Positions 1 through 64,000 of a stretch of 64,000 nt of DNA are shown here, one piece after another; position 1 is the stretch's first letter, and each line of letters opens with the position of its first letter. Both the position numbers and the translations under genes were made by a program. The notes under the pieces are model-generated. The model did no database searches and was not told the DNA's origin. It saw only the letters and a list, made by a program, of their open reading frames with translations. This stretch comes from an uncultured Ectothiorhodospiraceae bacterium (GTDB lineage: Bacteria > Pseudomonadota > Gammaproteobacteria > S012-40). The DNA is taken from positions 22,900 through 86,899 of the forward strand of contig CALZHW010000002.1 of NCBI GenBank assembly GCA_945787125.1, written 5' to 3'.

Positions 1-335
1 GCGTGCATCCCAATAGTAGGTGGACATATAGGCGACATTCCAAACACTGGGCGCGGAACGTTTGATCAAGCGACCGGGCATGTTTATTACTGCGCCATCG
101 TCATCACCGCCGGCCGCGAGGTTGTGACAACTATTACACGAAACATCGCCTTTTGCTGACAGTCTCGGATCGAAAAATAAACTTTTTCCCAAATCTATTT
201 TTTCTTGTGTGAGTGGATTATCGGCAGGTGCAATAGGTTTTTCCGGCAATGGCTGGAGATAATCAAAAGCTGGCGTTATCGCGCTGAAACCACAAAGCAG
301 TATGAGCAATACCCCATGTATTTTTGTAAACGTCA
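1..335 (-). CDS. Di-heme cytochrome c peroxidase (CcpA/MauG family), N-terminal part; the gene runs off the window start
   Basis: Minus-strand ORF starting at ATG 335..333. It encodes a signal-like N-terminus (MTFTKIHGVLLILLCGF) and a CxxCH heme motif (CNSCHN). It is truncated by the window edge. Confidence 0.65.
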
Positions 336-561
336 TTTTTATTTCCATTAGTTATTGCAGTATTGATTAATGCAGGTTTTTTTACAGGATTTTCTGGTCA
401 TGAATGTATCACGTTAGATGGATAAATTCGAGCGGTTGAGGCCATAAAACCAACCATCATATTGGATGCTTAAGTTTTGGAATCGTTCTGTCGATACTTG
501 TTCAAGAGATACCCTAATTACCTAAGGAAATTTGGCTAATACAGCCTAAAAACAACGTATT

Positions 562-1413
562 ATGACAATAATTGTAGGATTTTTAATCGTAATCATTTGT
601 GTGTTTGGCGGCTTCCTGCTCTCAGGCGGAAGTCTCGTGGCGTTATGGCATCCACCTGAGTTAGTGATTATTGCGGGTGGTGCAACTGGTGCCCTAATAT
701 TGGCTAACCCGGCGAAAGTCTCTAAAAAAATAATGAAAGAAATCCCCGCGTTGCTTAAAGGTTCAAAATACACAAAAGAAATGTATATGGATCTGCTAGC
801 GTTGCTGTTTGATCTTTTTACCTTGGCGCGAAAAGAAGGTTTGATGTCATTAGAGGCGCATATTGAAGAACCAGAGCAGAGCGAGGTATTTTCAAAATAC
901 CCTAAAGTGATGTCGGATCATCATGCGATAGAATTTATGACCGATTATTTGCGCTTGATGGTAACCGGTGCGGCAAATGCAATGGAAATTGAAGACCTCA
1001 TGGACAAGGAGTTAGAAACGCATCACAAGGAAGGCGGTATGGCGCATGGTGCTATGCAATTGATGGCAGATGGTCTACCAGGTTTTGGTATCGTTGCGGC
1101 AGTTATGGGGGTGGTAATCACCATGGCATCGATTGACCAGGGCCCGGCGGTGATTGGTGCTAAAGTTGGTGCGGCGTTGGTGGGTACCTTTGTGGGTATT
1201 TTGTTGTCATACGGAATATTTGGCCCAATTGCTAACGCAATGTCGTATATTGCCGAAGATGAAAGTAAATTTATTGAAGTGATCAAGGTTTCGTTGTTAG
1301 CGTCATTGAATGGCTATAGTCCACAAGTGGCCATTGAGTTTGGTCGTAAAGTCATTTACTCAACAGAAAGACCGGGATTTTTAGAGCTCGAAGAGTTCGT
1401 TAAAAACAAGTAA
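562..1413 (+). CDS. motA: Flagellar motor stator protein MotA/PomA
   Basis: 283 aa with four predicted TM helices and a large cytoplasmic loop, the typical MotA/TolQ/ExbB architecture. motB follows 20 nt downstream. Confidence 0.85.
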   Translation: MTIIVGFLIVIICVFGGFLLSGGSLVALWHPPELVIIAGGATGALILANPAKVSKKIMKEIPALLKGSKYTKEMYMDLLALLFDLFTLARKEGLMSLEAHIEEPEQSEVFSKYPKVMSDHHAIEFMTDYLRLMVTGAANAMEIEDLMDKELETHHKEGGMAHGAMQLMADGLPGFGIVAAVMGVVITMASIDQGPAVIGAKVGAALVGTFVGILLSYGIFGPIANAMSYIAEDESKFIEVIKVSLLASLNGYSPQVAIEFGRKVIYSTERPGFLELEEFVKNK

Positions 1414-1433
1414 ATAAACGCTACGGTGCCTGA

Positions 1434-2429
1434 ATGGCTGAAAATCTACAACCAATAATCGTTAAAAAGATCAAGAAGGCAGCCCACGCTGGACATCATG
1501 GTGGTTCCTGGAAAGTGGCGTATGCGGATTTCGTAACAGCCATGATGGCGTTCTTTTTGTTGCTCTGGTTGCTATCATCCACTAGTCAGGAAACGCTATC
1601 CGGTGTGGCGGATTATTTTGAAAACCCCAGTGCCATCAATGCAGCCGGTGGGACTAGCACGAGTATGATTGAGCTGGGTAGTAATATTGATAGTTCAAAA
1701 GGTGACGGCGATCAGGGTCGGGAAAGCGATAGTTTTGAATACTATAGTGAAGCCTTTGAGCAAATGGAAACGGATAAACTTGAGGCATTAAAAGCGAAAA
1801 TTGAAGACGTGATTGAGAATACGCCTTCAATCACAGAATATAACGATCAGATATTAATTGAAATCACCGAAGAAGGTTTGCATATTCAAATTATTGATGA
1901 AAATAATCGCCCCATGTTTGACAGGGGAAGTGCCGAATTGAAAAGTTATGCGAAAAAAATTCTTCGCGAAATTTCTCCTATTCTTAATACCATTCAGAAT
2001 AAAATGAGTATTTCCGGTCATACTGATGCGAAACGTTACACGCATAACGATACTTATAGTAACTGGGAGCTATCCAGTGATCGAGCCAATGCGGCACGCC
2101 GGGAATTGGTTCGTGCCGGCACCCCGAGTAGTAAAATCGCACGGATAGAAGGATTGGCATCCCGATTTTTATTAAAACCGGATAAACCTACTGATCCAGC
2201 CAATCGCAGAATTGACATCTTAATGTTGAAGAAAAAATCTGAAGATAGTCTCTACCGGGAAAAAGGTGTGGAACCAGAACCGATGACGCCTGAAGAGCAG
2301 AAATTAAATAACCAGAAAAACAAAAAAGTTGAAAATAAAAAAAATCCAGTGGATACTCTTGAACTTCAAGAGGCCATTCGTAGTGGCACTAACCGCAATA
2401 CCGGTGCGGTGGTACGCTTTAGAGAATAA
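1434..2429 (+). CDS. motB: Flagellar motor protein MotB (OmpA-like C-terminal peptidoglycan-binding domain)
   Basis: A single N-terminal TM helix carries the conserved Asp (YADFVTAMMAFFLLLWLL). The C-terminus is OmpA-like (SGHTD..., NRRIDI). The gene is adjacent to motA. Confidence 0.85.
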   Translation: MAENLQPIIVKKIKKAAHAGHHGGSWKVAYADFVTAMMAFFLLLWLLSSTSQETLSGVADYFENPSAINAAGGTSTSMIELGSNIDSSKGDGDQGRESDSFEYYSEAFEQMETDKLEALKAKIEDVIENTPSITEYNDQILIEITEEGLHIQIIDENNRPMFDRGSAELKSYAKKILREISPILNTIQNKMSISGHTDAKRYTHNDTYSNWELSSDRANAARRELVRAGTPSSKIARIEGLASRFLLKPDKPTDPANRRIDILMLKKKSEDSLYREKGVEPEPMTPEEQKLNNQKNKKVENKKNPVDTLELQEAIRSGTNRNTGAVVRFRE

Positions 2430-2431
2430 AA

Positions 2432-3061
2432 ATGAAAAAATTCATACTCATTATCATGTTGTTGCTATCTCATTTTGTTTATGCCCAACCGAGCATTCAG
2501 GTGGTAGGTTTGTTTAAAAATAAAGTCCTGCTGGTGGTTGATGGTAAACAAAAGCTGTTACGTGTTGGCCAAACTTTTCGAGAGGTCACGTTGGATTTTG
2601 CAAATTCTGATAAAGCCGTGTTAAGTTTCAATGGTGTGTCGAAACCTTATACATTGGGCAGCAGCAATAGTTTTGGGGCGAGAAAAACCTCAAAGGCAAG
2701 TTTCTCTGTTGCACTCGATGCTAGTGGCTCCTATAAAACCCCCGGCAGCATCAATGGTAAAGTTGTAGATTTCATAGTGGATACCGGGGCAACAACTGTA
2801 TCGATCAACTCAGTAGTTGCCAAGTGGCTTGGCATAGATTACAAAAGTGGCAAAGAGGTGAATGTAACAACAGCATCGAGTCAAGTGATAGGTTATCAGG
2901 TTACTTTGGATAAGATTTCTTTAGGTAGCATTCGTTTAACGGGCATTGAAGCCACCGTGCTTGAAGGTGAGCATCCCGCCATTGCATTATTAGGTATGTC
3001 ATTCTTAAAGCATTTAAAAGTGCTCAATGAAAATGGCATGATGCATTTGACGCAGAAGTGA
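2432..3061 (+). CDS. Secreted retropepsin-like (clan AA) aspartic protease
   Basis: Signal peptide MKKFILIIMLLLSHFVYA. It has the D-T-G-A active-site motif (FIVDTGATTVSIN). It starts 3 nt after the motB stop. Confidence 0.7.
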   Translation: MKKFILIIMLLLSHFVYAQPSIQVVGLFKNKVLLVVDGKQKLLRVGQTFREVTLDFANSDKAVLSFNGVSKPYTLGSSNSFGARKTSKASFSVALDASGSYKTPGSINGKVVDFIVDTGATTVSINSVVAKWLGIDYKSGKEVNVTTASSQVIGYQVTLDKISLGSIRLTGIEATVLEGEHPAIALLGMSFLKHLKVLNENGMMHLTQK

Positions 3062-3095
3062 ATAGCAGGCTTCTCGGACAGACTCATGGCTATAG

Positions 3096-3442
3096 CTCAC
3101 AATCGGAGTTCAAAATTGCCACCTTCCAGCACCCGTAGCAGCAAAACCTTACCGAGAGACGCTGTGAATACGTCCTTGTAGGCTTAAACCTAGATTAATC
3201 AGTTGAACCACGATTTCTAGCGCAAGTTCTTGAAGCACCTAACGAATCCAAGAATCTGCTAATCACCAATAAGGTGACCACGCAATTCTTGAATTCACTA
3301 TCCACTCCAATATCTTACGCTATAAATTCGCGCCAACTGATTATTCTAGGTTGAACGCAGCATCCCTGCTGCCAACACTCTCGATAAGGCCTTGCCACTA
3401 CGAGCGCTAATTACGAGGAATAGTTTGAACACTGATTGTGAG
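3096..3442. repeat. PAL-1 palindromic MITE-like element, expanded copy of about 347 bp with an extra internal segment
   Basis: The termini ctcacaatcggagttcaaa (left) and tttgaacactgattgtgag (right) are inverted repeats. The internal arms ccgtagcagcaaaaccttaccgagagacg and ttgccactacgagcgct match the other PAL-1 copies. Confidence 0.75.
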
Positions 3443-3483
3443 TTATAACCGGCAGCGCCTAAAGTCTGTGTGCTGACTTTGAT

Positions 3484-4275
3484 TTATTTGATCTTTTCAA
3501 TATACGCGTAAGCGGAATGGTTGTGGATAGATTCGAAATTTTCTGATTCAATCGTATAAGACGTGATACGGTCATCGGCATTCAAACAGGCAGCAACATC
3601 TCTTACCATGTCTTCAACGAATTTCGGATTATTATAGGCACGTTCAGTGACGTATTTTTCATCCGGTCGTTTAAGTAAACCATACAATTCACACGATGCT
3701 TGGGTTTCGACGATATCAATTAATTCTTCGATCCAGACAAAACCGCGAGTTTTCACGGCAATAGTGACGTGAGAGCGTTGGTTGTGTGCGCCATACTCAG
3801 ATATCTTCTTTGAGCATGGGCATAAGCTGGTTACCGGTACAACGACTTTAGTCGTTAATATGGGTTTTTCGCCATTGAGCTCACCAATAAATGTTACTTC
3901 GTAGTCAAGCAGACTTTCTACTTGCGAAATCGGTGCGGACTTATTAATGAAATAGGGGAAGCTCATTTCAATATGACCCGCTTGGGCTTCCAGTTTTTCC
4001 GTCATTTCAAACAGCATTTCTTTGAACGATTTAACCGTAATCTCTCGCTCGTGCAAATTCAATATCTCAACAAAACGCGACATGTGAGTACCTTTGAAAT
4101 TGTGCGGTAAATTCACATACATGTTGAAGTTTGCAATAGTGTGTTGTTCACCACCAGTTCGGTCACTGACTCTTACCGGATGGCGAATGTCTTTAATACC
4201 GACCTTGTCGATCGCTATTTGACGTGAATCTTGCGAATTCTGTACATCTTCGATGGCTGCCATTACTTCTGTCAT
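3484..4275 (-). CDS. folE2: GTP cyclohydrolase FolE2 (type IB GTP cyclohydrolase I, MptA/FolE2 family)
   Basis: 263 aa with a conserved Cys-rich core ([25 protein letters not shown]). Its stop overlaps the start of the PTPS-family gene upstream. Confidence 0.8.
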
Positions 4276-4658
4276 TATTTTACCTCGGTATAGCGAACAC
4301 AGGCTCGCTCAGTCTCCCATATTGTGACAGCGCTCACGTGAATATGTTCTTGGTCAATTAGTTTGCCGATTGCTGCATAGATAAACGCGGCAATATTTTC
4401 TGCTGTAGGGTTTATTTTATCGAAGGGAGCAATGTCATTAAGATGAAAATGATCAAGTCCTTCAAGCACTTCATTGGTCGCACGTTTTATTTGTTTGAAG
4501 TCTATGCCCATGCCGACGTTGTCGAGTTTGTGGGCGGCAACTTCAACTTCAACTTTCCAGTTGTGACCATGAAGGCGTTGACATTTTCCTTGATAATCTC
4601 GCAAAGAGTGCGAGGCAGCAAAGTCTGTCACTACTTTTAGTGTGTATAATCCAGCCAT
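4275..4658 (-). CDS. 6-pyruvoyl-tetrahydropterin / 6-carboxytetrahydropterin synthase family protein (QueD/PTPS-like)
   Basis: 127 aa carrying the CxxxHGH zinc/catalytic motif (CQRLHGHNW). It is translationally coupled to folE2. Confidence 0.8.
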
Positions 4659-4678
4659 AATATATCTTGATAATTTTA

Positions 4679-6580
4679 CTAGGAATTAGCTTCTACGGGT
4701 AGTGCTTCTTCCAAATTAATTGGTTTTAATTGAAGAATCGAGGAGATTATCCCTTGTTCGTCAAGCCCGCAATCGTGCAATAATACATCACGCTCACCGT
4801 GTTCGACAAATTTATCGGGTAATCCGAGGTTTGCTATTTTGGGTGGATGGTTGGTTTTGACCAGTAACTCATTGATTGCGCTGCCAGCACCACCAGCGAT
4901 GACGTTTTCTTCAATCGTGACAATGAGGTCGTGTTGTCTGGCCATCTCAAGAATTAACTTTTCATCCAGTGGTTTAACAAATCGCATATTTACCACAGTG
5001 GCATTGAGCTTTTCTCCAGCGCTGATAGCCGGTGCTAACATACTGCCAAACGCGAGAATTGCAATGTCTTTGCCCTTACGTCGGATGTCAGCCTTGCCAA
5101 GCGGGATAGGTTGCATGATCTTATTGATTTTTGCGCCTGGACCTTTACCACGTGGGTATCTAACGGCTGCTGGCCCGTTATGCTGGTAACCGGTGTACAG
5201 CATTTGACGGCATTCATTTTCATCACTTGCCGCCATGATGACCATGTTGGGTATGCAGCGCATGTAACTCAAATCAAAACTGCCAGCGTGCGTAGCACCA
5301 TCCGGCCCGACTAAACCAGCACGGTCGATGGCATACAATACGGGTAGTTCTTGCAGCGCAACATCGTGAATGAACTGGTCATATCCGCGTTGCAGGAAGG
5401 TAGAATAAATTGCCATGACGGGTTTAATGCCTTCACAGGCGAAGCCCGCAGCCATTGTGATGGCGTGTTGCTCGGCGATGCCAACATCAAAATAGCGTTC
5501 AGGGAAACGTTTGGCGAACTCCACCATGCCTGAGCCTTCACACATGGCCGGTGTAATGCCAACTACACGCTCATCCGCAGTGGCAATATCACATAGCCAC
5601 TCACCAAAAACCTGCGTATACGTGGGTGCAGTACTGGTGCTTTTTGTCTTGGCTTCACCGGTTTCAATATGAAAGGGTGTTACCCCATGAAACTTGCAGG
5701 GATTATTTTCTGCTGGGGCATATCCTCGGCCTTTTTGGGTGATAATGTGCAGAAACTGCGGGCCTTTTAAATCTTTCAGATTTTTTAATGTCGCAACCAA
5801 CATGGGAATGTCGTGCCCGTCAATTGGCCCAATATAATTGAAGCCCAGCTCCTCAAATAACGTACCGGGTACCACCATGCCTTTCACGTGCTCTTCCACC
5901 CGGCTGGCGAGTTCAGACATTGCCGGCATGGATTTAAGCACTTTTTTACTGCCTTCGCGGACTTGTGTATAGAGCTTGCCGGACAGAATTTTGGTTAAAT
6001 AGTTGGATAATCCACCGACATTTTCTGAAATCGACATTTCGTTATCATTGAGGATGACGAGCATGTCGGTATCCAAATCGCCAGCATGACTTAGTGCTTC
6101 AAATGCCATTCCGCCGGTTAATGCACCATCTCCGATGACGCCAACCACTTTACGTCGACTGTTTTGCAGGGTGGCACTGAGTGCCATGCCCACTGCAGCA
6201 CTGATTGAGGTGCTGGAGTGGCCAGTGCCGAAGGTGTCATATTCGCTTTCTTGTCGATGCGGGAAGCCAGATAGACCCCCTTTTTGCCGTAATGTCGGCA
6301 TTAAGTGTTTGCGGCCCGTGAGGATTTTATGCGGATAACTTTGGTGACCCACATCCCAGATGATTCGATCAAACGGTGTATTGTAGACGTGGTGCAGTGC
6401 GACGGTAAGTTCTATTGTGCCGAGACCCGATGATAAATGCCCACCGGTATTACTTAAACTCTCAATCATGAATTGGCGTAATTCAGCCGCAAATTCATTC
6501 AATTGTTTTTCAGGTATGGCGCGCAATTCGGCAGGTGAATTAACCTTATCCAATAGAGGGAATTTGCTTATTATTGTCAT
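4679..6580 (-). CDS. dxs: 1-deoxy-D-xylulose-5-phosphate synthase
   Basis: 633 aa with the thiamine-diphosphate binding motif [18 protein letters not shown] and transketolase-like domains. It lies in the xseB-ispA-dxs arrangement. Confidence 0.95.
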
Positions 6581-6742
6581 ATAGATTGTTGCCTAGTCAC
6601 ACTTCAATTTCATCTAAAAGTTGGGATGATGACGTTTATGTATAGTATATGCAAGTTTTTTATTATTATGCTGCAGCTTATTTTTACTCAATCCTGCCAA
6701 GCATGAAAAAAATCAGCCCTCGTCGGGTTTCGGTTGTTAAAA

Positions 6743-7636
6743 TCAATGCTTGCGAGACACGATGTATTCTGATATCTGGCGCAAAGTATCGGCTTTTTCA
6801 TCAAAAATTCTTAATGCCTCAATGGCCTTGTTATGCATATCTTGCGCCGCCTGTTTTGCGCCATCCATGCCAAGTAAGGCAGGGTAGGTTGGTTTGTTTT
6901 TTGCCTCGTCTGATCCCTGAGATTTACCAATCACAACGGTATCGCCTTCGATATCCAGAATGTCATCTTGTATTTGAAATGCAAGGCCGATGCAGGTCGA
7001 ATACTCGGCGAGAGCATTGATCTGTGTTGGTGTAACGTTGCCCGCTGAATAGGCCCCTAACAAGGTGCTCGCTTTGATTAAAGCGCCGGTTTTGAGTGAA
7101 TGCATCGTTTTTAATGCCTCTAATGAGAGGTTTTTGCCAACAGCGTACAAATCAATGGCTTGACCGCCCACCATGCCCTGAGAGCCGCTGGCTGTTGCTA
7201 GCAATTTAATCATTGTTAAGCGGGTTTTATCGTCGATTAAGGGGATTTCCTCTGCTGCGAGAACCTCAAAGGCGTAGGTAAGTAGTGCATCACCGGTTAA
7301 AATGGCGGTGGCTTCGTCATAAGCGACATGGCAGGTGGGTTTGCCACGACGCAAATCGTCATCATCCATGGCTGGCAGGTCATCATGCACCAATGAGTAG
7401 GCATGGATTAATTCAACTGCCATGGCGGGTGCTAGCGCTTGCTGCATGTTTGCGCCCAGAGCCTCTGCTGCAGCAAATACCAAGATGGGTCGAATCCGTT
7501 TTCCACCATTTAACACCACGTAATGAATGGCCTCATGCAGCCTTTCAGGCACAAGCTCTTGGCTTAGTAGCGTGGTATTGAGCCCGGTATCAACAACTGA
7601 TTGATAAGTTTCAAATTTTTCTTGAAGTGCCAGCAT
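6743..7636 (-). CDS. ispA: Farnesyl diphosphate synthase / geranyltranstransferase
   Basis: It has both Asp-rich motifs (LVHDDLPAMDDDDLRRG and FQIQDDILD). Confidence 0.9.
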   Translation of the reverse strand: MLALQEKFETYQSVVDTGLNTTLLSQELVPERLHEAIHYVVLNGGKRIRPILVFAAAEALGANMQQALAPAMAVELIHAYSLVHDDLPAMDDDDLRRGKPTCHVAYDEATAILTGDALLTYAFEVLAAEEIPLIDDKTRLTMIKLLATASGSQGMVGGQAIDLYAVGKNLSLEALKTMHSLKTGALIKASTLLGAYSAGNVTPTQINALAEYSTCIGLAFQIQDDILDIEGDTVVIGKSQGSDEAKNKPTYPALLGMDGAKQAAQDMHNKAIEALRIFDEKADTLRQISEYIVSRKH

Positions 7637-7879
7637 CTATTTATCATCTTCAAGGTTTGCAGTAAAAGGCTCAATGCTTAAATTGTCTTCCTTTTCCAGC
7701 AGTTGGCTAACCTTTTGTTCGGCGGCTTGTAGCGCTGTTTGACAATCGGACGTTAGTTTGATGCCTTTTTCAAAAGCGCTGAGTGATTCTTCCAGGCTCA
7801 AGTCCCCGGATTCCATTTTGCTCACAATTTCATCGAGCTCGGCCAGTGATTCTTCGAAAGCTTTAGGCTCGGATTTTCG
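7637..7879 (-). CDS. xseB: Exodeoxyribonuclease VII small subunit
   Basis: The 80-aa helical protein MPRKSEPKAFEESLAELDEIV... sits immediately upstream of ispA, the conserved xseB-ispA-dxs order. The start is placed at ATG 7879 rather than the longer ORF. Confidence 0.85.
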   Translation of the reverse strand, partial: RKSEPKAFEESLAELDEIVSKMESGDLSLEESLSAFEKGIKLTSDCQTALQAAEQKVSQLLEKEDNLSIEPFTANLEDDK

Positions 7880-7949
7880 GGGCATGACGATTCTCACTGT
7901 GAAAAAACGCGTACCATATCTCAGGTATGAATTAAGGTCAAACACTAGG

Positions 7950-8190
7950 AGCCTGACCGAGAATGGAAGTCGTTACGAGGGAAAACCGTTTTAGTGCGGA
8001 TTTTTCGATCGTTTGAAGTTAATAGCCGTAGCTATTCGCTGAAAAGGATCGGAAAATATGTGCAAAACGGGTTTTCCGCACGACTGCATGGATGCAGGAG
8101 GTACGAGCCCATGGATGGGCGAAGGTAGAGCAATAATGCAGGAGCAGTTGCCGAGTAGGCTTTCCATTCTCGGACAGGCTCCTGGGCATA
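7950..8190. repeat. R2 composite intergenic repeat, reverse-orientation short copy bounded by a 19-bp inverted repeat
   Basis: The segment 8086..8190 is the reverse complement of the R2 core. That core contains ctaccttcgcccatccatgggctcgta..ctgcatccatgcag. Flanking inverted repeats are ggagcctgaccgagaatgg (7950) and ccattctcggacaggctcc (8166). Confidence 0.7.
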
Positions 8191-8243
8191 TCCATTTGCC
8201 TGGAATTTTGCTAGCCTATCTCTATTGTTAACACACTTTATAT

Positions 8244-9212
8244 TTGGATATACCATTGCAAAAAACAACCAATAACGCTTTGACTTTGATCTTGCCGCAA
8301 CTTTTATCCCACGTGAAAAAGAATTCATCGATGGATTGGAAGTACTTGAGCATGATATTGGCCAGAAGCCAGTGTCACGATTTGCGTTTATCAGCAAAAG
8401 ATTATGCGTTGCAATTATTTGGTTTGCCAGATGCCAGTGCGGCGGCGGCCTTGAATTTATTGAATGCTGGTTATACGCTGGAAGATAAATTCGCGTGTTT
8501 TGCTGAGCCAGCAAATATCCAGCCCAATCGAGATTTTTTGTATGTGACGACCACGGATTTTAGCGACTTAACGACCCAAGAAATTGCTGCGTTGATAGAA
8601 GAATTGAATACTTATTTTGCAGAAGACGGTTTTCAATTTCAGGCATTAACGCCACAACGATGGGTGTGCATTTTACCGGAGAAAATGAACTTACCAACCG
8701 TTTTCACGCGAGATATAATCAGCGAAAATATTTTGCCACACATGCCCGATACCCCGGATAATTTTCGTTTCAAAAAATTCCTCTCCGATGTGCAGATGGT
8801 GCTGCATCATTCGAAAACCAACCAACAAAGAAATCAACAAGGTAAAGTTGAAGTCAATAGTCTCTGGTTAAGCGGTGCTGGCTGCTTGCCACGTGAAGTC
8901 AAAACTAATCTTACTTGCGTATATACAGATAATATTGAAGTGATGGCCTTGTCCCAGCTCGCCGGAATCGATCTTAGATCGGCTAATGAGTTTTCGATGC
9001 TTAAGAAAAATTTTACTGAGGAGAGTTGTCTTTTCCTCGACCTGCAAGCCGATTTTCAAATTTCAGTTAATCCAGCTGTGTTTCAAACGATATTTGAAGC
9101 TGTCAGGAATAAAACGCTGCATGAAGTAAAGCTAATCATCAATGAAGAACAGTTTTTCCTGTTTAACTATAGCGCATCCAAACGGTTTTGGAAGCGGAAA
9201 TTTCGATTTTAG
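8244..9212 (+). CDS. Hypothetical protein (island gene 1, 322 aa)
   Basis: A long ORF with coherent codon usage and no family I can name. The start is uncertain: TTG at 8244 or ATG at 8331 (MDWKYL...). It carries a G-rich motif, NSLWLSGAG. Confidence 0.5.
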   Translation: MDIPLQKTTNNALTLILPQLLSHVKKNSSMDWKYLSMILARSQCHDLRLSAKDYALQLFGLPDASAAAALNLLNAGYTLEDKFACFAEPANIQPNRDFLYVTTTDFSDLTTQEIAALIEELNTYFAEDGFQFQALTPQRWVCILPEKMNLPTVFTRDIISENILPHMPDTPDNFRFKKFLSDVQMVLHHSKTNQQRNQQGKVEVNSLWLSGAGCLPREVKTNLTCVYTDNIEVMALSQLAGIDLRSANEFSMLKKNFTEESCLFLDLQADFQISVNPAVFQTIFEAVRNKTLHEVKLIINEEQFFLFNYSASKRFWKRKFRF

Positions 9213-9382
9213 TGGATTAACCTTTGAAAGGAAGGGGATCTACTTCCGTAGGGTTCATCTACGCACCATCCTTCGTGTCTAATGTCAACGAATTCGGGTC
9301 TAATTATTGCTGTGTTAAAACCGCTTGAGATGGGTTGATGAGTTGAAGAGCTCAAAAATATAGCGGTGATCAGCTTTTTATG

Positions 9383-9621
9383 CTCAAGTTTCGGCGTTCA
9401 AATGTTTTTCCCGTAATTAACGCTCGTCGTGGCAAGGCCTTGTCGAGAGTGTTGGCGGCATGCATGCTGCCGGTAAGCCTTATATGATTAATTTTAGTAA
9501 CCAAAAGCTTATGCAGCGGAACTAATTTCAAAGGGATGTATTCACGTCGTTTCTCAGTAAGGTTTTGCCGCTGCGGGTGTTGGAAAGTGCCACTTTTGCA
9601 CCTTTGAACTCCAAATGTGAG
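9383..9621. repeat. PAL-1 palindromic MITE-like element copy
   Basis: It contains ctcaagtttcgg ... cgtcgtggcaaggccttgtcgagagtgttggcggcatgcatgctgcc ... tctcagtaaggttttgccgctgcgg. The arms are reverse complements of each other. It lies between island genes 1 and 2. Confidence 0.8.
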
Positions 9622-9674
9622 TAAATATAATTAGTGAAAGAAGTATCGAAAAGGGAAAACGGCGTACTATTAAT

Positions 9675-11552
9675 ATGACAGAAAATTTCCAGAAAATTTT
9701 GCTTAGCCCGTTGTTCATGGGGCGTGAAACGGAATACAAATTACATTTGTGGTTGGATTCTAATCCCCCAGAAAAAATGAATGTTAGCCCATTTAAGCAA
9801 ATCGTGTTTGAGGATGGTGTGCGTTGCTTTGAAGCGGAGCTGGAATGCGGTGACGGTTTTCTGACTAAAAAAGTTTTCTTGGGTTTAATCGGCGAAAATC
9901 CGCCAAACAAAATCTTTCACTCTGAGCTCATGCAGCTGATCAAGGCGAGTCATTTACCAAAGCAGGTAGCGATGGCGTTTGGCGATGAGTATCCGTTCAC
10001 TATATTTCCATTGTTATATTGCCGTGAAAAAAATGATTTCATGGCCATACCGACTAAGGATAAAGGCAAACCTTTTTCTCAGCTACTGGCATCGATTGAC
10101 AGCAGCGAAGAGGCAGATGATTACGCTTGTGTTAATTGCGCTGAAAGGCCAAAGTGTTTTGGTATTGAGCGCAATGTAGAACAGGCTTTATCGATTTTCA
10201 ATGCGGGCCCAGCAGGTTTGTTTTTGCTGGATAATTATCCGCTTAATCTGCTGGAGTCGTCGCAACTTATTGGCTGCAGCGATACCGAAGATCGCGCACT
10301 TTATCTGGAAAACCTGGCTGAACAGCAGCCTGCCCGGGTTGATTACCTTAAAGGTTTGACATTTCAATCCTACAAAGAAAGAAATGTAACGCAAACGACG
10401 GTTGAGAAGTTACGCCTATTTGAATCTGTCATCAATTACCTGAAATCTTTAGTGCAAGAAAATAAGGATGTATTGTCAATATTTCAACACGATCAACTTT
10501 ATGTCAATGATAGCTGCGCAACTTCGCAGACGTTAACTCTTTCATTGCTGCCTTTTTCCAGCAAAAAGCCCATTGAACATCAAGAGACACCTAATGGTTT
10601 TAATAGTGCAACCGCGCGGATCTTTGAGGAGCAGCAGTCTTATTGTATTGAATTTAGAAAAAACCTGAGCGACTTGTCGGTATTGGCCGTTGGGGACCGT
10701 TGTTTAATAGAGCTAGAAGACGATGGAAGTGGGTCTGCTAGAGTATTTTGTCAGGTGAATCGGGTTGAAAATGATTTTTATCAATTAGATCTGCAGCTGC
10801 AAAAAGATCAATCACTAGAGGATGTTCTCGTTTGTTTTCCGCAAGAGATGTTTAAACCGGTGAAATATCTTGTTGTGGAAAAAATGCCAGTTTTATCCGA
10901 TCAGTTATTCATGTGTTTTTTAAGTATTTTGCTGAAAAATTCCGTATTGGAAGAGCAAGAGTTACGTCATGCTCAGCAAATACTTTTACCGCTTTTGAAA
11001 ACGCAGAAAAATCTTAATGCCAATGATATGGCGCAAATGATTAATACAAATAGTGCTTTATCGGTGGTATTTCGTCAGGAAAATATTTATTACAAACCAT
11101 CAACGAAAGTCGGATACAAACTTTCATCTATTCACTGGTTAAAAATTATCGTCTGGATGTGTCAGACCGCTTATTATTTTGAAAAGAGTGCTGATGAGAA
11201 AGAGTCTGCAGAAATTATCGAATTTTTTGATTCAGCCTGCAATGAATTGGGGAGTTTGATTGATGAAATTGAGGCGTGTGTGCTCGATCCGGAAGTAGAG
11301 ACTGATGATCAGGATGAAATATTAAAGAAAGTACTGACAGAATTAATTGCTGATGAGGTTTGGTTAAACGCTGTCCTGGCGCTGGATGAACCGGATGAAA
11401 CTCCTTTGCATATAGTGGCTGACATCCCAGATGATGATAGTAGATCCTCGCGTAAGGATGAAGTTCCACTGCAAGCATCAAACCATAAACTTGATCAAGA
11501 CAATGATCGTACAATGATAATGCCGGCAAACAATGCATCAAGAAACCGTTAA
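9675..11552 (+). CDS. Hypothetical protein (island gene 2, 625 aa), with Cys-cluster and acidic C-terminal tail
   Basis: A 1.9 kb ORF with no recognisable family. It has Cys motifs (RCFEAELECGDGF, and a CxxCx5C motif CVNCAERPKCFG) and a strongly acidic C-terminus (DEPDETPLHIVADIPDDDSRS). It overlaps the next gene by 20 nt. Confidence 0.55.
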   Translation: MTENFQKILLSPLFMGRETEYKLHLWLDSNPPEKMNVSPFKQIVFEDGVRCFEAELECGDGFLTKKVFLGLIGENPPNKIFHSELMQLIKASHLPKQVAMAFGDEYPFTIFPLLYCREKNDFMAIPTKDKGKPFSQLLASIDSSEEADDYACVNCAERPKCFGIERNVEQALSIFNAGPAGLFLLDNYPLNLLESSQLIGCSDTEDRALYLENLAEQQPARVDYLKGLTFQSYKERNVTQTTVEKLRLFESVINYLKSLVQENKDVLSIFQHDQLYVNDSCATSQTLTLSLLPFSSKKPIEHQETPNGFNSATARIFEEQQSYCIEFRKNLSDLSVLAVGDRCLIELEDDGSGSARVFCQVNRVENDFYQLDLQLQKDQSLEDVLVCFPQEMFKPVKYLVVEKMPVLSDQLFMCFLSILLKNSVLEEQELRHAQQILLPLLKTQKNLNANDMAQMINTNSALSVVFRQENIYYKPSTKVGYKLSSIHWLKIIVWMCQTAYYFEKSADEKESAEIIEFFDSACNELGSLIDEIEACVLDPEVETDDQDEILKKVLTELIADEVWLNAVLALDEPDETPLHIVADIPDDDSRSSRKDEVPLQASNHKLDQDNDRTMIMPANNASRNR

Positions 11553-12243
11553 TTCACCCGATTTATCTATGTTGATGCTTAAGCTGAGCGATCAGCCAAT
11601 GAGTGTCAAAACACGTGCGCTGAAAATTTACTGCCTGTCGCAATTGCGTTACATATCGAGAAAAGAGATCATGACATTTCTTGCCATGGCTAACAGTACG
11701 TCGACAATTGATTATGCATTATTACAAGACGGTATTGATGCGTTGTTGAAGTCATCTCGCTTGATTCACAATAGATTGCGTGAAAAGTTGAACGCGATTA
11801 ATCAGGAACTATTTGCTGAAACCTTGCCTGACGAAAATGACGATCAATTGCTGGGGAAGTTATCAGTTCAGCTTTTTGATGTTAAACAGAAAATTCTTAC
11901 AGTAGCGCAGGCATCGAATGAAAACATGAATTCACTGCCGCAGGCATTAGAGGTGATTGAGCGCCAGGCGGCTAATCGACAAAAAGCGATGTATGAAGCC
12001 GTGCAAATCATTATTGATCGACTGATTGACTCATTTGATCCGGAGTCATTCGAGAAATTCATCGATAAGAAAGTCATGAGAGTTGGCCCGTTAAAGAAAG
12101 CGGCGATGCTTGATGTGGCGAAAGATAAATATGAGCAAGTTGCTGCCTACCAGAAAGAGGGTAAAATGTTACGTGATTTCAAAGTGCACTATAAGTCTCA
12201 GTTGAAAAAACTAAATCAGCTGAGTGAAAACCCAGTAAAATAA
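11533..12243 (+). CDS. Hypothetical coiled-coil protein (island gene 3, 236 aa)
   Basis: It is translationally coupled (20-nt overlap) to island gene 2. Its composition is helical and charged, and I recognise no motifs. Confidence 0.5.
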   Translation: MHQETVNSPDLSMLMLKLSDQPMSVKTRALKIYCLSQLRYISRKEIMTFLAMANSTSTIDYALLQDGIDALLKSSRLIHNRLREKLNAINQELFAETLPDENDDQLLGKLSVQLFDVKQKILTVAQASNENMNSLPQALEVIERQAANRQKAMYEAVQIIIDRLIDSFDPESFEKFIDKKVMRVGPLKKAAMLDVAKDKYEQVAAYQKEGKMLRDFKVHYKSQLKKLNQLSENPVK

Positions 12244-12518
12244 TAAGTCTAATAGCATCGGTATATTAAGTTATAATATGCCCAGTCTTTTTTTAAGCCT
12301 AGAATTTAGTCCGCAGATGTAGATAAAATCCACTATAACCCTTGATTTTATAAAATAATTTACCTATGATACGCGGTCATGGGCATATGGCTCTTTAATG
12401 AATAAGATTTTAAATTATGAAGAAAGCGCAATTATGATGTAAATCAAAGGCTTAGCGCTTGGTTGTTACTTCAATGACCAGAGTTTGTGACTCTGTGTTT
12501 GTAATTTGAAGAGAATTT

Positions 12519-12548
12519 AAAAAAGTGGGCCATTGGCCCACTTTTTGT
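12519..12548. terminator. Perfect GC hairpin flanked by an A-run and a T-run (bidirectional intrinsic terminator) just upstream of rimP
   Basis: The sequence is aaaaaagtgggccattggcccactttttg, with stem gtgggcc/ggcccac and loop att. Confidence 0.6.
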
Positions 12549-12561
12549 TTACAGGGGTTTC

Positions 12562-13014
12562 ATGCGTAAGAATACAGTACTGGAGAGCATGATTGAGCCG
12601 GTTGTATCCGGGTTAGGGTACGAGTTTGTTGGGCTTGAATATATGCCACAAGGTAAACATTCCATATTAAGGATCTTTATCGATTCTGAAAATGGGATCA
12701 CCCTGGATGACTGCTCAGCGGTAAGCCGCCAGGTCAGTGCAGTGCTGGATGTAGAAGATCCCATTAGTGGTGAATATAATTTAGAGGTTTCATCGCCGGG
12801 TGTAGATCGACCGCTGTTCACCCTGGATCATTTTAGAAAGTTTGAAGGTCATCGGTGTGTGGTTCGAATGAAAGTACCCATTGATGGTCAGCGAAAATTT
12901 ACCGGGATTATTCGTGCTGTGGAAGATCAGCATATCGTTCTAGCGATGGCAGATAAAGAAGTTAATTTAAGCTTCGATCTTCTGGACAAAGCGAGTTTGG
13001 TGCCTGAATTTTGA
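12562..13014 (+). CDS. rimP: Ribosome maturation factor RimP
   Basis: 150 aa, with the conserved position directly upstream of nusA-infB. Confidence 0.9.
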   Translation: MRKNTVLESMIEPVVSGLGYEFVGLEYMPQGKHSILRIFIDSENGITLDDCSAVSRQVSAVLDVEDPISGEYNLEVSSPGVDRPLFTLDHFRKFEGHRCVVRMKVPIDGQRKFTGIIRAVEDQHIVLAMADKEVNLSFDLLDKASLVPEF

Positions 13015-13056
13015 ATTTTATGTTTGTAGATATTAGTGCTTTGGAGACTGGAAGCA

Positions 13057-14550
13057 ATGAGTAAGGAAATTTTACTTGTAGTCGATGCTGTGTCGCATGA
13101 AAAAGGTGTAGAGAAAGATGTTATTTTCGAAGCCATTGAAGCAGCACTTGCGACTGCGACACGTAAAAAATACGGAGAAGATATTGACGCCAGGGTTTTC
13201 ATAGATCGGGTTAGTGGCGATTATGAAACCTTTCGTCGCTGGTTAGTGATGGCTGATGATGATGTGAACTTTGATCACCCATCCCGCGAGATGTTATTTC
13301 CGCAGGCAAAATCCATCAATCCTGAGATCGAACTAGGTCAGTATATAGAAGAGCCCATTGAATCCGTCGCGTTTGGACGTATTGCGGCACAAACTGCCAA
13401 GCAGGTTATCGTACAGAAAGTTCGGGAAGCAGAGCGGGCACAGATTGTCGAGGCTTTTATTGACAGGGAAGGCGAGCTGGTAAACGGGGTTGTCAAACGC
13501 GTCGAAAAAGGCAGCGTGTTTATTGATTTGGGAAGCAATGCTGAAGGCATTATTACCCGCGACAATATGATTCCTCGTGAAGTCATGCGTCCAGGTGACA
13601 GGATACGTGCTTATTTGAAGGAAGTGAAAAGCGAAGTACGTGGACCACAAATATTTCTTAGCCGAGTTGCGCCGGAATTATTAATCGAATTATTTAAACT
13701 TGAAGTCCCTGAAGTCGGTGAAGGTTTAATTGATATTGTTGCCGCTTCACGAGATCCAGGATTACGGGCAAAAATTGCGGTACGCGGCAATGACTCCCGG
13801 ATAGATCCTGTGGGCGCCTGTGTCGGTATGCGTGGCTCTCGAGTTCAAGCGGTGTCCAATGAACTAAACGGTGAGCGGGTTGATATAATCACCTGGGATG
13901 AAAATCCCGCGCAGTTTGTTGTCAATGCCATGTCTCCGGCAGAAGTTCTGTCAATTGTTGTTGACGAAGACAAGCATACGCTGGATGTTGCAGTAGCAGA
14001 AGATCAATTATCTCAAGCGATTGGCCGAGGTGGGCAAAATGTCAGACTCGCTGGCGAGTTGACCGGCTGGGATATTAATGTAATGACTGAGTCTCAAGCG
14101 GAAGAAAAAAGCGAAGCTGAAACCCTGTCCACATTACATGGCTTTAGGGATCAGCTCGGTGTCGATGAAGAAGTCGCGGCGATTTTGGTTGAGGAAGGAT
14201 TTTCAAGTATTGAAGAGATTGCCTACGTACCGAAGCAAGAAATGTTAGGTGTTGAGGAATTTGATGAAGATATGGTTGACGAACTTCGTCAACGCGCTAG
14301 AGATGTGTTACTTACGCAAGCGATCGCCAAGGAAGAACTGGGCGGTGCCGAGCCACAACAGGATTTACTGGAAATGGAAGGCATGACTGCGGAGCTAGCA
14401 AAAGAACTGGCGAAGAACAAAATTTGCTCGATGGAAGACCTCGCTGAACAAGCCGTTGACGAGTTGGTCGAAATTTTAGATATTGACGCAGAAAAAGCGG
14501 CTAGCTTGATCATGAAAGCACGTGAACCTTGGTTTGCTGCTGAAGAATAA
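13057..14550 (+). CDS. nusA: Transcription termination/antitermination factor NusA
   Basis: S1 and KH domains plus two C-terminal acidic repeats. The start is ATG 13057 (MSKEILLVVDAVS) with a GGAG RBS. The longer ORF from 13036 was rejected. Confidence 0.95.
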   Translation: MSKEILLVVDAVSHEKGVEKDVIFEAIEAALATATRKKYGEDIDARVFIDRVSGDYETFRRWLVMADDDVNFDHPSREMLFPQAKSINPEIELGQYIEEPIESVAFGRIAAQTAKQVIVQKVREAERAQIVEAFIDREGELVNGVVKRVEKGSVFIDLGSNAEGIITRDNMIPREVMRPGDRIRAYLKEVKSEVRGPQIFLSRVAPELLIELFKLEVPEVGEGLIDIVAASRDPGLRAKIAVRGNDSRIDPVGACVGMRGSRVQAVSNELNGERVDIITWDENPAQFVVNAMSPAEVLSIVVDEDKHTLDVAVAEDQLSQAIGRGGQNVRLAGELTGWDINVMTESQAEEKSEAETLSTLHGFRDQLGVDEEVAAILVEEGFSSIEEIAYVPKQEMLGVEEFDEDMVDELRQRARDVLLTQAIAKEELGGAEPQQDLLEMEGMTAELAKELAKNKICSMEDLAEQAVDELVEILDIDAEKAASLIMKAREPWFAAEE

Positions 14551-14568
14551 AGGGAAAGTAAAAGAGGA

Positions 14569-17160
14569 ATGAGCATGTCGGAAGTAACGGTAAAACAGTT
14601 TGCGGAAGTCGTTGGGATCCCAGTGGATCGACTTATCTCGCAATTAAGCGATGCAGGTCTGCCGGTTAAAACGTCGGAAGAAACTATTACCGACGATGAA
14701 AAGATGCAGTTGCTGTCCTTTCTGCGTGGTCGGAGAGGTGATTCAGCGGTAGATGCTACACCAAAAAAAATCACTCTGAAAAGAAAATCAGTTAGTGAAA
14801 TCAAACAAAAAACCGGCACCAGCGGTGGTATAGGTCAGGGTAAAACCGGCTCAAGAACCATTAGCGTAGAAGTGCGCAAACGACGTACCTACGTGAAACG
14901 TAGCGATGCGGTAACCGATGAAGATAAAGCTGCGTTAGAAGCCGTTGCCGAAGCAAAAGTTCGTCAAGAAAAAGAGCTTGAACAAGAAGAGCAGAAACGT
15001 GAGAAAAAACAAGAACAAGTGCGTTTGCAGCAGGAAGAAGTATTGATTGCACAAGCCAAACTAGAGCAAGAACAAGCGCAGCAGGCGGAAGAAGTTAGCG
15101 CACCGGTTGCGACAGCAGCAGCCCCGGCTGCCAAAGTCATAAGCAAAGAGCCAGAACTCACAGCTGAAGAAAAGGCAAAAAAACAGGCGGAAGAAACGCA
15201 AGCGCAAGCAGCAAGAGAGGAAAAAGGCGCCAGTAAAAAGAAAAAACGCAAAGATAATAAAGGTCGTGCTGGCGACGAAGGTGGTCGTAAGGAGTTACAT
15301 GTATCTTCTGATAAAGCCGGTAGACGCAAGAAAAAAGGTCGCCAGACACGCAGTACTGCAACGAGTTCTTCGCCCCAACAACATGGTTTTGAAAAACCGA
15401 CCGGCCCGATCGTTAGAGAGATTGGTGTCCCTGAGGCGATTACCGTTGCAGAATTGGCGCAGAAAATGTCAGTTAAAGCCGCCGAGGTTATTAAAGTATT
15501 TATGCGACTCGGTACCATGGCGACTATCAATCAGGTGCTGGATCAAGATACCGCAACACTGGTAGTGGAAGAAATGGGCCATATTGCAAAACCCGTCAGT
15601 GAAAATGCACTCGAAGATGCATTAATGCAGGCAGAAAATCTAGGCGAAGCCGTAACACGCCCTCCAGTAGTTACAATTATGGGGCATGTTGATCACGGTA
15701 AAACATCGCTGTTAGATTACATTCGTCGCGCTAAAGTCGCATCAGGTGAGGCAGGTGGTATTACCCAGCATATTGGTGCTTACCATGTTGATACGGCGAA
15801 AGGTACGGTAACTTTTCTCGATACACCAGGGCATTCGGCATTTACCGCCATGCGTGCGCGTGGCGCAAATGTGACTGACGTGGTTATTCTGGTCGTTGCT
15901 GCTGACGATGGTGTCATGCCGCAGACTAAGGAAGCCATTCAGCACGCCAAAGCTGCAGGCGTACCCATGGTAGTTGCTGTCAACAAAATTGATAAAGAAG
16001 CGGCCGATCCTGATCGCGTTAAAAATGAATTGGCGCAAGAAAAAGTCATTCCTGAAGACTGGGGTGGTGATACGATGTTTGTGCATGTGTCAGCGAAAAC
16101 CGGTGAAGGCATTGATGAATTACTCGATGGTGTATTATTGCAATCCGAAGTATTGGAACTCAGGTCCATTGCCACAGGCCCTGCTAAAGGTGTCATTGTA
16201 GAGTCACGTTTGGATAAAGGTCGTGGTCCAGTTGCGACATTGCTGATTCAGTCAGGTCAATTGAAAAAAGGCGATATTGTACTGGCCGGGCAAGAGTTTG
16301 GTCGGGTGCGGGCCATGATGGATGAGAATGGCAAGCCTATATTGACAGCGGGCCCTTCAATGCCGGTTGAAATTCTCGGTTTATCCGGCACACCGGAAGC
16401 CGGCGATGAAACGATAGTCGTACCTGATGAGAAAAAAGCGCGAGAAATTGCATTGTTCCGCCAAGGTAAATTCCGTGAAATCAAACTTGCCAAGCAGCAT
16501 GCTGCCAAACTTGATAACTTGTTCACTCACATGGAAGAGGGTGAAGTCTCAACCTTAAATGTCCTGTTGAAAACCGACGTTCGCGGTTCATTAGAAGCCT
16601 TATCGGACGCATTGACCAACTTATCCACTGATGAAGTGCGGGTTAAAATTGTTGCCAGCGGTGTTGGTGGAATTACCGAATCTGATGCTAACCTGGCATT
16701 AGCCTCAAGTGCAGTAGTGATTGGCTTTAATGTCCGGGCAGACAATGCCGCTAGACGTTTAATCGAAGAAGAAGGTATCGATCTACATTATTACAGTGTA
16801 ATTTACGATGTAATTGATGAAATTAAATCAGCTATGAGTGGCATGCTTGCACCGGAATTCAAAGAACAGATTCTTGGTTTGGCAGAAGTCCGGGATGTTT
16901 TCCGCTCACCCAAGCTGGGCGCAATTGCAGGTTGTATGGTGACCGAAGGCAGCGTAAAACGTCACCTTCCCATTCGTGTTTTACGCGATAATGTGGTTAT
17001 CTATGAAGGTGAGCTTGAGTCATTGAGACGCTTTAAAGACGATGTCAGTGAAGTGAAAAATGGTACCGAATGTGGGATTGGCGTTAAAAACTACAATGAT
17101 GTCAAGCCCGGTGACCAAATTGAAGTTTATGAACGAGTTAAGGTTGAGCGCACAATTTAA
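14569..17160 (+). CDS. infB: Translation initiation factor IF-2
   Basis: G-domain motifs [14 protein letters not shown] and NKID. The N-terminal region is low-complexity and Lys/Glu/Ala-rich. Confidence 0.95.
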
Positions 17161-17525
17161 TGGAAAGTGGAAATGGTCGCTCACGCCGGGTTGGCGAGCA
17201 AATCCAGCGCGAGCTGGCGCAACTTATTCAATTTGAAGTTAAAGATCCTAGGGTACAATGGGTGACACTTTCTGCGGTGAATGTTACAAGAGACTTTTCT
17301 CATGCCACGGTGCATTACACTGTGTTAGGGAAAAATGCCAATGAGATTGACCCGTCTGTCGAGGCCGGTTTGAACAATGCGGCGGGATTTCTTCGTCGGG
17401 AACTGGGTCGGCGGATAAAATTGCGTTCTATCCCGCAATTACATTTCAAATATGATGATTCTATCGAGCGCGGTAATCGTCTTGTCAATTTAATCGATCA
17501 GGCCATTGAAGCCGACAAAAAATAA
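17160..17525 (+). CDS. rbfA: Ribosome-binding factor A
   Basis: 121 aa. Its start overlaps the infB stop (taATGg). It sits in the conserved infB-rbfA-truB order. Confidence 0.9.
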   Translation: MESGNGRSRRVGEQIQRELAQLIQFEVKDPRVQWVTLSAVNVTRDFSHATVHYTVLGKNANEIDPSVEAGLNNAAGFLRRELGRRIKLRSIPQLHFKYDDSIERGNRLVNLIDQAIEADKK

Positions 17526-17540
17526 ATGGTGTAAAGTTTA

Positions 17541-18464
17541 GTGGGTGGTAACCGAAAGCGTCGTGGACGTAATATCAGTGGACTCTTGTTGCTTGATAAG
17601 CCGCAAGATATTTCATCAAACAGAGCTTTGCAGCGAGTTAAAGGTATATTCAATGCAAGTAAGGCGGGGCATACAGGCAGTTTGGATCCTTTAGCCACCG
17701 GTTTGTTGCCGATTTGTTTCGGCGAAGCCACCAAATTCTCACATTATTTACTGGACTCCGATAAAACCTACGAAGCCACATGTTTGCTAGGCGTTACAAC
17801 ATCAACGGGTGATAGTGAAGGTGATGTGCTTGAAGAAAAAGCGGTACCAGAAATTTCTCAGGCGCAGTTAGAAGCACTATTCGCCGGTTTTTTAGGTGAA
17901 TATGAACAAACGCCACCGATGCATTCAGCAATTAAACAAAACGGTCAGCCGTTATACAAGCTCGCGCGACAGGGCATTGAAGTTGAGCGTAAATCGCGTC
18001 TAGTTTCACTGTATTCAATTGACTTATTGGGCTTTACTCCACAGACGATAGATTTTCGTGTTTCCTGCTCTAAGGGTACTTACATCAGAACCTTAGCTGA
18101 AGAGTTCGGAGAAAAACTTGGCTGCGGCGCACATATTAGGGCATTACGCCGTACCGGCGTGGGTGAGTTTAATTTAGATGAAGCCGTATCGATGGATCAG
18201 TTGCAAGCACTGCGCGATGAAGATGCATTTGATTTGCTCGATGAATTATTATTGCCAGTAGAATCTCTGCTGACAGACTGGCCAGCCGTCACGCTGTCAC
18301 CAGACGCCGCCCACTATGTCAAACAAGGGCAGCCCGTTATTGCGCCGCGCGCACCCACAGAAGGTTTGGTAATGCTTTTTGAGCGCGAAGGTGCTTTTAT
18401 TGGCGTGGGTGAGATATTAGATGATGGAAGGGTGGCGCCTCGTCGCATGATAAATGCAGCATAA
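17541..18464 (+). CDS. truB: tRNA pseudouridine(55) synthase
   Basis: It has the catalytic Asp motif GHTGSLDPLATGLL and a C-terminal PUA-like region. Confidence 0.9.
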   Translation: MGGNRKRRGRNISGLLLLDKPQDISSNRALQRVKGIFNASKAGHTGSLDPLATGLLPICFGEATKFSHYLLDSDKTYEATCLLGVTTSTGDSEGDVLEEKAVPEISQAQLEALFAGFLGEYEQTPPMHSAIKQNGQPLYKLARQGIEVERKSRLVSLYSIDLLGFTPQTIDFRVSCSKGTYIRTLAEEFGEKLGCGAHIRALRRTGVGEFNLDEAVSMDQLQALRDEDAFDLLDELLLPVESLLTDWPAVTLSPDAAHYVKQGQPVIAPRAPTEGLVMLFEREGAFIGVGEILDDGRVAPRRMINAA

Positions 18465-18772
18465 ACGCAATACCTATCTAAAATCACATGAAATCACACA
18501 AAATCATATGAAATCAACAAATTTTGCGCTATATCGCTTGTTCCTTAACTATTGTAAAGGTAATATACGCGCAGTTTAAGTCACACCTGAATCTGTGAGT
18601 TCACGACTGCGCTTAAATACACGCTCGACATCACGGCGGTTTAAAAATCCCTTGTTTTATGGTAATAGAACCTTATTTTTAGACTATACTGTGATCACAA
18701 TAGTGCGTTGTAGCAGCGTTGAAATAACAAATCCAGGTAGCATCATATTTTAGTAAATAGCAGGAGTCAAAA

Positions 18773-19042
18773 ATGGCATTAGACAATGTAGCCAAAGCAA
18801 AAATCGTTCAGGACAACCAAGTCACAACTGATGATACTGGTTCACCTGAAGTACAAATCGCTTTGTTATCCGCACGTATCGACGATTTATCTGTACATTT
18901 CAAATCACATATACACGATCATCACTCACGTCAAGGTTTACTGAAAATGGTAAGCTCACGTCGTAAATTGCTGGATTATTTGAAAAAGAAAAATCTTGAT
19001 CGTTACCGCAACTTGATTGCAAAACTCGGTTTACGCAAGTAA
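18773..19042 (+). CDS. rpsO: 30S ribosomal protein S15
   Basis: 89 aa ([16 protein letters not shown]...). It sits in the conserved position upstream of pnp. Confidence 0.95.
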
Positions 19043-19077
19043 TACAGCAATACGCAGCAACATCTAAGGAATAAATT

Positions 19078-21174
19078 GTGCCACTAATCAGCAAAAGCTT
19101 TCAGTTTGGAAATCAGACGGTTAAGATTGAAACCGGTGAAATTGCCCGCCAGGCATCCGGTGCGGTCATGGTGAGTATGGGTGATACGATCGTAATGGTC
19201 ACATGTGTCGCTAAGAAGGAAGCCGTCGAAGGCAGAGACTTTTTTCCATTAACGGTTAATTACCAGGAAAAAGCCTATTCAGCCGGTAAAATTCCAGGCG
19301 GATTCTTTAAAAGAGAAGGTCGTCCCACCGAAAAAGAAACGCTGACATCACGCTTGATTGATCGTCCTCTGCGCCCGCTTTTCCCGAAAGGTTTTCTAAA
19401 CGAAGTTCAAGTTATTGCCACAGTAATGTCAATAGATGCGGATATCGATCCGGATATCGTTGCTATGATTGGTGCTTCTGCTGCCGTTGCATTGTCCGGT
19501 GCGCCTTTCGCGGGCCCGATTGGTGCAGCAAGAGTGGGTTACAAAAACGGTGATTTCATGTTGAATCCGTTGCGCTCAGAATTGAAATCTTCTGATTTGG
19601 ATTTAGTGGTTGCCGGTACCAATGATGCCGTTCTGATGGTGGAATCTGAAGCGAACATATTGCCTGAATCAGTTATGTTAGATGCTGTCATGTACGGCCA
19701 TGAGCAAATGCAAGTCGTGATTAATACCATTAACGAAATGGTTGTTGAAGTGAATGCGCCGCGCATAGATTGGGTAGCACCTGCTGAAAATACGGCGTTA
19801 GCAGCAGCGGTTAAAGAGAAAGCAGAGTCTGTCATCAGCGAAGCTTATCAAATCAGCGATAAAATGGATCGACAATCACGTTTATCGACCATTAAAGCTG
19901 AAGTGCTTGCTGAATTGCAATCGGCAGACGACCCAGAGGGTTGGTCAGCAGGCGAAATTTCGAAAGCTATTGCTAGCCTGGAAAAGAAAATTGTTCGTAG
20001 TGCGATCATTGAACAACAACCGCGGATTGACGGACGTGACAATGATACCGTTCGTGCAATAGCGGTGAGAACTTCCTTGTTGCCACGGGTACATGGCTCT
20101 GCGTTGTTTACGCGCGGTGAAACCCAGGCCATTGTGGTTGCCACACTCGGTACTGAACGTGATGCACAAATGATTGACGCCATCGAAGGCGAATATCGCG
20201 ACTCCTTCATGTTGCATTACAACTTCCCGCCATCCTGTGTGGGCGAAACCGGTATGGTTGGTTCGCCAAAAAGACGTGAAATTGGTCATGGCCGTTTGGC
20301 AAAACGGGGTGTCATGGCAATCATGCCAGATATGGAAAGTTATCCTTACACCGTACGTATTGTCTCTGAAATTACTGAATCCAATGGCTCAAGCTCGATG
20401 GCATCGGTTTGCGGCAGCAGTTTAGCCTTGATGGATGCTGGCGTTCCGATAAAAGCCCCGGTAGCCGGTATTGCTATGGGCCTAATCAAAGAAGATAACG
20501 GGTTTGCCGTATTGACTGACATCCTTGGTGATGAAGATCACTTGGGTGATATGGATTTTAAAGTAGCTGGTACCGACGGTGGCATAACCGCATTGCAAAT
20601 GGATATCAAAATTACTGGTATCACCAAAGAAATTATGCAAGTTGCGTTGGAAAAAGCCAAAAAAGGTCGATTGTTTATTCTTGACGAAATGAACAAGGTG
20701 ATCAGTGAGCCACGTAAAGAACTCTCTGAGTACGCACCGCGTTACACAACTTTACAAATAAATCCGGATCGTATTCGTGATGTCATTGGTAAAGGTGGTG
20801 CAACAATTCGTGCAATTACCGAAGAGACCGGAACCAGCATTGATATTACCGATGAGGGTGTGGTTAAAATCGCTTCTATTGATCGAGCTGCAGGTCTAGC
20901 TGCCAAGAAACGCGTTGAGGAATTAACCTCTGACGTTGAAGTCGGCATGATTTACGAAGGTAAAGTCTCTAAAATAATGGATTTTGGTGCATTTGTTAGC
21001 ATCTTGCCTGGCAGAGACGGCTTGGTACATATTTCTCAAATATCCGAAGAGCGAGTTGAGAATGTGAACGATAAATTGTCGCAAGGTGACACAGTTCGCG
21101 TTAAAGTGCTCGAAATTGATAAGCAAGGCCGAATTCGTCTAAGTATGAAAGCGGTTGATGCACCTGAAGCATAA
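19078..21174 (+). CDS. pnp: Polyribonucleotide nucleotidyltransferase (PNPase)
   Basis: 698 aa with two RNase PH-like domains plus C-terminal KH and S1 domains. It uses a GTG start, as is common for pnp. Confidence 0.95.
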
Positions 21175-21191
21175 ATTTAAATAACATTAAA

Positions 21192-21228
21192 AAGCCCGGA
21201 GCTTAATCTTCGGGCTTTTTTTTGTCTC
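21192..21228. terminator. Rho-independent terminator after pnp (shared with the convergent small ORF)
   Basis: The hairpin aagcccggagcttaatcttcgggctt is followed by TTTTTTT. Confidence 0.8.
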
Positions 21229-21250
21229 ATATCTCATACATCTCATGATA

Positions 21251-21574
21251 TTAGGCGTAAAGACTAAAGCCTAATACATTTTGTGCAAATTGTTTTTTTT
21301 CCAGGCTTTGCAAATCTTCATATTCATTTAACGCTTGCTGGCTGAAATAACTTTGCTTTTCTTTGATAACAAGAGCAACAGATTGTTTTTGCGGAAACGC
21401 ATCGTGAATCAGCAAGGCACGATTACTTTGGCTCAACTCGTCGAAAGATGGTTCTATTTGGGGTTTGAAATCTTGTTGGTTGTTAACGGTTTTTTTGTTA
21501 TCAGGACTTAAGGCAACATCACGTTGCCCAGTGTGAAAAAGTCCAGTGTGAAAAACTGGGCTGGATACATGCAC
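21251..21574 (-). CDS. Small hypothetical protein (107 aa), uncertain
   Basis: The ORF is convergent with pnp and has a single Met start. Its 5' end contains a 13-bp tandem duplication (encoding FHTGLFHTG). Confidence 0.3.
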   Translation of the reverse strand: MHVSSPVFHTGLFHTGQRDVALSPDNKKTVNNQQDFKPQIEPSFDELSQSNRALLIHDAFPQKQSVALVIKEKQSYFSQQALNEYEDLQSLEKKQFAQNVLGFSLYA

Positions 21575-21926
21575 ACATCAATTCCTTCGAAAGAGAGGTT
21601 TAGGTGGGTGAGGACATGATTGTGTTTTGCATCACAATCAAATGAGCCGCGATCGCGTTGTATATTTTACATTAAAAAGACTGTCGAAATACAATCACGC
21701 CCTCACGATAACAATATAGTAATAATACAAGAGATTGATTTATTGCGTTAGCATACCTCCCTGAAATATCGACTATGGTTTGAACTATGTTATCTACAAC
21801 CTGTAACACATTGTTTTTAGTGTGTTACAAATTAACTATAGTTCATAAAATTTTAATGTCCAGGAAATAGGTTAAAAAATTTCTAATCCAGACGTTAGGA
21901 GTTATAAATTTAAAAAAAACAATATG

Positions 21927-23084
21927 TTAGCGTTTGTAATTGTCTGCTTTAGCAAATCCACTGGCGGTTTTGAGGTTCTTGGCGGTAGCCAGAAAAGTTT
22001 TGAATAAGTTGGCACCGCGAAAGTCTGACTTGTGGATATCGGCTCCACGAAAATTGGCATGGCGTAAATCCGCCATCAGGTAACTGGTCCACTTACTATT
22101 GCTAGTCGATAGATTAGCATGCTGCAGTGAAGCGCGTTTGAAGCTAGCGCGAGACAAATTACTGCCACTTAAATTTGCATGATTTAATTTACTGAAAGTA
22201 AATTTCGAGAACTCTAAATTACTGTTTGAAAAATCACTGTAGTTAAACGTACTGTCTTCCAGGATTGACTCTCTAAAATCGCTTTGGCTAAAATTGCCGT
22301 TGATTATTGTGCTACCTTCTATGGTTGTGCCGATTGCATTACTATTTTCAAATTTCGAATCTGAAATTTTACTTTGAATAAACTTGGAGTTAGTTAATAA
22401 GCTTGCAGAGAAATTAGTGTTCGTAATACTAGCGTAATTGAATTGCACACTTGTCATATTCGCTTTTTCAAAATTACTGTCCGTGATTTTAGTTTTAGTG
22501 AAACTTGAGAGCCTCATGGTATTATTGGAAAAATCAACCCGGTTTATTTGACTATAATCAAATGATGCTCTAAAAAAATCTGCTTTCACAAAGGTTAATT
22601 TTTCCAGTTTGGCATTTTTCAGGCTGACTCTGCTTAGCAGGGTATTTTCAAACCGACTATCAATGATGACGCTGTCATTCATTCTTGCGCCGTTGAATTT
22701 AACATTTTCGAAGCGGCAGTTTTTAAATAGGGCATGAGATAAGTCGGTGCCAGAAAAATCGATGTCGGTAAATGTTGTATTGATAAATTGGGTTTTCTTC
22801 ATCGAGCTTGCATGAAAGATCACATTGTTCAGTACCGCGTTTTCGAAACGGCTCTCATTGAATGTATTAAAACTAAGGTCTGCAAAGGTGATCGTTTTGT
22901 TAGAAAAGTTAATGCCCGACATGTTGACGCGCGAAATTTTAATATCTTCTGATGCAGGTGACAATCGTTGCTCAACATCCGCTTGGCTTAGCTGTGGATA
23001 AGAGGCATTCGGGTCAGTATTGCGGCTCATACAGGCTGATAATAATGCTAATACAGCAACAACTACGAGCAATGTATTTTTCAT
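21927..23084 (-). CDS. Pentapeptide-repeat lipoprotein
   Basis: Lipoprotein signal MKNTLLVVVAVLALLSAC. The body is almost entirely A(D/N)LxF-type pentapeptide repeats (ANLSGSNLSRASFKRASLQHANLS...). Confidence 0.8.
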   Translation of the reverse strand: MKNTLLVVVAVLALLSACMSRNTDPNASYPQLSQADVEQRLSPASEDIKISRVNMSGINFSNKTITFADLSFNTFNESRFENAVLNNVIFHASSMKKTQFINTTFTDIDFSGTDLSHALFKNCRFENVKFNGARMNDSVIIDSRFENTLLSRVSLKNAKLEKLTFVKADFFRASFDYSQINRVDFSNNTMRLSSFTKTKITDSNFEKANMTSVQFNYASITNTNFSASLLTNSKFIQSKISDSKFENSNAIGTTIEGSTIINGNFSQSDFRESILEDSTFNYSDFSNSNLEFSKFTFSKLNHANLSGSNLSRASFKRASLQHANLSTSNSKWTSYLMADLRHANFRGADIHKSDFRGANLFKTFLATAKNLKTASGFAKADNYKR

Positions 23085-23099
23085 TGTGTTTTTACCATA

Positions 23100-24266
23100 T
23101 TATTTGAACCGTATGCTACCTGATTTTTTCGCATCCTCTAAACCGATCACAGTCTCAAGATTTTTCACTCGCTTCATATTGGCTTCTGTTAGATTACTCT
23201 CGGTAAATATTGTTCCATTTAGGTCTGCCTCCTGAAAATTGACTCTCTCCAGGTTCGCATCGGTAAAATCAACCGCCTGCAATGAAGCATTTAAAAAGCT
23301 AGATTGCAGCAAGTTTGCGCTTTTTAACAACGTTTTCAATAAACTGGCTTTTACAAAACTGGTATTTTCCAAGTTTGCCCCGGTGAGGGAGGTTTCATGT
23401 AGTTCCGCAAAGTTTAAATTGACCCCAGGCATATAGGCGTTTTCGAAAACAGCATTGTTTAAAATTGCGTGCTCCATATTAGCTTTGCTGAAATCAGGGC
23501 TAATCAATTCGCTATTCTGAAATAGACTGTTCTGCAAGTCTGCTTTTTTAAATATAACATCAGTGCCCAAAGTATATGAGAGATTGGCTTCATGTAATAT
23601 GCAATGGCTAAAGTCACTGCGAGTAAGATTGCTGTTAGAAAGATCAGCCTCTTGAAATTTAGAATTAACAAACTGAATGTTTGATAGTTCCGCTTGCTGC
23701 ATTGAAGCAAACTTAAAATTCGTGTTAATAACTACCGCATTGTGCATATTGCTATTTTGCATGTTGCTTGCTTCAAATAGCGATTCTGAAATTTTCACAG
23801 AAGTCAGGTTTGCATTGATTAGATCAGCGTTGCTGACTATTGTTCTTATAAGAACCGACCCTTGAAGATCTGCGTTATCCAGTTTTGCGGCAGATAAATT
23901 GGTGTTTTTAAAGTTAGCATTTCGAATTATCGCGCCTGATAAATTTGCGTTACTTAAATTGGTGTTTTCCAAATTGGCGCGACTCAGGTCAGCGCCACGG
24001 AGGTCGGCGCCTTGCAAATTTGCGTCGCTTAAATCTGTTTTATACAAGTAGGCTGACGCCATTTTTGCGTTCTGCATGTTTATTCCGCTCAGATTTAATC
24101 CCGATAAATTAGCTTCAATGAAATTGATGCTACGCTCATTAGCGTTGAGGCGTTGTTTTATTTCCAGTTGGGTTAATGGAGAACCGATGTTAGGATTGCT
24201 CGGTGGTGGTATATGCGCACAAGCGTTGACCGTCAGGCAGATGCACAGGAGTGTCATTTTTTTCAT
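23100..24266 (-). CDS. Pentapeptide-repeat lipoprotein (paralog)
   Basis: Lipobox LTVNAC. Pentapeptide repeats run throughout (ANLQGADLRGADLSRANLENTNLSNANLSGA...). It starts 9 nt after the tsaB stop. Confidence 0.8.
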   Translation of the reverse strand: MKKMTLLCICLTVNACAHIPPPSNPNIGSPLTQLEIKQRLNANERSINFIEANLSGLNLSGINMQNAKMASAYLYKTDLSDANLQGADLRGADLSRANLENTNLSNANLSGAIIRNANFKNTNLSAAKLDNADLQGSVLIRTIVSNADLINANLTSVKISESLFEASNMQNSNMHNAVVINTNFKFASMQQAELSNIQFVNSKFQEADLSNSNLTRSDFSHCILHEANLSYTLGTDVIFKKADLQNSLFQNSELISPDFSKANMEHAILNNAVFENAYMPGVNLNFAELHETSLTGANLENTSFVKASLLKTLLKSANLLQSSFLNASLQAVDFTDANLERVNFQEADLNGTIFTESNLTEANMKRVKNLETVIGLEDAKKSGSIRFK

Positions 24267-24275
24267 GTTATATAC

Positions 24276-24980
24276 TCATTCATGTCGTTGAGGTTTCTTT
24301 GCCACGTCATTTCTTAAGTAGACCGGTAACGCCAAGTGTGCGGCCTTATAGTCTTTATGGGTGAATTTTTTAGCAGCCAGGTTGGCAATTTGCTCTGCGG
24401 AAACCAGTCGCTCTTTATAAATATGAGTCGAGTTTATTGGGCTTGATTGGTTGCTAAAACTGTCTTGGTACATGTCCCAGCCTGATCCTATGCCGACGAC
24501 CGGGTTGGAAGGTTTAGTGAAATTTAACAACACATCATCTGGGCGCGATAATGTTTCACCATTAAGTGGTTTAATGTTTTTTGCCAAATCGACGGAGTAG
24601 CTGGCCCAATACACTTCTTGCATTCGGGCATCGATGATTGCCAGCACAGTTACCTGTTGCTGCCGTTCGCTGACATCCGCCGCGAGTGCTTCCAGTGAAG
24701 AGATATCAATGATAGGCAGATCACAAGAATAGGCAAGACCCTGTGTGACACCAGCGCTAATCCGCAATCCGGTAAACGAACCTGGCCCACGGCAAAAGGC
24801 AATAGCATCAACATCCGCCAGCGTAATTTGTGCCTCTGCTAATAGTTTGTCGCACTGAGTCAGTATGTGTTTAGAATGCGCTTGTGGCGTTATTTCAAAA
24901 AGAGTGCGAACGCTGTTATCAATCCGCAGCGCGGCTGAGCAGGCTTCACTTGAGGTATCGATTGCGAGGATTTTAGTCAT
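24276..24980 (-). CDS. tsaB: tRNA threonylcarbamoyladenosine biosynthesis protein TsaB (YeaZ)
   Basis: 234 aa, N-terminus MTKILAIDTSSEACSAAL... It has the Kae1/YgjD-like fold without metal ligands, typical of TsaB. Confidence 0.85.
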   Translation of the reverse strand: MTKILAIDTSSEACSAALRIDNSVRTLFEITPQAHSKHILTQCDKLLAEAQITLADVDAIAFCRGPGSFTGLRISAGVTQGLAYSCDLPIIDISSLEALAADVSERQQQVTVLAIIDARMQEVYWASYSVDLAKNIKPLNGETLSRPDDVLLNFTKPSNPVVGIGSGWDMYQDSFSNQSSPINSTHIYKERLVSAEQIANLAAKKFTHKDYKAAHLALPVYLRNDVAKKPQRHE

Positions 24981-25000
24981 GGCGAATTGGCTTAGTAATC

Positions 25001-25501
25001 TTAAGTGGTAGGATTTTGTTGTGTGGTTGGCATTAAACCATTGTTGTGTGTCCAGACCAAGTCGGATATGATTTTAAATTTTGCGACTGACATCGCTCCG
25101 CGTTTGTTTCTTTTACTGGAGGTTTGTTCATTGAGAGCCTCAAGCAAAATCGCTCTGCGTGCTTCATAGATTTCGGTAACTTCATACTCTTCATTCATAA
25201 GAACCAGTATGACGCTATCCCATTCTTGTTCTGTTTTAAGCTGACCAATGCGTTGTCCGGATTTTTGTTCGTCAAAAATGGCGCGCCCTTTGATTTGGAT
25301 ACGTTGACCTTCACGCTCTCCTTTACCAATGGCGTCATAACCTTGGGAGCGATCATCGCATAGTTCCAGGTTTAATTTTGACGCTGCATCGAACTCAGCA
25401 ATTTCGGTACTGATACCTAAGGCTTTGCCGGTAGCTTTTTTGTATTCAGCCGCCAAACGTCGCGCTTCGGTAACAAGTTTTTCTGTGGAGTAAACGCTCA
25501 T
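25001..25501 (-). CDS. Small protein with Mrr-cat-like restriction-endonuclease fold (PD-(D/E)xK-like), function unknown
   Basis: 166 aa. The pattern TEIAEFDAASKLNLEL...QGYDAIGK...RIQIKGR resembles the D...(E/Q)xK core of Mrr_cat / PD-(D/E)xK nucleases. The call is by recall only. Confidence 0.4.
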   Translation of the reverse strand: MSVYSTEKLVTEARRLAAEYKKATGKALGISTEIAEFDAASKLNLELCDDRSQGYDAIGKGEREGQRIQIKGRAIFDEQKSGQRIGQLKTEQEWDSVILVLMNEEYEVTEIYEARRAILLEALNEQTSSKRNKRGAMSVAKFKIISDLVWTHNNGLMPTTQQNPTT

Positions 25502-25680
25502 AAAGTTAATAAATCTATTTATTTATCTAAATCTTTGGAATTACAGAAAATTTTAACATTTCTACCCATATTACGCATCAGCAATTCAGAATTCTACTGA
25601 ACTATCTCTGTTGACGGTATTTTGTTGAGATAATTTAACCCGGATAATTCATGGATTACACGATTTCTCACTTGATATTT

Positions 25681-25923
25681 GATTCTACAGAAGATTATCT
25701 TCGGCAAGCTGCTCCTCGATAACTGCTCCTGCGTTATTCTCGGCAATTGCTCCTGCATTGCTCTACCTTCATCCATCCATGGATTTGTACTTACGGGCGT
25801 CCTGCCCTAATGCATTGTTCTACCTTCGCCCATCCATGGGCTCGTATCTTCTGCATCCATGCAGTCGTCAATCGACCGTACGCACGGGTACGGCACTCAA
25901 TCAGATAATCTTCTGTAAAATCA
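25681..25923. repeat. R2 composite intergenic repeat, full copy with terminal inverted repeats
   Basis: The terminal inverted repeats are gattctacagaagattatc (left) and gataatcttctgtaaaatc (right). The interior holds repeated units (ttctaccttcRcccatccatgg, cgggcgtcctgccctaatgc) ending in the palindrome ctgcatccatgcag. Confidence 0.75.
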
Positions 25924-26056
25924 AATCTCTTGGCGATAATCTCGTGAATTCATGAAATATCCGAGTTAAGGGTTTGTTGATTATGTATTGGTGGTCAGTA
26001 GAAAAAACGAGCGATTCATATAAGGTCATTGTCACACTTAACACTTAACACGTTCC

Positions 26057-26497
26057 TTATTCAGTGGTTACATAACTTAGAATTTCGACCACTTGTTGGG
26101 TTGTTGTTGCCCATGCCATGGCAGAACCATCGACTTCTTTTAATGGGTGAATGATGTCCTCTGCATGCAGGGTGATATATGGTTTGCCTAATGCGGCACA
26201 ATAACCTGCATCAAATGCTGCGTTCCATTGTTTATATTTATCACCAAACCGAACCACTACGATGTCGCTTTTTTCAATCAAGGCTTTTGTTCTTAGGGTA
26301 TTTATTTTTGCCGATTTATGATCGCGCCAAAAAGTGTTGCTTTCTTGCCCGAGGTGATCGCCGGCCGCATCGCTGGCTGCATGATCTGTCACTGCAGAGG
26401 TAAACGTGATATCTAAACTTTTGACTACCGCGCCTTGTTTAATTTCTTCACGCCAGCTGCTGTGAATTTCCCCGGACAAATAGACGGTTAAGTGCAT
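26057..26497 (-). CDS. YtoQ-family protein (nucleoside 2-deoxyribosyltransferase-like fold)
   Basis: 146 aa (MHLTVYLSGEIHSSWREEIK...). It resembles the YtoQ family by recall. Confidence 0.6.
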   Translation of the reverse strand: MHLTVYLSGEIHSSWREEIKQGAVVKSLDITFTSAVTDHAASDAAGDHLGQESNTFWRDHKSAKINTLRTKALIEKSDIVVVRFGDKYKQWNAAFDAGYCAALGKPYITLHAEDIIHPLKEVDGSAMAWATTTQQVVEILSYVTTE

Positions 26498-26563
26498 AAT
26501 AAAACCTCATTATAGTGAATTGGTGGCTATATTACCGTTTCAGGCAACGACTGTGAAGGGTAA

Positions 26564-27490
<927 letters not shown>

Positions 27491-27703
27491 TTTTCTGCTT
27501 TATTTAGGGTGATTTCTACAAGCTGATGGATTTACTAACAATTTGTCATAGACTCACTATGTCAGATTGAGTAAAATTCACCGATATTATTTAATAAAAG
27601 CGAGCAGACCCGCCTGCATTTCTCACCGAAAAACCAAACAATGAAAGGTGAAAAATGCAGATTGAGTGTGTCTCGCTTTCTGTCTATTTGTCCGGGGGAT
27701 AAT

Positions 27704-28861
27704 TTGCCACAGCAAGCTCTTTTAGCCTTAGAAGACGGTAGTGTTTTTTATGGAGACTCTATCGGGGTAGTTGGCCAAACGATTGGCGAAGTCGTATTTA
27801 ATACGGCCATGACGGGTTATCAGGAAATTCTCACTGACCCATCATACAGTAAACAAATTGTCACCTTAACCTATCCACACATTGGTAATGTCGGGGTTAA
27901 CAATGACGATGAAGAATCAAAAGCTGTTGCGGCTAGTGGTTTGATTATGCGTGATTCTTCATTTATTGCTAGCAGTTGGCGCAGTCAAAAAACGTTGCCG
28001 GAATATCTACAGCATAATAATGTGGTCTGTATTGCGGGTATCGATACCCGTCGTCTGACACGAATTTTAAGAGAAAAAGGCGCACAAAATGGCTGTATTA
28101 TCGCAGCTGATAATCTTTCAGAAGCGCAAGCCAGAACACAAGCAATAGCAGCGGCAAAAGCTTTTCCAGGATTGCAAGGCATGGATCTGGCAAAAGAGGT
28201 TACAACGCAGGAAGCTTATCACTGGAACGAGGGCACGTGGAATTTAAACACGGGTTTTGCAGCAGCTACTCAGCAGGAGAGCGACCAAAAATATCATGTC
28301 GTGGCCTACGATTTTGGGGTGAAGCGTAATATATTACGCTTGCTCGCCGATCGTCATTGCAAATTAACCGTTGTTCCGGCGACTACCTCAGCAAAAAAAG
28401 TTCTGTCGATGAAACCTGATGGCGTCTTTCTTTCCAATGGTCCAGGTGATCCGGAACCGTGTGATTATGCTATTGAAGCAATCAAGCAAATTTTGGCAGC
28501 GAATATTCCAATCTTTGGCATTTGCCTTGGGCATCAACTATTGGCGTTAGCCAGTGGGGCAAAAACACTAAAAATGAAATTCGGCCATCATGGGGCCAAC
28601 CATCCTGTGCAAGATCTGGTAACCGGTGAAGTCTTTATCAGTAGTCAAAATCATGGTTTTGCAGTGGATGAAAGCAGTCTTCCCAGCCATTTAAAAGCCA
28701 CTCATAAATCCTTGTTCGATCAATCATTGCAAGGCATTGAGCGCACGGATAAACCGGCTTTTAGTTTTCAGGGTCACCCTGAAGCCAGCCCTGGTCCGCA
28801 TGAGCTTGAACCTCTGTTTGACAAATTCATCGCCTCAATGAAAAAATTCAAAAAGTATTGA
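27704..28861 (+). CDS. carA: Carbamoyl-phosphate synthase small (glutaminase) subunit
   Basis: It has the catalytic triad region GICLGHQ and a glutamine amidotransferase class I domain. The start is assigned to TTG 27704 ([17 protein letters not shown]) with a GGGGA RBS. The upstream ATG at 27641 would add an atypical 21-aa extension. Confidence 0.85.
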
Positions 28862-28865
28862 AACT

Positions 28866-31800
28866 ATGCCAAAACGTACAGACATAAAGACCATTTTAAT
28901 TATCGGTGCTGGCCCTATTGTCATCGGCCAGGCCTGTGAGTTTGATTACTCAGGTGCACAAGCGTGCAAAGCCTTGAGAGAAGAAGGTTATCGCATCGTT
29001 TTGATTAATTCAAATCCTGCCACCATCATGACCGACCCGGATATGGCAGACAGCACGTATATCGAGCCCATAACCTGGAGCACGGTAGAGAAAATTATTG
29101 AAAAAGAAAAACCTGATGCCTTGTTACCAACCATGGGCGGACAAACAGCACTTAACTGTGCGTTGGATCTTGCACGTGAAGGCGTTTTAGAAAAGCACGG
29201 GGTTGAATTAATTGGTGCATCACAAGACGCTATTGATAAAGCCGAAGACCGTGATCGTTTTCGTCAGGCCATGGAAAAGATTGGCCTGTCTACCCCAACC
29301 GCGGCACTTGCTCATAGCCTGGAAGAAGCCGAACAAGTCCAGGCGCAAATCGGCTATCCCGCAATAATCCGTCCTTCGTTTACCATGGGTGGCAGTGGTG
29401 GTGGCATTGCTTACAACCGTGAAGAATTCATTGAAATATGCACCCGCGGATTGGACTTATCGCCCACCAATGAGTTGCTGATTGAAGAATCTGTATTGGG
29501 TTGGAAAGAATATGAAATGGAAGTGGTGCGTGACCACAAAGACAATTGCATCATCATTTGTTCCATTGAAAACTTTGATCCAATGGGTGTGCATACCGGC
29601 GATTCCATCACTGTCGCACCGGCGCAAACACTTACCGATAAAGAATATCAGATCATGCGTGATGCTTCATTGGCGGTATTACGCGAAATCGGAGTAGATA
29701 CTGGTGGCTCTAATGTGCAATTTGCCATCAATCCAGAGAATGGTTACATGATTGTGATCGAGATGAATCCGCGAGTCTCACGTTCATCAGCACTGGCTTC
29801 TAAAGCGACAGGTTTTCCCATTGCGAAAATTGCGGCCAAATTAGCGGTAGGTTTTACGCTTGACGAATTACAAAACGACATAACCGGTGGTGCAACGCCG
29901 GCGTCATTCGAGCCGACGATTGATTACGTGGTTAGCAAAATACCGCGGTTTACTTTTGAAAAATTTCCGCAAGCGGATGCCACCTTAACCACGCAAATGA
30001 AATCGGTAGGTGAGGTGATGGCGATTGGTCGCACCTTTCAGGAATCGATACAAAAAGCCATTCGTGGCTTGGAAACGGGTAACAATGGCTTTAATGAAAA
30101 AGTCGCGCAGGATGATCCTGATCGCAATGATATTTTACAAAAACAACTCGCCATACCCGGTGCCGACCGCCTGTGGTATATCGCTGACGCGTTCCGTGCG
30201 GGAATGAGCGTGCAGGATATTCATCAATTATGTAAAGTGGATCCCTGGTTTTTAGTGCAAATCGAAGACCTGGTGAAAATTGAAGAAACCCTAAAACAGC
30301 AGTCGTTGGTTGATTTGGATAAAATGGCTTTATTCAAAATCAAACAAAAAGGTTTTTCCGATACACGGCTGGCACAATTGTTGGCGCAATCTGAGAAGGC
30401 TATTCGAGACTATCGCCATTCAATTGGGGTAAAGCCAGTCTATAAACGCGTTGATTCTTGTGCGGCCGAGTTCAGCACCCAAACGGCCTATATGTATTCT
30501 ACCTATGAAGAAGAGTGTGAAGCCGCGCCAAGCAATAGAGAAAAAATCATGGTGTTGGGTGGTGGTCCAAACCGTATAGGTCAAGGGATTGAGTTTGATT
30601 ACTGCTGTGTGCATGCCGCGTTGGCAATGCGTGAAGACGGTTACGAAACCATTATGATCAATTGCAATCCTGAAACGGTTTCAACGGATTATGATACGTC
30701 TGATCGACTCTATTTCGAACCATTGACCCTGGAGGATGTGTTAGAGGTTATTGCCATAGAAAACCCCAAAGGCGTTATTGTGCAATATGGTGGGCAAACC
30801 CCACTAAAACTTGCGCGTGATTTAGAAGCCGCAGGCGCACCCATTATTGGTACCTCACCTGACGCCATTGATCGGGCCGAAAATCGCGAACGTTTCCAGG
30901 AAATGATTGATAAATTGGGTTTGAAGCAACCGCCCAACTGCACTGCACGAAGCCCGCAGGAAGCTGTTACGCTGGCGGATGGTATTGGCTATCCTCTGGT
31001 TGTTCGTCCGTCCTATGTTTTAGGTGGCAGAGCGATGGAAATCGTTCATAATCGTGAAGACTTAGAGCGTTATATGCGTGAAGCTGTTTCCGTATCTAAC
31101 GATTCACCGGTATTACTGGATCATTTTCTGGATGATGCGGTTGAAGTGGATGTAGATGCGATTTGTGATGGTGATGCGGTATTGATTGGCGGCATCATGG
31201 AACATATTGAACAAGCAGGTATCCACTCTGGTGATTCCGCTTGCTCACTGCCCCCGTATACCTTGTCATCTAAAATACAAGACAGGATACGCGAACAAGT
31301 TGGGCAGATGGCCAAAGAGTTGGGTGTGGTTGGTTTGATGAATACCCAATTAGCCGTTAAGGGAGATGATATTTATATCATTGAAGTTAATCCTCGCGCT
31401 TCGCGCACGGTGCCTTTTGTCTCAAAAGCGATAGGCTCACCATTGGCGAAAATTGCTGCCCGTTGCATGGCAGGCAAAAGTTTGAAAGAGCAGGGCGCTG
31501 AGCATGAGCGCATACCGACGTTTTATTTTGTCAAAGAAGCCGTTTTTCCTTTTGTGAAATTCCCTAATGTTGATCCCATCTTGGGTCCTGAGATGAAATC
31601 CACTGGTGAAGTAATGGGTGTGGGCAGTGATTTCGGTTCTGCGTTTGGTCGCGCACAGTTGGGTGCCGGGGTGAATTTACCCGTTACTGGTGTCGCTTTT
31701 CTGAGCGTTAAAGACAGTGATAAGGCCAAAGCAATTAATGTCGCGCGGGATTTGATAAAACTGGGTTATGAAATCTGTAGTACAATTGGTACATCACAAG

Positions 31801-32084
31801 TATTAGCCGATGCTGGTATTAATACTCAAGTTGTTTATAAAGTCACCGAAGGTCGACCACACATCGTTGATAAAATCAAAAACGATGAAATTAGTTTGGT
31901 TATTAATACCACTCATGGCAAACAAGCACTGGCTGATTCGTTTTCTTTGAGACGAGCAGCATTGCAGCACAAGGTAAGTTATACCACAACTATTGCCGGC
32001 GCTGTCGCTACCATACAAGCATTAGAACGATTGGATAATAAAGACGTTCATCGTTTACAAGATCTTCATAAGGAGTTTGATTAA
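28866..32084 (+). CDS. carB: Carbamoyl-phosphate synthase large subunit
   Basis: 1072 aa with duplicated ATP-grasp halves and an MGS-like C-terminal domain. Confidence 0.95.
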
Positions 32085-32560
32085 TGACTAAAGTCCCATT
32101 AACCGTTCACGGCGCTCAAAAATTAAAAGAAGAGCTCAAGGAATTGAAATCTGTCGCTCGTCCTCGGGTTATCCAGGCTATTGCAGATGCAAGAGCCCAT
32201 GGTGACTTGAAGGAGAATGCCGAATATCATGCCGCGAAAGAGCAGCAAGGTTTTATCGAGGGTCGCATCGCAGAAATTGAAGGTAAACTAAGCAATGCAC
32301 AGATCATTGATGTACGTGAAGTTGATGCCGGTGGAAAAATAATTTTCGGTACTACGGTTGAGTTATCCGATGAAACCACGGGCAATGAAGTGACCTATCA
32401 AATCGTTGGTGACGACGAAGCGGATATTAAGGAAGGTAAAATTTCTGTTAGTTCACCCGTTTCTCGCGCTTTAATTGGCAAAGAAGAAGGCGACTTTGTT
32501 GAAGTGCAAACGCCTGGCGGTATTAAAGAATACGAAATTTTAGCGGTACGCTATGAGTAG
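32084..32560 (+). CDS. greA: Transcription elongation factor GreA
   Basis: 158 aa with the N-terminal coiled-coil acidic tip ([13 protein letters not shown]) and a C-terminal FKBP-like domain. Confidence 0.95.
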
Positions 32561-32564
32561 CTAA

Positions 32565-32766
32565 CTCACCATCAGAGTTCAACAATTGAAAATGCAAAAG
32601 TGTCACCTTCTTGCGCCCGTAGCGGCAAACCTTACCGAAACCTTACCGAGAGACGCCGTGTACGTTCTTGTAGGCTTGACGGCAGCAGCCATGCTGCCAA
32701 CACTTTCGCTAAGGCATTGCCACTACGGACGCTGATTATGCAGAGTAGTTGAACTCCGATTGTGAG
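32565..32766. repeat. PAL-1 palindromic MITE-like element copy
   Basis: It reads ctcaccatcagagttcaac ... ccgtagcggcaaaccttaccgagagacgccgtg ... ttgccactacggacgct ... gttgaactccgattgtgag. The arms are inverted. Confidence 0.8.
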
Positions 32767-32851
32767 TAACTAAAATGAGTAACTAAAAAGAAATATATAG
32801 GCGGGTCGAAATAGTTCGAACCGCCTTTATGCTAGAAATGATTTTTATCTA

Positions 32852-33067
32852 TTACTCACAATCGGCGTTCAAACTTGTAAAAATGCCGCCATCCAGCACC
32901 CGTAGCGGTAAGGCCTTAATCGAGTGACGCCGTGATACCTCTCTGTAGATACTCATATCGTTGTCGTTGGTATAGGTAATGTCTGCAAAACCTGATACAT
33001 TAGATCCGTTCGCAAAACTAACCGTTGGTAGTGTCGCTAATAATGAAAAAATTAGACGCTTGTTCAT
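32852..33067 (-). CDS. Small putative secreted protein whose C-terminal third is encoded by a PAL-1 half-copy (uncertain)
   Basis: 71 aa with a signal-like N-terminus MNKRLIFSLLATLPTVSFA. A hairpin with a T-run (32797..32828) lies downstream on the minus strand. Confidence 0.3.
   Translation of the reverse strand: MNKRLIFSLLATLPTVSFANGSNVSGFADITYTNDNDMSIYREVSRRHSIKALPLRVLDGGIFTSLNADCE
32855..32948. repeat. PAL-1 half-copy (left arm only)
   Basis: The sequence is ctcacaatcggcgttcaaac ... cacccgtagcggtaaggccttaatcgagtgacgccgtg. It forms the 3' end of the 71-aa minus-strand ORF. Confidence 0.7.
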
Positions 33068-33456
33068 GGTAATACTCCCTCGTTTCTCTCAAAAAATAAT
33101 TTTTTAGGTAGTTGTTGAGTTGGAAGTTATCGGGATTCCACAGTAAAAGCAAGTGAAATGGTGTTTTATTTGATAATTATTTCAATTAATTCAATAGCTT
33201 ATATCCGAGTGGAATACTCAACTTTCGCCGTGGTTTGTGACCCACGGCTGAGTTAATACATATTCTGCTCGCCGTAAATACGTGCTTAATCTTCCGGAGG
33301 CAGAATAGGTAAATCAATAAATAAGAAGTCGAAATATTTTACAAACTTAACCTAATTACTAACTAAAAATTTTTAAATCATTGTTTATAATAATAATTAT
33401 TCATTCATTAATTCATTTACAACTTGCAAGTGAATGTCAATCAAGTGGGGCTACCA

Positions 33457-33939
33457 ATGAAATTTTTTATGATGACTGTTTTGTTGTTAATAACAGGTGA
33501 CTTATTTGCGTCAAACCTGGGGTTGAAGAAATCTGAGAAAGAGCTTCAATGTATGGCGTTAAATATCTATTTTGAGGCACGTGGTGAGCCTGTTACAGGT
33601 CAGCTTGCGGTGGCGATGGTTACCATGAATCGAGTAAAATCAAAACGCTTCCCCTCAAGTATTTGTGGCGTAGTTTGGCAACGAAAACAATTTAGCTGGA
33701 CACATGATGGCAGAAGCGATCAGCCCACTGATCAAAAAGCCTGGAAGCTAGCTAAAGAAATTGCTGATTTTGCATATTACAAATATGACAAACTAAAAAC
33801 AATGAGCAACGGTGTATTGGATCTGACAAAAGGTGCGTTACATTATTATGCTCCTAAGTTTGCCAATCCATATTGGGCGAAACACAAGCAGGTAACACTG
33901 GAAATCGGTGGACATGTATTCCTTGCGGAGAATTCTTGA
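33457..33939 (+). CDS. Cell wall hydrolase, SleB-like (Hydrolase_2 family)
   Basis: Signal peptide MKFFMMTVLLLITGDLFA. It has the family motifs ALNIYFEARGE and QFSW. The start is placed at ATG 33457. Confidence 0.75.
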   Translation: MKFFMMTVLLLITGDLFASNLGLKKSEKELQCMALNIYFEARGEPVTGQLAVAMVTMNRVKSKRFPSSICGVVWQRKQFSWTHDGRSDQPTDQKAWKLAKEIADFAYYKYDKLKTMSNGVLDLTKGALHYYAPKFANPYWAKHKQVTLEIGGHVFLAENS

Positions 33940-34145
33940 TTTTAATGGCATTTGAATAATTAAGGTTGTTCAAATGCTTTTTTGCTGCCTTAACTGTCTC
34001 TCGATTTATGCCACCAACGCTTGACTTTCATCTTAAATAATTTCCCAATATCGAGTACTCATTACATTCATGCAATTCTAAATACTTCAAACCCCGAGTA
34101 AAATTGCTATATAATTTATCGACAACTAAAATAGGGGTGTAGCCA

Positions 34146-36155
34146 GTGCCTTATCAATCTAGCGAACAAATTGTAAACGCATTTCCGCGATACCCTGAGG
34201 CTGTTGTCCAGGCCAGCGCACATGATCAACAGGGTAGTTTTCAAAAAGCGATAAAACTCAGTGCAATAGTTTTCACTATTGTTCTGCTGCCATTGCTGCT
34301 TTTTACTTTTCTGCGACCTGCTATATATCTCAGTGAGGCCAGTCTGCTCATTGATAAGTCCAGCAAACCTTCAGAAACAAACTTGCAAACATCGCATAAC
34401 CTATCGATAGAAAAAAGCGTGCTGCTATCGCAAGAGTCACGGTTGAGTATCATTGACGGATTAAGACGCAGCCAATTAATTTCCGCTCAGTCCGCTATGG
34501 ACGTCAATCAGTTGTCAGAGATGCTTTCTGTTAACATCAACGGCAATAATTTATTGGAGCTGCAGGTCAAGGGAGAAGAGAAAGACTTATTGTATCCGAT
34601 TATGGAATTATGGATAGGCAACTACGGACAAAGACGTCTGGCAATGAATGAAAATTCTACTGCCAATCTGGACAACGAACTTGGCGCAAGCATTATTGAA
34701 CTAGAGAGCAAGGTTGAACAAAAAAGAGCAGAGCTAGTAACATTTCGTGAACTGAATAATATTGAATCCACCCAACGTGAAGAAAATCAAATTGTAGCTC
34801 GACTTAAAAAAATTACCGAATCCTTAAACATTGCACAAGACGAACGAGTAAACAATGAAGCACAGCTCAGCTCATTGCACGCTTCAATCCAACGTGGAGA
34901 GCCTATTTTATTGCCCGCTGATCAAACTGCATTGGCGCGACTGGGGCAACGTTCGATGGAGTTGCGGGAGCAAATTGCCGATATTGAAAGCCAATATACG
35001 CCGGCATTAGTGGCAATTACACCCAAATTGCAAGCAGTTTACGATAATTATCAAGATATCCAGCGCGATATCAATAATTCTCGGCAAGCAGCACTCGAAC
35101 AGGCACTAACTGAAGCGAAAAATCGTATTGAAAACAGTGTATCGATTATCAATAAACTAAAAAAACAACGTACTGAATTGAAACAAAAAGCATCAGATTT
35201 TAATTCGAGTTTCGTTAAATATACGGCGCTCGAAGAAGAGTTAAATCAACTTAGCGAAATATTACGCCAGTCAAAAACGCAACTTGCTGAAAATGAATCT
35301 CGCAGCAATGCCAGTGATGTTAAAGTTGAAATATTAACTATGCCAAGTCAGCCTGAATCACCAGTCTCTCCTCTGTACACACGAGATACCTTGTTGAGTA
35401 TTGCGGCGGCAAGTCTATTGGGGTTGGTCGTCGGGTTGTTCTATTTCGTATTGATGCGCCCCAGGAGCCCGCTGCTCGTGCCGCATAAACAACAAATATT
35501 TTATCCTGTGGCAGGTGCCGGCATAGTTAGTAACCCTGGTATTGAAGGGTCAACGGTCAATCATCTAAACCATCATCTAAATCATGCAGCGTCAATAAGC
35601 TTACCCCACTTTGCTCAGCGTGAGGTTTCAGAGTTCGAACTTCAGTCGTTATTGGAAGTGAGTGATCCACTTACACAATTATTAATTTATATGATGATCG
35701 CGGGAAATAATCCAGATGAGATGAGCCAATTGACCTGGCACGATATGCTAACTAATGGGGGATTAATACGTCTCCCTGAAGATTTTATATTGCATTGGCC
35801 TGTTGAAAATAAATTAACTCAACTAGTCAGTAAATTATCGAAAAGTGAAGATGAAAGTCATTATGTCTGGTCTGATTCAAAAGCTCATCCAATGGATGTT
35901 AATCAGTTAAACACACTAATTAGCGATGCAGCGCATGATGCAGGTTTAACCGAACCTCAATCATTTAACTTGCAGGTATTACACTCAAGTTATCTAGCAT
36001 TTCTAGCGCGTCAAGGTTTGCGGATATCATCGCTAAGTAAATTAACCGATCAAATCACAAATGAAAGCAAAGAAACATTAAGCCGCCTCTCACCGCCCGG
36101 CAAGAAAAAGTCTTTTGCAGAAATTAATTTATTGCATCCGATTATTGAGTGTTAA
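34146..36155 (+). CDS. Polysaccharide co-polymerase (Wzz/chain-length-determinant)-like membrane protein with an extra C-terminal domain of about 220 aa
   Basis: The topology is TM1 (IVFTIVLLPLLLFTFL), a long coiled-coil periplasmic region, then TM2 (LLSIAAASLLGLVVGLFYFVLM), as in PCP proteins. The C-terminal extension has no Walker A. It ends with LHSSYLAFLARQGLRISSLSKL, which is reminiscent of a tyrosine-recombinase helix. Confidence 0.55.
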   Translation: MPYQSSEQIVNAFPRYPEAVVQASAHDQQGSFQKAIKLSAIVFTIVLLPLLLFTFLRPAIYLSEASLLIDKSSKPSETNLQTSHNLSIEKSVLLSQESRLSIIDGLRRSQLISAQSAMDVNQLSEMLSVNINGNNLLELQVKGEEKDLLYPIMELWIGNYGQRRLAMNENSTANLDNELGASIIELESKVEQKRAELVTFRELNNIESTQREENQIVARLKKITESLNIAQDERVNNEAQLSSLHASIQRGEPILLPADQTALARLGQRSMELREQIADIESQYTPALVAITPKLQAVYDNYQDIQRDINNSRQAALEQALTEAKNRIENSVSIINKLKKQRTELKQKASDFNSSFVKYTALEEELNQLSEILRQSKTQLAENESRSNASDVKVEILTMPSQPESPVSPLYTRDTLLSIAAASLLGLVVGLFYFVLMRPRSPLLVPHKQQIFYPVAGAGIVSNPGIEGSTVNHLNHHLNHAASISLPHFAQREVSEFELQSLLEVSDPLTQLLIYMMIAGNNPDEMSQLTWHDMLTNGGLIRLPEDFILHWPVENKLTQLVSKLSKSEDESHYVWSDSKAHPMDVNQLNTLISDAAHDAGLTEPQSFNLQVLHSSYLAFLARQGLRISSLSKLTDQITNESKETLSRLSPPGKKKSFAEINLLHPIIEC

Positions 36156-36299
36156 GTTCAGTATCCTGCAAGGGCGCATTTGATGCACCATAAATCTTTG
36201 GGCTGTCCGGGATTTTATTCTGCTTATCTATCAGTTGGGAATGTTGGGCTTCGCAAATCGCACTCAGCCCAATCGGTAATCTTTAACTGAATGACTTCG

Positions 36300-39200
36300 T
36301 TAATTTGAAAAGACCCTGGCTCTACTGAATTTTAACAATACTGCCAAACTTAATAATAACAACCATGATAATGAAGCGCTTGCACTCGTGCCATTCGAAA
36401 CAATTACGTTATTATTGTCATTGGATCCATTCGTATCAAGACTATCTTCGGTAGTTTGATCTGGCGTGTCTGGTAAATCGATTTGAATAGCAGCTTCTGA
36501 TGCGGCTATCACAGCCACTTTTAAAGCGGCAGTATCTGTCCCACCTTGACCATCATCAATGTGATAATCAATCAGATCTTCACCAATAAAGTTGTCAGGT
36601 GGTGTATATCGAACAATACCTTTGTTGTTCACGGATACTGTACCGCCTTCTCGGCTATTACTAGAGTCTATCGACACTTGTAAGTTGTCACGATTGGCAT
36701 CGTTATCGTTTGATAAAACATTGATGCTGATGGCCATGTCGTTCGGTGTTATCGCTGTATCATCCGTAGCAATCGGCGCTTCATTTACTCGCTCTGCAAA
36801 GCTGATGCTTACTGTTGCAGGCTGTGACTCCACAAGACCATCAGTGACAGTAAAATCAAAACTTACATTTCCACTTGCGCTTGCATTTGTATCAGTAGTG
36901 TAGATAAGGCTGCCTGTTGCTGGGTTAAACTCTATAATTTGACCTTCTTCAGGTTCATTTTTTATTTTGTAAAATAGCACGTCATCATCTGCATCACTTG
37001 CAACTAATAATATTTGTATGGATCGCTCTATGTCTAGTGATAATTCCATAGAACTTGCTTCGGGAGCGCTATTTGACGTGGTTGGTAATATTGTAATGTT
37101 AGCAGTACCTTCGAGTGATCTTGCCTCTCCTTCATCGAGCTTTGTTTGCAGGTTTACAACATTAAAACCAAAACTATCTGTATTATCTAAGCCTTCTTTA
37201 GCATGATATAAAAGTTCACCTGAATGCTCGTCCAACCAAAGTATTTCACCTTTCTCGGCAGATAAGTCTGGCTGCAGACTAAATGAGAAATCGCCAATAG
37301 CGTCACTTTGTAAATCAATATTTGCGATTCTTCCAGCTTCAACAATCACTGCGGGGTTTGTTAAGGCAATAAGATTGCTGGTTTTAAAATAAATAATCAC
37401 AGAGGCTGGTCGCGAGAGCAGCCCACCGGTGTCTTCTACTGCATAGGTAAAACCATCAGACCCGCTCGCATCAGCGTTGGCGATATAAGAAAAACTCCCA
37501 TCAGGACTAATTGTAATATCTCCCATCACAGGTTCAGTCCCAATGATATATCGCAATTCAGTTTGCTCTGGGTCATAGGTGAGTTTCGAGTGAGTTGAGG
37601 TGGATAAACCGCCACTCAAATCAGAAATTAAAGTTTCGCCTGGTAAAACAAGAAATGATTGAGAATAAGCAGTCGGTGGTAGGTTTTGTTCAGTAATTTC
37701 TACCATGACAATTGCCGTTTCAGAATGAATTGTTTGATTTGTTGTGGGATCGATAACACTGACGTTATAGCTAAACCCAGTTTCGCCTATAAAGCCTGAT
37801 ACGGGAGTAAAATATATAAAATCAATCATACTCGTATTGTTTGCCTGGCTGCCTTTGCCTACATAGACTGAAACAGCATTTTGATCCAACGGTTGTACAG
37901 ACGTTATATTAAATGTCGCAGCGCCACGTTGTAATGGATCATTATCATTCGCGAGTAAATGTGGAAGCGGTATAATGATCTCTTCATAAAGTGCTTTTAG
38001 TATGCGATCATTTCGCGCGATGGGTAAGTTATTTTTATTGCTGGAAACCCCTTTAGTATTAGCCGCTGTTTGAAATGCACCTGGATCACAGGCATCAACA
38101 TCTCGACCAAATCCACGTTGGTCGTTTGCGTTGCAATCGATACCTGAACCTATCGCGTTGCCGGATAATAATGCGAGAGTGGGTGGGAATGTGACATCGG
38201 GTAATTCGTTACCCGGTATACCACTATTGTTTGTTAGTGTTCCAAGGATGGCGCCACTTGTAGTAGCGTTTGTATTCGGCTTGGCATTCGGCTTAGCGCT
38301 CGTGGTTGACAATAAACACGTGCCGCTATCATCAACATTACCACCAATATTGATAATATAATTATTAAAGCTCGTGGTGCCATTGCAGGCATCGGTGCTT
38401 GAAGCGTCTCCTACAATAGTATTCAGTAAAGAAATTCGCCAAGGCAAGTTTGTTTGGGGATCAGTATTTGCTTCCGTGACATCCAAATATATTTCACTAC
38501 CACCAGTGGCGTCGGTAGAGGTGGGTGTACCGACACCCCCCACGGAGGAACTGGGATCCGCAGAGTTGCCAGTTATGGTAGTATTTATAATATCTATAAT
38601 TCTGCCAGAATGATAAATACCGCCGCCTTTATTCGGCAATCGCGGCAGCCCATTATCCAGGGCCTGGTTATTAGTAAGAGTCACATTTGACAATTGCAGT
38701 GCGGCCAGGCCCAGATTATAAATTCCACCTCCGGCGAATTCAGCTTGATTATTATCGATAGTTGAGTTGCTTACAATCATACCGTAATCAGTAAGTTGTC
38801 GCGTCGTAAAATTCCAGTTGCCGGAAACGTTAAATATCGCTCCTCCCATAAAAGCTTGATTACCTGTGATTTGGCTATTTTCTATAAAAACTTGTTCGTC
38901 TCTGAGTTGTGCAATTATTGTTTGACTAAAAATAGCACCGCCAATTTGAGATCTATTATTCGCAATAATGGATCGACGTATCGTTAGCTTACCACCCATG
39001 TTGGTAATGGCCCCGCCCATACCACCCCCGATAAATTGACTGTTATTATTGAACTGTCCATTCTGTCCACCCGTTCTTCCAATAAAAAAAGACGAGGAAT
39101 TATCGCGAATCACACTATCTTCTATAGTTAGTACGCCGGCATTCATTATTCCAGAGCCGCTGATTTCATCATAGTTGGAGTATATTTCAACATGACGAAG

Positions 39201-39836
39201 TATGACGTTGGGGCGCGTCGTATCGCTATTGGAAAATTCGTTACCTGGATCAAACGTGGTGTTGATTTCAGGCGTTGTGGAGCCTAAACCCGTCGGTTGA
39301 AAAGCATTACCATTGTTTACAATACATTTGATACAAATTCCACCACCACCTGCTCGGGTATCTGTCCCACGGCCACCGGTTATAGACAGATAATTCAGTT
39401 CAATATTGATTACCTTGCTTTCTGAAAGTATGTGCATCACCCGATCGGAAGCACCACTCGCATCAATCACTACAGCATTTCTGTCTGATGCATTGCCATT
39501 TATAGTCAGATGGTCAGTAATATCCAGGTCTCCGCTGGCAGACAAATTTTCTTGGGTTCCAGGAATAGTGAGTCGATACACGCCGTCGTTGAGATTGATG
39601 ATGTCAGGTAATTCTTCACCATTTAGTATGGTATTAGCATACGCATTAGCTTCCATAATGGCAGCACGTAGGGAGCAAGGGGATCCCGATAAAGCAGTTG
39701 CACAAACGCCGTTACCAGGTGCGGAATCGACCGCATCGAGTGTTGTATTGACGGTGAAAGTTGTTGCGACGGCCTGGAAAGAAAAAAGCACGCAGCACGA
39801 AAGAAGTAAAACGACCTTGTTTTTGCTAGTCATCAT
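36300..39836 (-). CDS. Giant secreted CSLREA-domain / parallel beta-helix / cadherin-like (VCBS-type) repeat protein
   Basis: 1178 aa. Signal peptide MMTSKNKVVLLLSCCVLFSFQAVA. The N-terminal CSLREA-type motif is GSPCSLRAAIMEANA. The middle holds many beta-helix repeats (GGGIYNLG, NNQA). The distal part holds cadherin-like repeats (DDTAITPNDMAISINVLSNDND...YTPPDNFIGEDLIDYHIDDGQGGTD). The C-terminus is a hydrophobic-basic tail. Confidence 0.8.
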   Translation of the reverse strand: MMTSKNKVVLLLSCCVLFSFQAVATTFTVNTTLDAVDSAPGNGVCATALSGSPCSLRAAIMEANAYANTILNGEELPDIINLNDGVYRLTIPGTQENLSASGDLDITDHLTINGNASDRNAVVIDASGASDRVMHILSESKVINIELNYLSITGGRGTDTRAGGGGICIKCIVNNGNAFQPTGLGSTTPEINTTFDPGNEFSNSDTTRPNVILRHVEIYSNYDEISGSGIMNAGVLTIEDSVIRDNSSSFFIGRTGGQNGQFNNNSQFIGGGMGGAITNMGGKLTIRRSIIANNRSQIGGAIFSQTIIAQLRDEQVFIENSQITGNQAFMGGAIFNVSGNWNFTTRQLTDYGMIVSNSTIDNNQAEFAGGGIYNLGLAALQLSNVTLTNNQALDNGLPRLPNKGGGIYHSGRIIDIINTTITGNSADPSSSVGGVGTPTSTDATGGSEIYLDVTEANTDPQTNLPWRISLLNTIVGDASSTDACNGTTSFNNYIINIGGNVDDSGTCLLSTTSAKPNAKPNTNATTSGAILGTLTNNSGIPGNELPDVTFPPTLALLSGNAIGSGIDCNANDQRGFGRDVDACDPGAFQTAANTKGVSSNKNNLPIARNDRILKALYEEIIIPLPHLLANDNDPLQRGAATFNITSVQPLDQNAVSVYVGKGSQANNTSMIDFIYFTPVSGFIGETGFSYNVSVIDPTTNQTIHSETAIVMVEITEQNLPPTAYSQSFLVLPGETLISDLSGGLSTSTHSKLTYDPEQTELRYIIGTEPVMGDITISPDGSFSYIANADASGSDGFTYAVEDTGGLLSRPASVIIYFKTSNLIALTNPAVIVEAGRIANIDLQSDAIGDFSFSLQPDLSAEKGEILWLDEHSGELLYHAKEGLDNTDSFGFNVVNLQTKLDEGEARSLEGTANITILPTTSNSAPEASSMELSLDIERSIQILLVASDADDDVLFYKIKNEPEEGQIIEFNPATGSLIYTTDTNASASGNVSFDFTVTDGLVESQPATVSISFAERVNEAPIATDDTAITPNDMAISINVLSNDNDANRDNLQVSIDSSNSREGGTVSVNNKGIVRYTPPDNFIGEDLIDYHIDDGQGGTDTAALKVAVIAASEAAIQIDLPDTPDQTTEDSLDTNGSNDNNNVIVSNGTSASASLSWLLLLSLAVLLKFSRARVFSN

Positions 39837-40126
39837 AAGATCTGCGTCCTTTATTAAGTATTCATAAGGACTTATATCGTTTACTTAGGTAATTACTTGA
39901 TGGTTATCTGCTTATTTTGCGTGTATTTTCTACAGTTAAATAGGCTTCGTTCTAAGCTTGTATTGGTTGTAGCTGATTATATTATTTTGAAATTACAATA
40001 GCTTGTGGGTGCAAATTCAACAATATTCACATGTGCTGCAATGGACGCCAGCAGGAAACATTGTTGCAACGGTTAAACTTCGATTGGGAGTTAGAATGTA
40101 ACTAAAGACAATGATTTAAGTGCTTG

Positions 40127-41404
40127 TTAATCAACTAATAAATCAGTCTCTAATTTCCGAGAAGTTTTCTCTACGGGTTCCAGATCCACCATGTCTTTTT
40201 TGGTATGTATGCCCATTTCCTGGAATTTTTTTGCGCTGGGAATTACGCGGGTAGTGAGGGTGGCGATGGTTTTATTATAATTATCGACACTTTGATCCAA
40301 GCTTCTACCTACTTTATTCAGGCTGTCAGTAAAAGTGGCCATGCGGCCATACATTTCTTCACCCAGAATACGAATTTTTTCGGCGTTTTTAGCCAGTGAT
40401 TCTTGTCGCCAGCCATAGGCGACCGCGCGGAGCAATCCTACAAAACTGGTTGGGGTGGAGATGATAACTCGGTTTTTTAACGCGTCTTCCAGTAGGTTGC
40501 GGTCTTTGTCCATGGCGGCATTGAGAAATTGATCGCCTGGAATAAAAAGCACCACAAAGTCGGGTGATTGCTTGAATTGCTGCCAGTAGTTTTTACTGGC
40601 GAGCTCTCTTACCCGTTGTTTGACATGTCGCACGTGGCGTTCCAGTGCGAGATCTTTTTCGATATCGTTTTTCGCTTCGATTGCACTGAGATAAGCATCC
40701 AACGGTGTTTTGCTGTCAACGATAATGTCTCGCCCACCGGGTAATTTGACAATCATGTCCGGGCGTAGAGCAATGCCTTCGTCAGTGGTTACCGTGGGTT
40801 GTTCAAAGAAATCGCAATGTTCTACCATGCCTGCCAATTCTGCCAGACGTTTTAGTGTCATTTCACCCCAGCGGCCACGCACTTCTGGGCGGCGAAAGGC
40901 TTGTACGAGATTACGGGTTTCTGAGTGCAAAGATTTATGGGCTTCGGCCATGTGTACAAGATGCTGATTGAGTGAACCGTAAGCTTGTTTGCGTTCTTTT
41001 TCCATCAAATGGATTTGCTGCTGAGTTTTTTCAAGTGTCTCTCTGATTGGCTTTACCAAGGCATCGATGGCTTGTTCTTTTTTATCTATTTCACCTTGGG
41101 CTTTGACGTGAAAATGATTAAGGTTTTGCGTGGCCAAGCGCAAAAAAGATTCGCTGTTTTGGTGTAAAATACGTGCAGACAAAGCTTCAAACGCTTCTCG
41201 CAATTGTTGTTTTTGCAATTTAAGTTGATCGCGTTCTTGTACGCGTTGCTGTTTCTCAGCATCCAGTAATACAATTAACCGAGTATTTTCCTGATTAAGT
41301 TTATTTTTTCCCATTGCGGCGCGAAGGGCACCAAACAGGTAACCTATGATAAGACCCAATGAGAATAAACCGCACCCAATCGAGATTATCAGCGTTTGTG
41401 TCAT
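40127..41404 (-). CDS. rmuC: DNA recombination protein RmuC
   Basis: 425 aa with an N-terminal TM helix, a long coiled coil and a C-terminal RmuC nuclease-like domain. Confidence 0.85.
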   Translation of the reverse strand: MTQTLIISIGCGLFSLGLIIGYLFGALRAAMGKNKLNQENTRLIVLLDAEKQQRVQERDQLKLQKQQLREAFEALSARILHQNSESFLRLATQNLNHFHVKAQGEIDKKEQAIDALVKPIRETLEKTQQQIHLMEKERKQAYGSLNQHLVHMAEAHKSLHSETRNLVQAFRRPEVRGRWGEMTLKRLAELAGMVEHCDFFEQPTVTTDEGIALRPDMIVKLPGGRDIIVDSKTPLDAYLSAIEAKNDIEKDLALERHVRHVKQRVRELASKNYWQQFKQSPDFVVLFIPGDQFLNAAMDKDRNLLEDALKNRVIISTPTSFVGLLRAVAYGWRQESLAKNAEKIRILGEEMYGRMATFTDSLNKVGRSLDQSVDNYNKTIATLTTRVIPSAKKFQEMGIHTKKDMVDLEPVEKTSRKLETDLLVD

Positions 41405-42051
41405 TGTAAGTATGTGATTAATTCCTCAGGTTGATTAATGTAAATATCGGCCATCCATTCAGTGGGATTTTCATGCGGTTGGATGTAGCCGAACAAGGCC
41501 GCCACGGTTTTCATACCGGCAGCGTTGCCCGCCTGAATATCACGTTCAGCATCCCCCACATAAAGACAATTAGTGGGATCTATGCCGGCTTGTTGGCAGC
41601 CGTAAATAAGCGGCTCGGGGTGAGGTTTGGCTTTTGCCAAGGTATCACCACTGACTATTGTTGCAGCACGGCGAGTGAGTTCCAGTGCTTCCATTAGTGG
41701 GTCGGTCAGCCAGCCTGGTTTATTGGTTACTACGCCCCATACAATGTTGCGGGCTTCTAACTCGGTAAGCACTTGCTCCATGCCGGTAAATAGCCGGGTA
41801 TGTTTGGCGATATTATCTAAATAGGTTTGCAGAAACTGCTCACGGATCGCAGTATAGTCTTGGTCATCTGGGCCGATATGAAATGCTAGACGAATCATTG
41901 CAATGCCGCCGTGCGAAACCACGGGGCGAATTGTGTCGAATGGTAAAGCGGGTTTTTGATGCGCTAGCAAAGTTTGATTTAACGCATAGGCTAAATCTGG
42001 CGCGGTATCGGCAAGCGTGCCGTCGAGGTCAAACAAAACACCGTTGATCAT
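41401..42051 (-). CDS. gph: Phosphoglycolate phosphatase (HAD superfamily)
   Basis: HAD motif I is FDLDGTLADT. The start overlaps the ubiG stop, the conserved ubiG-gph pairing. Confidence 0.8.
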   Translation of the reverse strand: MINGVLFDLDGTLADTAPDLAYALNQTLLAHQKPALPFDTIRPVVSHGGIAMIRLAFHIGPDDQDYTAIREQFLQTYLDNIAKHTRLFTGMEQVLTELEARNIVWGVVTNKPGWLTDPLMEALELTRRAATIVSGDTLAKAKPHPEPLIYGCQQAGIDPTNCLYVGDAERDIQAGNAAGMKTVAALFGYIQPHENPTEWMADIYINQPEELITYLQ

Positions 42052-42758
42052 AATTTCCGCGCGTACACCATGTAGTTGACATCAATGTCCTGGGTTAATT
42101 TGTAGTGTTTGGTGAGTGGGTTATAACTTAGGCCAGTCATGTCCACCAGCTCCAGACCGGCATGCCTGATCCAGCGGGCCAGCTCCGATGGTTTGATAAA
42201 TTTCTGGTAATCATGGGTGCCCTTGGTTAACAGATTCAATAAATACTCTGCACCCAGGATGGCATGTACGTAGGATTTTGGATTGCGATTGAGTGTTGAA
42301 AAGAAGGCATGGCCACCCGGTTCCAGCAGGTCTGCACAGGCTTGAATGATGGCTTGTGGATCAGGTACATGTTCTAACATTTCCATGCAGGTGACAACAG
42401 CAAAAGCCTCAGGGTTTTGAGTGGCGAAAACTTCCGCTGATATTTGCTGGTAATCCACGTTTAATTCAGATTCAATTAAATGCAATTTGGCAATTTCGAT
42501 AGGGCCTTGTCCCATATCAATGCCACTGACCTTGGCGCCCTTACGCGCCATGGATTCTGAGAGTATGCCGCCGCCGCAACCCACATCGACGACGGATTTT
42601 CCGCTGATATGCGCGCGCTGATTGATGTAATCCAAACGCAGTGGGTTGATTTCGTGTAACGGGCGAAATTCACTTTCCGGATCCCACCAGCGGTAGGCGA
42701 CTTCTTCAAATTTTGCGATTTCTTTCGGGTCTAGATTGGCTGTTTCAGTATCAGGCAT
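42048..42758 (-). CDS. ubiG: Bifunctional 3-demethylubiquinol 3-O-methyltransferase / 2-polyprenyl-6-hydroxyphenol methylase
   Basis: 236 aa with the SAM-binding motif VVDVGCGGGILSE. Confidence 0.9.
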   Translation of the reverse strand: MPDTETANLDPKEIAKFEEVAYRWWDPESEFRPLHEINPLRLDYINQRAHISGKSVVDVGCGGGILSESMARKGAKVSGIDMGQGPIEIAKLHLIESELNVDYQQISAEVFATQNPEAFAVVTCMEMLEHVPDPQAIIQACADLLEPGGHAFFSTLNRNPKSYVHAILGAEYLLNLLTKGTHDYQKFIKPSELARWIRHAGLELVDMTGLSYNPLTKHYKLTQDIDVNYMVYARKL

Positions 42759-44079
42759 GTTGACTACTTTCTCTTAATTTTTGATTCCATACTTTGGCTT
42801 TGTGTAACAGATTTTGCTCGTTTAAAGTGGTTAGCTTGCGTTCGTTTAATACACATTTTCCGGCAATCCATACATGAGAAACCTGTTCGCGATTACAGGA
42901 GTATACTATGTGTGACACCGGATTGAACACTGGTTGTGTTTCTATTGATAATAAATTGAGCGCAATCACGTCAGCGGCTTTACCTATTTTAAGTGAGCCC
43001 ACCTTGTCATCGATGCCCAGCGCTTTTGCGCCATTGAGCGTGGCCATTTCTAATGCCAGGTGTGCAGGAACGGCCTGCGGATTACCGGAAACCACTTTTG
43101 CCAGCAGGGCGGCACTGCGCATTTCACTGATCATATCCAGGTCATTGTTGCTGGCTGCACCATCGGTGCCGATGCAAACATTTACGCCGGCTTCGTGGAG
43201 TTGCTGCACCGGGCAAAAGCCGCTGGCTAATTTCATGTTCGACTCCGGGCAATGCACAACACTGACATTATTTTCGGCGCACAAGGCAATTTCGTCGGCG
43301 GTCAATTGTGTCATGTGAACCGCCAGTAGTCGCGATGAAATAACGCCTAATTCATTGAGTCTTGCTATTTCTCGCGAGCCTTTTTCATGAATGGCTTGCT
43401 GAACTTCAAATGCGGTTTCATGTAAATGGATATGAATGGGTATATCCAGCTCTTCAGCATACGTTACAATTTTTTGTAGCGGTTCATCAGAAACGGTGTA
43501 AGGCGCGTGAGGCGCTAATGTGGTGTAAATGCGCTCATGGTGGCGCAATTGATCATGCAGCGTAAGGCCTTTTGATAAATATTCATCGGCATTTGCGGCC
43601 CATACGGTGGGGAAATCGATAACAATGAGTCCAATGCAAGCGCGAAATCCTGATTCATCAACCGCTTTCGCCGCTTCATCGGGAAAGAAATACATGTCAT
43701 TGAAACACGTCACGCCAGAACGGATGGATTCTGCAATGGCCAATTGTGTGCCGTCATACACAAACTCCGGCCCAACAAATTTTGCTTCCGCGGGCCAAAT
43801 ATAATGTTGCAACCAATCCATCAGCGCCAGATCATCGGCAAAACCACGCAGCAAGGTCATGCTGGCATGAGTATGTGCATTTATCAATCCTGGCATAATG
43901 GCGTGATGTTCCAGCTCCACGGTTTCATTAGCCTGGTATGATGCTCTTGCCTCTGCTTGAGGTAAAATATCGATAATAATTCCCTCGTTAATCACCAGGC
44001 TATGGTCTTCAATAATCTCATGTTCGCCTTCAATCGGGATCAGCCATTTGGCGTGTAAAACTTTATCTGTGACTTGCAT
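42751..44079 (-). CDS. mtaD: TRZ/ATZ-family amidohydrolase, likely 5-methylthioadenosine/S-adenosylhomocysteine deaminase
   Basis: 442 aa with the metal-binding HxH (LINAHTHASMT) and an amidohydrolase fold. mtnA elsewhere in the window supports a methionine-salvage context. Confidence 0.75.
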   Translation of the reverse strand: MQVTDKVLHAKWLIPIEGEHEIIEDHSLVINEGIIIDILPQAEARASYQANETVELEHHAIMPGLINAHTHASMTLLRGFADDLALMDWLQHYIWPAEAKFVGPEFVYDGTQLAIAESIRSGVTCFNDMYFFPDEAAKAVDESGFRACIGLIVIDFPTVWAANADEYLSKGLTLHDQLRHHERIYTTLAPHAPYTVSDEPLQKIVTYAEELDIPIHIHLHETAFEVQQAIHEKGSREIARLNELGVISSRLLAVHMTQLTADEIALCAENNVSVVHCPESNMKLASGFCPVQQLHEAGVNVCIGTDGAASNNDLDMISEMRSAALLAKVVSGNPQAVPAHLALEMATLNGAKALGIDDKVGSLKIGKAADVIALNLLSIETQPVFNPVSHIVYSCNREQVSHVWIAGKCVLNERKLTTLNEQNLLHKAKVWNQKLRESSQHA

Positions 44080-44479
44080 AGTGCTTTTGCTCTTGCGATG
44101 GTTTAGCTAATAGTATGAAGTTACTGAAAAAAAAAGAATTCAGCAAGTGAATTATGGCAATTGTAGCGCTTTCCCTGTGGGGAATAATCAGGAGTTTTGC
44201 ATGGTAAAGTGATGAATATAGGTTCAAAGCTTAGCTTATGAGTGCACCTGATTAGACAATAAAGTGAGTTGCTGTACAGTGTTTTTTCGGAACTTGGTTT
44301 TCTTCATTAATCTGCTATGCTAATTATATCTTGACCGCTTTGTTTGGGTATTATTCTCGTTTTTTTGATTCACAACGCTATTTGTGATCAATAGAAATTA
44401 ATCCAATGTGTTATTGCGTAAAGATGATTTGCGTTGTATTTCATTGAAATAATTAATAATCAATACGGGGTGTTAAAAC

Positions 44480-45049
44480 ATGAAGAATATAACTATCTTA
44501 ATTACTGTGGTTTTGCTCAGTTTTTTATATGCAGTCTCAGCAAATGCTGGTTCAAATAATGTATTCAATACGAAATTAAGTGGCGCTCAACAAGTGGTTG
44601 CCACCGATGTCAATGGTGTTTCAATACCGATCAAAGGGCTTGTGACCGGTGCCTTTGGTAAAGCGGCATTTCGCATATCACCCGACCGAAGTATGATTGC
44701 TTACAAGCTTAAGGTGGCCAATACGGCGACACCCATATTTATGGCGCATTTACATCTTGGGCCAAAAGGACAAAATGGTCCAGTTGTATTGTGGTTATAT
44801 GGCAACCGGGGGGTTAATGCTAATTTCCCACGTGACGATGGTGAATTCACGGGAAAAATTGAAGGAACATTGATGGCTGATGCATTTGTCCCGCCCACTG
44901 ATTCGGAAGGCCGAGTATTGATATCGACATTTGAAGACTTGGTTGCAAATATTGCCAATGGAAATACCTATATCAATGTCCATACAGTCGCTCATCCTGG
45001 CGGTGAGGTGCGAGGTCAAATGGGGCAACGCCATCATGGCCGCCATTGA
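44480..45049 (+). CDS. Secreted CHRD-domain protein
   Basis: Signal peptide MKNITILITVVLLSFLYAVSANA. CHRD-like motifs are AHLHLGPKGQNGPVV and VHTVAHPGGEVRGQ. Confidence 0.7.
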   Translation: MKNITILITVVLLSFLYAVSANAGSNNVFNTKLSGAQQVVATDVNGVSIPIKGLVTGAFGKAAFRISPDRSMIAYKLKVANTATPIFMAHLHLGPKGQNGPVVLWLYGNRGVNANFPRDDGEFTGKIEGTLMADAFVPPTDSEGRVLISTFEDLVANIANGNTYINVHTVAHPGGEVRGQMGQRHHGRH

Positions 45050-45246
45050 TTACTTTTTGAATAAACGTATATCCGTGTAAGGCTTATCCCTCCTCTTCAA
45101 TTAAAAAGGAGGGGAGGGTTTGCGATATTATCTCGGGAATTGTAGTGGTCAAGTAAATCTACACATCTTGCATCCTAGTTTAGACTCCTCTTCGACTAAA
45201 TGGTATTTGCACTTAGGGGTGTCCTGCTTTAGTACGTTGTTCTCGA

Positions 45247-45418
45247 CAATTGCTCCTCGATAACTGCTCCTGCGTTATTCTACCTACGGGCGTCCTGCCC
45301 TAGTGCGTTATTCTACCTAAGGGTGTAATGGTCAAGTGCATTGTTCTACCTTTATCCATCCATGGCTTCGTACCTTCGCCTATCCATGGGCTGGAATTTC
45401 CTGCATTCATGCAGTCCT
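45247..45418. repeat. R2 composite intergenic repeat copy (minisatellite-like, tandem units of about 33 bp)
   Basis: It reads caattgctcctcgataactgctcctgcgttattctacctacgggcgtcctgccctagtgcgttattctacct...atccatccatgg...atccatgggct...ctgcattcatgcag. Degenerate upstream units extend the array to about 45130. Confidence 0.75.
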
Positions 45419-45533
45419 CACTCAGTAAGTCCAAATAGAAACTAAATCTGTGTGCAACTTATGTGTCAAAAATTCTAAACTCTTGTTATAGGTAAATCTG
45501 ACTGCCTATAGGTTTTAATCTTTGTTACGGACT

Positions 45534-45564
45534 AAAAAAAGGCCCTCCAAATGGAGGGCCTTTG
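45534..45564. terminator. Bidirectional intrinsic terminator (A-run, GC hairpin, T-run)
   Basis: The sequence is aaaaaaaggccctccaaatggagggcctttg. It is positioned 3' of the minus-strand Cna-B-like gene. Confidence 0.7.
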
Positions 45565-45677
45565 CTAAGATTAGGCTTCAAACTAAATCATCAAAATGGC
45601 AACTTCTTCCACATCGTCGTCCTTTGATGTACCATTTCAATAAATATAGTAAGTATAATAAGCCTTATTTTCCATCC

Positions 45678-46876
45678 TTATGTATGGTTATCAGACTTGC
45701 CATCTTTGTCATAGTCATGATCATGACTATGATCACCGGATCTATTATCCTTGTCGCACTTGTCAGAGCTACTATGGCTGCCGTGACGCCCGTCCTTGTT
45801 ACAACTGCCGCCAGAAGAAGGTGGCATCATATCAATGGGACACATAAACCCACCGTTACGGCTATAACCTTCAATGACTTCAAAATCACCGGCAACCAAC
45901 CCAGGACCAACAGCTACGGAACAGCTGGTATGAATCCTTGCATTGACACTGCCGTTTACACTAATGCTGATTTCAGTGCCTAAGGTTGCCTTTTTGTCCG
46001 TTCCAGAGAAAGTGAAGTGCTCGCCGGGTTGAACCATTGCATCAAATACCACGCCGTCTTTTTTCTGTTCAACGACCACATGCGCCGCCTGGCTGCCATT
46101 ATATTTCAGCGTCAGTTTGGTGACTTTGCCATCACAGTCCTTGCAGGTATCACCAGGGATCATTTTTTCAAAGTAACCAAAGTCAATCGTTACATCACTA
46201 CTAAAATCATTGGGTAGCGTGACGTCAAATGGGCTATTGTTACTATCGACTGAGCCATCCAATCCAACCATACTCGCTGTTGGAATAACGCCGGCCAGTA
46301 GTGAATTAGGATCCACTTCAATACTATACTCACCTGCACAAAGACCGACGAACTCATAAAATCCGCTTGAATTTGTCATCGCTGTAGCAACTTCGACATT
46401 TTGGCTATCCCTTAGAATAACCTTAACATTAGAGATGCCCATTTCAATCAAGTCCTGGATCCCGTTCTCGTTTTCATCCAACCAAACATAATTACCGATA
46501 TGGCCGGCACAAGGCGAGTTGTAACCAAAATCAATGCTTAGATTTTCAGAGCTATCTGTTACCAGAGCAACAGCAGTGCTGTTTTCATTACTGTCAACCG
46601 CTGGGTCAGATCCTTGAAGCACGGGGCTAGCAACATAATCCGCAGGCAGTGTTGATACATCCACTTCTACGATGTAGTCATTGGCACATAAACCCATGAA
46701 CTCATAAAAGCCATTGGCATCGGTGGTTGTGCTGGCGATTACTGAATTTTGACTGTCTTTCAGATTGACCGTCCTGGTTGGCCGGTGGTAAAAGAGTCGA
46801 GAGTTGCGCTAATTGCTGCCGGGCTGAGTCCGAGCAGAAGTGCTATTAATATTAACTGCGGATATATTCGATGCAT
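45678..46876 (-). pseudogene. Secreted SdrD-B/Cna-B-type repeat protein with His/Asp-rich tail, interrupted by a 1-nt frameshift
   Basis: A signal peptide (MHRIYPQLILIALLLGLSPAAISA) is encoded from ATG 46876 and stops at 46761. The downstream frame continues ...RTVNLKDSQNSVIASTTTDANGFYEFMGLCANDYIVEVD, and is open only below the TAG at 46809..46811. Three Cna-B-like units share GFYEF.GLCA.(D/E)Y..EVD. The frames must be joined between 46764 and 46808. Confidence 0.6.
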
Positions 46877-47111
46877 TATTCGACTGAAAAAACATTTTGC
46901 TCATGATTTTTCGCCCCAAAATATATCTAATTGTTAATTGGCAACAAGATGTCAGTTATGCCTGATCTACCCCGTCACTGGGTTGATCAGGCATAACTGA
47001 CCATGCAATTGCGGTTTCATAGTGAACTGCATTGATCATGGAAGTTGCGGAGTATTTCGGTCAAATTCAGTCCTCCCTCTATATAAGGAGGACTGAGTTA
47101 GAAGGTATATC

Positions 47112-47776
47112 TTAGCTATTGTTGGTTTTACGACGACGTAAACCCAGCATGCCAAGTAAACCGACGCCAAACAGCATTAATGCACCGGGTTCTGGTACCG
47201 TAACGGTTGGTGGCGTATTACCAGTAGTTGCGAGAAGATCCAGCGTCAAATCAGATGCTGGACCACCGTCAATGGTCAATGACAGCAAGTCAATAGAGCT
47301 GAAATTTACACTAGCAAAATTAGAGAAAGCTACAGTTTGCGTGCCGACGGCTGCACTGGAAAAAATAAAGCTGTCAGAACCGCCGAAGGTATCTTCCACA
47401 AATAAAATTAGATCGACATTACCTTGATCGATGCCGAGAATTTCAAAACTAAAAGTGTTGTCTATTAAACCTTCGACGAAATCAATACCACCAAGACCGC
47501 CGCCCCAAGTGATTGTGCTGATTGCTGGTGTCTGTGGGCCCGAACTGTGGCCGAAGAAACCTGCTATAACACAGCTGAGGCGCTAAGCGGGCCAGGAGAT
47601 GTCATGCCAATTGTACGAGATCCTCCTAATGCGCCTGCGTAGGCAACGGTGTCATCGGCAGCTGGAACAGTCACACTCTGATCGCCACCATTAAAATCAT
47701 CGATTACAAGGGCATTGGCATTACCTGCAATCCCTATTGCTGCAAGCATTGAAATACCTAATATGTGTTTTTTCAC
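47112..47776 (-). pseudogene. PEP-CTERM sorting-domain protein interrupted by a frameshift
   Basis: The N-terminal frame starts at GTG 47776 with an AGGAG RBS (MKKHILGISMLAAIGIAGNANA...) and stops at 47564. The C-terminal frame (...GGIDFVEGLIDNTFSFEILG...) ends in a canonical PEP-CTERM signal, VPEPGALMLFGVGLLGMLGLRRRK. The two frames overlap only within 47569..47586. Confidence 0.6.
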
Positions 47777-48181
47777 TTGAAATACTCCTGTAAAATATAT
47801 GTTTTTATTCAAAATTTGTGAGTATTTAGTGTCTGCCCAAATTTATTCCATTTATTAATATAGATTTAAGAAACATGATTGGCGTTCAGAGCTATCTACT
47901 CGCGACCAGTTAGACAAAATTTGCGCCATAATTTTATTTTCTTTTTTTATCAGTAAGTCAAGGAATATTTTAATTTTAGAGTAATTATTTGGTGGGCAAT
48001 TTGTAAAAAAATCCGACAATGTAGAGGGTGTCGACCGGGTCACATGAGTTTACGTTTTAGGTGCTAGTCAGTATGTCAAGAGCCAATTTATTCGCTATTC
48101 GAAGATAGTATAGTGAAAATCCACGTTTTTAGAGTGTGGATTTTTACTTCAATTGCGAGCCCATAATTTGAACTGTCGCAC

Positions 48182-48367
48182 TTATGGGCTAGCATCTGGC
48201 AGTAAATAAAATAATAAGAAGGCTATAGTCCAGAGAGAAGCTAGAGTAAAGATCAATCCTATTGCTATCTCCATCTCTTTGTTAATATCAACTAAGTGAA
48301 TAATGCGTGTGATACGCCGGCCTACTAATTGCGAAAACTCAATAACCAATGTAATAAGCATGTCCAT
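48182..48367 (-). CDS. Small hydrophobic protein (61 aa), uncertain
   Basis: Two predicted TM segments. It lies in tandem with the 97-aa membrane ORF upstream. Confidence 0.25.
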   Translation of the reverse strand: MDMLITLVIEFSQLVGRRITRIIHLVDINKEMEIAIGLIFTLASLWTIAFLLFYLLPDASP

Positions 48368-48391
48368 ATTTAATCACATGATAGTTATATT

Positions 48392-48685
48392 CTATGGGAG
48401 TATAAGTAAGAGGATGCAGGTTATAAACACAACTTGGATCAATATTACTTTACCGTAAAATAACGGTTTAACACTACCTTTCGTTGAAAACTCTATGGCG
48501 TATAGATATTTAAATGCGAAGTAAAACATTGCTGCGCCAACTATCGGCGGAATAAAAAATAACGTCCAGTGATAGCTTGATAAAATTAGGCCGATAAAAA
48601 TGCAACCCAGCTCAGTGGGCAATCCAATAAGAAATACTTTACCGTTGGATAAATTTGGTTTTTCAAGCACTAAGCTCATTCTCAT
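48392..48685 (-). CDS. Small membrane protein (97 aa, three TM segments), uncertain
   Basis: Strongly hydrophobic segments (VFLIGLPTELGCIFIGLIL, FFIPPIVGAAMFYFAF, ILIQVVFITCILLLIL). I recognise no family. Confidence 0.3.
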   Translation of the reverse strand: MRMSLVLEKPNLSNGKVFLIGLPTELGCIFIGLILSSYHWTLFFIPPIVGAAMFYFAFKYLYAIEFSTKGSVKPLFYGKVILIQVVFITCILLLILP

Positions 48686-48703
48686 TCCTCTAGTAAATAT
48701 TAC

Positions 48704-48757
48704 TTAAGTTTCGGGGTGCAAACTTTTTCTCGTAATCAGCGATCGTCGTGGCAAAGC
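48704..48757. repeat. PAL-1 partial copy (left arm fragment)
   Basis: The sequence is cttaagtttcggggtgcaaactttttctcgtaatcagcgatcgtcgtggcaaagcc. Confidence 0.6.
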
Positions 48758-48760
48758 CAT

Positions 48761-48790
48761 TAAAAAGGCGCTAATTAAAGCGCCTCTTTA
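48761..48790 (-). terminator. Rho-independent terminator of slyD
   Basis: On the minus strand it reads aaagaggcgctttaattagcgcctttttaa, with stem ggcgct/agcgcc followed by a T-run. Confidence 0.7.
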
Positions 48791-48810
48791 ATAAATGGAC
48801 AGCAATATAG

Positions 48811-49296
48811 TTAATGGTGATGTCCGCCAGCACCATGTGCATGGCCGTGTTCGATTTCTTCCGCAGTTGCATCACGCACTTCAAGCACGGTTACATCAAA
48901 ATTTAAATGTACGCCTGCTAAAGGGTGGTTGCTGTCGACGGTGACGTTATCACCTTCTACCTGTGCTACGGTGATAACTTGCATATTGCCTTGTTCGTCA
49001 GCGGCTTGAAATTGCATACCTGTCTCGATAGCCTCGGCGCCTTGGAACATTTCCTTGGGCACAACTTCCAAGAGTGCGTCATTGCGTTCACCATAGCCAT
49101 CTTGTGGTTCGATACGTATTTCAATAGCGTCACCGATTTTTTTACCCGTCAGCTCATTTTCTAAGCCAGGAACAATGTTACCCATGCCATGTAGGTACGC
49201 TAAGGGTTCGTTGCCTTCGGAGCTGTCTATGATGTTGCCTTTGTCATCTTTGAGTGTGTAATCAATGGAGACGACTTTGTGTTTTTCGATTTGCAT
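48811..49296 (-). CDS. slyD: FKBP-type peptidyl-prolyl cis-trans isomerase SlyD
   Basis: It begins MQIEKHKVVSIDYTLKD... with an FKBP domain and an insert-in-flap. The C-terminal metal-binding tail is HGHAHGAGGHHH. The start is ATG 49296. The longer ORF from 49380 was rejected. Confidence 0.85.
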   Translation of the reverse strand: MQIEKHKVVSIDYTLKDDKGNIIDSSEGNEPLAYLHGMGNIVPGLENELTGKKIGDAIEIRIEPQDGYGERNDALLEVVPKEMFQGAEAIETGMQFQAADEQGNMQVITVAQVEGDNVTVDSNHPLAGVHLNFDVTVLEVRDATAEEIEHGHAHGAGGHHH

Positions 49297-49481
49297 TTGG
49301 GTGTCCTTTGGGTGTCCGTGGTTTCGTTTTGAATAGTTTCGTTTTGAATATTTAGAGAGATTAATCTTTAATCTACTCACTATTTTATCAGAATGTTAAA
49401 GCGATATACAAACCATGGGGATTCCGTATGCTTGTCGCTCTGCGATATAATAGATTTTTTGCGTTGACAAGAGAGTGATTA

Positions 49482-50525
49482 ATGACCAAATCAAAATTTG
49501 ATCGCATACGACCCGTGAAATGGGAAAGCAATCAGTTAATGTTGCTGGATCAGCGCATTTTGCCGAGTGAGTATGCTTACATAGCCTATAAAGATGCAAA
49601 AAGTGTTGCTGATGCTATTACTGACATGGTGGTGCGGGGCGCCCCGGCGATAGGCATCACTGCAGCATTTGGCGTGGTGTTGGCGGCACGAATGCATTAT
49701 GCCCATGATGCAGATAATTGGAAAAAATCAATTGTTGATGACCTGGCTTATTTGCGTGCTTCACGCCCTACGGCAGTCAATCTTTTTTGGGCGCTGGATC
49801 ATATGCAGCATATTATTAATCAATGTGAATCAAATCCTGAGCCGCTCTTGTTGCAAGCTGCATTAAACATTCTTGAAAATGATATCAGTAACAATAAAAT
49901 CATGGGTGATGCCGGTGCGAGCGTTCTGCAGGGCAATAATGCGGTATTAACGCATTGCAATGCGGGTGCATTGGCGACGGGGGGTTATGGTACCGCCTTG
50001 GGCGTGATTCGCAGTGGATATCAACAAGGTAAAATCCAACAGGTTTATGCGGATGAGACTCGGCCGTGGCTGCAGGGTGCGCGTCTAACCGCCTGGGAGC
50101 TTATGCACGATGATATTCCGGTGACTTTGCAGTCTGACAGCGTTGCTGGCTATTTGATGCAGCAAGGCAAAATACAGTGGGTCATTGTCGGTTCGGATAG
50201 AATTGCAGCAAATGGTGACGTGGCGAATAAAATTGGTACATACTCGCTGGCGGTGTTAGCGAAATTTCATAAGGTCAAGTTCATGGTTGTTGCGCCCACA
50301 TCAACTATCGATATGGCAATCAGCTCCGGTGATGAAATTCCTATTGAACAGCGTAATCCATCCGAAGTGCTGAGTCTTGCAGGGCAGCGTATCGCGGCGG
50401 AAAATACCTCGGCCTGGAATCCTGCGTTTGATGTCACCCCGGCGGCATTGGTAGACGTGATTGTCACAGAAAAGGGCGTGATTCATCAGCCAGATAAAGA
50501 AAAAATGCGTGTATTAATGAGTTGA
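49482..50525 (+). CDS. mtnA: S-methyl-5-thioribose-1-phosphate isomerase
   Basis: 347 aa, eIF-2B alpha/beta/delta-like fold (GAPAIGITAAFG, HCNAGALAT). Confidence 0.85.
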   Translation: MTKSKFDRIRPVKWESNQLMLLDQRILPSEYAYIAYKDAKSVADAITDMVVRGAPAIGITAAFGVVLAARMHYAHDADNWKKSIVDDLAYLRASRPTAVNLFWALDHMQHIINQCESNPEPLLLQAALNILENDISNNKIMGDAGASVLQGNNAVLTHCNAGALATGGYGTALGVIRSGYQQGKIQQVYADETRPWLQGARLTAWELMHDDIPVTLQSDSVAGYLMQQGKIQWVIVGSDRIAANGDVANKIGTYSLAVLAKFHKVKFMVVAPTSTIDMAISSGDEIPIEQRNPSEVLSLAGQRIAAENTSAWNPAFDVTPAALVDVIVTEKGVIHQPDKEKMRVLMS

Positions 50526-50736
50526 ATTAAAAACCCAGCAGTCATGTTATTGGCTCGCTATCGGCTTTCCTTGTGTTGCAATAATAACCGTCGGTGCTGG
50601 CTGGCGCATCAGTTAAGCATCTTAACCATTGGAATGCCATTTACAACGAGTTTTAGCCTGCAGCTTAGTGCAGTCACGTATATATAATGGTATACTTCCG
50701 CGCTTATTTATCATCGCTAGTGGTTTTTGGAACTAA

Positions 50737-53397
50737 TTGAAATCTATGGAAACATTTGCCAAAGAAATACAGCCTGTAAACATTGAAGATGAAATGCGTC
50801 AGTCCTACATGGAATATGCCATGCGGGTTATTGTTGGACGTGCGTTACCTGATGTAAGAGATGGATTGAAACCGGTGCACCGCCGGGTTTTATATGCTAT
50901 GCATGAGTTGGGCAATGACTTCAACAAGCCCTACAAAAAATCTGCCCGTGTGGTTGGTGACGTTATCGGTAAATATCACCCGCATGGCGATACCGCTGTT
51001 TATGACGCGATCGTTCGTATGGCGCAGCCGTTTTCAATGCGTTATGTGTTGATTGACGGGCAAGGAAATTTTGGTTCAGTGGACGGCGATTCGCCCGCTG
51101 CAATGCGTTATACCGAAGTGCGGATGGACAAGATTGCACACGAATTGCTCGCTGATCTTGATAAAGATACCGTAGATTTTACGCTCAATTACGATGAGTC
51201 TGAGCGCGAGCCGTCAGTTTTACCGGCGAAAACACCCAACTTATTAATCAATGGCTCATCAGGCATCGCTGTTGGTATTGCGACCAATATTCCGCCGCAT
51301 AATATAACTGAAGTGGTCAGCGCCTGTTTAGCGATGATCGACAATCCTGAGATTGATCTTGCCGGTTTGATGGAACACATTCCAGGGCCTGATTTCCCCA
51401 CCGCTGGTATTATTAATGGTGCGCGAGGAATTTTAGAAGCTTACAAAACGGGTAAGGGCCGCATCTATGTGCGCTCCCGTTCTCATCTTGAAACAGAAGC
51501 CAACGGCAAAGAAAAAATCATTGTCACCGAATTGCCTTACCAGGTTAACAAAGCGCGTCTGCTGGAAAAAATCGCTGAGCTGGTTAAAGATAAAAAGATC
51601 GATGGCATCACTGAATTACGCGATGAGTCAGATAAAGATGGTATGCGCATGGTGATTGAATTGCGCCGGGGTGAATCTTACGATGTCATGCTGAATAATT
51701 TGTATCAATTGACCCAGATGCAAAACGTATTTGGCATAAACTTGGTGGCGTTGTCCGGTGGTCAACCTATTTTGATGAATTTGAAATCCATCCTGGAAGC
51801 TTTCATTCGTCACCGTCGCGAAGTTGTTACTCGACGTACTATTTTTGAAATCCGCAAAGCGCGCGAGCGTACTCACGTGCTGGAAGGCCTGGCAGTTGCT
51901 CTGGCGAATATAGATCCTATTATTGCCACCATCAAAGCCTCGCCAACTGCTGCAGATGCCAAGGTTGCTTTAATGGCACAGGGTTGGGCGCCCGGCATAG
52001 TGATGGATATGCTGGAGCGTGCCGGTGATGATTTATCCCGTCCGGAGGACTTGAGTGCTAATTACGGCCTGATCGACGGTGGATATCGTTTATCTCCGGC
52101 GCAAGCCCAGGCGATTCTCGATATGCGCTTGAATCGCTTGACCGGCCTGGAGAAAGAGAAAATTCATGCAGAATATAAAGAACTGCTAGTAATAATCGAA
52201 GATCTTTTGGATATTTTGCTAAACCCTGAGCGCTTAATGCAAGTCATTCGTGACGAACTCAGCACCATCAAGGAAACTTATGGTGATGAGCGTAGAACTG
52301 AAATAATTACCAATCATCAAGATTTATGTCTGGAAGACCTGATCGAAGATGAACCGATGGTGGTCACACTTTCACACGAAGGTTATGTCAAAACCCAGCC
52401 ACTTGATGCCTACGAATCTCAGCGTCGTGGTGGTCGAGGCAAAGCTGCCGCCAGCACTAAAAGTGAAGATTTCATCGATAAAATGTTTACCGCGAATGCG
52501 CATGACACCATGTTATGTTTTTCCAGTCGCGGCAAGATCTATTGGATGAAAGTGTATCAAGTGCCGATTGCATCGCGCACAGCGCGCGGCAAACCGATTG
52601 TAAATTTGTTGCCGCTGGAAGAGGGCGAGCGCATTAATGCTGTCTTGCCAATCCGTGAATACACGGATGATAACTTTGTCTTTATGGCAACCTCAAACGG
52701 TACTGTCAAGAAAACCCCATTGAAAGAATTTTCTCGACCGCGAGCCAATGGCATCATCGCGATAGATCTTCGTGAAGATGATCAATTAGTCGGTGTGGAT
52801 ATTACAAATGGCAAAAGCGATATATTACTTTTCTCCAGTGCCGGTAAAGTGACACGTTTTAATGAGTCCACTGTGCGTTCGGTTGGCAGAACAGCCGCCG
52901 GTGTTCGAGGTATTAGACTGAATGAATCGCAACGAGTCATTGCGTTGATCATCTCTGACGAAGGCACCGTATTAACCGCGACTGAAAACGGTTACGGTAA
53001 ACGTACTGAATTGAGCGAATATCCGACCAAAGGTCGTGGCGGACAAGGTGTAATTTCTATTCAAACCGCTGGTCGTAACGGTGAGGTGGTTGGTGCTGTA
53101 TTGGTTCGTCCGGAAGATGACATCATGTTAATTAGCAATGCAGGGACTCTGGTGCGAACCAGTGTTGATCAAATTTCGATAGTAGGCAGAAATACCCAAG
53201 GGGTACGATTAATCAACCTGGGCGGCGACGAAAAATTACAAAGCATTGACCGCATCTGTGAAATTGACGGTGACGAAAAAGAAGATAATGGCGCAGAGTC
53301 AGAGTCAGCTGACGGCAGTGATAACGGCGATATCGACACCAATACCGACACTGGCACAAATGACAATGCTGATAACAACGATAATACGGAAACGTAA
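50737..53397 (+). CDS. gyrA: DNA gyrase subunit A
   Basis: It has the active-site Tyr region AAMRYTE, a QRDR-like segment ([17 protein letters not shown]) and GyrA-box beta-pinwheel repeats. The C-terminus is a long acidic low-complexity tail. Confidence 0.95.
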
Positions 53398-53407
53398 CTG
53401 TTAAATA

Positions 53408-53598
53408 CTCAAGTTTCGGAGTTTAAACTATTTCCGGTAATCAGCGCTCGTAGCGGCAAAACCTTATCGAGAGTGTTGGCAGCATGGATGCTGCCGTCAA
53501 GCCTACATGGACGTATTCACGGCGTCTCTCGGTAAGGTTTTGCCGCTACGGATGCTGGAAAGTGTCACTTTGGCAACGTTGAATTCCGAAACTTGAGT
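53408..53598. repeat. PAL-1 palindromic MITE-like element, best-preserved copy (about 190 bp near-perfect palindrome)
   Basis: The left arm (ctcaagtttcggagtt..cgtagcggcaaaaccttatcgagagtgttggcagcatgg) and the right arm (ccatgga..tctctcggtaaggttttgccgctacgg..aattccgaaacttgag) are reverse complements of each other. Confidence 0.85.
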
Positions 53599-53661
53599 TA
53601 AATAGTGGGTGTGTGAAAGATTCCTGGATTGAGACACCCAATTCTAACCTGGAGTGATTTA

Positions 53662-54744
53662 ATGGCACGTGTTTTTAATTTTAGTGCAGGGCCAGCGATG
53701 GTTCCCGAAGCAGTGTTAAACCAAGCGCGAGAAGAAATGCTGGATTGGCAGGGCAGTGGTATGTCGGTGATGGAAATGAGTCATCGCAGTAAAGAATTTA
53801 TTTCCATTGCCGGACAAGCGGAAAGCGATCTGCGCGAGTTAATGGCAATACCGGATAATTATAAAGTCTTGTTTTTACAAGGCGGTGCCAGCAGTCAATT
53901 TGCGATGGTGCCATTGAATTTATTGGGCGATAAAACCTCGGCGGATTACATTAATACGGGTGCCTGGTCAAAAAAAGCGATCGCTGAAGCAAAGCGTTTT
54001 TGCACGCCGAATATTGCAGCAACGACCGAAGCCGATAACTTCATGCGCGTGCCTGATGTAAGTGAAATTCAGTTGAATTCTGCTGCGGCTTATCTGCATT
54101 ATACGCCCAACGAAACCATTGCCGGGGTAGAGTTTCAAACCATTCCTGAAGCAGGCCAAGTTCCTTTGGTAGCGGATATGTCATCGACAATATTGTCTCG
54201 CCCGATTGATGTTTCAAAATTCGGTGTAATTTATGCCGGTGCGCAAAAAAATATCGGCCCAGCCGGGTTAACCGTGGTTATCATACGTGATGATTTATTG
54301 GGGCACGCAAAAGCATCAACCCCTGCTATGTTTAACTACAAAACGCATGCTGATAATGATTCCATGTACAACACACCGCCGACCTATGCTTGGTATCTCG
54401 CTAGTTTAGTCTTTCAGTGGATTAAAGCGCAAGGTGGGCTTGTTGCGATGGCGGAGATTAATCAACGCAAAGCAGGCAAGCTTTATTCTGCCATTGATAA
54501 TTCAAGTTTTTATCAAAACCCGGTGGCGGTTAACTCTCGCTCCTGGATGAATATACCTTTTACCCTGGCGGATGCCGAGCTTGATAGTCTATTTCTCAGT
54601 GAAGCAAAAGCGCTGGGTTTAACTACCTTAAAAGGACATCGTTCGGTGGGTGGAATGCGCGCAAGTATTTATAATGCAATGCCAGAAGCCGGGGTGGATG
54701 CCTTGGTACGTTTCATGGCTGACTTCGAAAAACGTAACGGCTAA
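53662..54744 (+). CDS. serC: Phosphoserine aminotransferase
   Basis: It begins [19 protein letters not shown]... with a class V aminotransferase fold. The start is ATG 53662 with a GGAG RBS. Confidence 0.95.
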
Positions 54745-54758
54745 TCCGAGGCAAACGC

Positions 54759-55922
54759 ATGTACAAAGTCTTAACGCTTAATAATATTTCGGTGGCGGGT
54801 CTGGAGCGTTTAGCGCGTGACAAATATGAAATCGCCTCTGAAATTCCACACCCTGATGCAATCATGTTACGTTCTTTTAACATGCATGATATGGAAATTC
54901 CCGCAAGCTTGCAGTGTGTTGCACGCGCTGGTGCCGGGGTTAACAATATTCCGTTGGAGAAAATGAATCAAGCGGGCATTCCGGTATTCAATGCGCCCGG
55001 TGCGAATGCTAACGCAGTGAAAGAGTTAGTGGTTGCCGGAATGTTGTTGGCATCGCGAAATATTTGTCAGGCCTGGCAGTATACTCGCACGTTGCAAGGC
55101 AGCGACGTCGAGCTTGGAAAACTGGTGGAGCAAGGCAAGAAGCAGTTCGCGGGTTTTGAGCTGATTGGCCGAACTTTGGGCGTGATAGGTTTAGGTGCGA
55201 TTGGGCGTCAAGTCGCTAACGCTGCAGAAGCCTTAGGAATGAAAGTGATTGGCTTTGACCCAGGAATCACGGTTGAAGGTGCCTGGCAATTGTCATCCAC
55301 CGTCGATAAGGCAGCAAGCGTTGATGATCTGTTATCAAAGGTAGACTTCGTTACGTTTCATGTGCCATTGATGGATGCAACACGCAATATGATCAACGCC
55401 GAGCGCTTAAAAATCGTGAAAAATGGCGTCAGCATATTGAATTTTGCGCGTGATGGCATCGTGGATGATGCTGCCATGATTGCAGCATTGGACCAGGGTA
55501 AGGTTAACGCTTATATTACTGACTTTCCCAGCAATACCACACTCCGTCATCCGAAGGTTGTAAACTTACCGCATCTTGGTGCTTCAACCAGTGAAGCCGA
55601 AGACAACTGCGCGATTATGGTCGCGGATCAAATGCGGGATTTTCTGGAGAGTGGCAATATTCGCAACTCTGTCAATTTCCCCGAAGCCATAATGCCACGA
55701 GGTCAAGGGCAGCGCTTAGTCATTGTGAATAAAAATGTACCGAATATGGTCGGCCAAATAACCACTAAGCTGGCGGATGCTAAAATCAATATTGTTGATC
55801 TGTTGAATAAATCTAAAGGCGATATTGCTTACACGTTAATCGACATTGAAGGTGAGGTGGATGATGTTGTGCTTACTTCAATGACTTCCATTGATGGTGT
55901 TTTGCGGGTGAGGGTACTTTAA
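54759..55922 (+). CDS. serA: D-3-phosphoglycerate dehydrogenase (D-isomer 2-hydroxyacid dehydrogenase with C-terminal ACT domain)
   Basis: It has the NAD-binding GVIGLGAIGRQVA motif and catalytic RAGAGVNNI. The C-terminal ACT-like segment is about 70 aa. Confidence 0.75.
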   Translation: MYKVLTLNNISVAGLERLARDKYEIASEIPHPDAIMLRSFNMHDMEIPASLQCVARAGAGVNNIPLEKMNQAGIPVFNAPGANANAVKELVVAGMLLASRNICQAWQYTRTLQGSDVELGKLVEQGKKQFAGFELIGRTLGVIGLGAIGRQVANAAEALGMKVIGFDPGITVEGAWQLSSTVDKAASVDDLLSKVDFVTFHVPLMDATRNMINAERLKIVKNGVSILNFARDGIVDDAAMIAALDQGKVNAYITDFPSNTTLRHPKVVNLPHLGASTSEAEDNCAIMVADQMRDFLESGNIRNSVNFPEAIMPRGQGQRLVIVNKNVPNMVGQITTKLADAKINIVDLLNKSKGDIAYTLIDIEGEVDDVVLTSMTSIDGVLRVRVL

Positions 55923-55927
55923 TTGCC

Positions 55928-57013
55928 ATGAATAAAAACGATCCTTTATTATCACTGCGTAATCAAATTGATGCTATTGATCAGGAAATCCAGGCACTCA
56001 TTAGCAAACGTGCTGAATGTGCTGTTGAGGTCGCTAAAGTCAAACAAGCCGCCGGTGATACTAATTTTTATCGTCCTGAGCGAGAAGCACAGGTTTTACA
56101 AAAGGTAAGAGATCGAAACAAAAGTTTATTAAGCGATGACGAAATAGCGCGTTTATTTCGCGAAATTATGTCTGCTTGCCTGGCTCTGGAGCAGCCATTA
56201 AAAGTTGCCTACTTAGGCCCTGAAGGCACTTATACCCAATCAGCCGCGTTGAAACAGTTTGGTCATTCCGTTAGTACCTTGCCTTGCGCCGCCATAGACG
56301 AAGTGTTTCGCGAAGTAGAAGCCGGAAATGCAGATTACGGCGTTGTGCCCGTCGAGAATTCTACCGAGGGCATGGTAAACCAAACCATGGATATGTTCAT
56401 CACTTCGCCATCCATCATTTGTGGTGAAGTATCATTGCGCATTCAGCATCATTTGCTTTCTCGTTTATCGAATATGGCCAATATACAGCGTATCTATTCA
56501 CATCAGCAAAGTTTTGCTCAATGCCGTGAATGGTTAAATTCACATATGTTAGGTGTTGAAAGAATTGCGGTAAATTCAAATGCTGAAGCCGCCAAACTTG
56601 CCGCTGCGGAAAATAATTCAGCCGCCATCGCCGGTGAAACTGCCGGTGAGATTTATCATCTGCAGTCGTTAGTAAAAAATATAGAAGATGATCCGGAAAA
56701 TACCACTCGCTTCCTGGTTATTAGTCGCCAAAAAACCGAGCCTACCGGTAACGATAAAACTTCAATTTTGTTGGTTGCGCAAAACGACCCCGGTGCTTTG
56801 TATAGTTTGTTGGAGCCATTTCGACGTTTTGCTGTGAATATGACGCGAGTTGAGTCGCGGCCTTCACGTCGTGGAATCTGGGAATATGTTTTTTTCGTCG
56901 ATATCGAAGGCCACTTCGACGACAAGAATGTGCAGCTGGCATTGAGTGCAGTTAAAGCCGAAGCGTTAATGTTTAAATGTTTGGGCTCTTATCCTAGAGC
57001 AATGATGAAATAG
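55928..57013 (+). CDS. pheA: Bifunctional chorismate mutase / prephenate dehydratase (P-protein)
   Basis: An N-terminal CM_2 helix (LRNQIDAIDQEIQALISKR), a PDT domain and a C-terminal ACT domain. Confidence 0.9.
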   Translation: MNKNDPLLSLRNQIDAIDQEIQALISKRAECAVEVAKVKQAAGDTNFYRPEREAQVLQKVRDRNKSLLSDDEIARLFREIMSACLALEQPLKVAYLGPEGTYTQSAALKQFGHSVSTLPCAAIDEVFREVEAGNADYGVVPVENSTEGMVNQTMDMFITSPSIICGEVSLRIQHHLLSRLSNMANIQRIYSHQQSFAQCREWLNSHMLGVERIAVNSNAEAAKLAAAENNSAAIAGETAGEIYHLQSLVKNIEDDPENTTRFLVISRQKTEPTGNDKTSILLVAQNDPGALYSLLEPFRRFAVNMTRVESRPSRRGIWEYVFFVDIEGHFDDKNVQLALSAVKAEALMFKCLGSYPRAMMK

Positions 57014-57028
57014 GGCAGTCATGAAATA

Positions 57029-58183
57029 ATGCCAAAATCTGTTGAAACATTACCTTATTCATTGGCGCTTCCCGGTGTCCAGGCACTTACGCCTTACGCG
57101 CCCGGTAAACCCATAGCAGAACTTGAGCGTGAATATGGTGTGACAAACATCGTTAAGCTTGCATCCAATGAAAATCCCTTGGGCATGAGCCTGAAAGCCA
57201 AACAGGCGATTAGCGCAGCGATACCGGAAGGGCATTTGTATCCCGACGGCAATGCGTATTCCCTTAAAAAAGCGCTCGCCCAGCGACACAATGTTGAGCT
57301 TGAGCAAATTACTATCGGCAATGGTTCCAATGATGTGCTGGAGATAGTTGTGCGCTGCTTTGCTGATGCCTCCTGTGAGATTATGTATTCCGCTTATGCG
57401 TTTGCGGTTTATCCGATTCTTACTCAGGCAATAGGCGCCCGGCATAATATCGTTCCGGCCAAAAACTGGGGGCATGATCTGGATGCCATGCTGCATGCCA
57501 TTACTGAAAAAACAAAAATAATTTTCATTGCCAATCCGAATAACCCCACAGGGACCTGGTTGGTAGATAATGATATCCAGCGTTTTTTAAACCAGTTGCC
57601 AGAAAATATTACTGTTGTAATCGATGAGGCGTATCATGAATATATCGCCAAAGCAGAATATGCCAGTGCGGAAAAATATTTAACTCAATATCCGAATCTA
57701 ATCATTACTCGAACATTTTCTAAAGCCTATGGCCTGGCGGGTTTACGCATTGGTTACGGTTTGGCAAGCCCTGCGGTAACTAACTTGCTAAATCGTGTGC
57801 GCCAGCCATTTAACGGCAATTCATTTGCTTTGGCCGCTGCAGAAGCCGCGTTGCAGGATAACGACTTTGTTCGGCAGTCGGTACAAGTAAACAGCGATGG
57901 CATGCAGCAATTAGAGACCGAATTTATTCGCATGGGGCTGGACTATATTCCTTCCGCAGGAAACTTTATTTCGTTTGATGTGGGGCGTAATGGCAATGAT
58001 GTTTATGAAGCATTACTGCGCCGTAGCATTATTGTGCGACCGGTTGGGCCTTATAAAATGCCGAATCATTTACGCGTTTCAATTGGCTTAAAAAGCCAAA
58101 ACGAAAAATTTATTCGCGCGCTGCAGGAGGCATTATCAGAGGTATTGCCAAAGGTATTACCAGAGGCATTAAATGAAAAATAA
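57029..58183 (+). CDS. hisC: Histidinol-phosphate aminotransferase
   Basis: It has a class II aminotransferase fold with a PLP-lysine region (TFSKAYGLAGLRIGY). Confidence 0.85.
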   Translation: MPKSVETLPYSLALPGVQALTPYAPGKPIAELEREYGVTNIVKLASNENPLGMSLKAKQAISAAIPEGHLYPDGNAYSLKKALAQRHNVELEQITIGNGSNDVLEIVVRCFADASCEIMYSAYAFAVYPILTQAIGARHNIVPAKNWGHDLDAMLHAITEKTKIIFIANPNNPTGTWLVDNDIQRFLNQLPENITVVIDEAYHEYIAKAEYASAEKYLTQYPNLIITRTFSKAYGLAGLRIGYGLASPAVTNLLNRVRQPFNGNSFALAAAEAALQDNDFVRQSVQVNSDGMQQLETEFIRMGLDYIPSAGNFISFDVGRNGNDVYEALLRRSIIVRPVGPYKMPNHLRVSIGLKSQNEKFIRALQEALSEVLPKVLPEALNEK

Positions 58184-59048
58184 GCCATTGTTTCAGCAAA
58201 TGACTATCGTCGGTGTTGGTCTGATCGGCGGGTCGGTAGCGCGCAGCCTTAAAAAGCACCATCAATGTGCAACGATAGTGGGTTATTCACGCAATGAAAA
58301 AGAATTAAAAAAAGCGCTCGCGTTAGGCGTGATTGATAGTTATTCGACTGATATAAAACGCGCGGTGCAAGGTAGTGAATTGATTTTATTATCAACTCCG
58401 GTTGGTGCATATAAAGCCATACTCGATGAATTGAAAGATAATTTAAGCGAAAATACAGTTATTACCGATGTGGGTAGCTCAAAGCAATCGGTGATTAACG
58501 CAGCAAAAGCAGTCTTTGGTTATCTGCCGCCGACATTTGTTCCGGGGCATCCCATCGCCGGCACGGAAAAATCAGGTGTAGACGCCTCAATTGATAACTT
58601 GTTTGCTCAACGCTGCATCATTTTAACACCGCTGCCGGAGACCAATCGTGAAGCCATTGATAAAGTGCGGGCAATGTGGCAAGCCATTGGTGCTGAAGTT
58701 GTGGAGATGTCGCCAGAGCACCATGACCATGTGTTGGCAGCGACCAGTCATTTACCCCATGTATTAGCGTTTTCTCTGGTCAATACGTTGGCGCAAATGA
58801 ATGAACACAATGAAATATTTCGTTTTGCCGCAGGTGGGTTTCGCGACTTTACCCGGATTGCATCCAGTGATCCCACCATGTGGCGTGACATCTGTATTGA
58901 GAATAAAGAAGCGATTCTCGAATTGATGCAAATTTATGAAAAGCAGCTGAAAGTTTTAGAAGCAGCAATTCAAACCGGTGATGCCGATAAAATTCTGAGC
59001 CTGTTTAGTCATGCGCGTGATGCGCGCGATGAACATGTTATTCAATAA
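58173..59048 (+). CDS. tyrA: Prephenate/cyclohexadienyl dehydrogenase
   Basis: It has the NAD-binding motif VGVGLIGGS and a PDH domain. It sits between hisC and aroA, the Pseudomonas/Xanthomonas-like order. Confidence 0.85.
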   Translation: MKNKPLFQQMTIVGVGLIGGSVARSLKKHHQCATIVGYSRNEKELKKALALGVIDSYSTDIKRAVQGSELILLSTPVGAYKAILDELKDNLSENTVITDVGSSKQSVINAAKAVFGYLPPTFVPGHPIAGTEKSGVDASIDNLFAQRCIILTPLPETNREAIDKVRAMWQAIGAEVVEMSPEHHDHVLAATSHLPHVLAFSLVNTLAQMNEHNEIFRFAAGGFRDFTRIASSDPTMWRDICIENKEAILELMQIYEKQLKVLEAAIQTGDADKILSLFSHARDARDEHVIQ

Positions 59049-59069
59049 AGTTTTTGAAGAGTAGTTTTA

Positions 59070-60389
59070 ATGTCTAATAAAATAATCAATTATAAAGTGC
59101 AGCCCGGTGGAAAATTCACGGGTGATATTACCGTGCCTGGCGATAAATCCATTTCCCATCGCAGTATTATGTTGGGTTCGCTGGCTGATGGCATCACTAA
59201 AGTCAGTGGTTTTCTCGAGGGCGATGATGCCATTGCAACACTCAATGCGTTTAAAGCTATGGGCGTTAAGATCGAAGGCCCAATTAATGGCGAAGTAAGC
59301 ATTCACGGAGTAGGCATGCAGGGTCTGCAAAAACCTGCGGCAGATATTTATTTGGGCAATTCCGGTACTTCCATGCGTTTGATGTCGGGTTTGTTAAGTG
59401 GTCAGGATTTTGATGTCACGCTCACGGGTGATAAATCATTATCTGGTCGACCCATGAAACGTGTTACTGATCCGTTGGCTCGTATGGGTGCTAAGATTGA
59501 CACGGCAGATGGTAAAGCCCCATTGCGTATCCACGGAGGCAATACATTACACGCTATTCAATACGATATGCCGATTGCAAGTGCGCAGGTAAAATCCTGT
59601 TTATTATTGGCCGGCATGTATGCGCAAGGTAAAACGACCATTACCGAACCCGGTATAACACGTGACCATACTGAACGTATGTTACAGGCATTTCAATATC
59701 CGGTTGAGGTGGATGCTAACAAAGTTAGCCTCGAAGGCGGTCATCGTTTGAAGGCTTGCGAGTTACATGTTCCTGGCGATATTTCCTCTGCTGCATTTTT
59801 CATGGTGGGCGCGAGTATCGCTAAAGACTCAGCGCTGTTATTGAAAAATGTAGGCATTAATCCCACGCGTACTGGCGTGATTGATATTCTAAAATTAATG
59901 AATGGCGATATCACCATCGTTAAAGAATATCAGCGCGGTGGCGAAGTGGTAGCAGATATTCTGGTTCGTTCCGCGGAATTGAAAGGTATAAATATTCCAG
60001 CGCATTTAGTACCGCTCGCCATTGATGAATTTCCGGTGTTATTTGTCGCGGCGGCATGTGCCGAAGGGCAAACTGTTTTGACTGGCGCAAAAGAATTGCG
60101 CGTTAAAGAAAGTGATCGCATTCAGGTGATGGTTGATGGTTTACTAACACTAGGCATTGATGCTAAACCCACTGAAGACGGCATTATCATTCAGGGCGGT
60201 CAGTTAACGTCGGGCACCGTGCACTCACATGACGATCATCGCATTGCAATGGCGTTTGCCATGGCGGGTTTACGTGCTGAAGGTGAAATAATTATTGAAG
60301 ATTGCGCCAATGTTGCGACATCTTTTCCAGGTTTTATTGAGATGGCTGCTAAAGCGGGTTTATCGATTGCTGCGGAAACGCAATCATGA
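59070..60389 (+). CDS. aroA: 3-phosphoshikimate 1-carboxyvinyltransferase (EPSP synthase)
   Basis: It has the conserved LGNSGTSMRL motif and a two-domain inside-out alpha/beta fold. Confidence 0.95.
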   Translation: MSNKIINYKVQPGGKFTGDITVPGDKSISHRSIMLGSLADGITKVSGFLEGDDAIATLNAFKAMGVKIEGPINGEVSIHGVGMQGLQKPAADIYLGNSGTSMRLMSGLLSGQDFDVTLTGDKSLSGRPMKRVTDPLARMGAKIDTADGKAPLRIHGGNTLHAIQYDMPIASAQVKSCLLLAGMYAQGKTTITEPGITRDHTERMLQAFQYPVEVDANKVSLEGGHRLKACELHVPGDISSAAFFMVGASIAKDSALLLKNVGINPTRTGVIDILKLMNGDITIVKEYQRGGEVVADILVRSAELKGINIPAHLVPLAIDEFPVLFVAAACAEGQTVLTGAKELRVKESDRIQVMVDGLLTLGIDAKPTEDGIIIQGGQLTSGTVHSHDDHRIAMAFAMAGLRAEGEIIIEDCANVATSFPGFIEMAAKAGLSIAAETQS

Positions 60390-61108
60390 CAGTTAACTCA
60401 TCAAAATCGATGCCGCCAGTAATCACCATTGATGGGCCGGGAGGATCCGGCAAAGGTACTGTCGGACAACGGCTTGCATGGAAGTTCAAATGGGAATTTC
60501 TCGACAGTGGTGCCTTGTATCGATTGGTCGGTTTGTCAGTGATGAATCATTCAGTGGAGATGACAGACGTTGCCCGTATTACTGAACTGGCTCGGAATTT
60601 GGATGCACAGTTCGCGGTGCGTGATGGCGAGCAGGGCGAAGAATGGATTATTCTATTAGAGGACCAGGATGTTTCTGATCAATTACGCACCGAAAGTTGT
60701 GCCAGCGCCGCCTCCCAGGTTGCACAATATGATTCCGTCAGATCGGCATTGCTGGAACGGCAACGCGCCTTTCAAGTCCCGCCGGGATTGATCGCTGATG
60801 GCCGCGACATGGGGACAGTGGTATTTCCTGACGCTGGATTAAAGGTGTTTTTAACCGCTAGTGCAGATATTCGCGCAGAGCGGCGATATAAACAGTTGAA
60901 GAGCAAGGGTATTGGTGCTACCCTTAGCGCGATTTTGACCGATATACAGGCACGTGATGATAGAGACAGGAACAGAGTCGTTGCGCCGTTAGTTCCTGCC
61001 GACGACGCAGTCATTGTTGATACCTCTGAAATGAGCGTTAATGACGTTGAAAATCACGTGCTAAAATTGGCTAAACAGAGATTCCGACAGTTGGAAAACA
61101 TAGGCTAA
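60386..61108 (+). CDS. cmk: Cytidylate kinase
   Basis: It has the P-loop GPGGSGKGT. Its start overlaps the aroA stop. Confidence 0.9.
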   Translation: MTVNSSKSMPPVITIDGPGGSGKGTVGQRLAWKFKWEFLDSGALYRLVGLSVMNHSVEMTDVARITELARNLDAQFAVRDGEQGEEWIILLEDQDVSDQLRTESCASAASQVAQYDSVRSALLERQRAFQVPPGLIADGRDMGTVVFPDAGLKVFLTASADIRAERRYKQLKSKGIGATLSAILTDIQARDDRDRNRVVAPLVPADDAVIVDTSEMSVNDVENHVLKLAKQRFRQLENIG

Positions 61109-61236
61109 TTCATAGACTTGAATTGGCCTTTTATTGTTTTTTGTTAAATTGTACAGGGTTTATAAAACGTAGGAAACCTAAAACATAGTAGTGGTAATAC
61201 AGGTTTCTGACAACATTTTTTGAGGTTATTTATTTC

Positions 61237-62916
61237 ATGGGTGAAAGTTTCGCAGAGCTGTTTGAGCAAAGTCTGAAAAGTGATAGTTTACAACCGGGTG
61301 CTATCCTGACTGGCGAAGTGGTGAGTATTGATAATGGTTTCGTAACCGTACATGCTGGTTTGAAATCTGAAGGCATCATTCCAATTGAACAGTTCTATGA
61401 TGAAAAGGGTGACTTAGAAGTCAGCGTCGGTGATGAAGTTACCGTAGCCCTGGACTCGGTAGAAGACGGATATGGCGAAACACGCTTATCGCGTGAAAAA
61501 GCTAAGCGCGCCCAGTCTTGGGTGGATCTGGAAAAAGCTCATGAAGCAAATGCGACCATAACCGGTATTATCACTGATAAAGTTAAAGGTGGTTTTACGG
61601 TTGAAATTAACGAAGTCCGCGCCTTCTTACCGGGATCGTTGGTTGATTTACGCCCAGTGCGAGATACTACCTATTTAGAAGGTAAAGAATTAGAATTCAA
61701 AGTTATTAAAATTGATCGTCGCCGCAACAATGTCGTGGTTTCGCGCCGTGCTGTGGTCGAACTGGAAAATAACGTTGAACGCGACTCCTTGTTAAGCAAT
61801 CTTGAAGAAGGTCAAGTCGTTAAAGGTATTATCAAAAACCTAACTGACTATGGTGCATTCGTTGATCTAGGTGGTGTTGATGGTTTGCTTCACATTACCG
61901 ATATGGCATGGAAGCGCGTTAAACACCCGAGCGAGATAGTCAATGTTGGTGATGAAATTGAAGTCCGCGTACTAAAATTTGACAAAGAAAAGAACCGCGT
62001 TTCTCTTGGTCTCAAGCAACTTGGCGAAGATCCATGGGTTGATATCGCGAGACGTTACCCTGTTGGAACACGTTTGCAAGGTAAAGTCACTAACATTGCG
62101 GATTACGGCTGTTTTGTTGAGATCGAAGAGGGTGTTGAAGGTTTGGTGCATGTGTCTGAAATGGACTGGACCAATAAAAACATTCACCCGAGCAAAGTCG
62201 TTCAACTTGGTGACGAAGCAGAAGTCATGGTATTGGATATCGACGAAGATCGTCGTCGTATCTCGTTGGGTATCAAACAGTGTGATTCGAATCCTTGGGA
62301 AGAGTTTGCTGCATTGCATAACAAGGGCGACAAAATTGCCGGGAAAATCAAATCCATTACTGATTTTGGAATATTCATCGGTCTGGATGGCGGCATTGAT
62401 GGCTTGGTTCACTTGTCTGATATTTCCTGGAACGAAGATAACGAAGACTCCATTCGCAAGTACAAAAAAGGCGATGAAGTTGAAACCACTATTTTGGTTA
62501 TCGATCCAGAAAGAGAGCGTATTTCTCTGGGTATCAAGCAGCTAGAGCGTGACCCATTCTCCAACTTTTTGTCGGACAATCAAAAGGGTGTCATCGTTAA
62601 AGGTAAAATCATCTCTGTTGACGCCAAAAGTGCGACGGTTGATCTGGGTGAAGGTATTGAAGGTAGCATCCGCGCCTCAGAAATCTCGCGCGATCGCGTT
62701 GAAGATGCACGTAATGTGTTGAAAGAAGGTGATGAAATCGAAGCGAAATTCATTGGTGTTGATCGCAAAAATCGCATCATCAGTCTTTCGATTAAGAATA
62801 AAGATTCAGATGCCGAAGCTGAAGCAATTAACGACTATTCTCGTGGTGCACCCGGCCCTGCAACAACAACATTAGGTGATTTGCTGAAAGAGCAATTGGA
62901 AAACAAAACCTCGTAA
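61237..62916 (+). CDS. rpsA: 30S ribosomal protein S1
   Basis: 559 aa with six S1 repeats. Confidence 0.95.
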
Positions 62917-62937
62917 CAAACCCCGCCTTATCTATAT

Positions 62938-62985
62938 GCGGGCACATGAAAGTACTTGTAATCATTCATGTGTCCGTATATTATT
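62938..62985 (+). terminator. Hairpin with a U-rich tail after rpsA (probable partial terminator before ihfB)
   Basis: It reads gcgggcacatgaa-agtacttgtaatca-ttcatgtgtccg followed by tatattatt. Confidence 0.45.
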
Positions 62986-63125
62986 AGTAACTTCATGATT
63001 TAACGGTTGTTTTTGTTGGCGCTGTGCATTTCTGGCACGTCATTTGATATATAAAACACTAACTAAAATATCAAACCAAGTTTATTCAATTCTGACTAAC
63101 TTTGCAAAATGATGGTGGCCGCTCT

Positions 63126-63449
63126 ATGGAGACAGGAAATACGCACGAAAAAACACTGACCAAATCCGAGTTAATGGATATATTAGCCAAAACTCAAACT
63201 CAACTAGCATACAAAGACATAGAATTAGCAGTAAAAACAATTCTTGAACAAATGACGCAATCTTTAGCGACCGGTAGTCGAATCGAAATCCGAGGTTTTG
63301 GTAGCTTTTCGCTACACTTTCGACCACCAAGAATGGGCAGAAACCCAAAAACTGGTGATGCAGTACCGTTGTCGGGTAAATACGTGCCACATTTTAAGCC
63401 AGGTAAAGAATTACGGGAGCGTGTGAATAAATCCCTGACGCAAGAGTAG
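63126..63449 (+). CDS. ihfB: Integration host factor subunit beta
   Basis: It contains ...[10 protein letters not shown]...[47 protein letters not shown], with the HU/IHF fold and the conserved beta-arm Pro. Confidence 0.9.
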
Positions 63450-63564
63450 ATTTCTCTTCTCGCGTAAAAACACGTTAAAAACGGCTCCTAATACTTGGCC
63501 TTTGCGGGTCACTAGTGTAGATTATGGGGTTTGGATACTATGACAATAAGAGCTGGGAGGACGT

Positions 63565-63849
63565 ATGTTTAAAATATTAGGGTTATTGTTTTTATTGGCG
63601 TTGCTGATTGTGACGGTCGTTTTTACTACGCTTAACGTGCATGCAGTACAATTAAATTATTACTTCGGCAGCCAAGATGTTCCGCTAGCTATGGTAATGG
63701 GCGGAACGCTAATTGTTGGTATATTATTTGGTGGCTTAGCAATGATGATGCCTTTGATGAATTTGAAATTAAATACTTCCAAACTTCGCCGTAATCTTCG
63801 TTCTAATCAGAAAGAAATTTCTATTCTTAGAACACAACCACTGAAGTAG
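63565..63849 (+). CDS. lapA: Lipopolysaccharide assembly protein A (LapA/YciS)
   Basis: 94 aa with two TM helices (LGLLFLLALLIVTVVF, MVMGGTLIVGILFGGLAMMM). It is downstream of ihfB as in many gammaproteobacteria. Confidence 0.7.
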   Translation: MFKILGLLFLLALLIVTVVFTTLNVHAVQLNYYFGSQDVPLAMVMGGTLIVGILFGGLAMMMPLMNLKLNTSKLRRNLRSNQKEISILRTQPLK

Positions 63850-63888
63850 TAATAAATCGTCTATTGACGACTTGTATTAGTTGTTATT

Positions 63889-63924
63889 CCAATTGCAGCA
63901 TACCAACTGGGTATGCTGCAATTG
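63889..63924. promoter_or_regulatory. Perfect 15-bp inverted repeat (hairpin or operator) downstream of lapA
   Basis: It reads ccaattgcagcatacc-aactgg-gtatgctgcaattg. No T-run follows, so it is unlikely to be a simple intrinsic terminator. Confidence 0.35.
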
Positions 63925-64000
63925 AACAACAAAACATATCTGCCAGCGAGTTACCGCCACCGCATTGGCGAAGTGGATCGCGCTATCCGCCTGAACCCCA

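What the first reader, a model, noticed from the sequence alone, without database searches (positions are those of the whole stretch)
7946..12560. 4.6 kb three-gene island of unknown function splitting the conserved xseB-ispA-dxs and rimP-nusA-infB blocks
Everything flanking this stretch is core, conserved synteny: dxs-ispA-xseB on one side, rimP-nusA-infB on the other. Inside it sit three co-directional ORFs with no family I can recognise. They are 322 aa, 625 aa and 236 aa, and the last two overlap by 20 nt. The island also holds an R2 repeat bounded by a 19-bp inverted repeat (7950..8190), a PAL-1 palindromic element between genes 1 and 2 (9383..9621), and a perfect A-run/hairpin/T-run (12519..12548) just before rimP. 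Being stuffed into a housekeeping junction, decorated with mobile-looking repeats and unassignable is the signature of horizontally acquired accessory cargo. That cargo could be a defence, effector or regulatory module. I cannot assign it a function, so its role is open. It is my best candidate for an undescribed system in this window.
Basis: partly seen in the sequence, partly recalled or inferred. Interest (0 to 1): 0.8.

Follow-up and report, generated by a model that had tools for sequence, protein, structure and literature searches.

The report
Lineage-specific conserved operon, not island
The three unknown genes are real. They are not a recently imported island but an old, fast-evolving operon that sits at this same spot in every relative found; small repeats have since landed in its spacers, and its function is still unknown.

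Summary
The sequence features are all present as described: three co-directional ORFs of 322, 625 and 236 aa, a 20-nt overlap between the last two, two repeat elements, and a hairpin before rimP.

The horizontal-acquisition reading fails. At least nine metagenomic relatives (Dxs 74-86 %, NusA 77-88 % identical) carry g1-g2-g3 between xseB-ispA-dxs and/or rimP-nusA-infB. GC3 and codon usage match the flanking genes. There is no integrase, tRNA or border repeat, and no PADLOC, viral or plasmid match for g2 or g3.

- **Ancestral form:** four genes. A MutS2 ATPase lacking its KOW and Smr domains sits between g1 and g2 in five relatives. This genome lost it, and a genome-wide MITE-like repeat lies in the gap.
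- **Hairpin:** it belongs to the rimP leader and recurs upstream of rimP in most of 79 other gammaproteobacterial loci.
- **g1:** belongs to an apgM-like family whose gene abuts recJ in Ralstonia and Piscirickettsia.
- **g3:** a basic coiled-coil protein with the C-terminal domain of the T6SS protein TagH, but no FHA domain.
- **g2:** an acidic orphan with four invariant cysteines, about 11 credible relatives among 1.84 billion representative proteins.

Function is unresolved. My low-confidence guess is a cytoplasmic complex acting in DNA or ribosome quality control. Interest is moderate to low.

The parts
7637..7882 (-). xseB (exonuclease VII small subunit, 81 aa), transcribed divergently from g1. 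It is the fixed left neighbour of the operon in relatives.
   Evidence: Pfam Exonuc_VII_S 1.8e-21. Same neighbour in L005, L006, L007, L009 and L094.
7947..8183 (.). MITE-like nested palindromic element, 237 bp with 22-bp terminal inverted repeats, inserted in the xseB-g1 spacer.
   Evidence: z = -11. An internal module is repeated at 25739-25868 and 45340-45416. It is absent from relatives, whose xseB-g1 spacers are 60-156 bp in four loci (328 bp in L094) against 361 bp here.
8244..9212 (+). g1: soluble 322-aa protein of an apgM-like (probably RpfE-type) family.
   Evidence: TIGR00306 apgM 1e-11 over residues 65-216, far below the cut-off. hhalign gives 98.7 % and 98.4 % probability to the recJ-adjacent hypothetical proteins of Piscirickettsia and Ralstonia. 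Orthologues lie at the same place in 5 relatives.
9380..9627 (.). Copy of a genome-wide dispersed MITE-like repeat in the g1-g2 spacer. It occupies the position where relatives carry a truncated mutS2.
   Evidence: Other copies at 3108-3430, 32593-32944, 48703-48758 and 53405-53604. There is no mutS2 remnant anywhere in the window.
9675..11552 (+). g2: acidic (pI 4.6) soluble 625-aa orphan protein. It has four invariant cysteines (C116, C152, C155, C161), a conserved ALSVVFRQEN..YKP motif, a D..WL..VL motif, and an acidic disordered tail ending in D.T.IM.
   Evidence: No Pfam, NCBIfam, PADLOC or PDB hit, whole or in segments. 13 hits among 1.84e9 representatives, two of them spurious. Alignments; physical properties.
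11533..12243 (+). g3: basic (pI 9) helical, coiled-coil 236-aa protein whose C-terminal half resembles the TagH/Fha C-terminal domain. It has no FHA domain and is translationally coupled to g2.
   Evidence: PF20232 matched by all 8 homologues, best 4e-6; the window copy scores 21.3 bits against a cut-off of 23.7. Coiled-coil PDB hits. The g2/g3 junction is tight in all loci, from a 20-nt overlap to a 12-nt gap.
12342..12561 (+). rimP-nusA-infB promoter and leader, not part of the three-gene unit. It has a promoter-like TTGATT-17-TATGAT (12342-12370), a conserved 2-codon mini-ORF (about 12434-12442), and a conserved terminator-like hairpin at 12519-12548.
   Evidence: 80 % identical to L002 and 70 % to L009 over about 225 nt. 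62 of 79 other gammaproteobacterial loci have a GC hairpin plus T-run within 120 nt upstream of rimP, mostly of the form TGGGCC-loop-GGCCCA 35-65 nt upstream.

Best explanation
**What it is (shown).** The stretch is a vertically inherited, clade-specific operon of a deep-branching, mostly uncultured gammaproteobacterial lineage. It lies between the divergently transcribed xseB-ispA-dxs operon and the rimP-nusA-infB operon.

- Its ancestral form had four genes: g1, a MutS2 ATPase lacking KOW and Smr (mutS2'), g2 and g3.
- This genome lost mutS2', and in some relatives' terms also a large cytochrome c gene downstream.
- It later took two genome-wide MITE-like repeats into the widened spacers.
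- The hairpin before rimP is the attenuator-like element of the rimP leader.

**How it probably works (inferred).**
- g2 (acidic, Cys4, probably zinc-binding) and g3 (basic coiled coil plus TagH-C-like domain) are translationally coupled, so they probably form a soluble cytoplasmic heteromer.
- g1 belongs to a family that elsewhere sits directly upstream of recJ. Here it sits next to xseB and, in relatives, mutS2'.
- The module therefore most likely acts as an accessory or adaptor complex in DNA recombination or repair, or in MutS2-type quality control of stalled ribosomes. g2-g3 would supply the recruitment function that the truncated MutS2 lacks.

The locus history is well supported. The functional assignment is a low-confidence inference.
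For: **Synteny.** xseB | g1-(mutS2')-g2-g3 | (cytochrome c) | rimP is found in L009, L094, L005+L002, L001, L006, L007/L092, L008/L093 and L090.

**Divergence.** Neighbours are 61-88 % identical, while g1-g3 are 21-43 % identical.

**Composition.** It equals the flanks.

**mutS2'.**
- It matches TIGR01069 at 473 bits but only over model positions 5-512 of 790, and matches B. subtilis MutS2 residues 6-509 of 785.
- It occurs in both sub-clades, each of which also has members without it, so it has been lost repeatedly.
- B. subtilis MutS2 is recruited to collided ribosomes through its KOW and SMR domains (PMC10897456).

**g1.** Its family lies directly upstream of recJ in Ralstonia (the genes abut) and in Piscirickettsia (they overlap). 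The order rpfE-recJ is reported in Xanthomonas citri (PMC4619228).

**g2 and g3.** g3 matches PF20232 in 8 of 8 homologues. g2 has four invariant cysteines. None of the three has a predicted membrane segment; g2 has pI 4.6 and g3 pI 9.0.

**Repeats and leader.** The repeats are genome-wide and absent from relatives. The rimP leader is conserved.
Against: - No direct evidence of function. g2 has no detectable homologue of known function, and the AlphaFold models were unusable (pLDDT 33 for g2, 63 for g3).
- g1-g3 persist intact where mutS2' is lost (window, L007, L008), so they do not strictly depend on it.
- In L008 g1 is absent as well, so only g2-g3 is the invariant core.
- The recJ, xseB and mutS2 links are guilt by association.
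- RpfE in Xanthomonas has pleiotropic regulatory and carbon-use phenotypes rather than a repair phenotype (PMC4619228).
- The equivalence of g1 with Xanthomonas RpfE itself rests on memory and shared gene order; it was not tested directly.
- The taxon could not be named. The scan of GTDB species genomes with the single g2 peptide pattern found no member of the clade.
Confidence: 0.6

Rival explanations
1. A recently horizontally acquired accessory island (defence, effector or regulatory cargo) inserted between two housekeeping operons, with the repeats marking its mobility.
For: - g2 and g3 are extremely rare in databases.
- None of 80 other gammaproteobacterial rimP-nusA loci carries them.
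- One MAG (L041) has xseB only one gene away from rimP.
- Repeats are present in the spacers.
Against: - Same locus and same gene order in at least 9 relatives spanning 74-88 % housekeeping identity.
- No compositional deviation.
- No integrase, tRNA or flanking direct repeats.
- No PADLOC hit, no viral relatives, and no plasmid relatives of g2 or g3.
- The repeats are genome-wide and absent from relatives.
- At most, an ancient insertion in the clade ancestor remains possible.
Confidence: 0.05
2. An orphan regulatory piece of a type VI secretion system. g3 would act like the TagH/Fha C-terminal domain in T6SS assembly control, with g2 as its partner.
For: PF20232 (T6SS_FHA_C) is matched by all 8 g3 homologues, and TIGR03354 TagH weakly.
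Against: - No FHA domain.
- No T6SS gene within 10 kb in any of the loci (gene tables).
- Only housekeeping and pentapeptide-repeat families appear among the families listed for the rest of the window.
- The function of the TagH C-terminal domain is itself undefined in the literature read.
Confidence: 0.07
3. A translation or ribosome-biogenesis accessory module functionally tied to the downstream rimP-nusA-infB operon, possibly co-transcribed into its leader.
For: - Constant adjacency to rimP in the window, L009, L002, L008 and L090.
- No clear terminator between g3 and the rimP promoter.
- The MutS2 partner in relatives belongs to a family that rescues collided ribosomes (PMC10897456).
Against: - In L007 the downstream neighbours are unrelated genes.
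- A 1,033-1,055-aa cytochrome c gene on the opposite strand separates g3 from rimP in L002 and L008/L093; matching opposite-strand sequence follows g3 in L090 and L001 (cytc column).
- rimP has its own conserved promoter and leader.
Confidence: 0.15
4. A metabolic or pleiotropic regulatory unit centred on g1 as a divergent apgM-type phosphomutase or phosphatase, or an RpfE-type regulator. g2-g3 would be unrelated neighbours.
For: Partial apgM similarity. RpfE phenotypes in Xanthomonas concern carbon use, motility and exo-enzymes (PMC4619228).
Against: - g1 covers only the central cap region of apgM, at 44.5 bits against a cut-off of 320.
- Its C-terminal part is too short for the metalloenzyme domain, and there is no PDB hit.
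- g1-g2-g3 order is kept in the window and four other loci (L007, L009, L094, L005+L002), and the end of g1 precedes mutS2'-g2-g3 in L001. Where mutS2' is present, g1 overlaps it by 4 nt in L009 and stops 14-17 nt short of it in L005, L006 and L094.
Confidence: 0.1
5. The three ORFs are decaying remnants of the ancestral four-gene operon after loss of mutS2'.
For: mutS2' has been lost and MITE-like repeats inserted in both spacers.
Against: - All three ORFs are full length relative to their orthologues.
- They keep every family-invariant residue.
- Two other lineages (L007, L008) also keep g2-g3 without mutS2'.
Confidence: 0.03

Closest known systems
RpfE-type / apgM-like proteins of beta- and gammaproteobacteria (Xanthomonas rpfE; recJ-adjacent hypothetical proteins of Ralstonia solanacearum and Piscirickettsia salmonis)
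   Same: g1 aligns full length, about 290-305 columns, at 98.4-98.7 % hhalign probability. The alignment includes the NS.W motif and, for Piscirickettsia only, the C-terminal FW.R motif (the Ralstonia alignment ends before it). The central region is apgM-like, and the gene heads an operon with a nucleic-acid enzyme.
   Different: Here it is followed by mutS2' (in relatives) or g2-g3 rather than recJ, and it diverges from xseB. Identity to Xanthomonas RpfE itself was not tested. The biochemical function of the family is unknown.
TagH / Fha1 (T6SS-associated FHA protein), C-terminal domain PF20232
   Same: The C-terminal 110 residues of g3 match profile positions 67-178 of 180, and all 8 orthologues match.
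   Different: There is no FHA domain and no T6SS neighbourhood. g3 is a stand-alone 211-236-aa protein coupled to an orphan partner. The window copy scores just below the Pfam gathering threshold.
MutS2 / RqcU (B. subtilis, T. thermophilus)
   Same: The gene between g1 and g2 in five relatives is a clear MutS2 core plus ATPase: TIGR01069 at 473 bits, and PDB 7qv3, 8qpp and 7vuf at 1e-63.
   Different: It is truncated after the ATPase domain and lacks KOW and Smr. It is rare in Gammaproteobacteria, and it is absent from the window itself.
E. coli metY-rimP-nusA-infB leader terminators / NusA autoregulation (from general knowledge)
   Same: A terminator-like hairpin immediately upstream of rimP, conserved across Gammaproteobacteria.
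   Different: There is no metY tRNA here and no Rfam family match. The stem is conserved in sequence (TGGGCC/GGCCCA), and a 2-codon mini-ORF lies upstream.
Bacterial MITEs / nested palindromic repeats (such as Correia, ERIC, Coxiella QMITEs; from general knowledge)
   Same: Short, non-coding, structured, bounded by inverted repeats, intergenic and multi-copy.
   Different: No target-site duplication is evident, no parent IS was identified, and the families are unnamed.

Membership tests
Recently acquired genomic island | Absent from the same locus in related genomes | tested here: not met
   g1-g3 orthologues occupy the same locus in at least 9 relatives.
Recently acquired genomic island | Deviant base composition or codon usage | tested here: not met
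   GC3 is 0.39-0.45 against 0.38-0.47 in the flanks. Synonymous-codon log-likelihood is -1.09 to -1.11 against -1.06 to -1.16.
Recently acquired genomic island | Integrase or transposase, tRNA target, flanking direct repeats | tested here: not met
   No tRNA. No flanking direct repeats. No mobility gene among the ORFs.
Known anti-phage defence systems (PADLOC-DB) | HMM match of at least one component | tested here: not met
   0 families for g1, g2 and g3 at E <= 1.
TagH/Fha (T6SS accessory) | N-terminal FHA domain | tested here: not met
   No FHA hit in g3 or in any of its 7 homologues.
TagH/Fha (T6SS accessory) | C-terminal T6SS_FHA_C domain (PF20232) | tested here: inconclusive
   The window copy scores 21.3 bits, below the 23.7 cut-off, at E 2.6e-4. 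All 8 homologues match, best 4.1e-6.
TagH/Fha (T6SS accessory) | Encoded within a T6SS gene cluster | tested here: not met
   No T6SS family in any neighbourhood table, nor among the families listed for the rest of the window.
apgM (cofactor-independent phosphoglycerate mutase) | Full-length match above the curated cut-off, including the metalloenzyme core | tested here: not met
   TIGR00306 at 44.5 bits against 320, covering only model positions 72-229 of 403. No PDB match.
RpfE-type (recJ-linked) protein family | Full-length homology to recJ-adjacent family members | tested here: met
   hhalign 98.7 % (Piscirickettsia, 305 columns) and 98.4 % (Ralstonia, 288 columns). Both genes lie immediately upstream of recJ.
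RpfE-type (recJ-linked) protein family | Homology to Xanthomonas RpfE itself | not tested
   No Xanthomonas sequence was available in the tools. The link rests on the shared rpfE-recJ gene order (PMC4619228) and on memory of the InterPro family.
MutS2 | MutS core plus ATPase gene present in the window | tested here: not met
   tblastn of two mutS2' proteins against the window gave nothing better than E 0.17. The gene is present only in relatives.
MITE | Terminal inverted repeats, small non-coding size, multiple genomic copies | tested here: met
   7947-8183 has 22-bp terminal inverted repeats and a shared internal module. 9380-9627 has 5 copies in 64 kb.
MITE | Target-site duplication and a cognate transposase | tested here: inconclusive
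   No duplication is visible at the borders of 7947-8183. No transposase was sought outside the window.
rimP-nusA-infB leader attenuator | Conserved terminator-like hairpin directly upstream of rimP across genomes | tested here: met
   62 of 79 loci have one; the TGGGCC-loop-GGCCCA stem is conserved. The leader is 70-80 % identical in L002 and L009.

The most novel reading that the evidence does not exclude
g2-g3, led by an RpfE-type protein and ancestrally partnered with a MutS2 ATPase lacking KOW and Smr, is an undescribed cytoplasmic quality-control module of a deep, uncultured gammaproteobacterial clade. The Cys4 protein g2 and the TagH-C-domain protein g3 would replace the missing recruitment domains of MutS2 and direct it, or ssDNA exonucleases, to stalled ribosomes or recombination intermediates. 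This would also give the TagH C-terminal domain and the RpfE family their first mechanistic context outside T6SS and quorum-sensing lore.
Probability: 0.15. Interest if true: 0.6.

Novelty: new variant of a known kind. Interest (0 to 1): 0.33.

Why it matters
It corrects a tempting misreading. Being unassignable, decorated with repeats and wedged between housekeeping operons does not make a stretch of DNA an imported island.

It also defines a small, very rare protein pair (g2-g3) whose only conserved partners are an RpfE-type protein and a truncated MutS2. If followed up, this could clarify three poorly understood items: the recJ-linked RpfE family, the TagH C-terminal domain, and Smr-less MutS2 proteins.

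As a by-product, it shows a sequence-conserved leader hairpin upstream of rimP across Gammaproteobacteria that has no Rfam family.

Tried and rejected
- **Structure.** AlphaFold2 of g2 with a 2-sequence alignment gave pLDDT 33 and was unusable. g3 gave pLDDT 63, and a Foldseek search against PDB found nothing below E = 4. The afdb50 library was unavailable.
- **Kinase idea.** Motif inspection suggested a pseudokinase-like core in g2.
- **g2 in pieces.** Pfam scans of g2 split into domain-sized segments from three divergent members found nothing credible. A weak DUF7399 hit appeared in one member only.
- **PDB profile searches.** For g1, g2 and g3 these gave only coiled-coil noise for g3 and a marginal zinc-ribbon hit (eS27, E 0.28) for g2.
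- **Genome scans.** The GTDB genome scan with the g2 motif found no relatives.
- **mutS2 remnant.** None was found in the window.
- **Rfam.** Nothing at gathering score in the window, and only sub-threshold noise at the hairpin.
- **Literature.** The papers read on TagH give no function for its C-terminal domain.

Full report
**1. Observation**

The ORF scan reproduces the three co-directional ORFs exactly:
- g1 8244-9212, 322 aa, TTG start.
- g2 9675-11552, 625 aa.
- g3 11533-12243, 236 aa, overlapping g2 by 20 nt.

xseB, ispA and dxs lie on the minus strand and rimP, nusA and infB on the plus strand, all far above Pfam cut-offs.

The inverted repeat is real and a little longer than reported. 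It is 22 nt and 95 % complementary, at 7947-7968 / 8162-8183, with no match in 100 shuffles. It bounds a 237-bp element with a nested 47-nt palindrome that folds with z = -11. A 55-nt internal module recurs at 25739-25868 and 45340-45416.

The element at about 9380-9627 is one of five copies or fragments of a dispersed repeat in the 64-kb window. The others are at 3108-3430, 32593-32944, 48703-48758 and 53405-53604. The hairpin at 12519-12548 is present.

**2. Is it an island?**

Database searches show that the three proteins are very rare.
- g2 has two clusters in the 5.8-billion-protein word-indexed search. It has 13 hits, about 11 of them credible, in an exhaustive HMMER search of 1.84 billion representatives.
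- g3 has four clusters and g1 three.

The contigs that encode these relatives tell a clear story.

| Locus | Arrangement |
|---|---|
| L009 | dxs-ispA-xseB, then g1, a 521-aa MutS_V protein, g2, g3, then rimP |
| L094 | dxs-ispA-xseB, g1, MutS_V protein, g2, g3 |
| L005 + L002 (same sample, DRR203710) | join inside the MutS gene to give folE2-PTPS-dxs-ispA-xseB, g1, mutS, g2, g3, a large cytochrome c gene on the opposite strand, then rimP-nusA-infB-rbfA-truB-rpsO-pnp |
| L001 | end of g1, mutS, g2, g3, cytochrome c |
| L007/L092 | motAB ... dxs-ispA-xseB, g1, g2, g3 |
| L008/L093 | g2, g3, cytochrome c, rimP-nusA-infB |
| L090 | g3, cytochrome c, rimP-nusA |

Relative to the window, neighbours are much more conserved than the three genes:
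- Dxs 74-86 %, IspA 61-73 %, RimP 61-71 % and NusA 77-88 % identical.
- g1 27-43 %, g2 21-37 % and g3 25-41 % identical.

The unit is therefore old, fixed in position and fast-evolving.

GC3 of g1-g3 (0.39-0.45) and their synonymous codon usage cannot be told apart from the flanks. The lower total GC comes from codon positions 1 and 2. There is no tRNA, no integrase and no border direct repeats. PADLOC gives nothing. Viral contigs hold no relatives, and plasmids hold none for g2 or g3.

The intergenic repeats have no counterpart in the relatives' loci. In four relatives the xseB-g1 spacer is 60-156 bp (328 bp in L094), and where g1 and g2 are adjacent (L007) that spacer is 52 bp. The window has 361 and 462 bp. 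The repeats are therefore secondary insertions of genome-wide elements.

Among 80 rimP-nusA loci of other Gammaproteobacteria (NusA 64-74 % identical; Ectothiorhodospiraceae, Woeseiaceae, unnamed MAGs) none holds g1, g2, g3 or the MutS gene. One of them, L041, has xseB separated from rimP by a single YkuD gene. The unit is thus specific to one deep clade. An ancient insertion in that clade's ancestor cannot be excluded, but a recent acquisition can.

**3. The hairpin**

About 225 nt upstream of rimP are 80 % identical in L002 and 70 % in L009. The conserved stretch includes:
- a promoter-like TTGATT-17-TATGAT,
- a conserved ATG-NNN-TAA mini-ORF,
- the hairpin AAAAAGTGGGCC-nnn-GGCCCACTTTTTGTTT.

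62 of 79 other gammaproteobacterial loci have a GC hairpin plus T-run within 120 nt upstream of rimP. In most it is TGGGCC-loop-GGCCCA, 35-65 nt before the start codon. It belongs to the rimP-nusA-infB leader. By analogy with the known NusA-autoregulated leader terminators, it is probably an attenuator. It is not an island border.

**4. The proteins**

*g1.*
- A tblastn search against mis-filed chromosomes in the plasmid collection found homologues in Piscirickettsia, Ralstonia and Neisseria.
- hhalign gives 98.7 % and 98.4 % probability over nearly the full length.
- In Ralstonia the homologue abuts recJ, and in Piscirickettsia it overlaps it. Xanthomonas citri has the order greA-rpfE-recJ (PMC4619228).
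- From memory, this is the 'RpfE-type regulatory protein' family. That last step was not tested.

*The MutS gene of the relatives.*
- It is a MutS2 truncated after the ATPase domain. It matches TIGR01069 at 473 bits over positions 5-512 of 790, and B. subtilis MutS2 residues 6-509 of 785. It therefore lacks the KOW and Smr domains that recruit MutS2 to collided ribosomes (PMC10897456).
- It is present in both sub-clades defined by IspA and g1 identity ({window, L005, L006, L009} and {L007, L094}), and each sub-clade also has a member without it.
- The ancestral operon therefore had four genes, and the window represents one of at least two independent losses. No remnant is left.

*g3.*
- It is basic (pI 9.0), helical and coiled-coil.
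- In all eight homologues its C-terminal half matches PF20232, the C-terminal domain of the T6SS FHA protein TagH.
- It has no FHA domain, and there is no T6SS gene nearby.

*g2.*
- It is acidic (pI 4.6), with no membrane segment.
- It has four invariant cysteines (C116, C152, C155, C161). Distant members carry an extra CxxC...CxxC ribbon.
- It has a nearly invariant ALSVVFRQEN motif and a D..WL motif, and an acidic disordered tail ending in D.T.IM.
- It matches nothing in Pfam, NCBIfam, PADLOC or PDB, whole or in pieces. A pseudokinase idea was tested and rejected.

The g2/g3 junction is always tight, from a 20-nt overlap to a 12-nt gap. Together with the complementary charge, this suggests a heteromer.

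**5. Mechanism**

*Shown:* the locus history, the family relations of g1 and g3, the orphan status of g2, and the soluble nature of all three proteins.

*Inferred:* g2-g3 form a cytoplasmic complex. Its recurrent partners are an RpfE-type protein that elsewhere precedes recJ, a recruitment-domain-less MutS2, and the neighbouring xseB. These point to DNA recombination or repair, or to MutS2-type ribosome quality control. I hold this at roughly 0.2-0.3 for the functional class, and at about 0.85 for the evolutionary description.

The module survives without mutS2' (window, L007, L008) and without g1 (L008), so g2-g3 is the core.

**6. Verdict**

The finding is real but mis-interpreted. It is not imported cargo. 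It is a clade-restricted, vertically inherited operon of unknown function, here in a reduced form invaded by MITE-like repeats.

It combines known but poorly understood families (RpfE-type, TagH-C, and MutS2 in relatives) with one orphan protein. I therefore rate it a new variant of a known kind, with moderate-to-low interest (0.33). The most novel reading that the evidence does not exclude is an undescribed MutS2- or exonuclease-linked quality-control module, at about 0.15 probability.

Noticed in passing
window 12342-12561; also L002 7128-7352, L009 7657-7879, L008 about 16330-16570, and most of L010-L089 upstream of rimP: The rimP leader is conserved in sequence. It has a promoter-like TTGATT-17-TATGAT, and 62 of 79 gammaproteobacterial loci have a GC hairpin plus T-run upstream of rimP, mostly (A)A(G/A)TGGGCC-loop-GGCCCA(C/T)TTTTT. 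No Rfam family matches it. It is probably a NusA-type attenuator.
   Followed up: partly
window about 12434-12442 (within GCGCAATTATGATGTAAATCA): A two-codon mini-ORF (ATG-NNN-TAA) in the rimP leader is conserved in L002, L009 and L008 although the middle codon varies. It could be a start-stop regulatory element.
   Followed up: no
L001 345-1910, L009 3149-4714, L094 4637-6199, L005 10966-11445 + L002 2-1114: Relatives encode a MutS2 that ends after the ATPase domain, with no KOW or Smr, between g1 and g2. It overlaps g1 by 4 nt in L009 and starts 14-17 nt after g1 in L005, L006 and L094. Such truncated MutS2 proteins in Gammaproteobacteria appear undescribed. It also hits phrog_30120 at 3e-93.
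   Followed up: partly
L095 4734-7511 (Ralstonia), L097 4761-7515 (Piscirickettsia): Members of the g1 family lie directly upstream of recJ in distant beta- and gammaproteobacteria: the genes abut in Ralstonia and overlap in Piscirickettsia. This suggests a conserved functional link between this uncharacterised family and the RecJ exonuclease.
   Followed up: partly
window 25739-25868 and 45207-45416: Clusters of a short repeat family (...CCATCCATGG... modules, several adjacent copies) share a 55-nt module with the 7947-8183 element.
   Followed up: no
window 3108-3430, 32593-32944, 48703-48758, 53405-53604: Further copies of the about 250-bp MITE-like repeat seen at 9380-9627, giving five in 64 kb. 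The genome is rich in small intergenic repeats.
   Followed up: partly
L002 3687-6854, L008 12937-16038, L090 993-4100 (minus strand): A 1033-1055-aa multi-haem cytochrome c-like gene lies between g3 and rimP in several relatives. It is absent from the window and from L009.
   Followed up: no
window 9604-9631: A good sigma-70-like promoter match (TTGAAC-16-TATAAT, 10 of 12) spans the right end of the MITE copy, 44 nt upstream of the g2 start. The repeat may now drive g2-g3.
   Followed up: no
window 562-3061: motA-motB followed by a retropepsin-like aspartyl protease gene is syntenic with L005 and L007, so collinearity with relatives extends at least 7 kb upstream of the finding.
   Followed up: partly
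window, remaining ORFs 19078-62916: Mostly housekeeping genes (pnp, rpsA, aroA/tyrA-type, cmk-type). There are also at least two pentapeptide-repeat proteins that resemble HetL and PipB2-type repeats.
   Followed up: no

Follow-up and report, generated by a model that had tools for sequence, protein, structure and literature searches.

Polysaccharide co-polymerases (PCPs) are central to the assembly of capsules, exopolysaccharides (EPS) and O-antigens, and the control of their oligomerisation by cytoplasmic domains is an active question, for which the phosphorylation cycles of Wzc and the 'pseudo-kinase' of GumC are the current examples. In Wzc/ExoP-type proteins, a module consisting of TM helix 1 (TM1), a periplasmic region and TM helix 2 (TM2) is followed by a folded cytoplasmic domain, which is a P-loop kinase in Wzc. 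In PEP-CTERM loci, chain-length determinants are paired with separate kinases. GumC of Xanthomonas, encoded in the gum operon, carries a non-catalytic, kinase-like cytosolic domain and was discussed as a phosphorylation-independent 'pseudo-BY-kinase' scaffold, for which oligomer stabilisation was proposed (PMC9800525). Regarding tyrosine recombinases, the inactive fold was exapted in the phage repressors MrpR/YopR and SroF, which are soluble DNA-binding proteins comprising both recombinase domains. Furthermore, the catalytic domain of XerD represents a docking site for FtsK-gamma (PDB 5dcf). In the literature searched, neither a published precedent for a tyrosine-recombinase domain in a non-DNA role nor a paper on a fusion of a PCP with a recombinase was found.

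The gene analyzed here is located within a window of 64 kb, representing the whole stretch of DNA under study, and encodes 669 amino acids followed by a stop codon. Translation starts at GTG with an AGGGG Shine-Dalgarno-like element approximately 9 nt upstream, and this start is supported because the N-terminus can be aligned with that of homologue P0002, which shares 40% identity with the window protein. Based on its identity and architecture (Table 1), the protein is assigned with high confidence to a conserved chromosomal family of Beta- and Gammaproteobacteria, of which it is a divergent member. Interpretation of the gene as part of a defence system was rejected, since the PADLOC output consisted of coiled-coil noise only (LmuB, JetC).

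Table 1. Features of the gene and its upstream region; positions refer to the window.
Feature	Position (nt)	Strand	Basis
Terminator-like hairpin closing the upstream hydrolase gene	33947-33978		Predicted, consensus scan only
Promoter-like site TTCAAA-18-TATAAT, 5' of the gene	34086-34115	+	Predicted, consensus scan only
Whole coding sequence, PCP fused to a pseudo-tyrosine-recombinase domain	34146-36155	+	ORF, homologue search, HMM search
N-terminal cytoplasmic segment, residues 1-37, disordered	34146-34256	+	AF2; poor conservation, 11-21% identity
TM helix 1, residues 38-58	34257-34319	+	Hydropathy, AF2
Periplasmic PCP domain, residues 59-415, alpha/beta base and long helical hairpin	34320-35390	+	
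Pro-rich PCP motif PSQPESPVSPLYTRD, residues 400-414, end of periplasmic domain	35343-35387	+	
TM helix 2, residues 416-437	35391-35456	+	Hydropathy, AF2
Disordered His-rich cytoplasmic linker, residues 438-485, about 45-48 aa	35457-35600	+	pLDDT <30; ~20% identity
Cytoplasmic pseudo-recombinase domain, residues 486-669, 184 aa, Xer-type catalytic-domain fold	35601-36152	+	AF2 pLDDT 92.1
Box I remnant AGNNPDEMSQLTWHDM, residues 519-534; Arg I to Asn; conserved Gly520 and Glu525 retained	35700-35747	+	
Box II remnant NLQVLHSSYLAFLARQGLR, residues 608-626; His I to Gln, Arg II to His; family-specific L.RQG.R motif	35967-36023	+	
Former nucleophile helix KETLSRL (Tyr to Leu645), then conserved sPPG tail motif	36069-36110	+	

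Hydropathy analysis revealed exactly two TM segments (approximately residues 38-58 and 416-437), and AF2 predicted helices at residues 28-56 and 413-436, enclosing an alpha/beta base and the long helices 146-250 and 257-389. The periplasmic region between both TM helices comprises approximately 360 residues. This arrangement of two TM helices around a large alpha/beta base and a long helical hairpin is the topology of PCPs, as originally predicted. A Pro-rich motif directly preceding TM2, likewise characteristic of PCPs, is represented by PSQPESPVSPLYTRD; P409 is shared by all 67 family sequences compared, and Y411, R413 and D414 by nearly all of them. The window protein alone remained below the Pfam threshold for Wzz (no match at E<0.1) and showed weak matches to TIGR03007 (E 3.9e-8) and TIGR01005 (E 1e-7) over residues 40-437. 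Within the family, Wzz (PF02706) matched 35 of 67 members; of the named families, TIGR03007 (60/67) and EpsF, TIGR03017 (56/67) scored best against the PCP part. Alignment of the family with a Wzc-type protein by means of hhalign reached a probability of 98.5% (E 2e-15) and stopped exactly at TM2, and the top PCP matches of the full-length model in Foldseek were Wzc, WzzE, KpsE and FepE. The TM1-periplasmic-TM2 module is homologous to the N-terminal module of Wzz/Wzc proteins.

Behind TM2 and a positively charged RPR, 232 residues (438-669) follow, close to the 220 estimated originally. As also predicted, these do not include a BY-kinase domain: the window protein contains no Walker A motif, no kinase match was obtained in Pfam or NCBIfam, and the only three Tyr residues after residue 470 do not form a cluster. 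Classification as a PCP-2a BY-kinase (Wzc/Etk) was rejected on these grounds. Comparison with the chain-length determinants of PEP-CTERM loci, which the original prediction had recommended, yielded 32 bits against a TIGR03007 cut-off of 278.85, and assignment to the XrtA system was likewise rejected. Unlike the window protein, TIGR03007/TIGR03017 proteins are sited in exosortase loci and are devoid of a C-terminal recombinase-like domain.

True homology links the C-terminal domain to the catalytic domain of Xer-type tyrosine recombinases. For the window protein alone, sequence similarity is sub-threshold (PF00589: E 4.9e-4, 20.4 bits, gathering score 27.1; PDB integrase 3nkh: E 0.004), whereas at the family level profile searches indicate clear homology. 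PF00589 matched 38 of 67 members (best E-value 1.2e-15), and models of XerA, XerD, XerC and IntI matched up to 47 of them. In searches against the PDB, the family profile retrieved XerA (4a8e, E 6e-17), with an alignment spanning the entire catalytic domain, as well as IntI4 (1e-14) and XerD (4e-12), so that, judged by these profiles, the resemblance is beyond chance. Moreover, the AF2 model of the domain (pTM 0.88; pLDDT in Table 1) adopts a recombinase-like fold: the best 50 Foldseek matches were all tyrosine recombinases or recombinase-fold repressors, with TM-scores of approximately 0.55-0.64, and included MrpR (8a0a), YopR (8bpz) and SroF (9rd5). The XerD structure 5dcf was also among the PDB/Foldseek matches.

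Sequence profiles and predicted fold thus agree with the original proposal of a recombinase-like domain lacking catalytic residues; absence of such a fold, named there as a refuting outcome, was not observed. The two segments quoted in that proposal are present as remnants of box I (AGNNPDEMSQLTWHDM) and box II (NLQVLHSSYLAFLARQGLR). The catalytic series R-K-H-R-H/W-Y reads N-D-Q-H-Q-L in the window protein (none of six retained), and the complete set does not occur in any of 151 family representatives. Among the latter, Arg I is retained in seven and His I in four, and the common residues listed for the Lys column (A, E, gap, P, S, R, D) do not include Lys. Arg II persists in 81% of members, the His next to it in 112 of 151 and Tyr in 114 of 151 (75%), whereas all three were lost from the window protein; at the nucleophile position, the latter and P0002 carry Leu or Phe. 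The window protein nevertheless retains the family-specific motifs, including residues D598, A599, G600, R622, Q623, G624, R626, P650, G652 and P665. Its single collinear match begins at TM1, extends as far as the PAL-type tail at the C-terminus and covers A.DAGL, L.RQG.R and sPPG.

A word-index homology search retrieved three full-length relatives only, whereas an exhaustive HMM search uncovered a far larger family with 363 clusters (50% identity) at E<=1e-30. For about 140 of the best 150 clusters, a single uninterrupted match spans TM1 through the C-terminus. The family is present in 80 species genomes of Beta- and Gammaproteobacteria, among them Nitrosomonas, Rhodoferax and Thiohalocapsa, with Nitrosomonas europaea CAD84499.1 and Paucibacter WP_339593689.1 as examples. 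The fusion is therefore conserved, widespread and not a one-off. Database labels include 'GumC family' (used by NCBI for several members), 'integrase', 'Phage integrase:Chain length determinant protein', 'ExoP' and 'hypothetical'.

In the window, the gene adjoins a SleB-like hydrolase gene on its upstream side (33424-33939) and a gene for a cadherin/Big_9 adhesin of 1178 aa (36300-39836, minus strand), in accordance with the neighbours named originally. The surface-polymer locus deduced from them was not supported: no genes for glycosyltransferases, Wza, Wzx/Wzy or exosortase are encoded in the 64-kb window, and the gene, which looks monocistronic, is set off from that of the hydrolase by the terminator-like hairpin and promoter-like site. 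The host genome encodes a PEP-CTERM protein, and GyrA assigned the host to uncultured Gammaproteobacteria, with no match above 88% identity. Related loci (n=80) were collected with a 22-sequence subset sharing LRHTYxA[FY]L, and antisense shadow ORFs inside high-GC homologues were removed by means of a GC3 filter prior to neighbour clustering. Across these loci, no neighbour family recurs beyond a few loci. The idea that a giant convergent gene is a conserved partner was dismissed, since molybdopterin/cytochrome c oxidoreductases were located downstream in Pseudorhodoferax and NRPS genes in others, with no adhesin among them. A polysaccharide biosynthesis/export locus, the usual setting for PCPs, was present neither in the window nor in the 80 related loci. 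The gene is an orphan without conserved neighbours.

The window protein thus shares with Wzc/ExoP the membrane topology, the homologous TM1-periplasmic-TM2 module and a folded cytoplasmic domain past TM2; in contrast, that domain adopts a recombinase fold, and the family gene is located outside any wza-wzb-wzc type locus. It resembles GumC in being a PCP with a non-catalytic cytoplasmic domain, but this domain is recombinase-like instead of kinase-like and the gene is an orphan. Compared to Xer-type enzymes (XerA, XerC/D, IntI), the homologous fold and recognisable remnants of boxes I and II are kept, whereas the catalytic residues and the core-binding domain are missing and the domain is acidic and tethered to the inner membrane. 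With MrpR/YopR and SroF it has the exapted inactive fold in common, but it represents a single acidic domain attached to a membrane protein.

Based on this evidence, the explanation considered best, and favoured with modest confidence, is a PCP of the Wzc/ExoP/GumC type that is connected via a linker to an Xer-derived dead domain acting as protein-protein module. The label 'integrase' on some database records could instead point to a recombinase that is still active in site-specific recombination, or to a PCP that was fused by chance to the remnant of a prophage integrase and is now decaying. This reading was rejected and is practically negligible: besides the lost catalytic residues, close pairs show dN/dS values of 0.07-0.25, and identity of the C-terminal domain (33%) equals that of the periplasmic coil (32.5%), i.e., the domain is under purifying selection as strong as that on the PCP part. 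Moreover, the architecture is shared by the roughly 140 collinear clusters from two proteobacterial classes, and plasmid searches with the window protein and P0009 as queries did not retrieve any family member. The original prediction of a co-opted DNA-binding module, which would link envelope status to transcription or chromosome anchoring from the membrane, gains from the fold itself, which is that of a DNA-binding enzyme, from the structural matches to MrpR, YopR and SroF and from the precedent of dead recombinases serving as repressors (PMC10516654). DNA binding is nonetheless unlikely, because the domains of all 67 members measured are acidic (pI 4.2-6.5, median 5.08, none above 8; net charge -2 to -17) and a core-binding (SAM-like) or other N-terminal DNA-clamp domain is lacking, the stretch between TM2 and the domain being a disordered linker only in the AF2 model. 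For the window protein, a pI of 5.16 and a net (bulk) charge of -10 were calculated, whereas the catalytic domains of XerD (pI 9.1) and Cre (pI 9.4) are basic. Nearly all members have also lost the DNA contacts Arg I, Lys and His I, and the probability of this reading is very low.

The retained residues of most members raise two further alternatives, both of which appear improbable. The domain could accept phosphate from, or serve to dock, a BY-kinase encoded by a separate gene, with Tyr phosphorylation controlling the PCP; Tyr is kept although catalysis is impossible, separate kinases operate in the EpsF/TIGR03007 systems, to which the PCP part is related, and the tyrosine recombinase HK022 Int is a Wzc substrate according to Kolot 2008, as cited in PMC9800525. 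However, Tyr is replaced in the window protein and P0002, a Tyr cluster is absent and BY-kinase genes are not enriched beside family members. Alternatively, a pseudo-active site of Arg II, His and Tyr could bind a phosphate-bearing small molecule and signal its occupancy to the PCP; candidate ligands would be sugar phosphates, Und-PP-linked intermediates or second messengers of the nucleotide type. Selective retention of these three residues and GGDEF proteins as occasional neighbours (4/138) are in line with this idea, but co-retention of Arg II and Tyr is not convincing (odds ratio 2.4, p 0.05, uncorrected for phylogeny), and the window protein dispenses with all three while keeping the family motifs. 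An envelope scaffold apart from polysaccharides, in which the PCP fold is reused for, e.g., cell-wall remodelling or adhesin display, is assigned a small but appreciable probability. Orphan status without an EPS neighbourhood is unusual among PCPs, and peptidoglycan hydrolases of two unrelated folds are located directly upstream, namely the SleB-like enzyme of the window and an SLT+Sel1 protein in five loci. Such associations were found in fewer than 10% of loci, however, the window hydrolase is set apart by the hairpin and a separate promoter-like site, and in sequence the protein is closest to EPS chain-length determinants.

For the favoured protein-protein module, a scaffold or oligomerisation mechanism is put forward tentatively. 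The non-catalytic domain would occupy the place of the Wzc BY-kinase ring or the GumC 'pseudo-kinase' and would hold the PCP oligomer or modulate it, or alternatively serve as a dock for a partner in the cytoplasm, thereby tuning the output of a polysaccharide pathway whose genes are located elsewhere. A ring might arise via cyclic trans-packing of recombinase C-terminal tails. Retention of Arg II, His and Tyr in most members hints at a residual pocket function unexplained by a pure scaffold model, and this pocket might serve as a ligand or phospho-switch. Since the gene has no conserved neighbours, it is homology that suggests the family's link to polysaccharide synthesis.

Database names for the family are inconsistent, and 'integrase' misleads pipelines that annotate mobile elements. 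Family members occur in environmentally important hosts, including nitrifiers, methane- and sulfur-cycling taxa as well as Rhodoferax and related Burkholderiales genera. It is conceivable, albeit speculative, that a domesticated recombinase domain became the cytoplasmic control module of a widespread orphan PCP, representing a third evolutionary route to the regulation of PCP ring assembly besides the Wzc BY-kinase and the GumC pseudo-kinase. Replacement of the kinase by an inactivated recombinase constitutes a natural experiment on the role required of the cytoplasmic module.

The N-terminal two-thirds of the protein encoded by the GTG-started 669-codon ORF (window protein) is a polysaccharide co-polymerase (PCP). 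The GTG start, preceded by an AGGGG element approximately 9 nt upstream, is supported by a homologue of 40% identity, to whose N-terminal residues those of the window protein align. Two transmembrane (TM) segments were identified by hydropathy and the Walker A motif is absent, in accordance with the original prediction of a PCP-like topology lacking this motif; both peptide strings quoted there were likewise found. The full-length AF2 model, based on a shallow alignment of three sequences (mean pLDDT 64; periplasmic part 70–94), featured a small alpha/beta base and, following the linker, a folded C-terminal domain (C-domain). Positions are compiled in the table below.

Features of the window (nucleotides) and of the window protein (residues)
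Feature	Position	Strand	Remarks
Pentapeptide-repeat paralogues	21927–24266	−	tandem pair, 385 and 388 aa
SleB-like hydrolase gene	33424–33939	+	TTG start
Terminator-like hairpin	33947–33978		3' of SleB-like hydrolase gene; consensus match only
Promoter-like site	34086–34115		upstream of PCP fusion gene; consensus match only
PCP fusion gene	34146–36155	+	
Adhesin	36300–39836	−	1178 aa
CHRD-domain protein	44480–45049	+	secreted
SdrD_B and DUF7467 protein	45678–46697	−	
PEP-CTERM ORF	47112–47399	−	95 aa
Signal-peptide ORF	47564–47812	−	82 aa
TM segments, hydropathy	residues 38–58, 416–437		
TM helices, AF2 full-length model	residues 28–56, 413–436		
Very long helices, AF2 full-length model	residues 146–250, 257–389		
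Disordered linker, AF2 full-length model	residues ~438–485		
C-domain	residues 486–669		
Peptide strings of the original prediction	residues 519–534, 608–626		
Family-specific motifs retained	residues 596–601, 620–626, 649–652, 665		A.DAGL, L.RQG.R, sPPG, P665

Searched alone, the window protein matched the NCBIfam models TIGR03007 (3.9e-8) and TIGR01005 (1e-7) over residues 40–437, both weakly and far under the cut-offs, and no match to Pfam Wzz was obtained. When the 67 members of the family alignment were searched individually, Wzz (PF02706) matched 35, TIGR03007 60 and EpsF (TIGR03017) 56 of them. Moreover, hhalign comparison of the family with a Wzc-type protein, in which Pfam recognises Wzz, GNVR and kinase domains, yielded a probability of 98.5% (E 2e-15), the alignment starting at TM1 and stopping at TM2. 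Foldseek searches with the full-length model placed Wzc, WzzE, KpsE and FepE on top, with generic coiled-coil matches beside them. The Pro-rich motif preceding TM2, a PCP hallmark, is conserved, and P409 is invariant.

The C-domain is a dead tyrosine-recombinase catalytic domain. The window protein alone matched PF00589 at a sub-threshold E-value of 4.9e-4 and the S. aureus integrase 3nkh at 0.004; within the family, PF00589 matched 38 of 67 members (best 1.2e-15) and the NCBIfam XerA/XerD/XerC/IntI models up to 47 of 67. A 35-sequence profile of the C-domain retrieved XerA (4a8e, E 6e-17; 5hxy, E 1.8e-15), IntI4 (E 1.3e-14) and XerD (E 4e-12) from the PDB, with recombinase matches spanning the whole catalytic domain. 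Furthermore, all of the best 50 Foldseek matches in the PDB to the confident AF2 model of the C-domain (pLDDT 92.1, pTM 0.88) were tyrosine recombinases or recombinase-fold repressors (MrpR, YopR, SroF), at query-normalised TM-scores of about 0.55–0.64, and the proposed recombinase-like fold was thus borne out.

Catalytic positions were assigned by alignment to the E. coli XerD sequence, whose six catalytic positions were verified. Among 151 representatives, Arg I (Asn in the window protein) is kept in 7, His I (Gln) in 4, Arg II (His) in 123, His III (Gln) in 12 and Tyr (Leu) in 114; Lys (Asp) is not among the common residues listed, and the GKG hairpin is shortened. The complete set occurs in none of the 151, and the window protein keeps none of the six residues. 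In 75–81% of the family, the nucleophile Tyr, Arg II and the His next to Arg II are still present, although hardly any member retains Arg I, Lys or His I.

The 64-kb window is of housekeeping character (pnp, carAB, greA, rmuC, gyrA, serC, pheA, tyrA, aroA, cmk, rpsA), and no glycosyltransferase, export or exosortase genes were found within it. GyrA assigns the host no more closely than to an uncultured gammaproteobacterium. Because the terminator-like hairpin and the promoter-like site precede it, both as consensus matches only, the PCP fusion gene appears to be monocistronic. In a context set of 81 loci (80 related loci and the window), the gene stands alone at 29; the 56 upstream partners on the same strand and the 138 further neighbours share no Pfam family in more than 4–5 proteins. 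The commonest families were SLT+Sel1 (5), methyltransferases, UvrD and GGDEF (4 each), Wzy_C and VanZ+heparinase (3 each); 11 loci have a nucleotide-sugar dehydrogenase cluster no more than 10 kb away. Such absence of a conserved locus is unusual for a PCP, and the surface-polymer locus originally proposed is not supported.

Several neighbouring genes were also recorded. The SleB-like cell-wall hydrolase (Pfam Hydrolase_2) carries a signal peptide and occurs here in a gammaproteobacterial MAG; an SLT+Sel1 peptidoglycan hydrolase unrelated to it lies directly upstream of the homologue at five loci (e.g., L070:9013-9912). In one betaproteobacterial subclade, a VanZ, DUF4962 and heparinase II/III fusion of ~1100–1160 aa is encoded directly upstream on the same strand (L038:2705-6184 and four similar loci). 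Antisense 'shadow' ORFs of 110–410 aa inside high-GC homologues (L013–L092) cluster like conserved proteins; they are a high-GC artefact and could mislead ORF-based context analyses. Within the window, both pentapeptide-repeat paralogues possess lipoprotein-like signal peptides, and the CHRD-domain gene adjoins that of the SdrD_B and DUF7467 protein, whose C-terminal tail is rich in His/Asp/Lys. In the adhesin, a CSLREA domain at the N-terminus is combined with a choice-of-anchor Q domain and Big_9/cadherin-like repeats; the C-terminus resembles a sorting signal (hydrophobic helix and basic tail; …SWLLLLSLAVLLKFSRARVFSN, then stop) but lacks a PEP motif.

Approximately 11 kb from the PCP fusion gene, the 95-aa ORF ends in a canonical PEP-CTERM sorting signal (VPEPGALMLFGVGLLGMLGLRRRKTNNS, then stop). 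Together with the signal-peptide ORF just upstream on the same strand, it probably represents one PEP-CTERM gene that a frameshift or stop has split, as a pseudogene or through an assembly error. The presence of this gene implies that the host uses an exosortase. PEP-CTERM proteins were encoded within 10 kb of the fusion gene at 8 of 81 loci, as an uncontrolled count; therefore, at least some of these genomes use exosortase systems.

The C-domain is under selection. Mean pairwise identity is 33% in the C-domain, 32.5% in the periplasmic coil, 26% in the base region and 20% in the linker. For close pairs (Nei-Gojobori, dS 0.1–0.5), dN/dS is 0.07–0.25 in the C-domain and 0.08–0.19 in the PCP part of most of the same pairs. 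The C-domain is acidic in 67 of 67 members (pI 4.24–6.47, median 5.08, net charge −2 to −17; window protein 5.16 and −10), compared with pI values of 9.1 for the XerD and 9.4 for the Cre catalytic domain, and there is no core-binding domain. Taken together, these features are evidence against recombination and DNA clamping, so that DNA binding, part of the original interpretation, is unlikely and the least likely of the readings considered. The original interpretation is partly supported, being right about an inactive module of recombinase origin on a PCP that lacks a kinase.

According to hhalign, this folded, conserved, acidic and catalytically dead domain occupies exactly the position of the Wzc kinase, with the C-terminus being cytoplasmic. 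Most likely, it would act through protein-protein contacts, either stabilising or regulating the PCP oligomer or serving as a docking site for a partner. This reading is supported by two precedents, namely GumC, for which a scaffold role as a 'pseudo-BY-kinase' independent of phosphorylation has been discussed (PMC9800525), and docking of FtsK-gamma on the XerD catalytic domain (PDB 5dcf, among the PDB/Foldseek matches of the C-domain). Alternatively, the C-domain could be a phospho-acceptor for a separately encoded BY-kinase, as HK022 Int is a Wzc substrate (cited in PMC9800525), or a ligand pocket could be formed from residual Arg/His/Tyr; however, both models are weaker for the window protein, since it has other residues in place of Arg II, the His next to it and Tyr. 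A further rival reading would assign the fusion protein a non-polysaccharide envelope role.

The PCP and pseudo-recombinase architecture is a conserved family and not an accident. A word-index search returned three relatives only, and an exhaustive HMM search 4667 matches at E<=1e-3 (363 at E<=1e-30); approximately 140 of the best 150 were 620–700 aa long with one continuous match from TM1 to the C-terminus. Scanning genomes with one peptide pattern revealed 80 species-level loci, including Burkholderiales (Rhodoferax, Pseudorhodoferax, Variovorax, Paucibacter, Rubrivivax), Nitrosomonas, Nitrotoga, Thiobacillus and Chromatiales (Thiohalocapsa, Lamprocystis); plasmid searches found no plasmid-borne members. 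The window protein and its homologue P0002 form a rare, divergent branch (40% mutual identity versus 21–30% to the rest). Members are labelled 'GumC family protein', 'Wzz/FepE/Etk N-terminal domain-containing protein', 'integrase', 'ExoP' or 'hypothetical', and Nitrosomonas europaea CAD84499.1 is 'Phage integrase:Chain length determinant protein' in UniProt; the architecture has therefore already been recorded by automatic annotation. No dedicated NCBIfam or Pfam model exists for it, and full-text literature searching found no paper on the fusion. The window protein thus belongs, as a divergent member, to a populous family that databases record but that has not been studied, and this family represents a new variant relative to the known PCP classes.

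What the first reader, a model, noticed from the sequence alone, without database searches (positions are those of the whole stretch)
53408..53598. PAL-1: a roughly 190 bp near-perfect palindromic MITE-like element, at least six copies in 64 kb, always at gene 3' ends
The copy between gyrA and serC is an almost exact palindrome. Its left arm (ctcaagtttcggagtt...cgtagcggcaaaaccttatcgagagtg...) is the reverse complement of its right arm. Related copies lie at 3096..3442, 9383..9621, 32565..32766, 32855..32948 (half) and 48704..48757 (fragment). All are intergenic and sit immediately after stop codons (protease/folE2, island gene 1, greA, slyD, gyrA). In structure it resembles the ERIC/IRU elements of enterobacteria and the Correia elements of Neisseria. 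The RNA would fold into a hairpin of about 95 bp, a probable RNase III substrate and transcript terminator or stabiliser. This family and this density look uncatalogued for this lineage.
Basis: seen in the sequence. Interest (0 to 1): 0.6.

Follow-up and report, generated by a model that had tools for sequence, protein, structure and literature searches.

The report
YPAL-like miniature mobile hairpin element
A roughly 190-bp non-coding mobile element has inserted repeatedly just after genes in an uncultured gammaproteobacterium; it is a new, distant relative of the Yersinia YPAL repeats, so it is a known kind of element in a new host.

Summary
The repeat family is real. nhmmer and blastn confirm all six reported copies. 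They add a relic at 40033-40090 and two copies outside the window, in sibling assemblies of the same organism.

"Near-perfect palindrome" is overstated. Only 68 of 104 aligned arm columns of the gyrA-serC copy are complementary: a 20-nt terminal inverted repeat plus a 32-nt inner stem. The predicted fold is still very stable (-100 kcal/mol, z = -11.9).

It behaves as a miniature transposable element:
- Termini CTCA...TGAG are flanked by 6-7 bp AT-rich duplications (TTAAATA, TTATAA, TTATTA, TTAGTTA/TTAGCTA).
- Three relatives have only 20-31 bp between gyrA and serC, so their sites are empty.

It is not unrelated to known families. Its central ~60 nt is homologous to the Yersinia YPAL/RU-2 element (nhmmer E 2e-9 to 3e-4). 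It also gives sub-threshold hits to Rfam Ysr224, which I show is YPAL-derived. The arms and termini are lineage-specific. The anatomy also matches Coxiella QMITE2, whose sequence I could not obtain.

It is not an intrinsic terminator, because no U-tract follows the hairpin. Mismatches in the stems are almost all G·U-compatible on one strand, which suggests the hairpin acts in single-stranded form. The likeliest role is a hairpin in the 3' untranslated or intercistronic mRNA.

Verdict: a new member of a known kind, of modest interest.

The parts
53408..53597 (+). PAL-1 copy A, full length (190 bp, CTCAAG...CTTGAG), between the gyrA stop (53395-53397) and the serC ATG (53662). The forward orientation of the family is defined by this copy.
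   Evidence: nhmmer 211 bits, E = 4e-64.
53401..53407 (.). Left target-site duplication of copy A, TTAAATA. The right copy is at 53598-53604.
   Evidence: Read. A perfect 7/7 match abuts both termini. The chance of this is about 7e-5 to 2e-4.
53598..53604 (.). Right target-site duplication of copy A, TTAAATA.
53407..53426 (.). Left terminal inverted repeat of A. It pairs with 53579-53598 (20 nt, 90% complementary).
   Evidence: I2.
53442..53473 (.). Left strand of the inner stem, containing CGTAGCGGCAAAACCTTA. It pairs with 53526-53557 (32 nt, 88%).
   Evidence: (I1).
53470..53529 (+). Central module homologous to Yersinia YPAL/RU-2. It holds the small hairpin GGCAGCATGGATGCTGCC (53478-53495) followed by AAGCCTACATGGACGTATTCACGGCGTCT.
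   Evidence: Ysr224, 32.6 bits; alignment score 50 against shuffles 16.8 +/- 2.3; E = 2e-9 to 3e-4 against real YPAL copies; 3 compensatory pairs in the hairpin.
9383..9621 (+). Copy B, full length, with an unrelated 53-nt insert at 9481-9533 after AAGCCT. It has a degenerate right terminus and no recognisable duplication.
3096..3442 (-). Copy C, full length, reverse orientation, between the convergent aspartyl-protease gene (stop at 3061) and folE2 (stop at 3484). A nested element interrupts it.
3189..3350 (.). A different ~162-bp palindromic miniature element nested in the centre of copy C. Its 17-nt terminal repeats are CCTAGATTAATCAGTTG / CAACTGATTATTCTAGG. It is flanked by TTAAA / TTGAA.
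   Evidence: 71% identical to its own reverse complement; -56 kcal/mol, z = -9.2.
32565..32766 (-). Copy D, full length, reverse orientation, starting 4 nt after the greA stop. The flanking duplication is TAGCTAA (32558-32564, which includes the stop codon TAG) and TAACTAA (32767-32773).
   Evidence: 183 bits; Ysr224, 24.4 bits.
32855..32948 (-). Copy E, a right-arm half cut off near the central CTAC. It is fused to a truncated ORF with a signal peptide (32852-33067, minus strand).
   Evidence: (E = 8e-16).
48703..48758 (+). Copy F, a left-arm fragment. It abuts a hairpin that reads as a terminator (48762-48790) downstream of slyD.
   Evidence: (E = 2e-11).
40033..40090 (+). Copy G, a degenerate right-end relic 37 nt past the rmuC stop, at a break in synteny with relatives.
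   Evidence: (E = 0.018). This call is weak.

Best explanation
PAL-1 is a lineage-specific family of non-autonomous miniature insertion sequences (MITEs) of the YPAL/RU-2 type.

Anatomy. A full element is about 190 bp. It has ~20-nt terminal inverted repeats (CTCA[A/C]...TGAG) and lineage-specific arms that form a long, imperfect hairpin. Its ~60-nt centre is homologous to the centre of Yersinia YPAL elements.

Shown here:
- The element is dispersed at unrelated loci.
- Insertion duplicates 6-7 bp of AT-rich target (TTA..TA).
- It is absent from the orthologous sites of the nearest relatives.
- It decays into half copies, deletion derivatives and relics.
- It can itself be a target for other insertions.

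Inferred:
- An enzyme encoded elsewhere in the genome, not identified here, moves it in trans.
- The AT-rich, stop-codon-like target steers it to the first few nucleotides after coding regions.
- There it is transcribed by read-through into a stable hairpin in the 3' untranslated or intercistronic mRNA.
- That hairpin probably modulates mRNA decay or processing, as reported for YPAL, rather than terminating transcription.
For: Repeat family:
- Seven copies in the window and two outside it.
- Full copies are 77-87% identical to one another.

Target duplications abutting CTCA...TGAG:
- A: TTAAATA/TTAAATA, perfect.
- L012: TTATAA/TTATAA, perfect.
- L014: TTATTA/TTATTA, perfect.
- D: TAGCTAA/TAACTAA, 6 of 7.
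- The chance of a 7/7 match is about 1e-4.

Empty sites:
- Relatives L001, L004 and L006 (SerC 81-83% identical) have 20-31 bp between gyrA and serC, against 264 bp here.
- About 80 kb of their DNA holds no copy.

Derivatives:
- The L014 copy is deleted internally but keeps both termini.
- There are also half copies E and F.

Homology to YPAL:
- The PAL-1 profile finds the YPAL copy in each of four Yersinia or YPAL-bearing loci. It hits the same model positions (64-123) on the same strand, with E = 2e-9, 1.6e-7, 1.6e-7 and 3e-4.
- The alignment score of copy A against the published RU-2 sequence is 50, against 16.8 +/- 2.3 for shuffles (maximum 31).
- A blastn of the 67-nt centre against 72,556 plasmids gives E <= 0.01 only for Yersinia plasmids.
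- Copies A and D hit Rfam Ysr224 in the same element-relative orientation. YPAL copies score 101-134 bits on that model.
- The small central hairpin keeps pairing through 3 double changes between PAL-1 and YPAL.

Single-strand hairpin:
- In all five full copies the forward strand folds 14-27 kcal/mol better than the reverse strand.
- Transition mismatches inside the helices are G·U-compatible on the forward strand 29 times and A·C 3 times.
- The three full copies that lie between co-directional genes (A, B, L012) are all in the forward orientation.

Published YPAL properties (PMC2229807, citing De Gregorio 2006): variable duplications, targets near dyad symmetry, cotranscription with upstream genes, and a possible effect on transcript stability.
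Against: - No transposase was found. Pfam scans of 30 window ORFs show no DDE or Y1 transposase, and the rest of the genome could not be read.
- Copy B has no recognisable duplication, and copy C has only a weak one.
- Homology to YPAL covers only the centre. The arms and termini do not align, and the Ysr224 scores (32.6 and 24.4 bits) are far below the gathering score of 70.
- The centre is damaged in the L012 copy and interrupted in B and C, so it is not needed for a copy to persist.
- The G·U asymmetry is largely shared by descent from one master copy. It amounts to few independent events.
- Orientation relative to transcription is ambiguous for C and D, and antisense for fragments F and G.
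- No expression data exist.
Confidence: 0.75

Rival explanations
1. REPIN-like element moved by a RAYT. In this reading the element is a pair of inverted GTAG-tagged REP sequences, moved as single-stranded DNA by a REP-associated tyrosine (HUH/Y1) transposase. The outer inverted repeats would be secondary.
For: - GTAG occurs three times: in each inner-stem strand (CGTAGCGG / CCGCTACGG) and, on the reverse strand, 7 nt before the small central hairpin.
- Strand-specific pairing fits a mechanism that works on single-stranded DNA.
- By anatomy the element resembles QMITE2, which was described as a GTAG REP plus terminal repeats (PMC5896051).
- A second repeat family in the window is built of small hairpins with the same CATCCATG loop.
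Against: - Four copies carry 6-7 bp target duplications. IS200/IS605-type Y1 transposition, and REPINs as described, do not make these (established knowledge).
- The arm GTAGs lie inside the long stem, not at the unpaired foot of a short hairpin. The central GTAG is 7 nt from its hairpin, whereas Di Nocera's families have it adjacent or 2 nt away (PMC3733652).
- GTAG is replaced by GTCG in copies B and F.
- Pfam found no Y1 transposase in the window.
Confidence: 0.12
2. A family of functional structured RNA genes or cis-regulatory RNAs. Here the copies would be kept for an RNA function, like the YPAL-derived sRNA Ysr224 or the QMITE-derived CbsR sRNAs, and not merely tolerated as insertions.
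For: - The G·U excess on one strand.
- Very stable folds.
- Sub-threshold matches to Ysr224, and for copy A to TwoAYGGAY at 36.3 bits against a gathering score of 43.
- The terminal repeat carries an outward-facing TTGAAC. Together with flanking AT-rich DNA it gives promoter-like sites at B (TTGAAC-16-TATAAT, 10 of 12) and D (9 of 12).
Against: - Copies tolerate a 162-bp nested insertion, a 53-nt insert, an internal deletion and truncation.
- The AYGGAY loops are present only in copy A, and YPAL copies do not hit TwoAYGGAY.
- Copies occur in both orientations relative to neighbouring genes.
- Promoter-like sites are no more frequent than in shuffled sequence.
- RNAalifold's covariation term within the family is about zero (-0.06 kcal/mol).
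Confidence: 0.08
3. Intrinsic transcription terminators, duplicated or convergently evolved at gene ends.
For: A long GC-containing hairpin lies just after stop codons.
Against: - No terminator-like site (stem plus T-run) was found at any of the four full copies.
- Separate short GC hairpins followed by T-rich sequence lie next to D (32800-32830) and F (48762-48790), as read.
- The gyrA-serC copy sits where relatives have a 20-31 bp spacer. A strong terminator there would cut off serC and the genes downstream of it.
- 77-87% identity across 190 bp, together with the target duplications, indicates common descent by transposition.
Confidence: 0.03

Closest known systems
YPAL / RU-2 (Yersinia palindromic sequences; De Gregorio et al. 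2006, J Bacteriol; Delihas 2007, PMC2759123 and PMC2229807). Rfam Ysr224 (RF02770) is derived from it.
   Same: - A homologous central ~60 nt: a small hairpin with a (T/A)GGA loop, followed by AGCCTACAWGGAYGTATTYACGGCGTCT.
- The same layout: a long outer hairpin enclosing that centre.
- Similar size (168 against 190 bp).
- Target duplications of variable length.
- Insertion just after stop codons and next to dyad symmetries.
- A continuous ORF-like frame across the element.
   Different: - The arms and termini do not align. YPAL ends in GAGGTTAWTGACAAA, whereas PAL-1 ends in CTCA(A/C)..CGGAGTTCAAAC.
- PAL-1 has contiguous 20-nt terminal inverted repeats, whereas the YPAL repeats are described as internal.
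- Duplications seen here are 6-7 bp against 3-26 bp for YPAL.
- The host is an uncultured gammaproteobacterium with 43% G+C, not an enterobacterium.
- Ysr224 scores (24-33 bits) are well below the gathering score of 70.
QMITE2 of Coxiella burnetii (Wachter et al. 2018, PMC5896051)
   Same: - Size 150-190 bp.
- Terminal inverted repeats of 17-31 bp.
- Direct repeats of 7-13 bp that differ between copies.
- A GTAG-containing palindromic core.
- Location in 3' untranslated and intergenic regions.
- Full-size and truncated versions.
- A centre that attracts other insertions: IS1111 in Coxiella, a nested miniature element and a 53-nt insert here.
   Different: - Sequence relatedness could not be tested, because no QMITE2 sequence was obtainable.
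- No IS110/IS1111 element was seen in the window.
   Same: Small non-coding elements with inverted repeats in intergenic DNA. They are cotranscribed into hairpins that affect mRNA processing.
   Different: - No sequence similarity: no Rfam hit, and no blastn hit to plasmids other than YPAL-bearing Yersinia.
- Those families duplicate TA and have their own termini (PMC2229807, Table 1). PAL-1 duplicates 6-7 bp.
REP/REPIN elements with RAYT transposases
   Same: GTAG motifs, a hairpin-forming pair of inverted sequences, and strand-specific pairing.
   Different: PAL-1 has target duplications and long terminal repeats. Its GTAG motifs are not at the foot of a short hairpin. No RAYT gene was seen in the window.

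Membership tests
YPAL / RU-2 | Sequence similarity to the YPAL consensus | tested here: inconclusive
   The central ~60 nt matches significantly. nhmmer gives E = 2e-9 to 3e-4 on four loci, and the alignment score is z of about 14 against shuffles. The arms and termini do not align. Scores on the YPAL-derived Rfam model Ysr224 are 32.6 and 24.4 bits against a gathering score of 70. This points to a distant relative or a shared module, not a member at family level.
YPAL / RU-2 | An element of about 170 bp that folds into one long hairpin | tested here: met
   190 bp. RNA fold -100 kcal/mol, z = -11.9. DNA fold -56.9 kcal/mol, z = -9.7.
YPAL / RU-2 | Target-site duplications, with filled and empty sites between relatives | tested here: met
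   Duplications of 6-7 bp in four copies. The gyrA-serC site is empty in three relatives.
YPAL / RU-2 | Insertion just downstream of stop codons, next to terminator-like dyads | tested here: met
   A starts 10 nt after the gyrA stop and D starts 4 nt after the greA stop. C lies between two convergent stops. F abuts a terminator-like hairpin, and the L012 copy follows a hairpin after prfC. Copy B is an exception.
YPAL / RU-2 | Cotranscription with the upstream gene and higher transcript levels | not testable with these tools
   This needs RNA data.
QMITE2 (Coxiella) | Anatomy: 150-190 bp, terminal repeats of ~17-31 bp, variable direct repeats of 7-13 bp, a GTAG palindromic core, location in 3' untranslated or intergenic DNA | tested here: met
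   190 bp, 20-nt terminal repeat, 6-7 bp duplications, GTAG in the core, compared with PMC5896051.
QMITE2 (Coxiella) | Sequence similarity to CbsR16/QMITE2 | not testable with these tools
   The paper's supplements hold no sequence. A scan for IS1111 in genome contigs found nothing. Plasmid QpH1 carries no related sequence.
REP/REPIN with RAYT | GTAG at the unpaired foot of a short hairpin (stem of 5-13 bp) | tested here: not met
   The arm GTAGs are paired inside the 32-nt stem. The central GTAG (reverse strand) is 7 nt from its hairpin. GTAG is GTCG in copies B and F.
REP/REPIN with RAYT | No target duplication, and an associated Y1 (RAYT) gene | tested here: not met
   Duplications are present. 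None of the 30 window ORFs scanned hits a Y1 transposase.
Intrinsic terminator | A GC-rich stem-loop followed by a U-tract | tested here: not met
   No terminator-like sites at copies A, B, C or D.
TwoAYGGAY RNA (RF01731) | Score at or above the gathering score, and two AYGGAY loops conserved | tested here: not met
   36.3 bits against 43, and in copy A only. The loops are not AYGGAY in B, C or D. YPAL copies do not hit this model.
ERIC / Correia | Family consensus sequence and TA target duplication | tested here: not met
   No similarity in the Rfam or blastn searches. Duplications are 6-7 bp, not TA.

The most novel reading that the evidence does not exclude
The ~60-nt centre shared by PAL-1 and Yersinia YPAL, and possibly Coxiella QMITE2, may mark a superfamily of miniature elements that spans orders of Gammaproteobacteria and has not been recognised as such. 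In this reading the arms and termini turn over freely, while one module stays conserved: a small hairpin with a WGGA loop plus AGCCTACAWGGAYGTATTYACGGCGTC. That module would be the recognition site of the still-unknown mobilising enzyme, or a functional RNA or single-stranded-DNA motif. The strand-specific G·U pairing would then reflect selection on a single-stranded intermediate.
Probability: 0.3. Interest if true: 0.55.

Novelty: new member of a known kind. Interest (0 to 1): 0.3.

Why it matters
Practically, the family marks gene 3' ends and operon junctions in an uncultured gammaproteobacterium. It probably breaks assemblies too: a sibling contig ends about 160 bp after copy E. It may also uncouple the mRNA levels of neighbouring genes such as gyrA and serC.

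More generally, the enzyme that moves YPAL-type elements has never been identified. A conserved centre shared between distant hosts gives a concrete sequence to test for binding or cleavage. It also gives a search key for finding the autonomous partner by co-occurrence across genomes.

Tried and rejected
1. Assumed at first that the host was Coxiella burnetii and the element QMITE2. SerC homologues show an uncultured gammaproteobacterium instead.
2. Exact look-ups of the window's SerC gave nothing.
3. Degenerate-pattern scans found nothing: genome contigs with CGTAGYRGYAADRCCTTAYCGAGAG, and metagenome contigs with two patterns that together cover all window copies. The family is therefore rare, or its host is absent from those collections.
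4. Tried to fetch C. burnetii DNA with an IS1111 PCR-primer sequence recalled from memory. Plasmid QpH1 holds no related sequence.
5. The QMITE2 paper's supplements hold no sequences. The original YPAL paper is not in the library.
6. A word-indexed protein search with the left-arm reading frame gave nothing. The exhaustive search did find one ORF translated across a copy, P0213, which led to L012.
7. The TwoAYGGAY and mir-3688 matches were rejected. They reflect the generic long hairpin and are specific to copy A.
8. Considered E, F and G as halves of one element split by a large insertion. Their orientations do not fit.
9. Considered a post-insertion mutational strand bias as the cause of the G·U excess. 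This was rejected because copies in both genomic orientations show the excess on the same element strand.

Full report
**1. The observation**

The sequence at 53408-53597 is as described. Its arms carry two complementary blocks:
- a 20-nt terminal repeat at 53407-53426 / 53579-53598, 90% complementary;
- a 32-nt inner stem at 53442-53473 / 53526-53557, 88% complementary.

The rest of the arms does not pair. A global alignment of the left arm with the reverse complement of the right arm gives 68 identical positions in 104 columns. "Near-perfect palindrome" is therefore overstated.

The fold is nevertheless exceptional:
- as RNA, -100.2 kcal/mol against -53.3 +/- 3.9 for shuffles, z = -11.9;
- as DNA, -56.9 kcal/mol, z = -9.7.

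All five other reported copies are real (blastn, alignment, nhmmer profile):

| Copy | Coordinates | Orientation | Notes |
|---|---|---|---|
| C | 3096-3442 | reverse | interrupted by a nested element |
| B | 9383-9621 | forward | interrupted by a 53-nt insert |
| D | 32565-32766 | reverse | full length |
| E | 32855-32948 | reverse | right-arm half |
| F | 48703-48758 | forward | left-arm fragment |

The profile adds a weak relic, G, at 40033-40090 (E = 0.018). Full copies are 77-87% identical to one another. An 18-mer from the core occurs 7 times at up to 3 mismatches, against 0.04 expected.

**2. The host and copies outside the window**

SerC homologues place the window in an uncultured gammaproteobacterium. 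The best non-self hit is 83% identical. Named hits at 77-78% are metagenome-assembled Gammaproteobacteria, Thiotrichales, Sulfuriflexus and Thiohalobacter.

Sibling assemblies of the same organism exist:
- L013 (GCA_945787255.1) is 99.97% identical to window 22084-33110.
- L014 (GCA_945787865.1) is 100% identical to window 1-10373, apart from a 98-bp indel.

L014 extends past the window start. There it holds an internally deleted PAL-1 copy that keeps both termini.

An exhaustive protein search with the left-arm reading frame found one ORF translated across a copy. It lies on L012 (GCA_945786995.1, 42.7% G+C). L012 carries a full 196-bp copy between prfC and tatD (nhmmer E = 1e-54). Whether L012 is the same species is inferred from its base composition and its accession series. 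It has not been shown.

**3. Evidence that it is a mobile insertion**

With the termini taken as CTCA...TGAG, four copies carry direct duplications that abut both ends:
- A: TTAAATA / TTAAATA.
- L012: TTATAA / TTATAA.
- L014: TTATTA / TTATTA.
- D: TAGCTAA / TAACTAA, whose left copy contains the greA stop codon.

A perfect 7-mer match at a fixed position has a chance of about 1e-4. Copy C shows only a weak duplication and copy B none.

Three relatives (L001, L004, L006) keep the gene order mtnA-gyrA-serC. They have 20-31 bp between gyrA and serC, against 264 bp in the window. The profile finds nothing in about 80 kb of their DNA. The site downstream of slyD in L001 also lacks the element.

**4. 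Relationship to known families**

Rfam has no match at gathering level. At relaxed thresholds, copies A and D both hit Ysr224 (RF02770) in the same element-relative orientation, at 32.6 and 24.4 bits against a gathering score of 70.

The Ysr224 alignment showed real sequence identity, which led me to the Yersinia YPAL/RU-2 element. Its 168-nt sequence is printed in Delihas 2007 (PMC2759123).

Several tests support homology of the centre:
- Copy A aligns to RU-2 with a score of 50, against 16.8 +/- 2.3 for shuffles (maximum 31). All four full copies match in the same orientation.
- I fetched real YPAL copies through their spurious ORFs. The PAL-1 profile finds each one at model positions 64-123, with E = 2e-9, 1.6e-7, 1.6e-7 and 3e-4.
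- Those YPAL copies score 101-134 bits on Ysr224, so that Rfam family is YPAL-derived.
- A blastn of the 67-nt centre against 72,556 plasmids gives E <= 0.01 only for Yersinia plasmids.

The joint alignment shows where the similarity lies. The conserved block is a small hairpin with a (T/A)GGA loop, followed by AGCCTACAWGGAYGTATTYACGGCGTCT. The arms and termini are unrelated. The hairpin keeps its pairing through three double changes between the two families. That amounts to one evolutionary split, so it is modest evidence.

Published YPAL properties match PAL-1 (PMC2229807): variable duplications, targets next to dyad symmetry, recent mobility, cotranscription with upstream genes, and a possible effect on transcript stability.

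By anatomy, PAL-1 also matches Coxiella QMITE2 (PMC5896051). I could not obtain a QMITE2 sequence to test homology.

**5. How it probably works**

*Terminator.* No copy has a terminator-like stem followed by a T-run. Short GC hairpins followed by T-rich sequence lie beside D and F (read). The 20-31 bp gyrA-serC spacer in relatives implies cotranscription. A strong terminator at copy A would therefore be polar on serC. The terminator reading is rejected.

*Strand asymmetry.* In all five full copies the forward strand folds 14-27 kcal/mol better than its complement. An alignment of the arms at the DNA level does not favour either strand in advance. In it, transition mismatches inside the helices are G·U-compatible on the forward strand 29 times and A·C 3 times. 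Many of these are shared by descent. The bias holds for copies in both genomic orientations, although GC skew is positive across almost all of the window. It is therefore a property of the element and not of local mutation pressure.

*Orientation.* The three full copies that lie between co-directional genes (A, B, L012) are all sense-oriented. C and D are ambiguous, and fragments F and G are antisense.

Together, these points favour a hairpin that acts in single-stranded form. The likeliest form is read-through mRNA, acting as a stability or processing determinant as reported for YPAL. This step is inferred, not shown.

*Mobilising enzyme.* It is unknown. Pfam scans of 30 window ORFs show no transposase. 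The duplications argue for staggered-cut (DDE-type) integration and against a RAYT/IS200-type mechanism, despite the GTAG motifs.

**6. Verdict**

This is a real, lineage-specific MITE family. It is a new member of a known kind: the YPAL type, with an anatomy like QMITE2. The one point of wider interest is the centre conserved across orders.

Noticed in passing
window 3189-3350: A second, unrelated palindromic miniature element of about 162 bp is nested in the centre of PAL-1 copy C. It has 17-nt terminal repeats, is flanked by TTAAA/TTGAA, and is 71% identical to its own reverse complement. Its RNA fold is -56 kcal/mol (z = -9.2). It occurs once in the window.
   Followed up: partly
window 25674-25929; partial copies at 8080-8158 (-) and 45200-45423: A third repeat family. 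The full copy is 256 bp with 27-nt terminal inverted repeats (93%). It is built of small hairpins of the form NNNCATCCATGNNN, such as GCCCATCCATGGGC and CTGCATCCATGCAG. The loop is the same as in the PAL-1 central hairpin read on the reverse strand. CATCCATG occurs 9 times in the window, against 2.6 +/- 1.5 expected.
   Followed up: partly
window 32852-33067 (-): A 71-aa ORF starts with a signal peptide (MNKRLIFSLLATLPTVSFA). After about 40 codons it runs into half-copy E. This looks like a gene truncated by a rearrangement at the element's centre.
   Followed up: no
window 9481-9533: Copy B carries a 53-nt unrelated insert directly after AAGCCT in the centre. This is 6 nt from the insertion point of the nested element in copy C, and half-copy E is truncated at the same region. 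The centre seems to be a hot spot for insertion or breakage.
   Followed up: partly
window 9604-9631 (+) and 32749-32776 (+): The element's terminal repeat carries an outward-facing TTGAAC. With the AT-rich flank it forms promoter-like sites: TTGAAC-16-TATAAT (10 of 12), 44 nt upstream of the ORF at 9675, and TTGAAC-16-TAAAAT (9 of 12). The number of such sites is not above the shuffle expectation.
   Followed up: no
window 7907-8004: A 98-bp segment present in the window is absent from the otherwise 100% identical sibling contig L014 (GCA_945787865.1). It lies next to the partial copy of the third repeat family.
   Followed up: no
window about 33000-40100: This region is not syntenic with relatives L001 and L006, where rmuC is followed by a squalene/phytoene synthase gene. 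It holds a cell-wall hydrolase, a 669-aa protein with a sub-threshold Phage_integrase match (20.4 bits against 27.1), and a 1178-aa cadherin/Big_9 protein. PAL-1 fragments E and G lie at its two edges.
   Followed up: no
window 32762-32787: The right end of copy D plus its target duplication is repeated in tandem: GAGTAACTAAAA twice.
   Followed up: no
L013 (GCA_945787255.1), contig end equivalent to window 33110: The sibling contig ends about 160 bp after half-copy E, which suggests that these repeats break short-read assemblies.
   Followed up: no
L008 2190-2341 (GCA_902168945.1): This locus carries a YPAL variant. Its centre, AGCCTACAAGGACGTATTCACGGCGTCT, is identical to the PAL-1 consensus over 28 nt, which is closer than the Y. 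pestis YPAL. The organism name was not shown.
   Followed up: no
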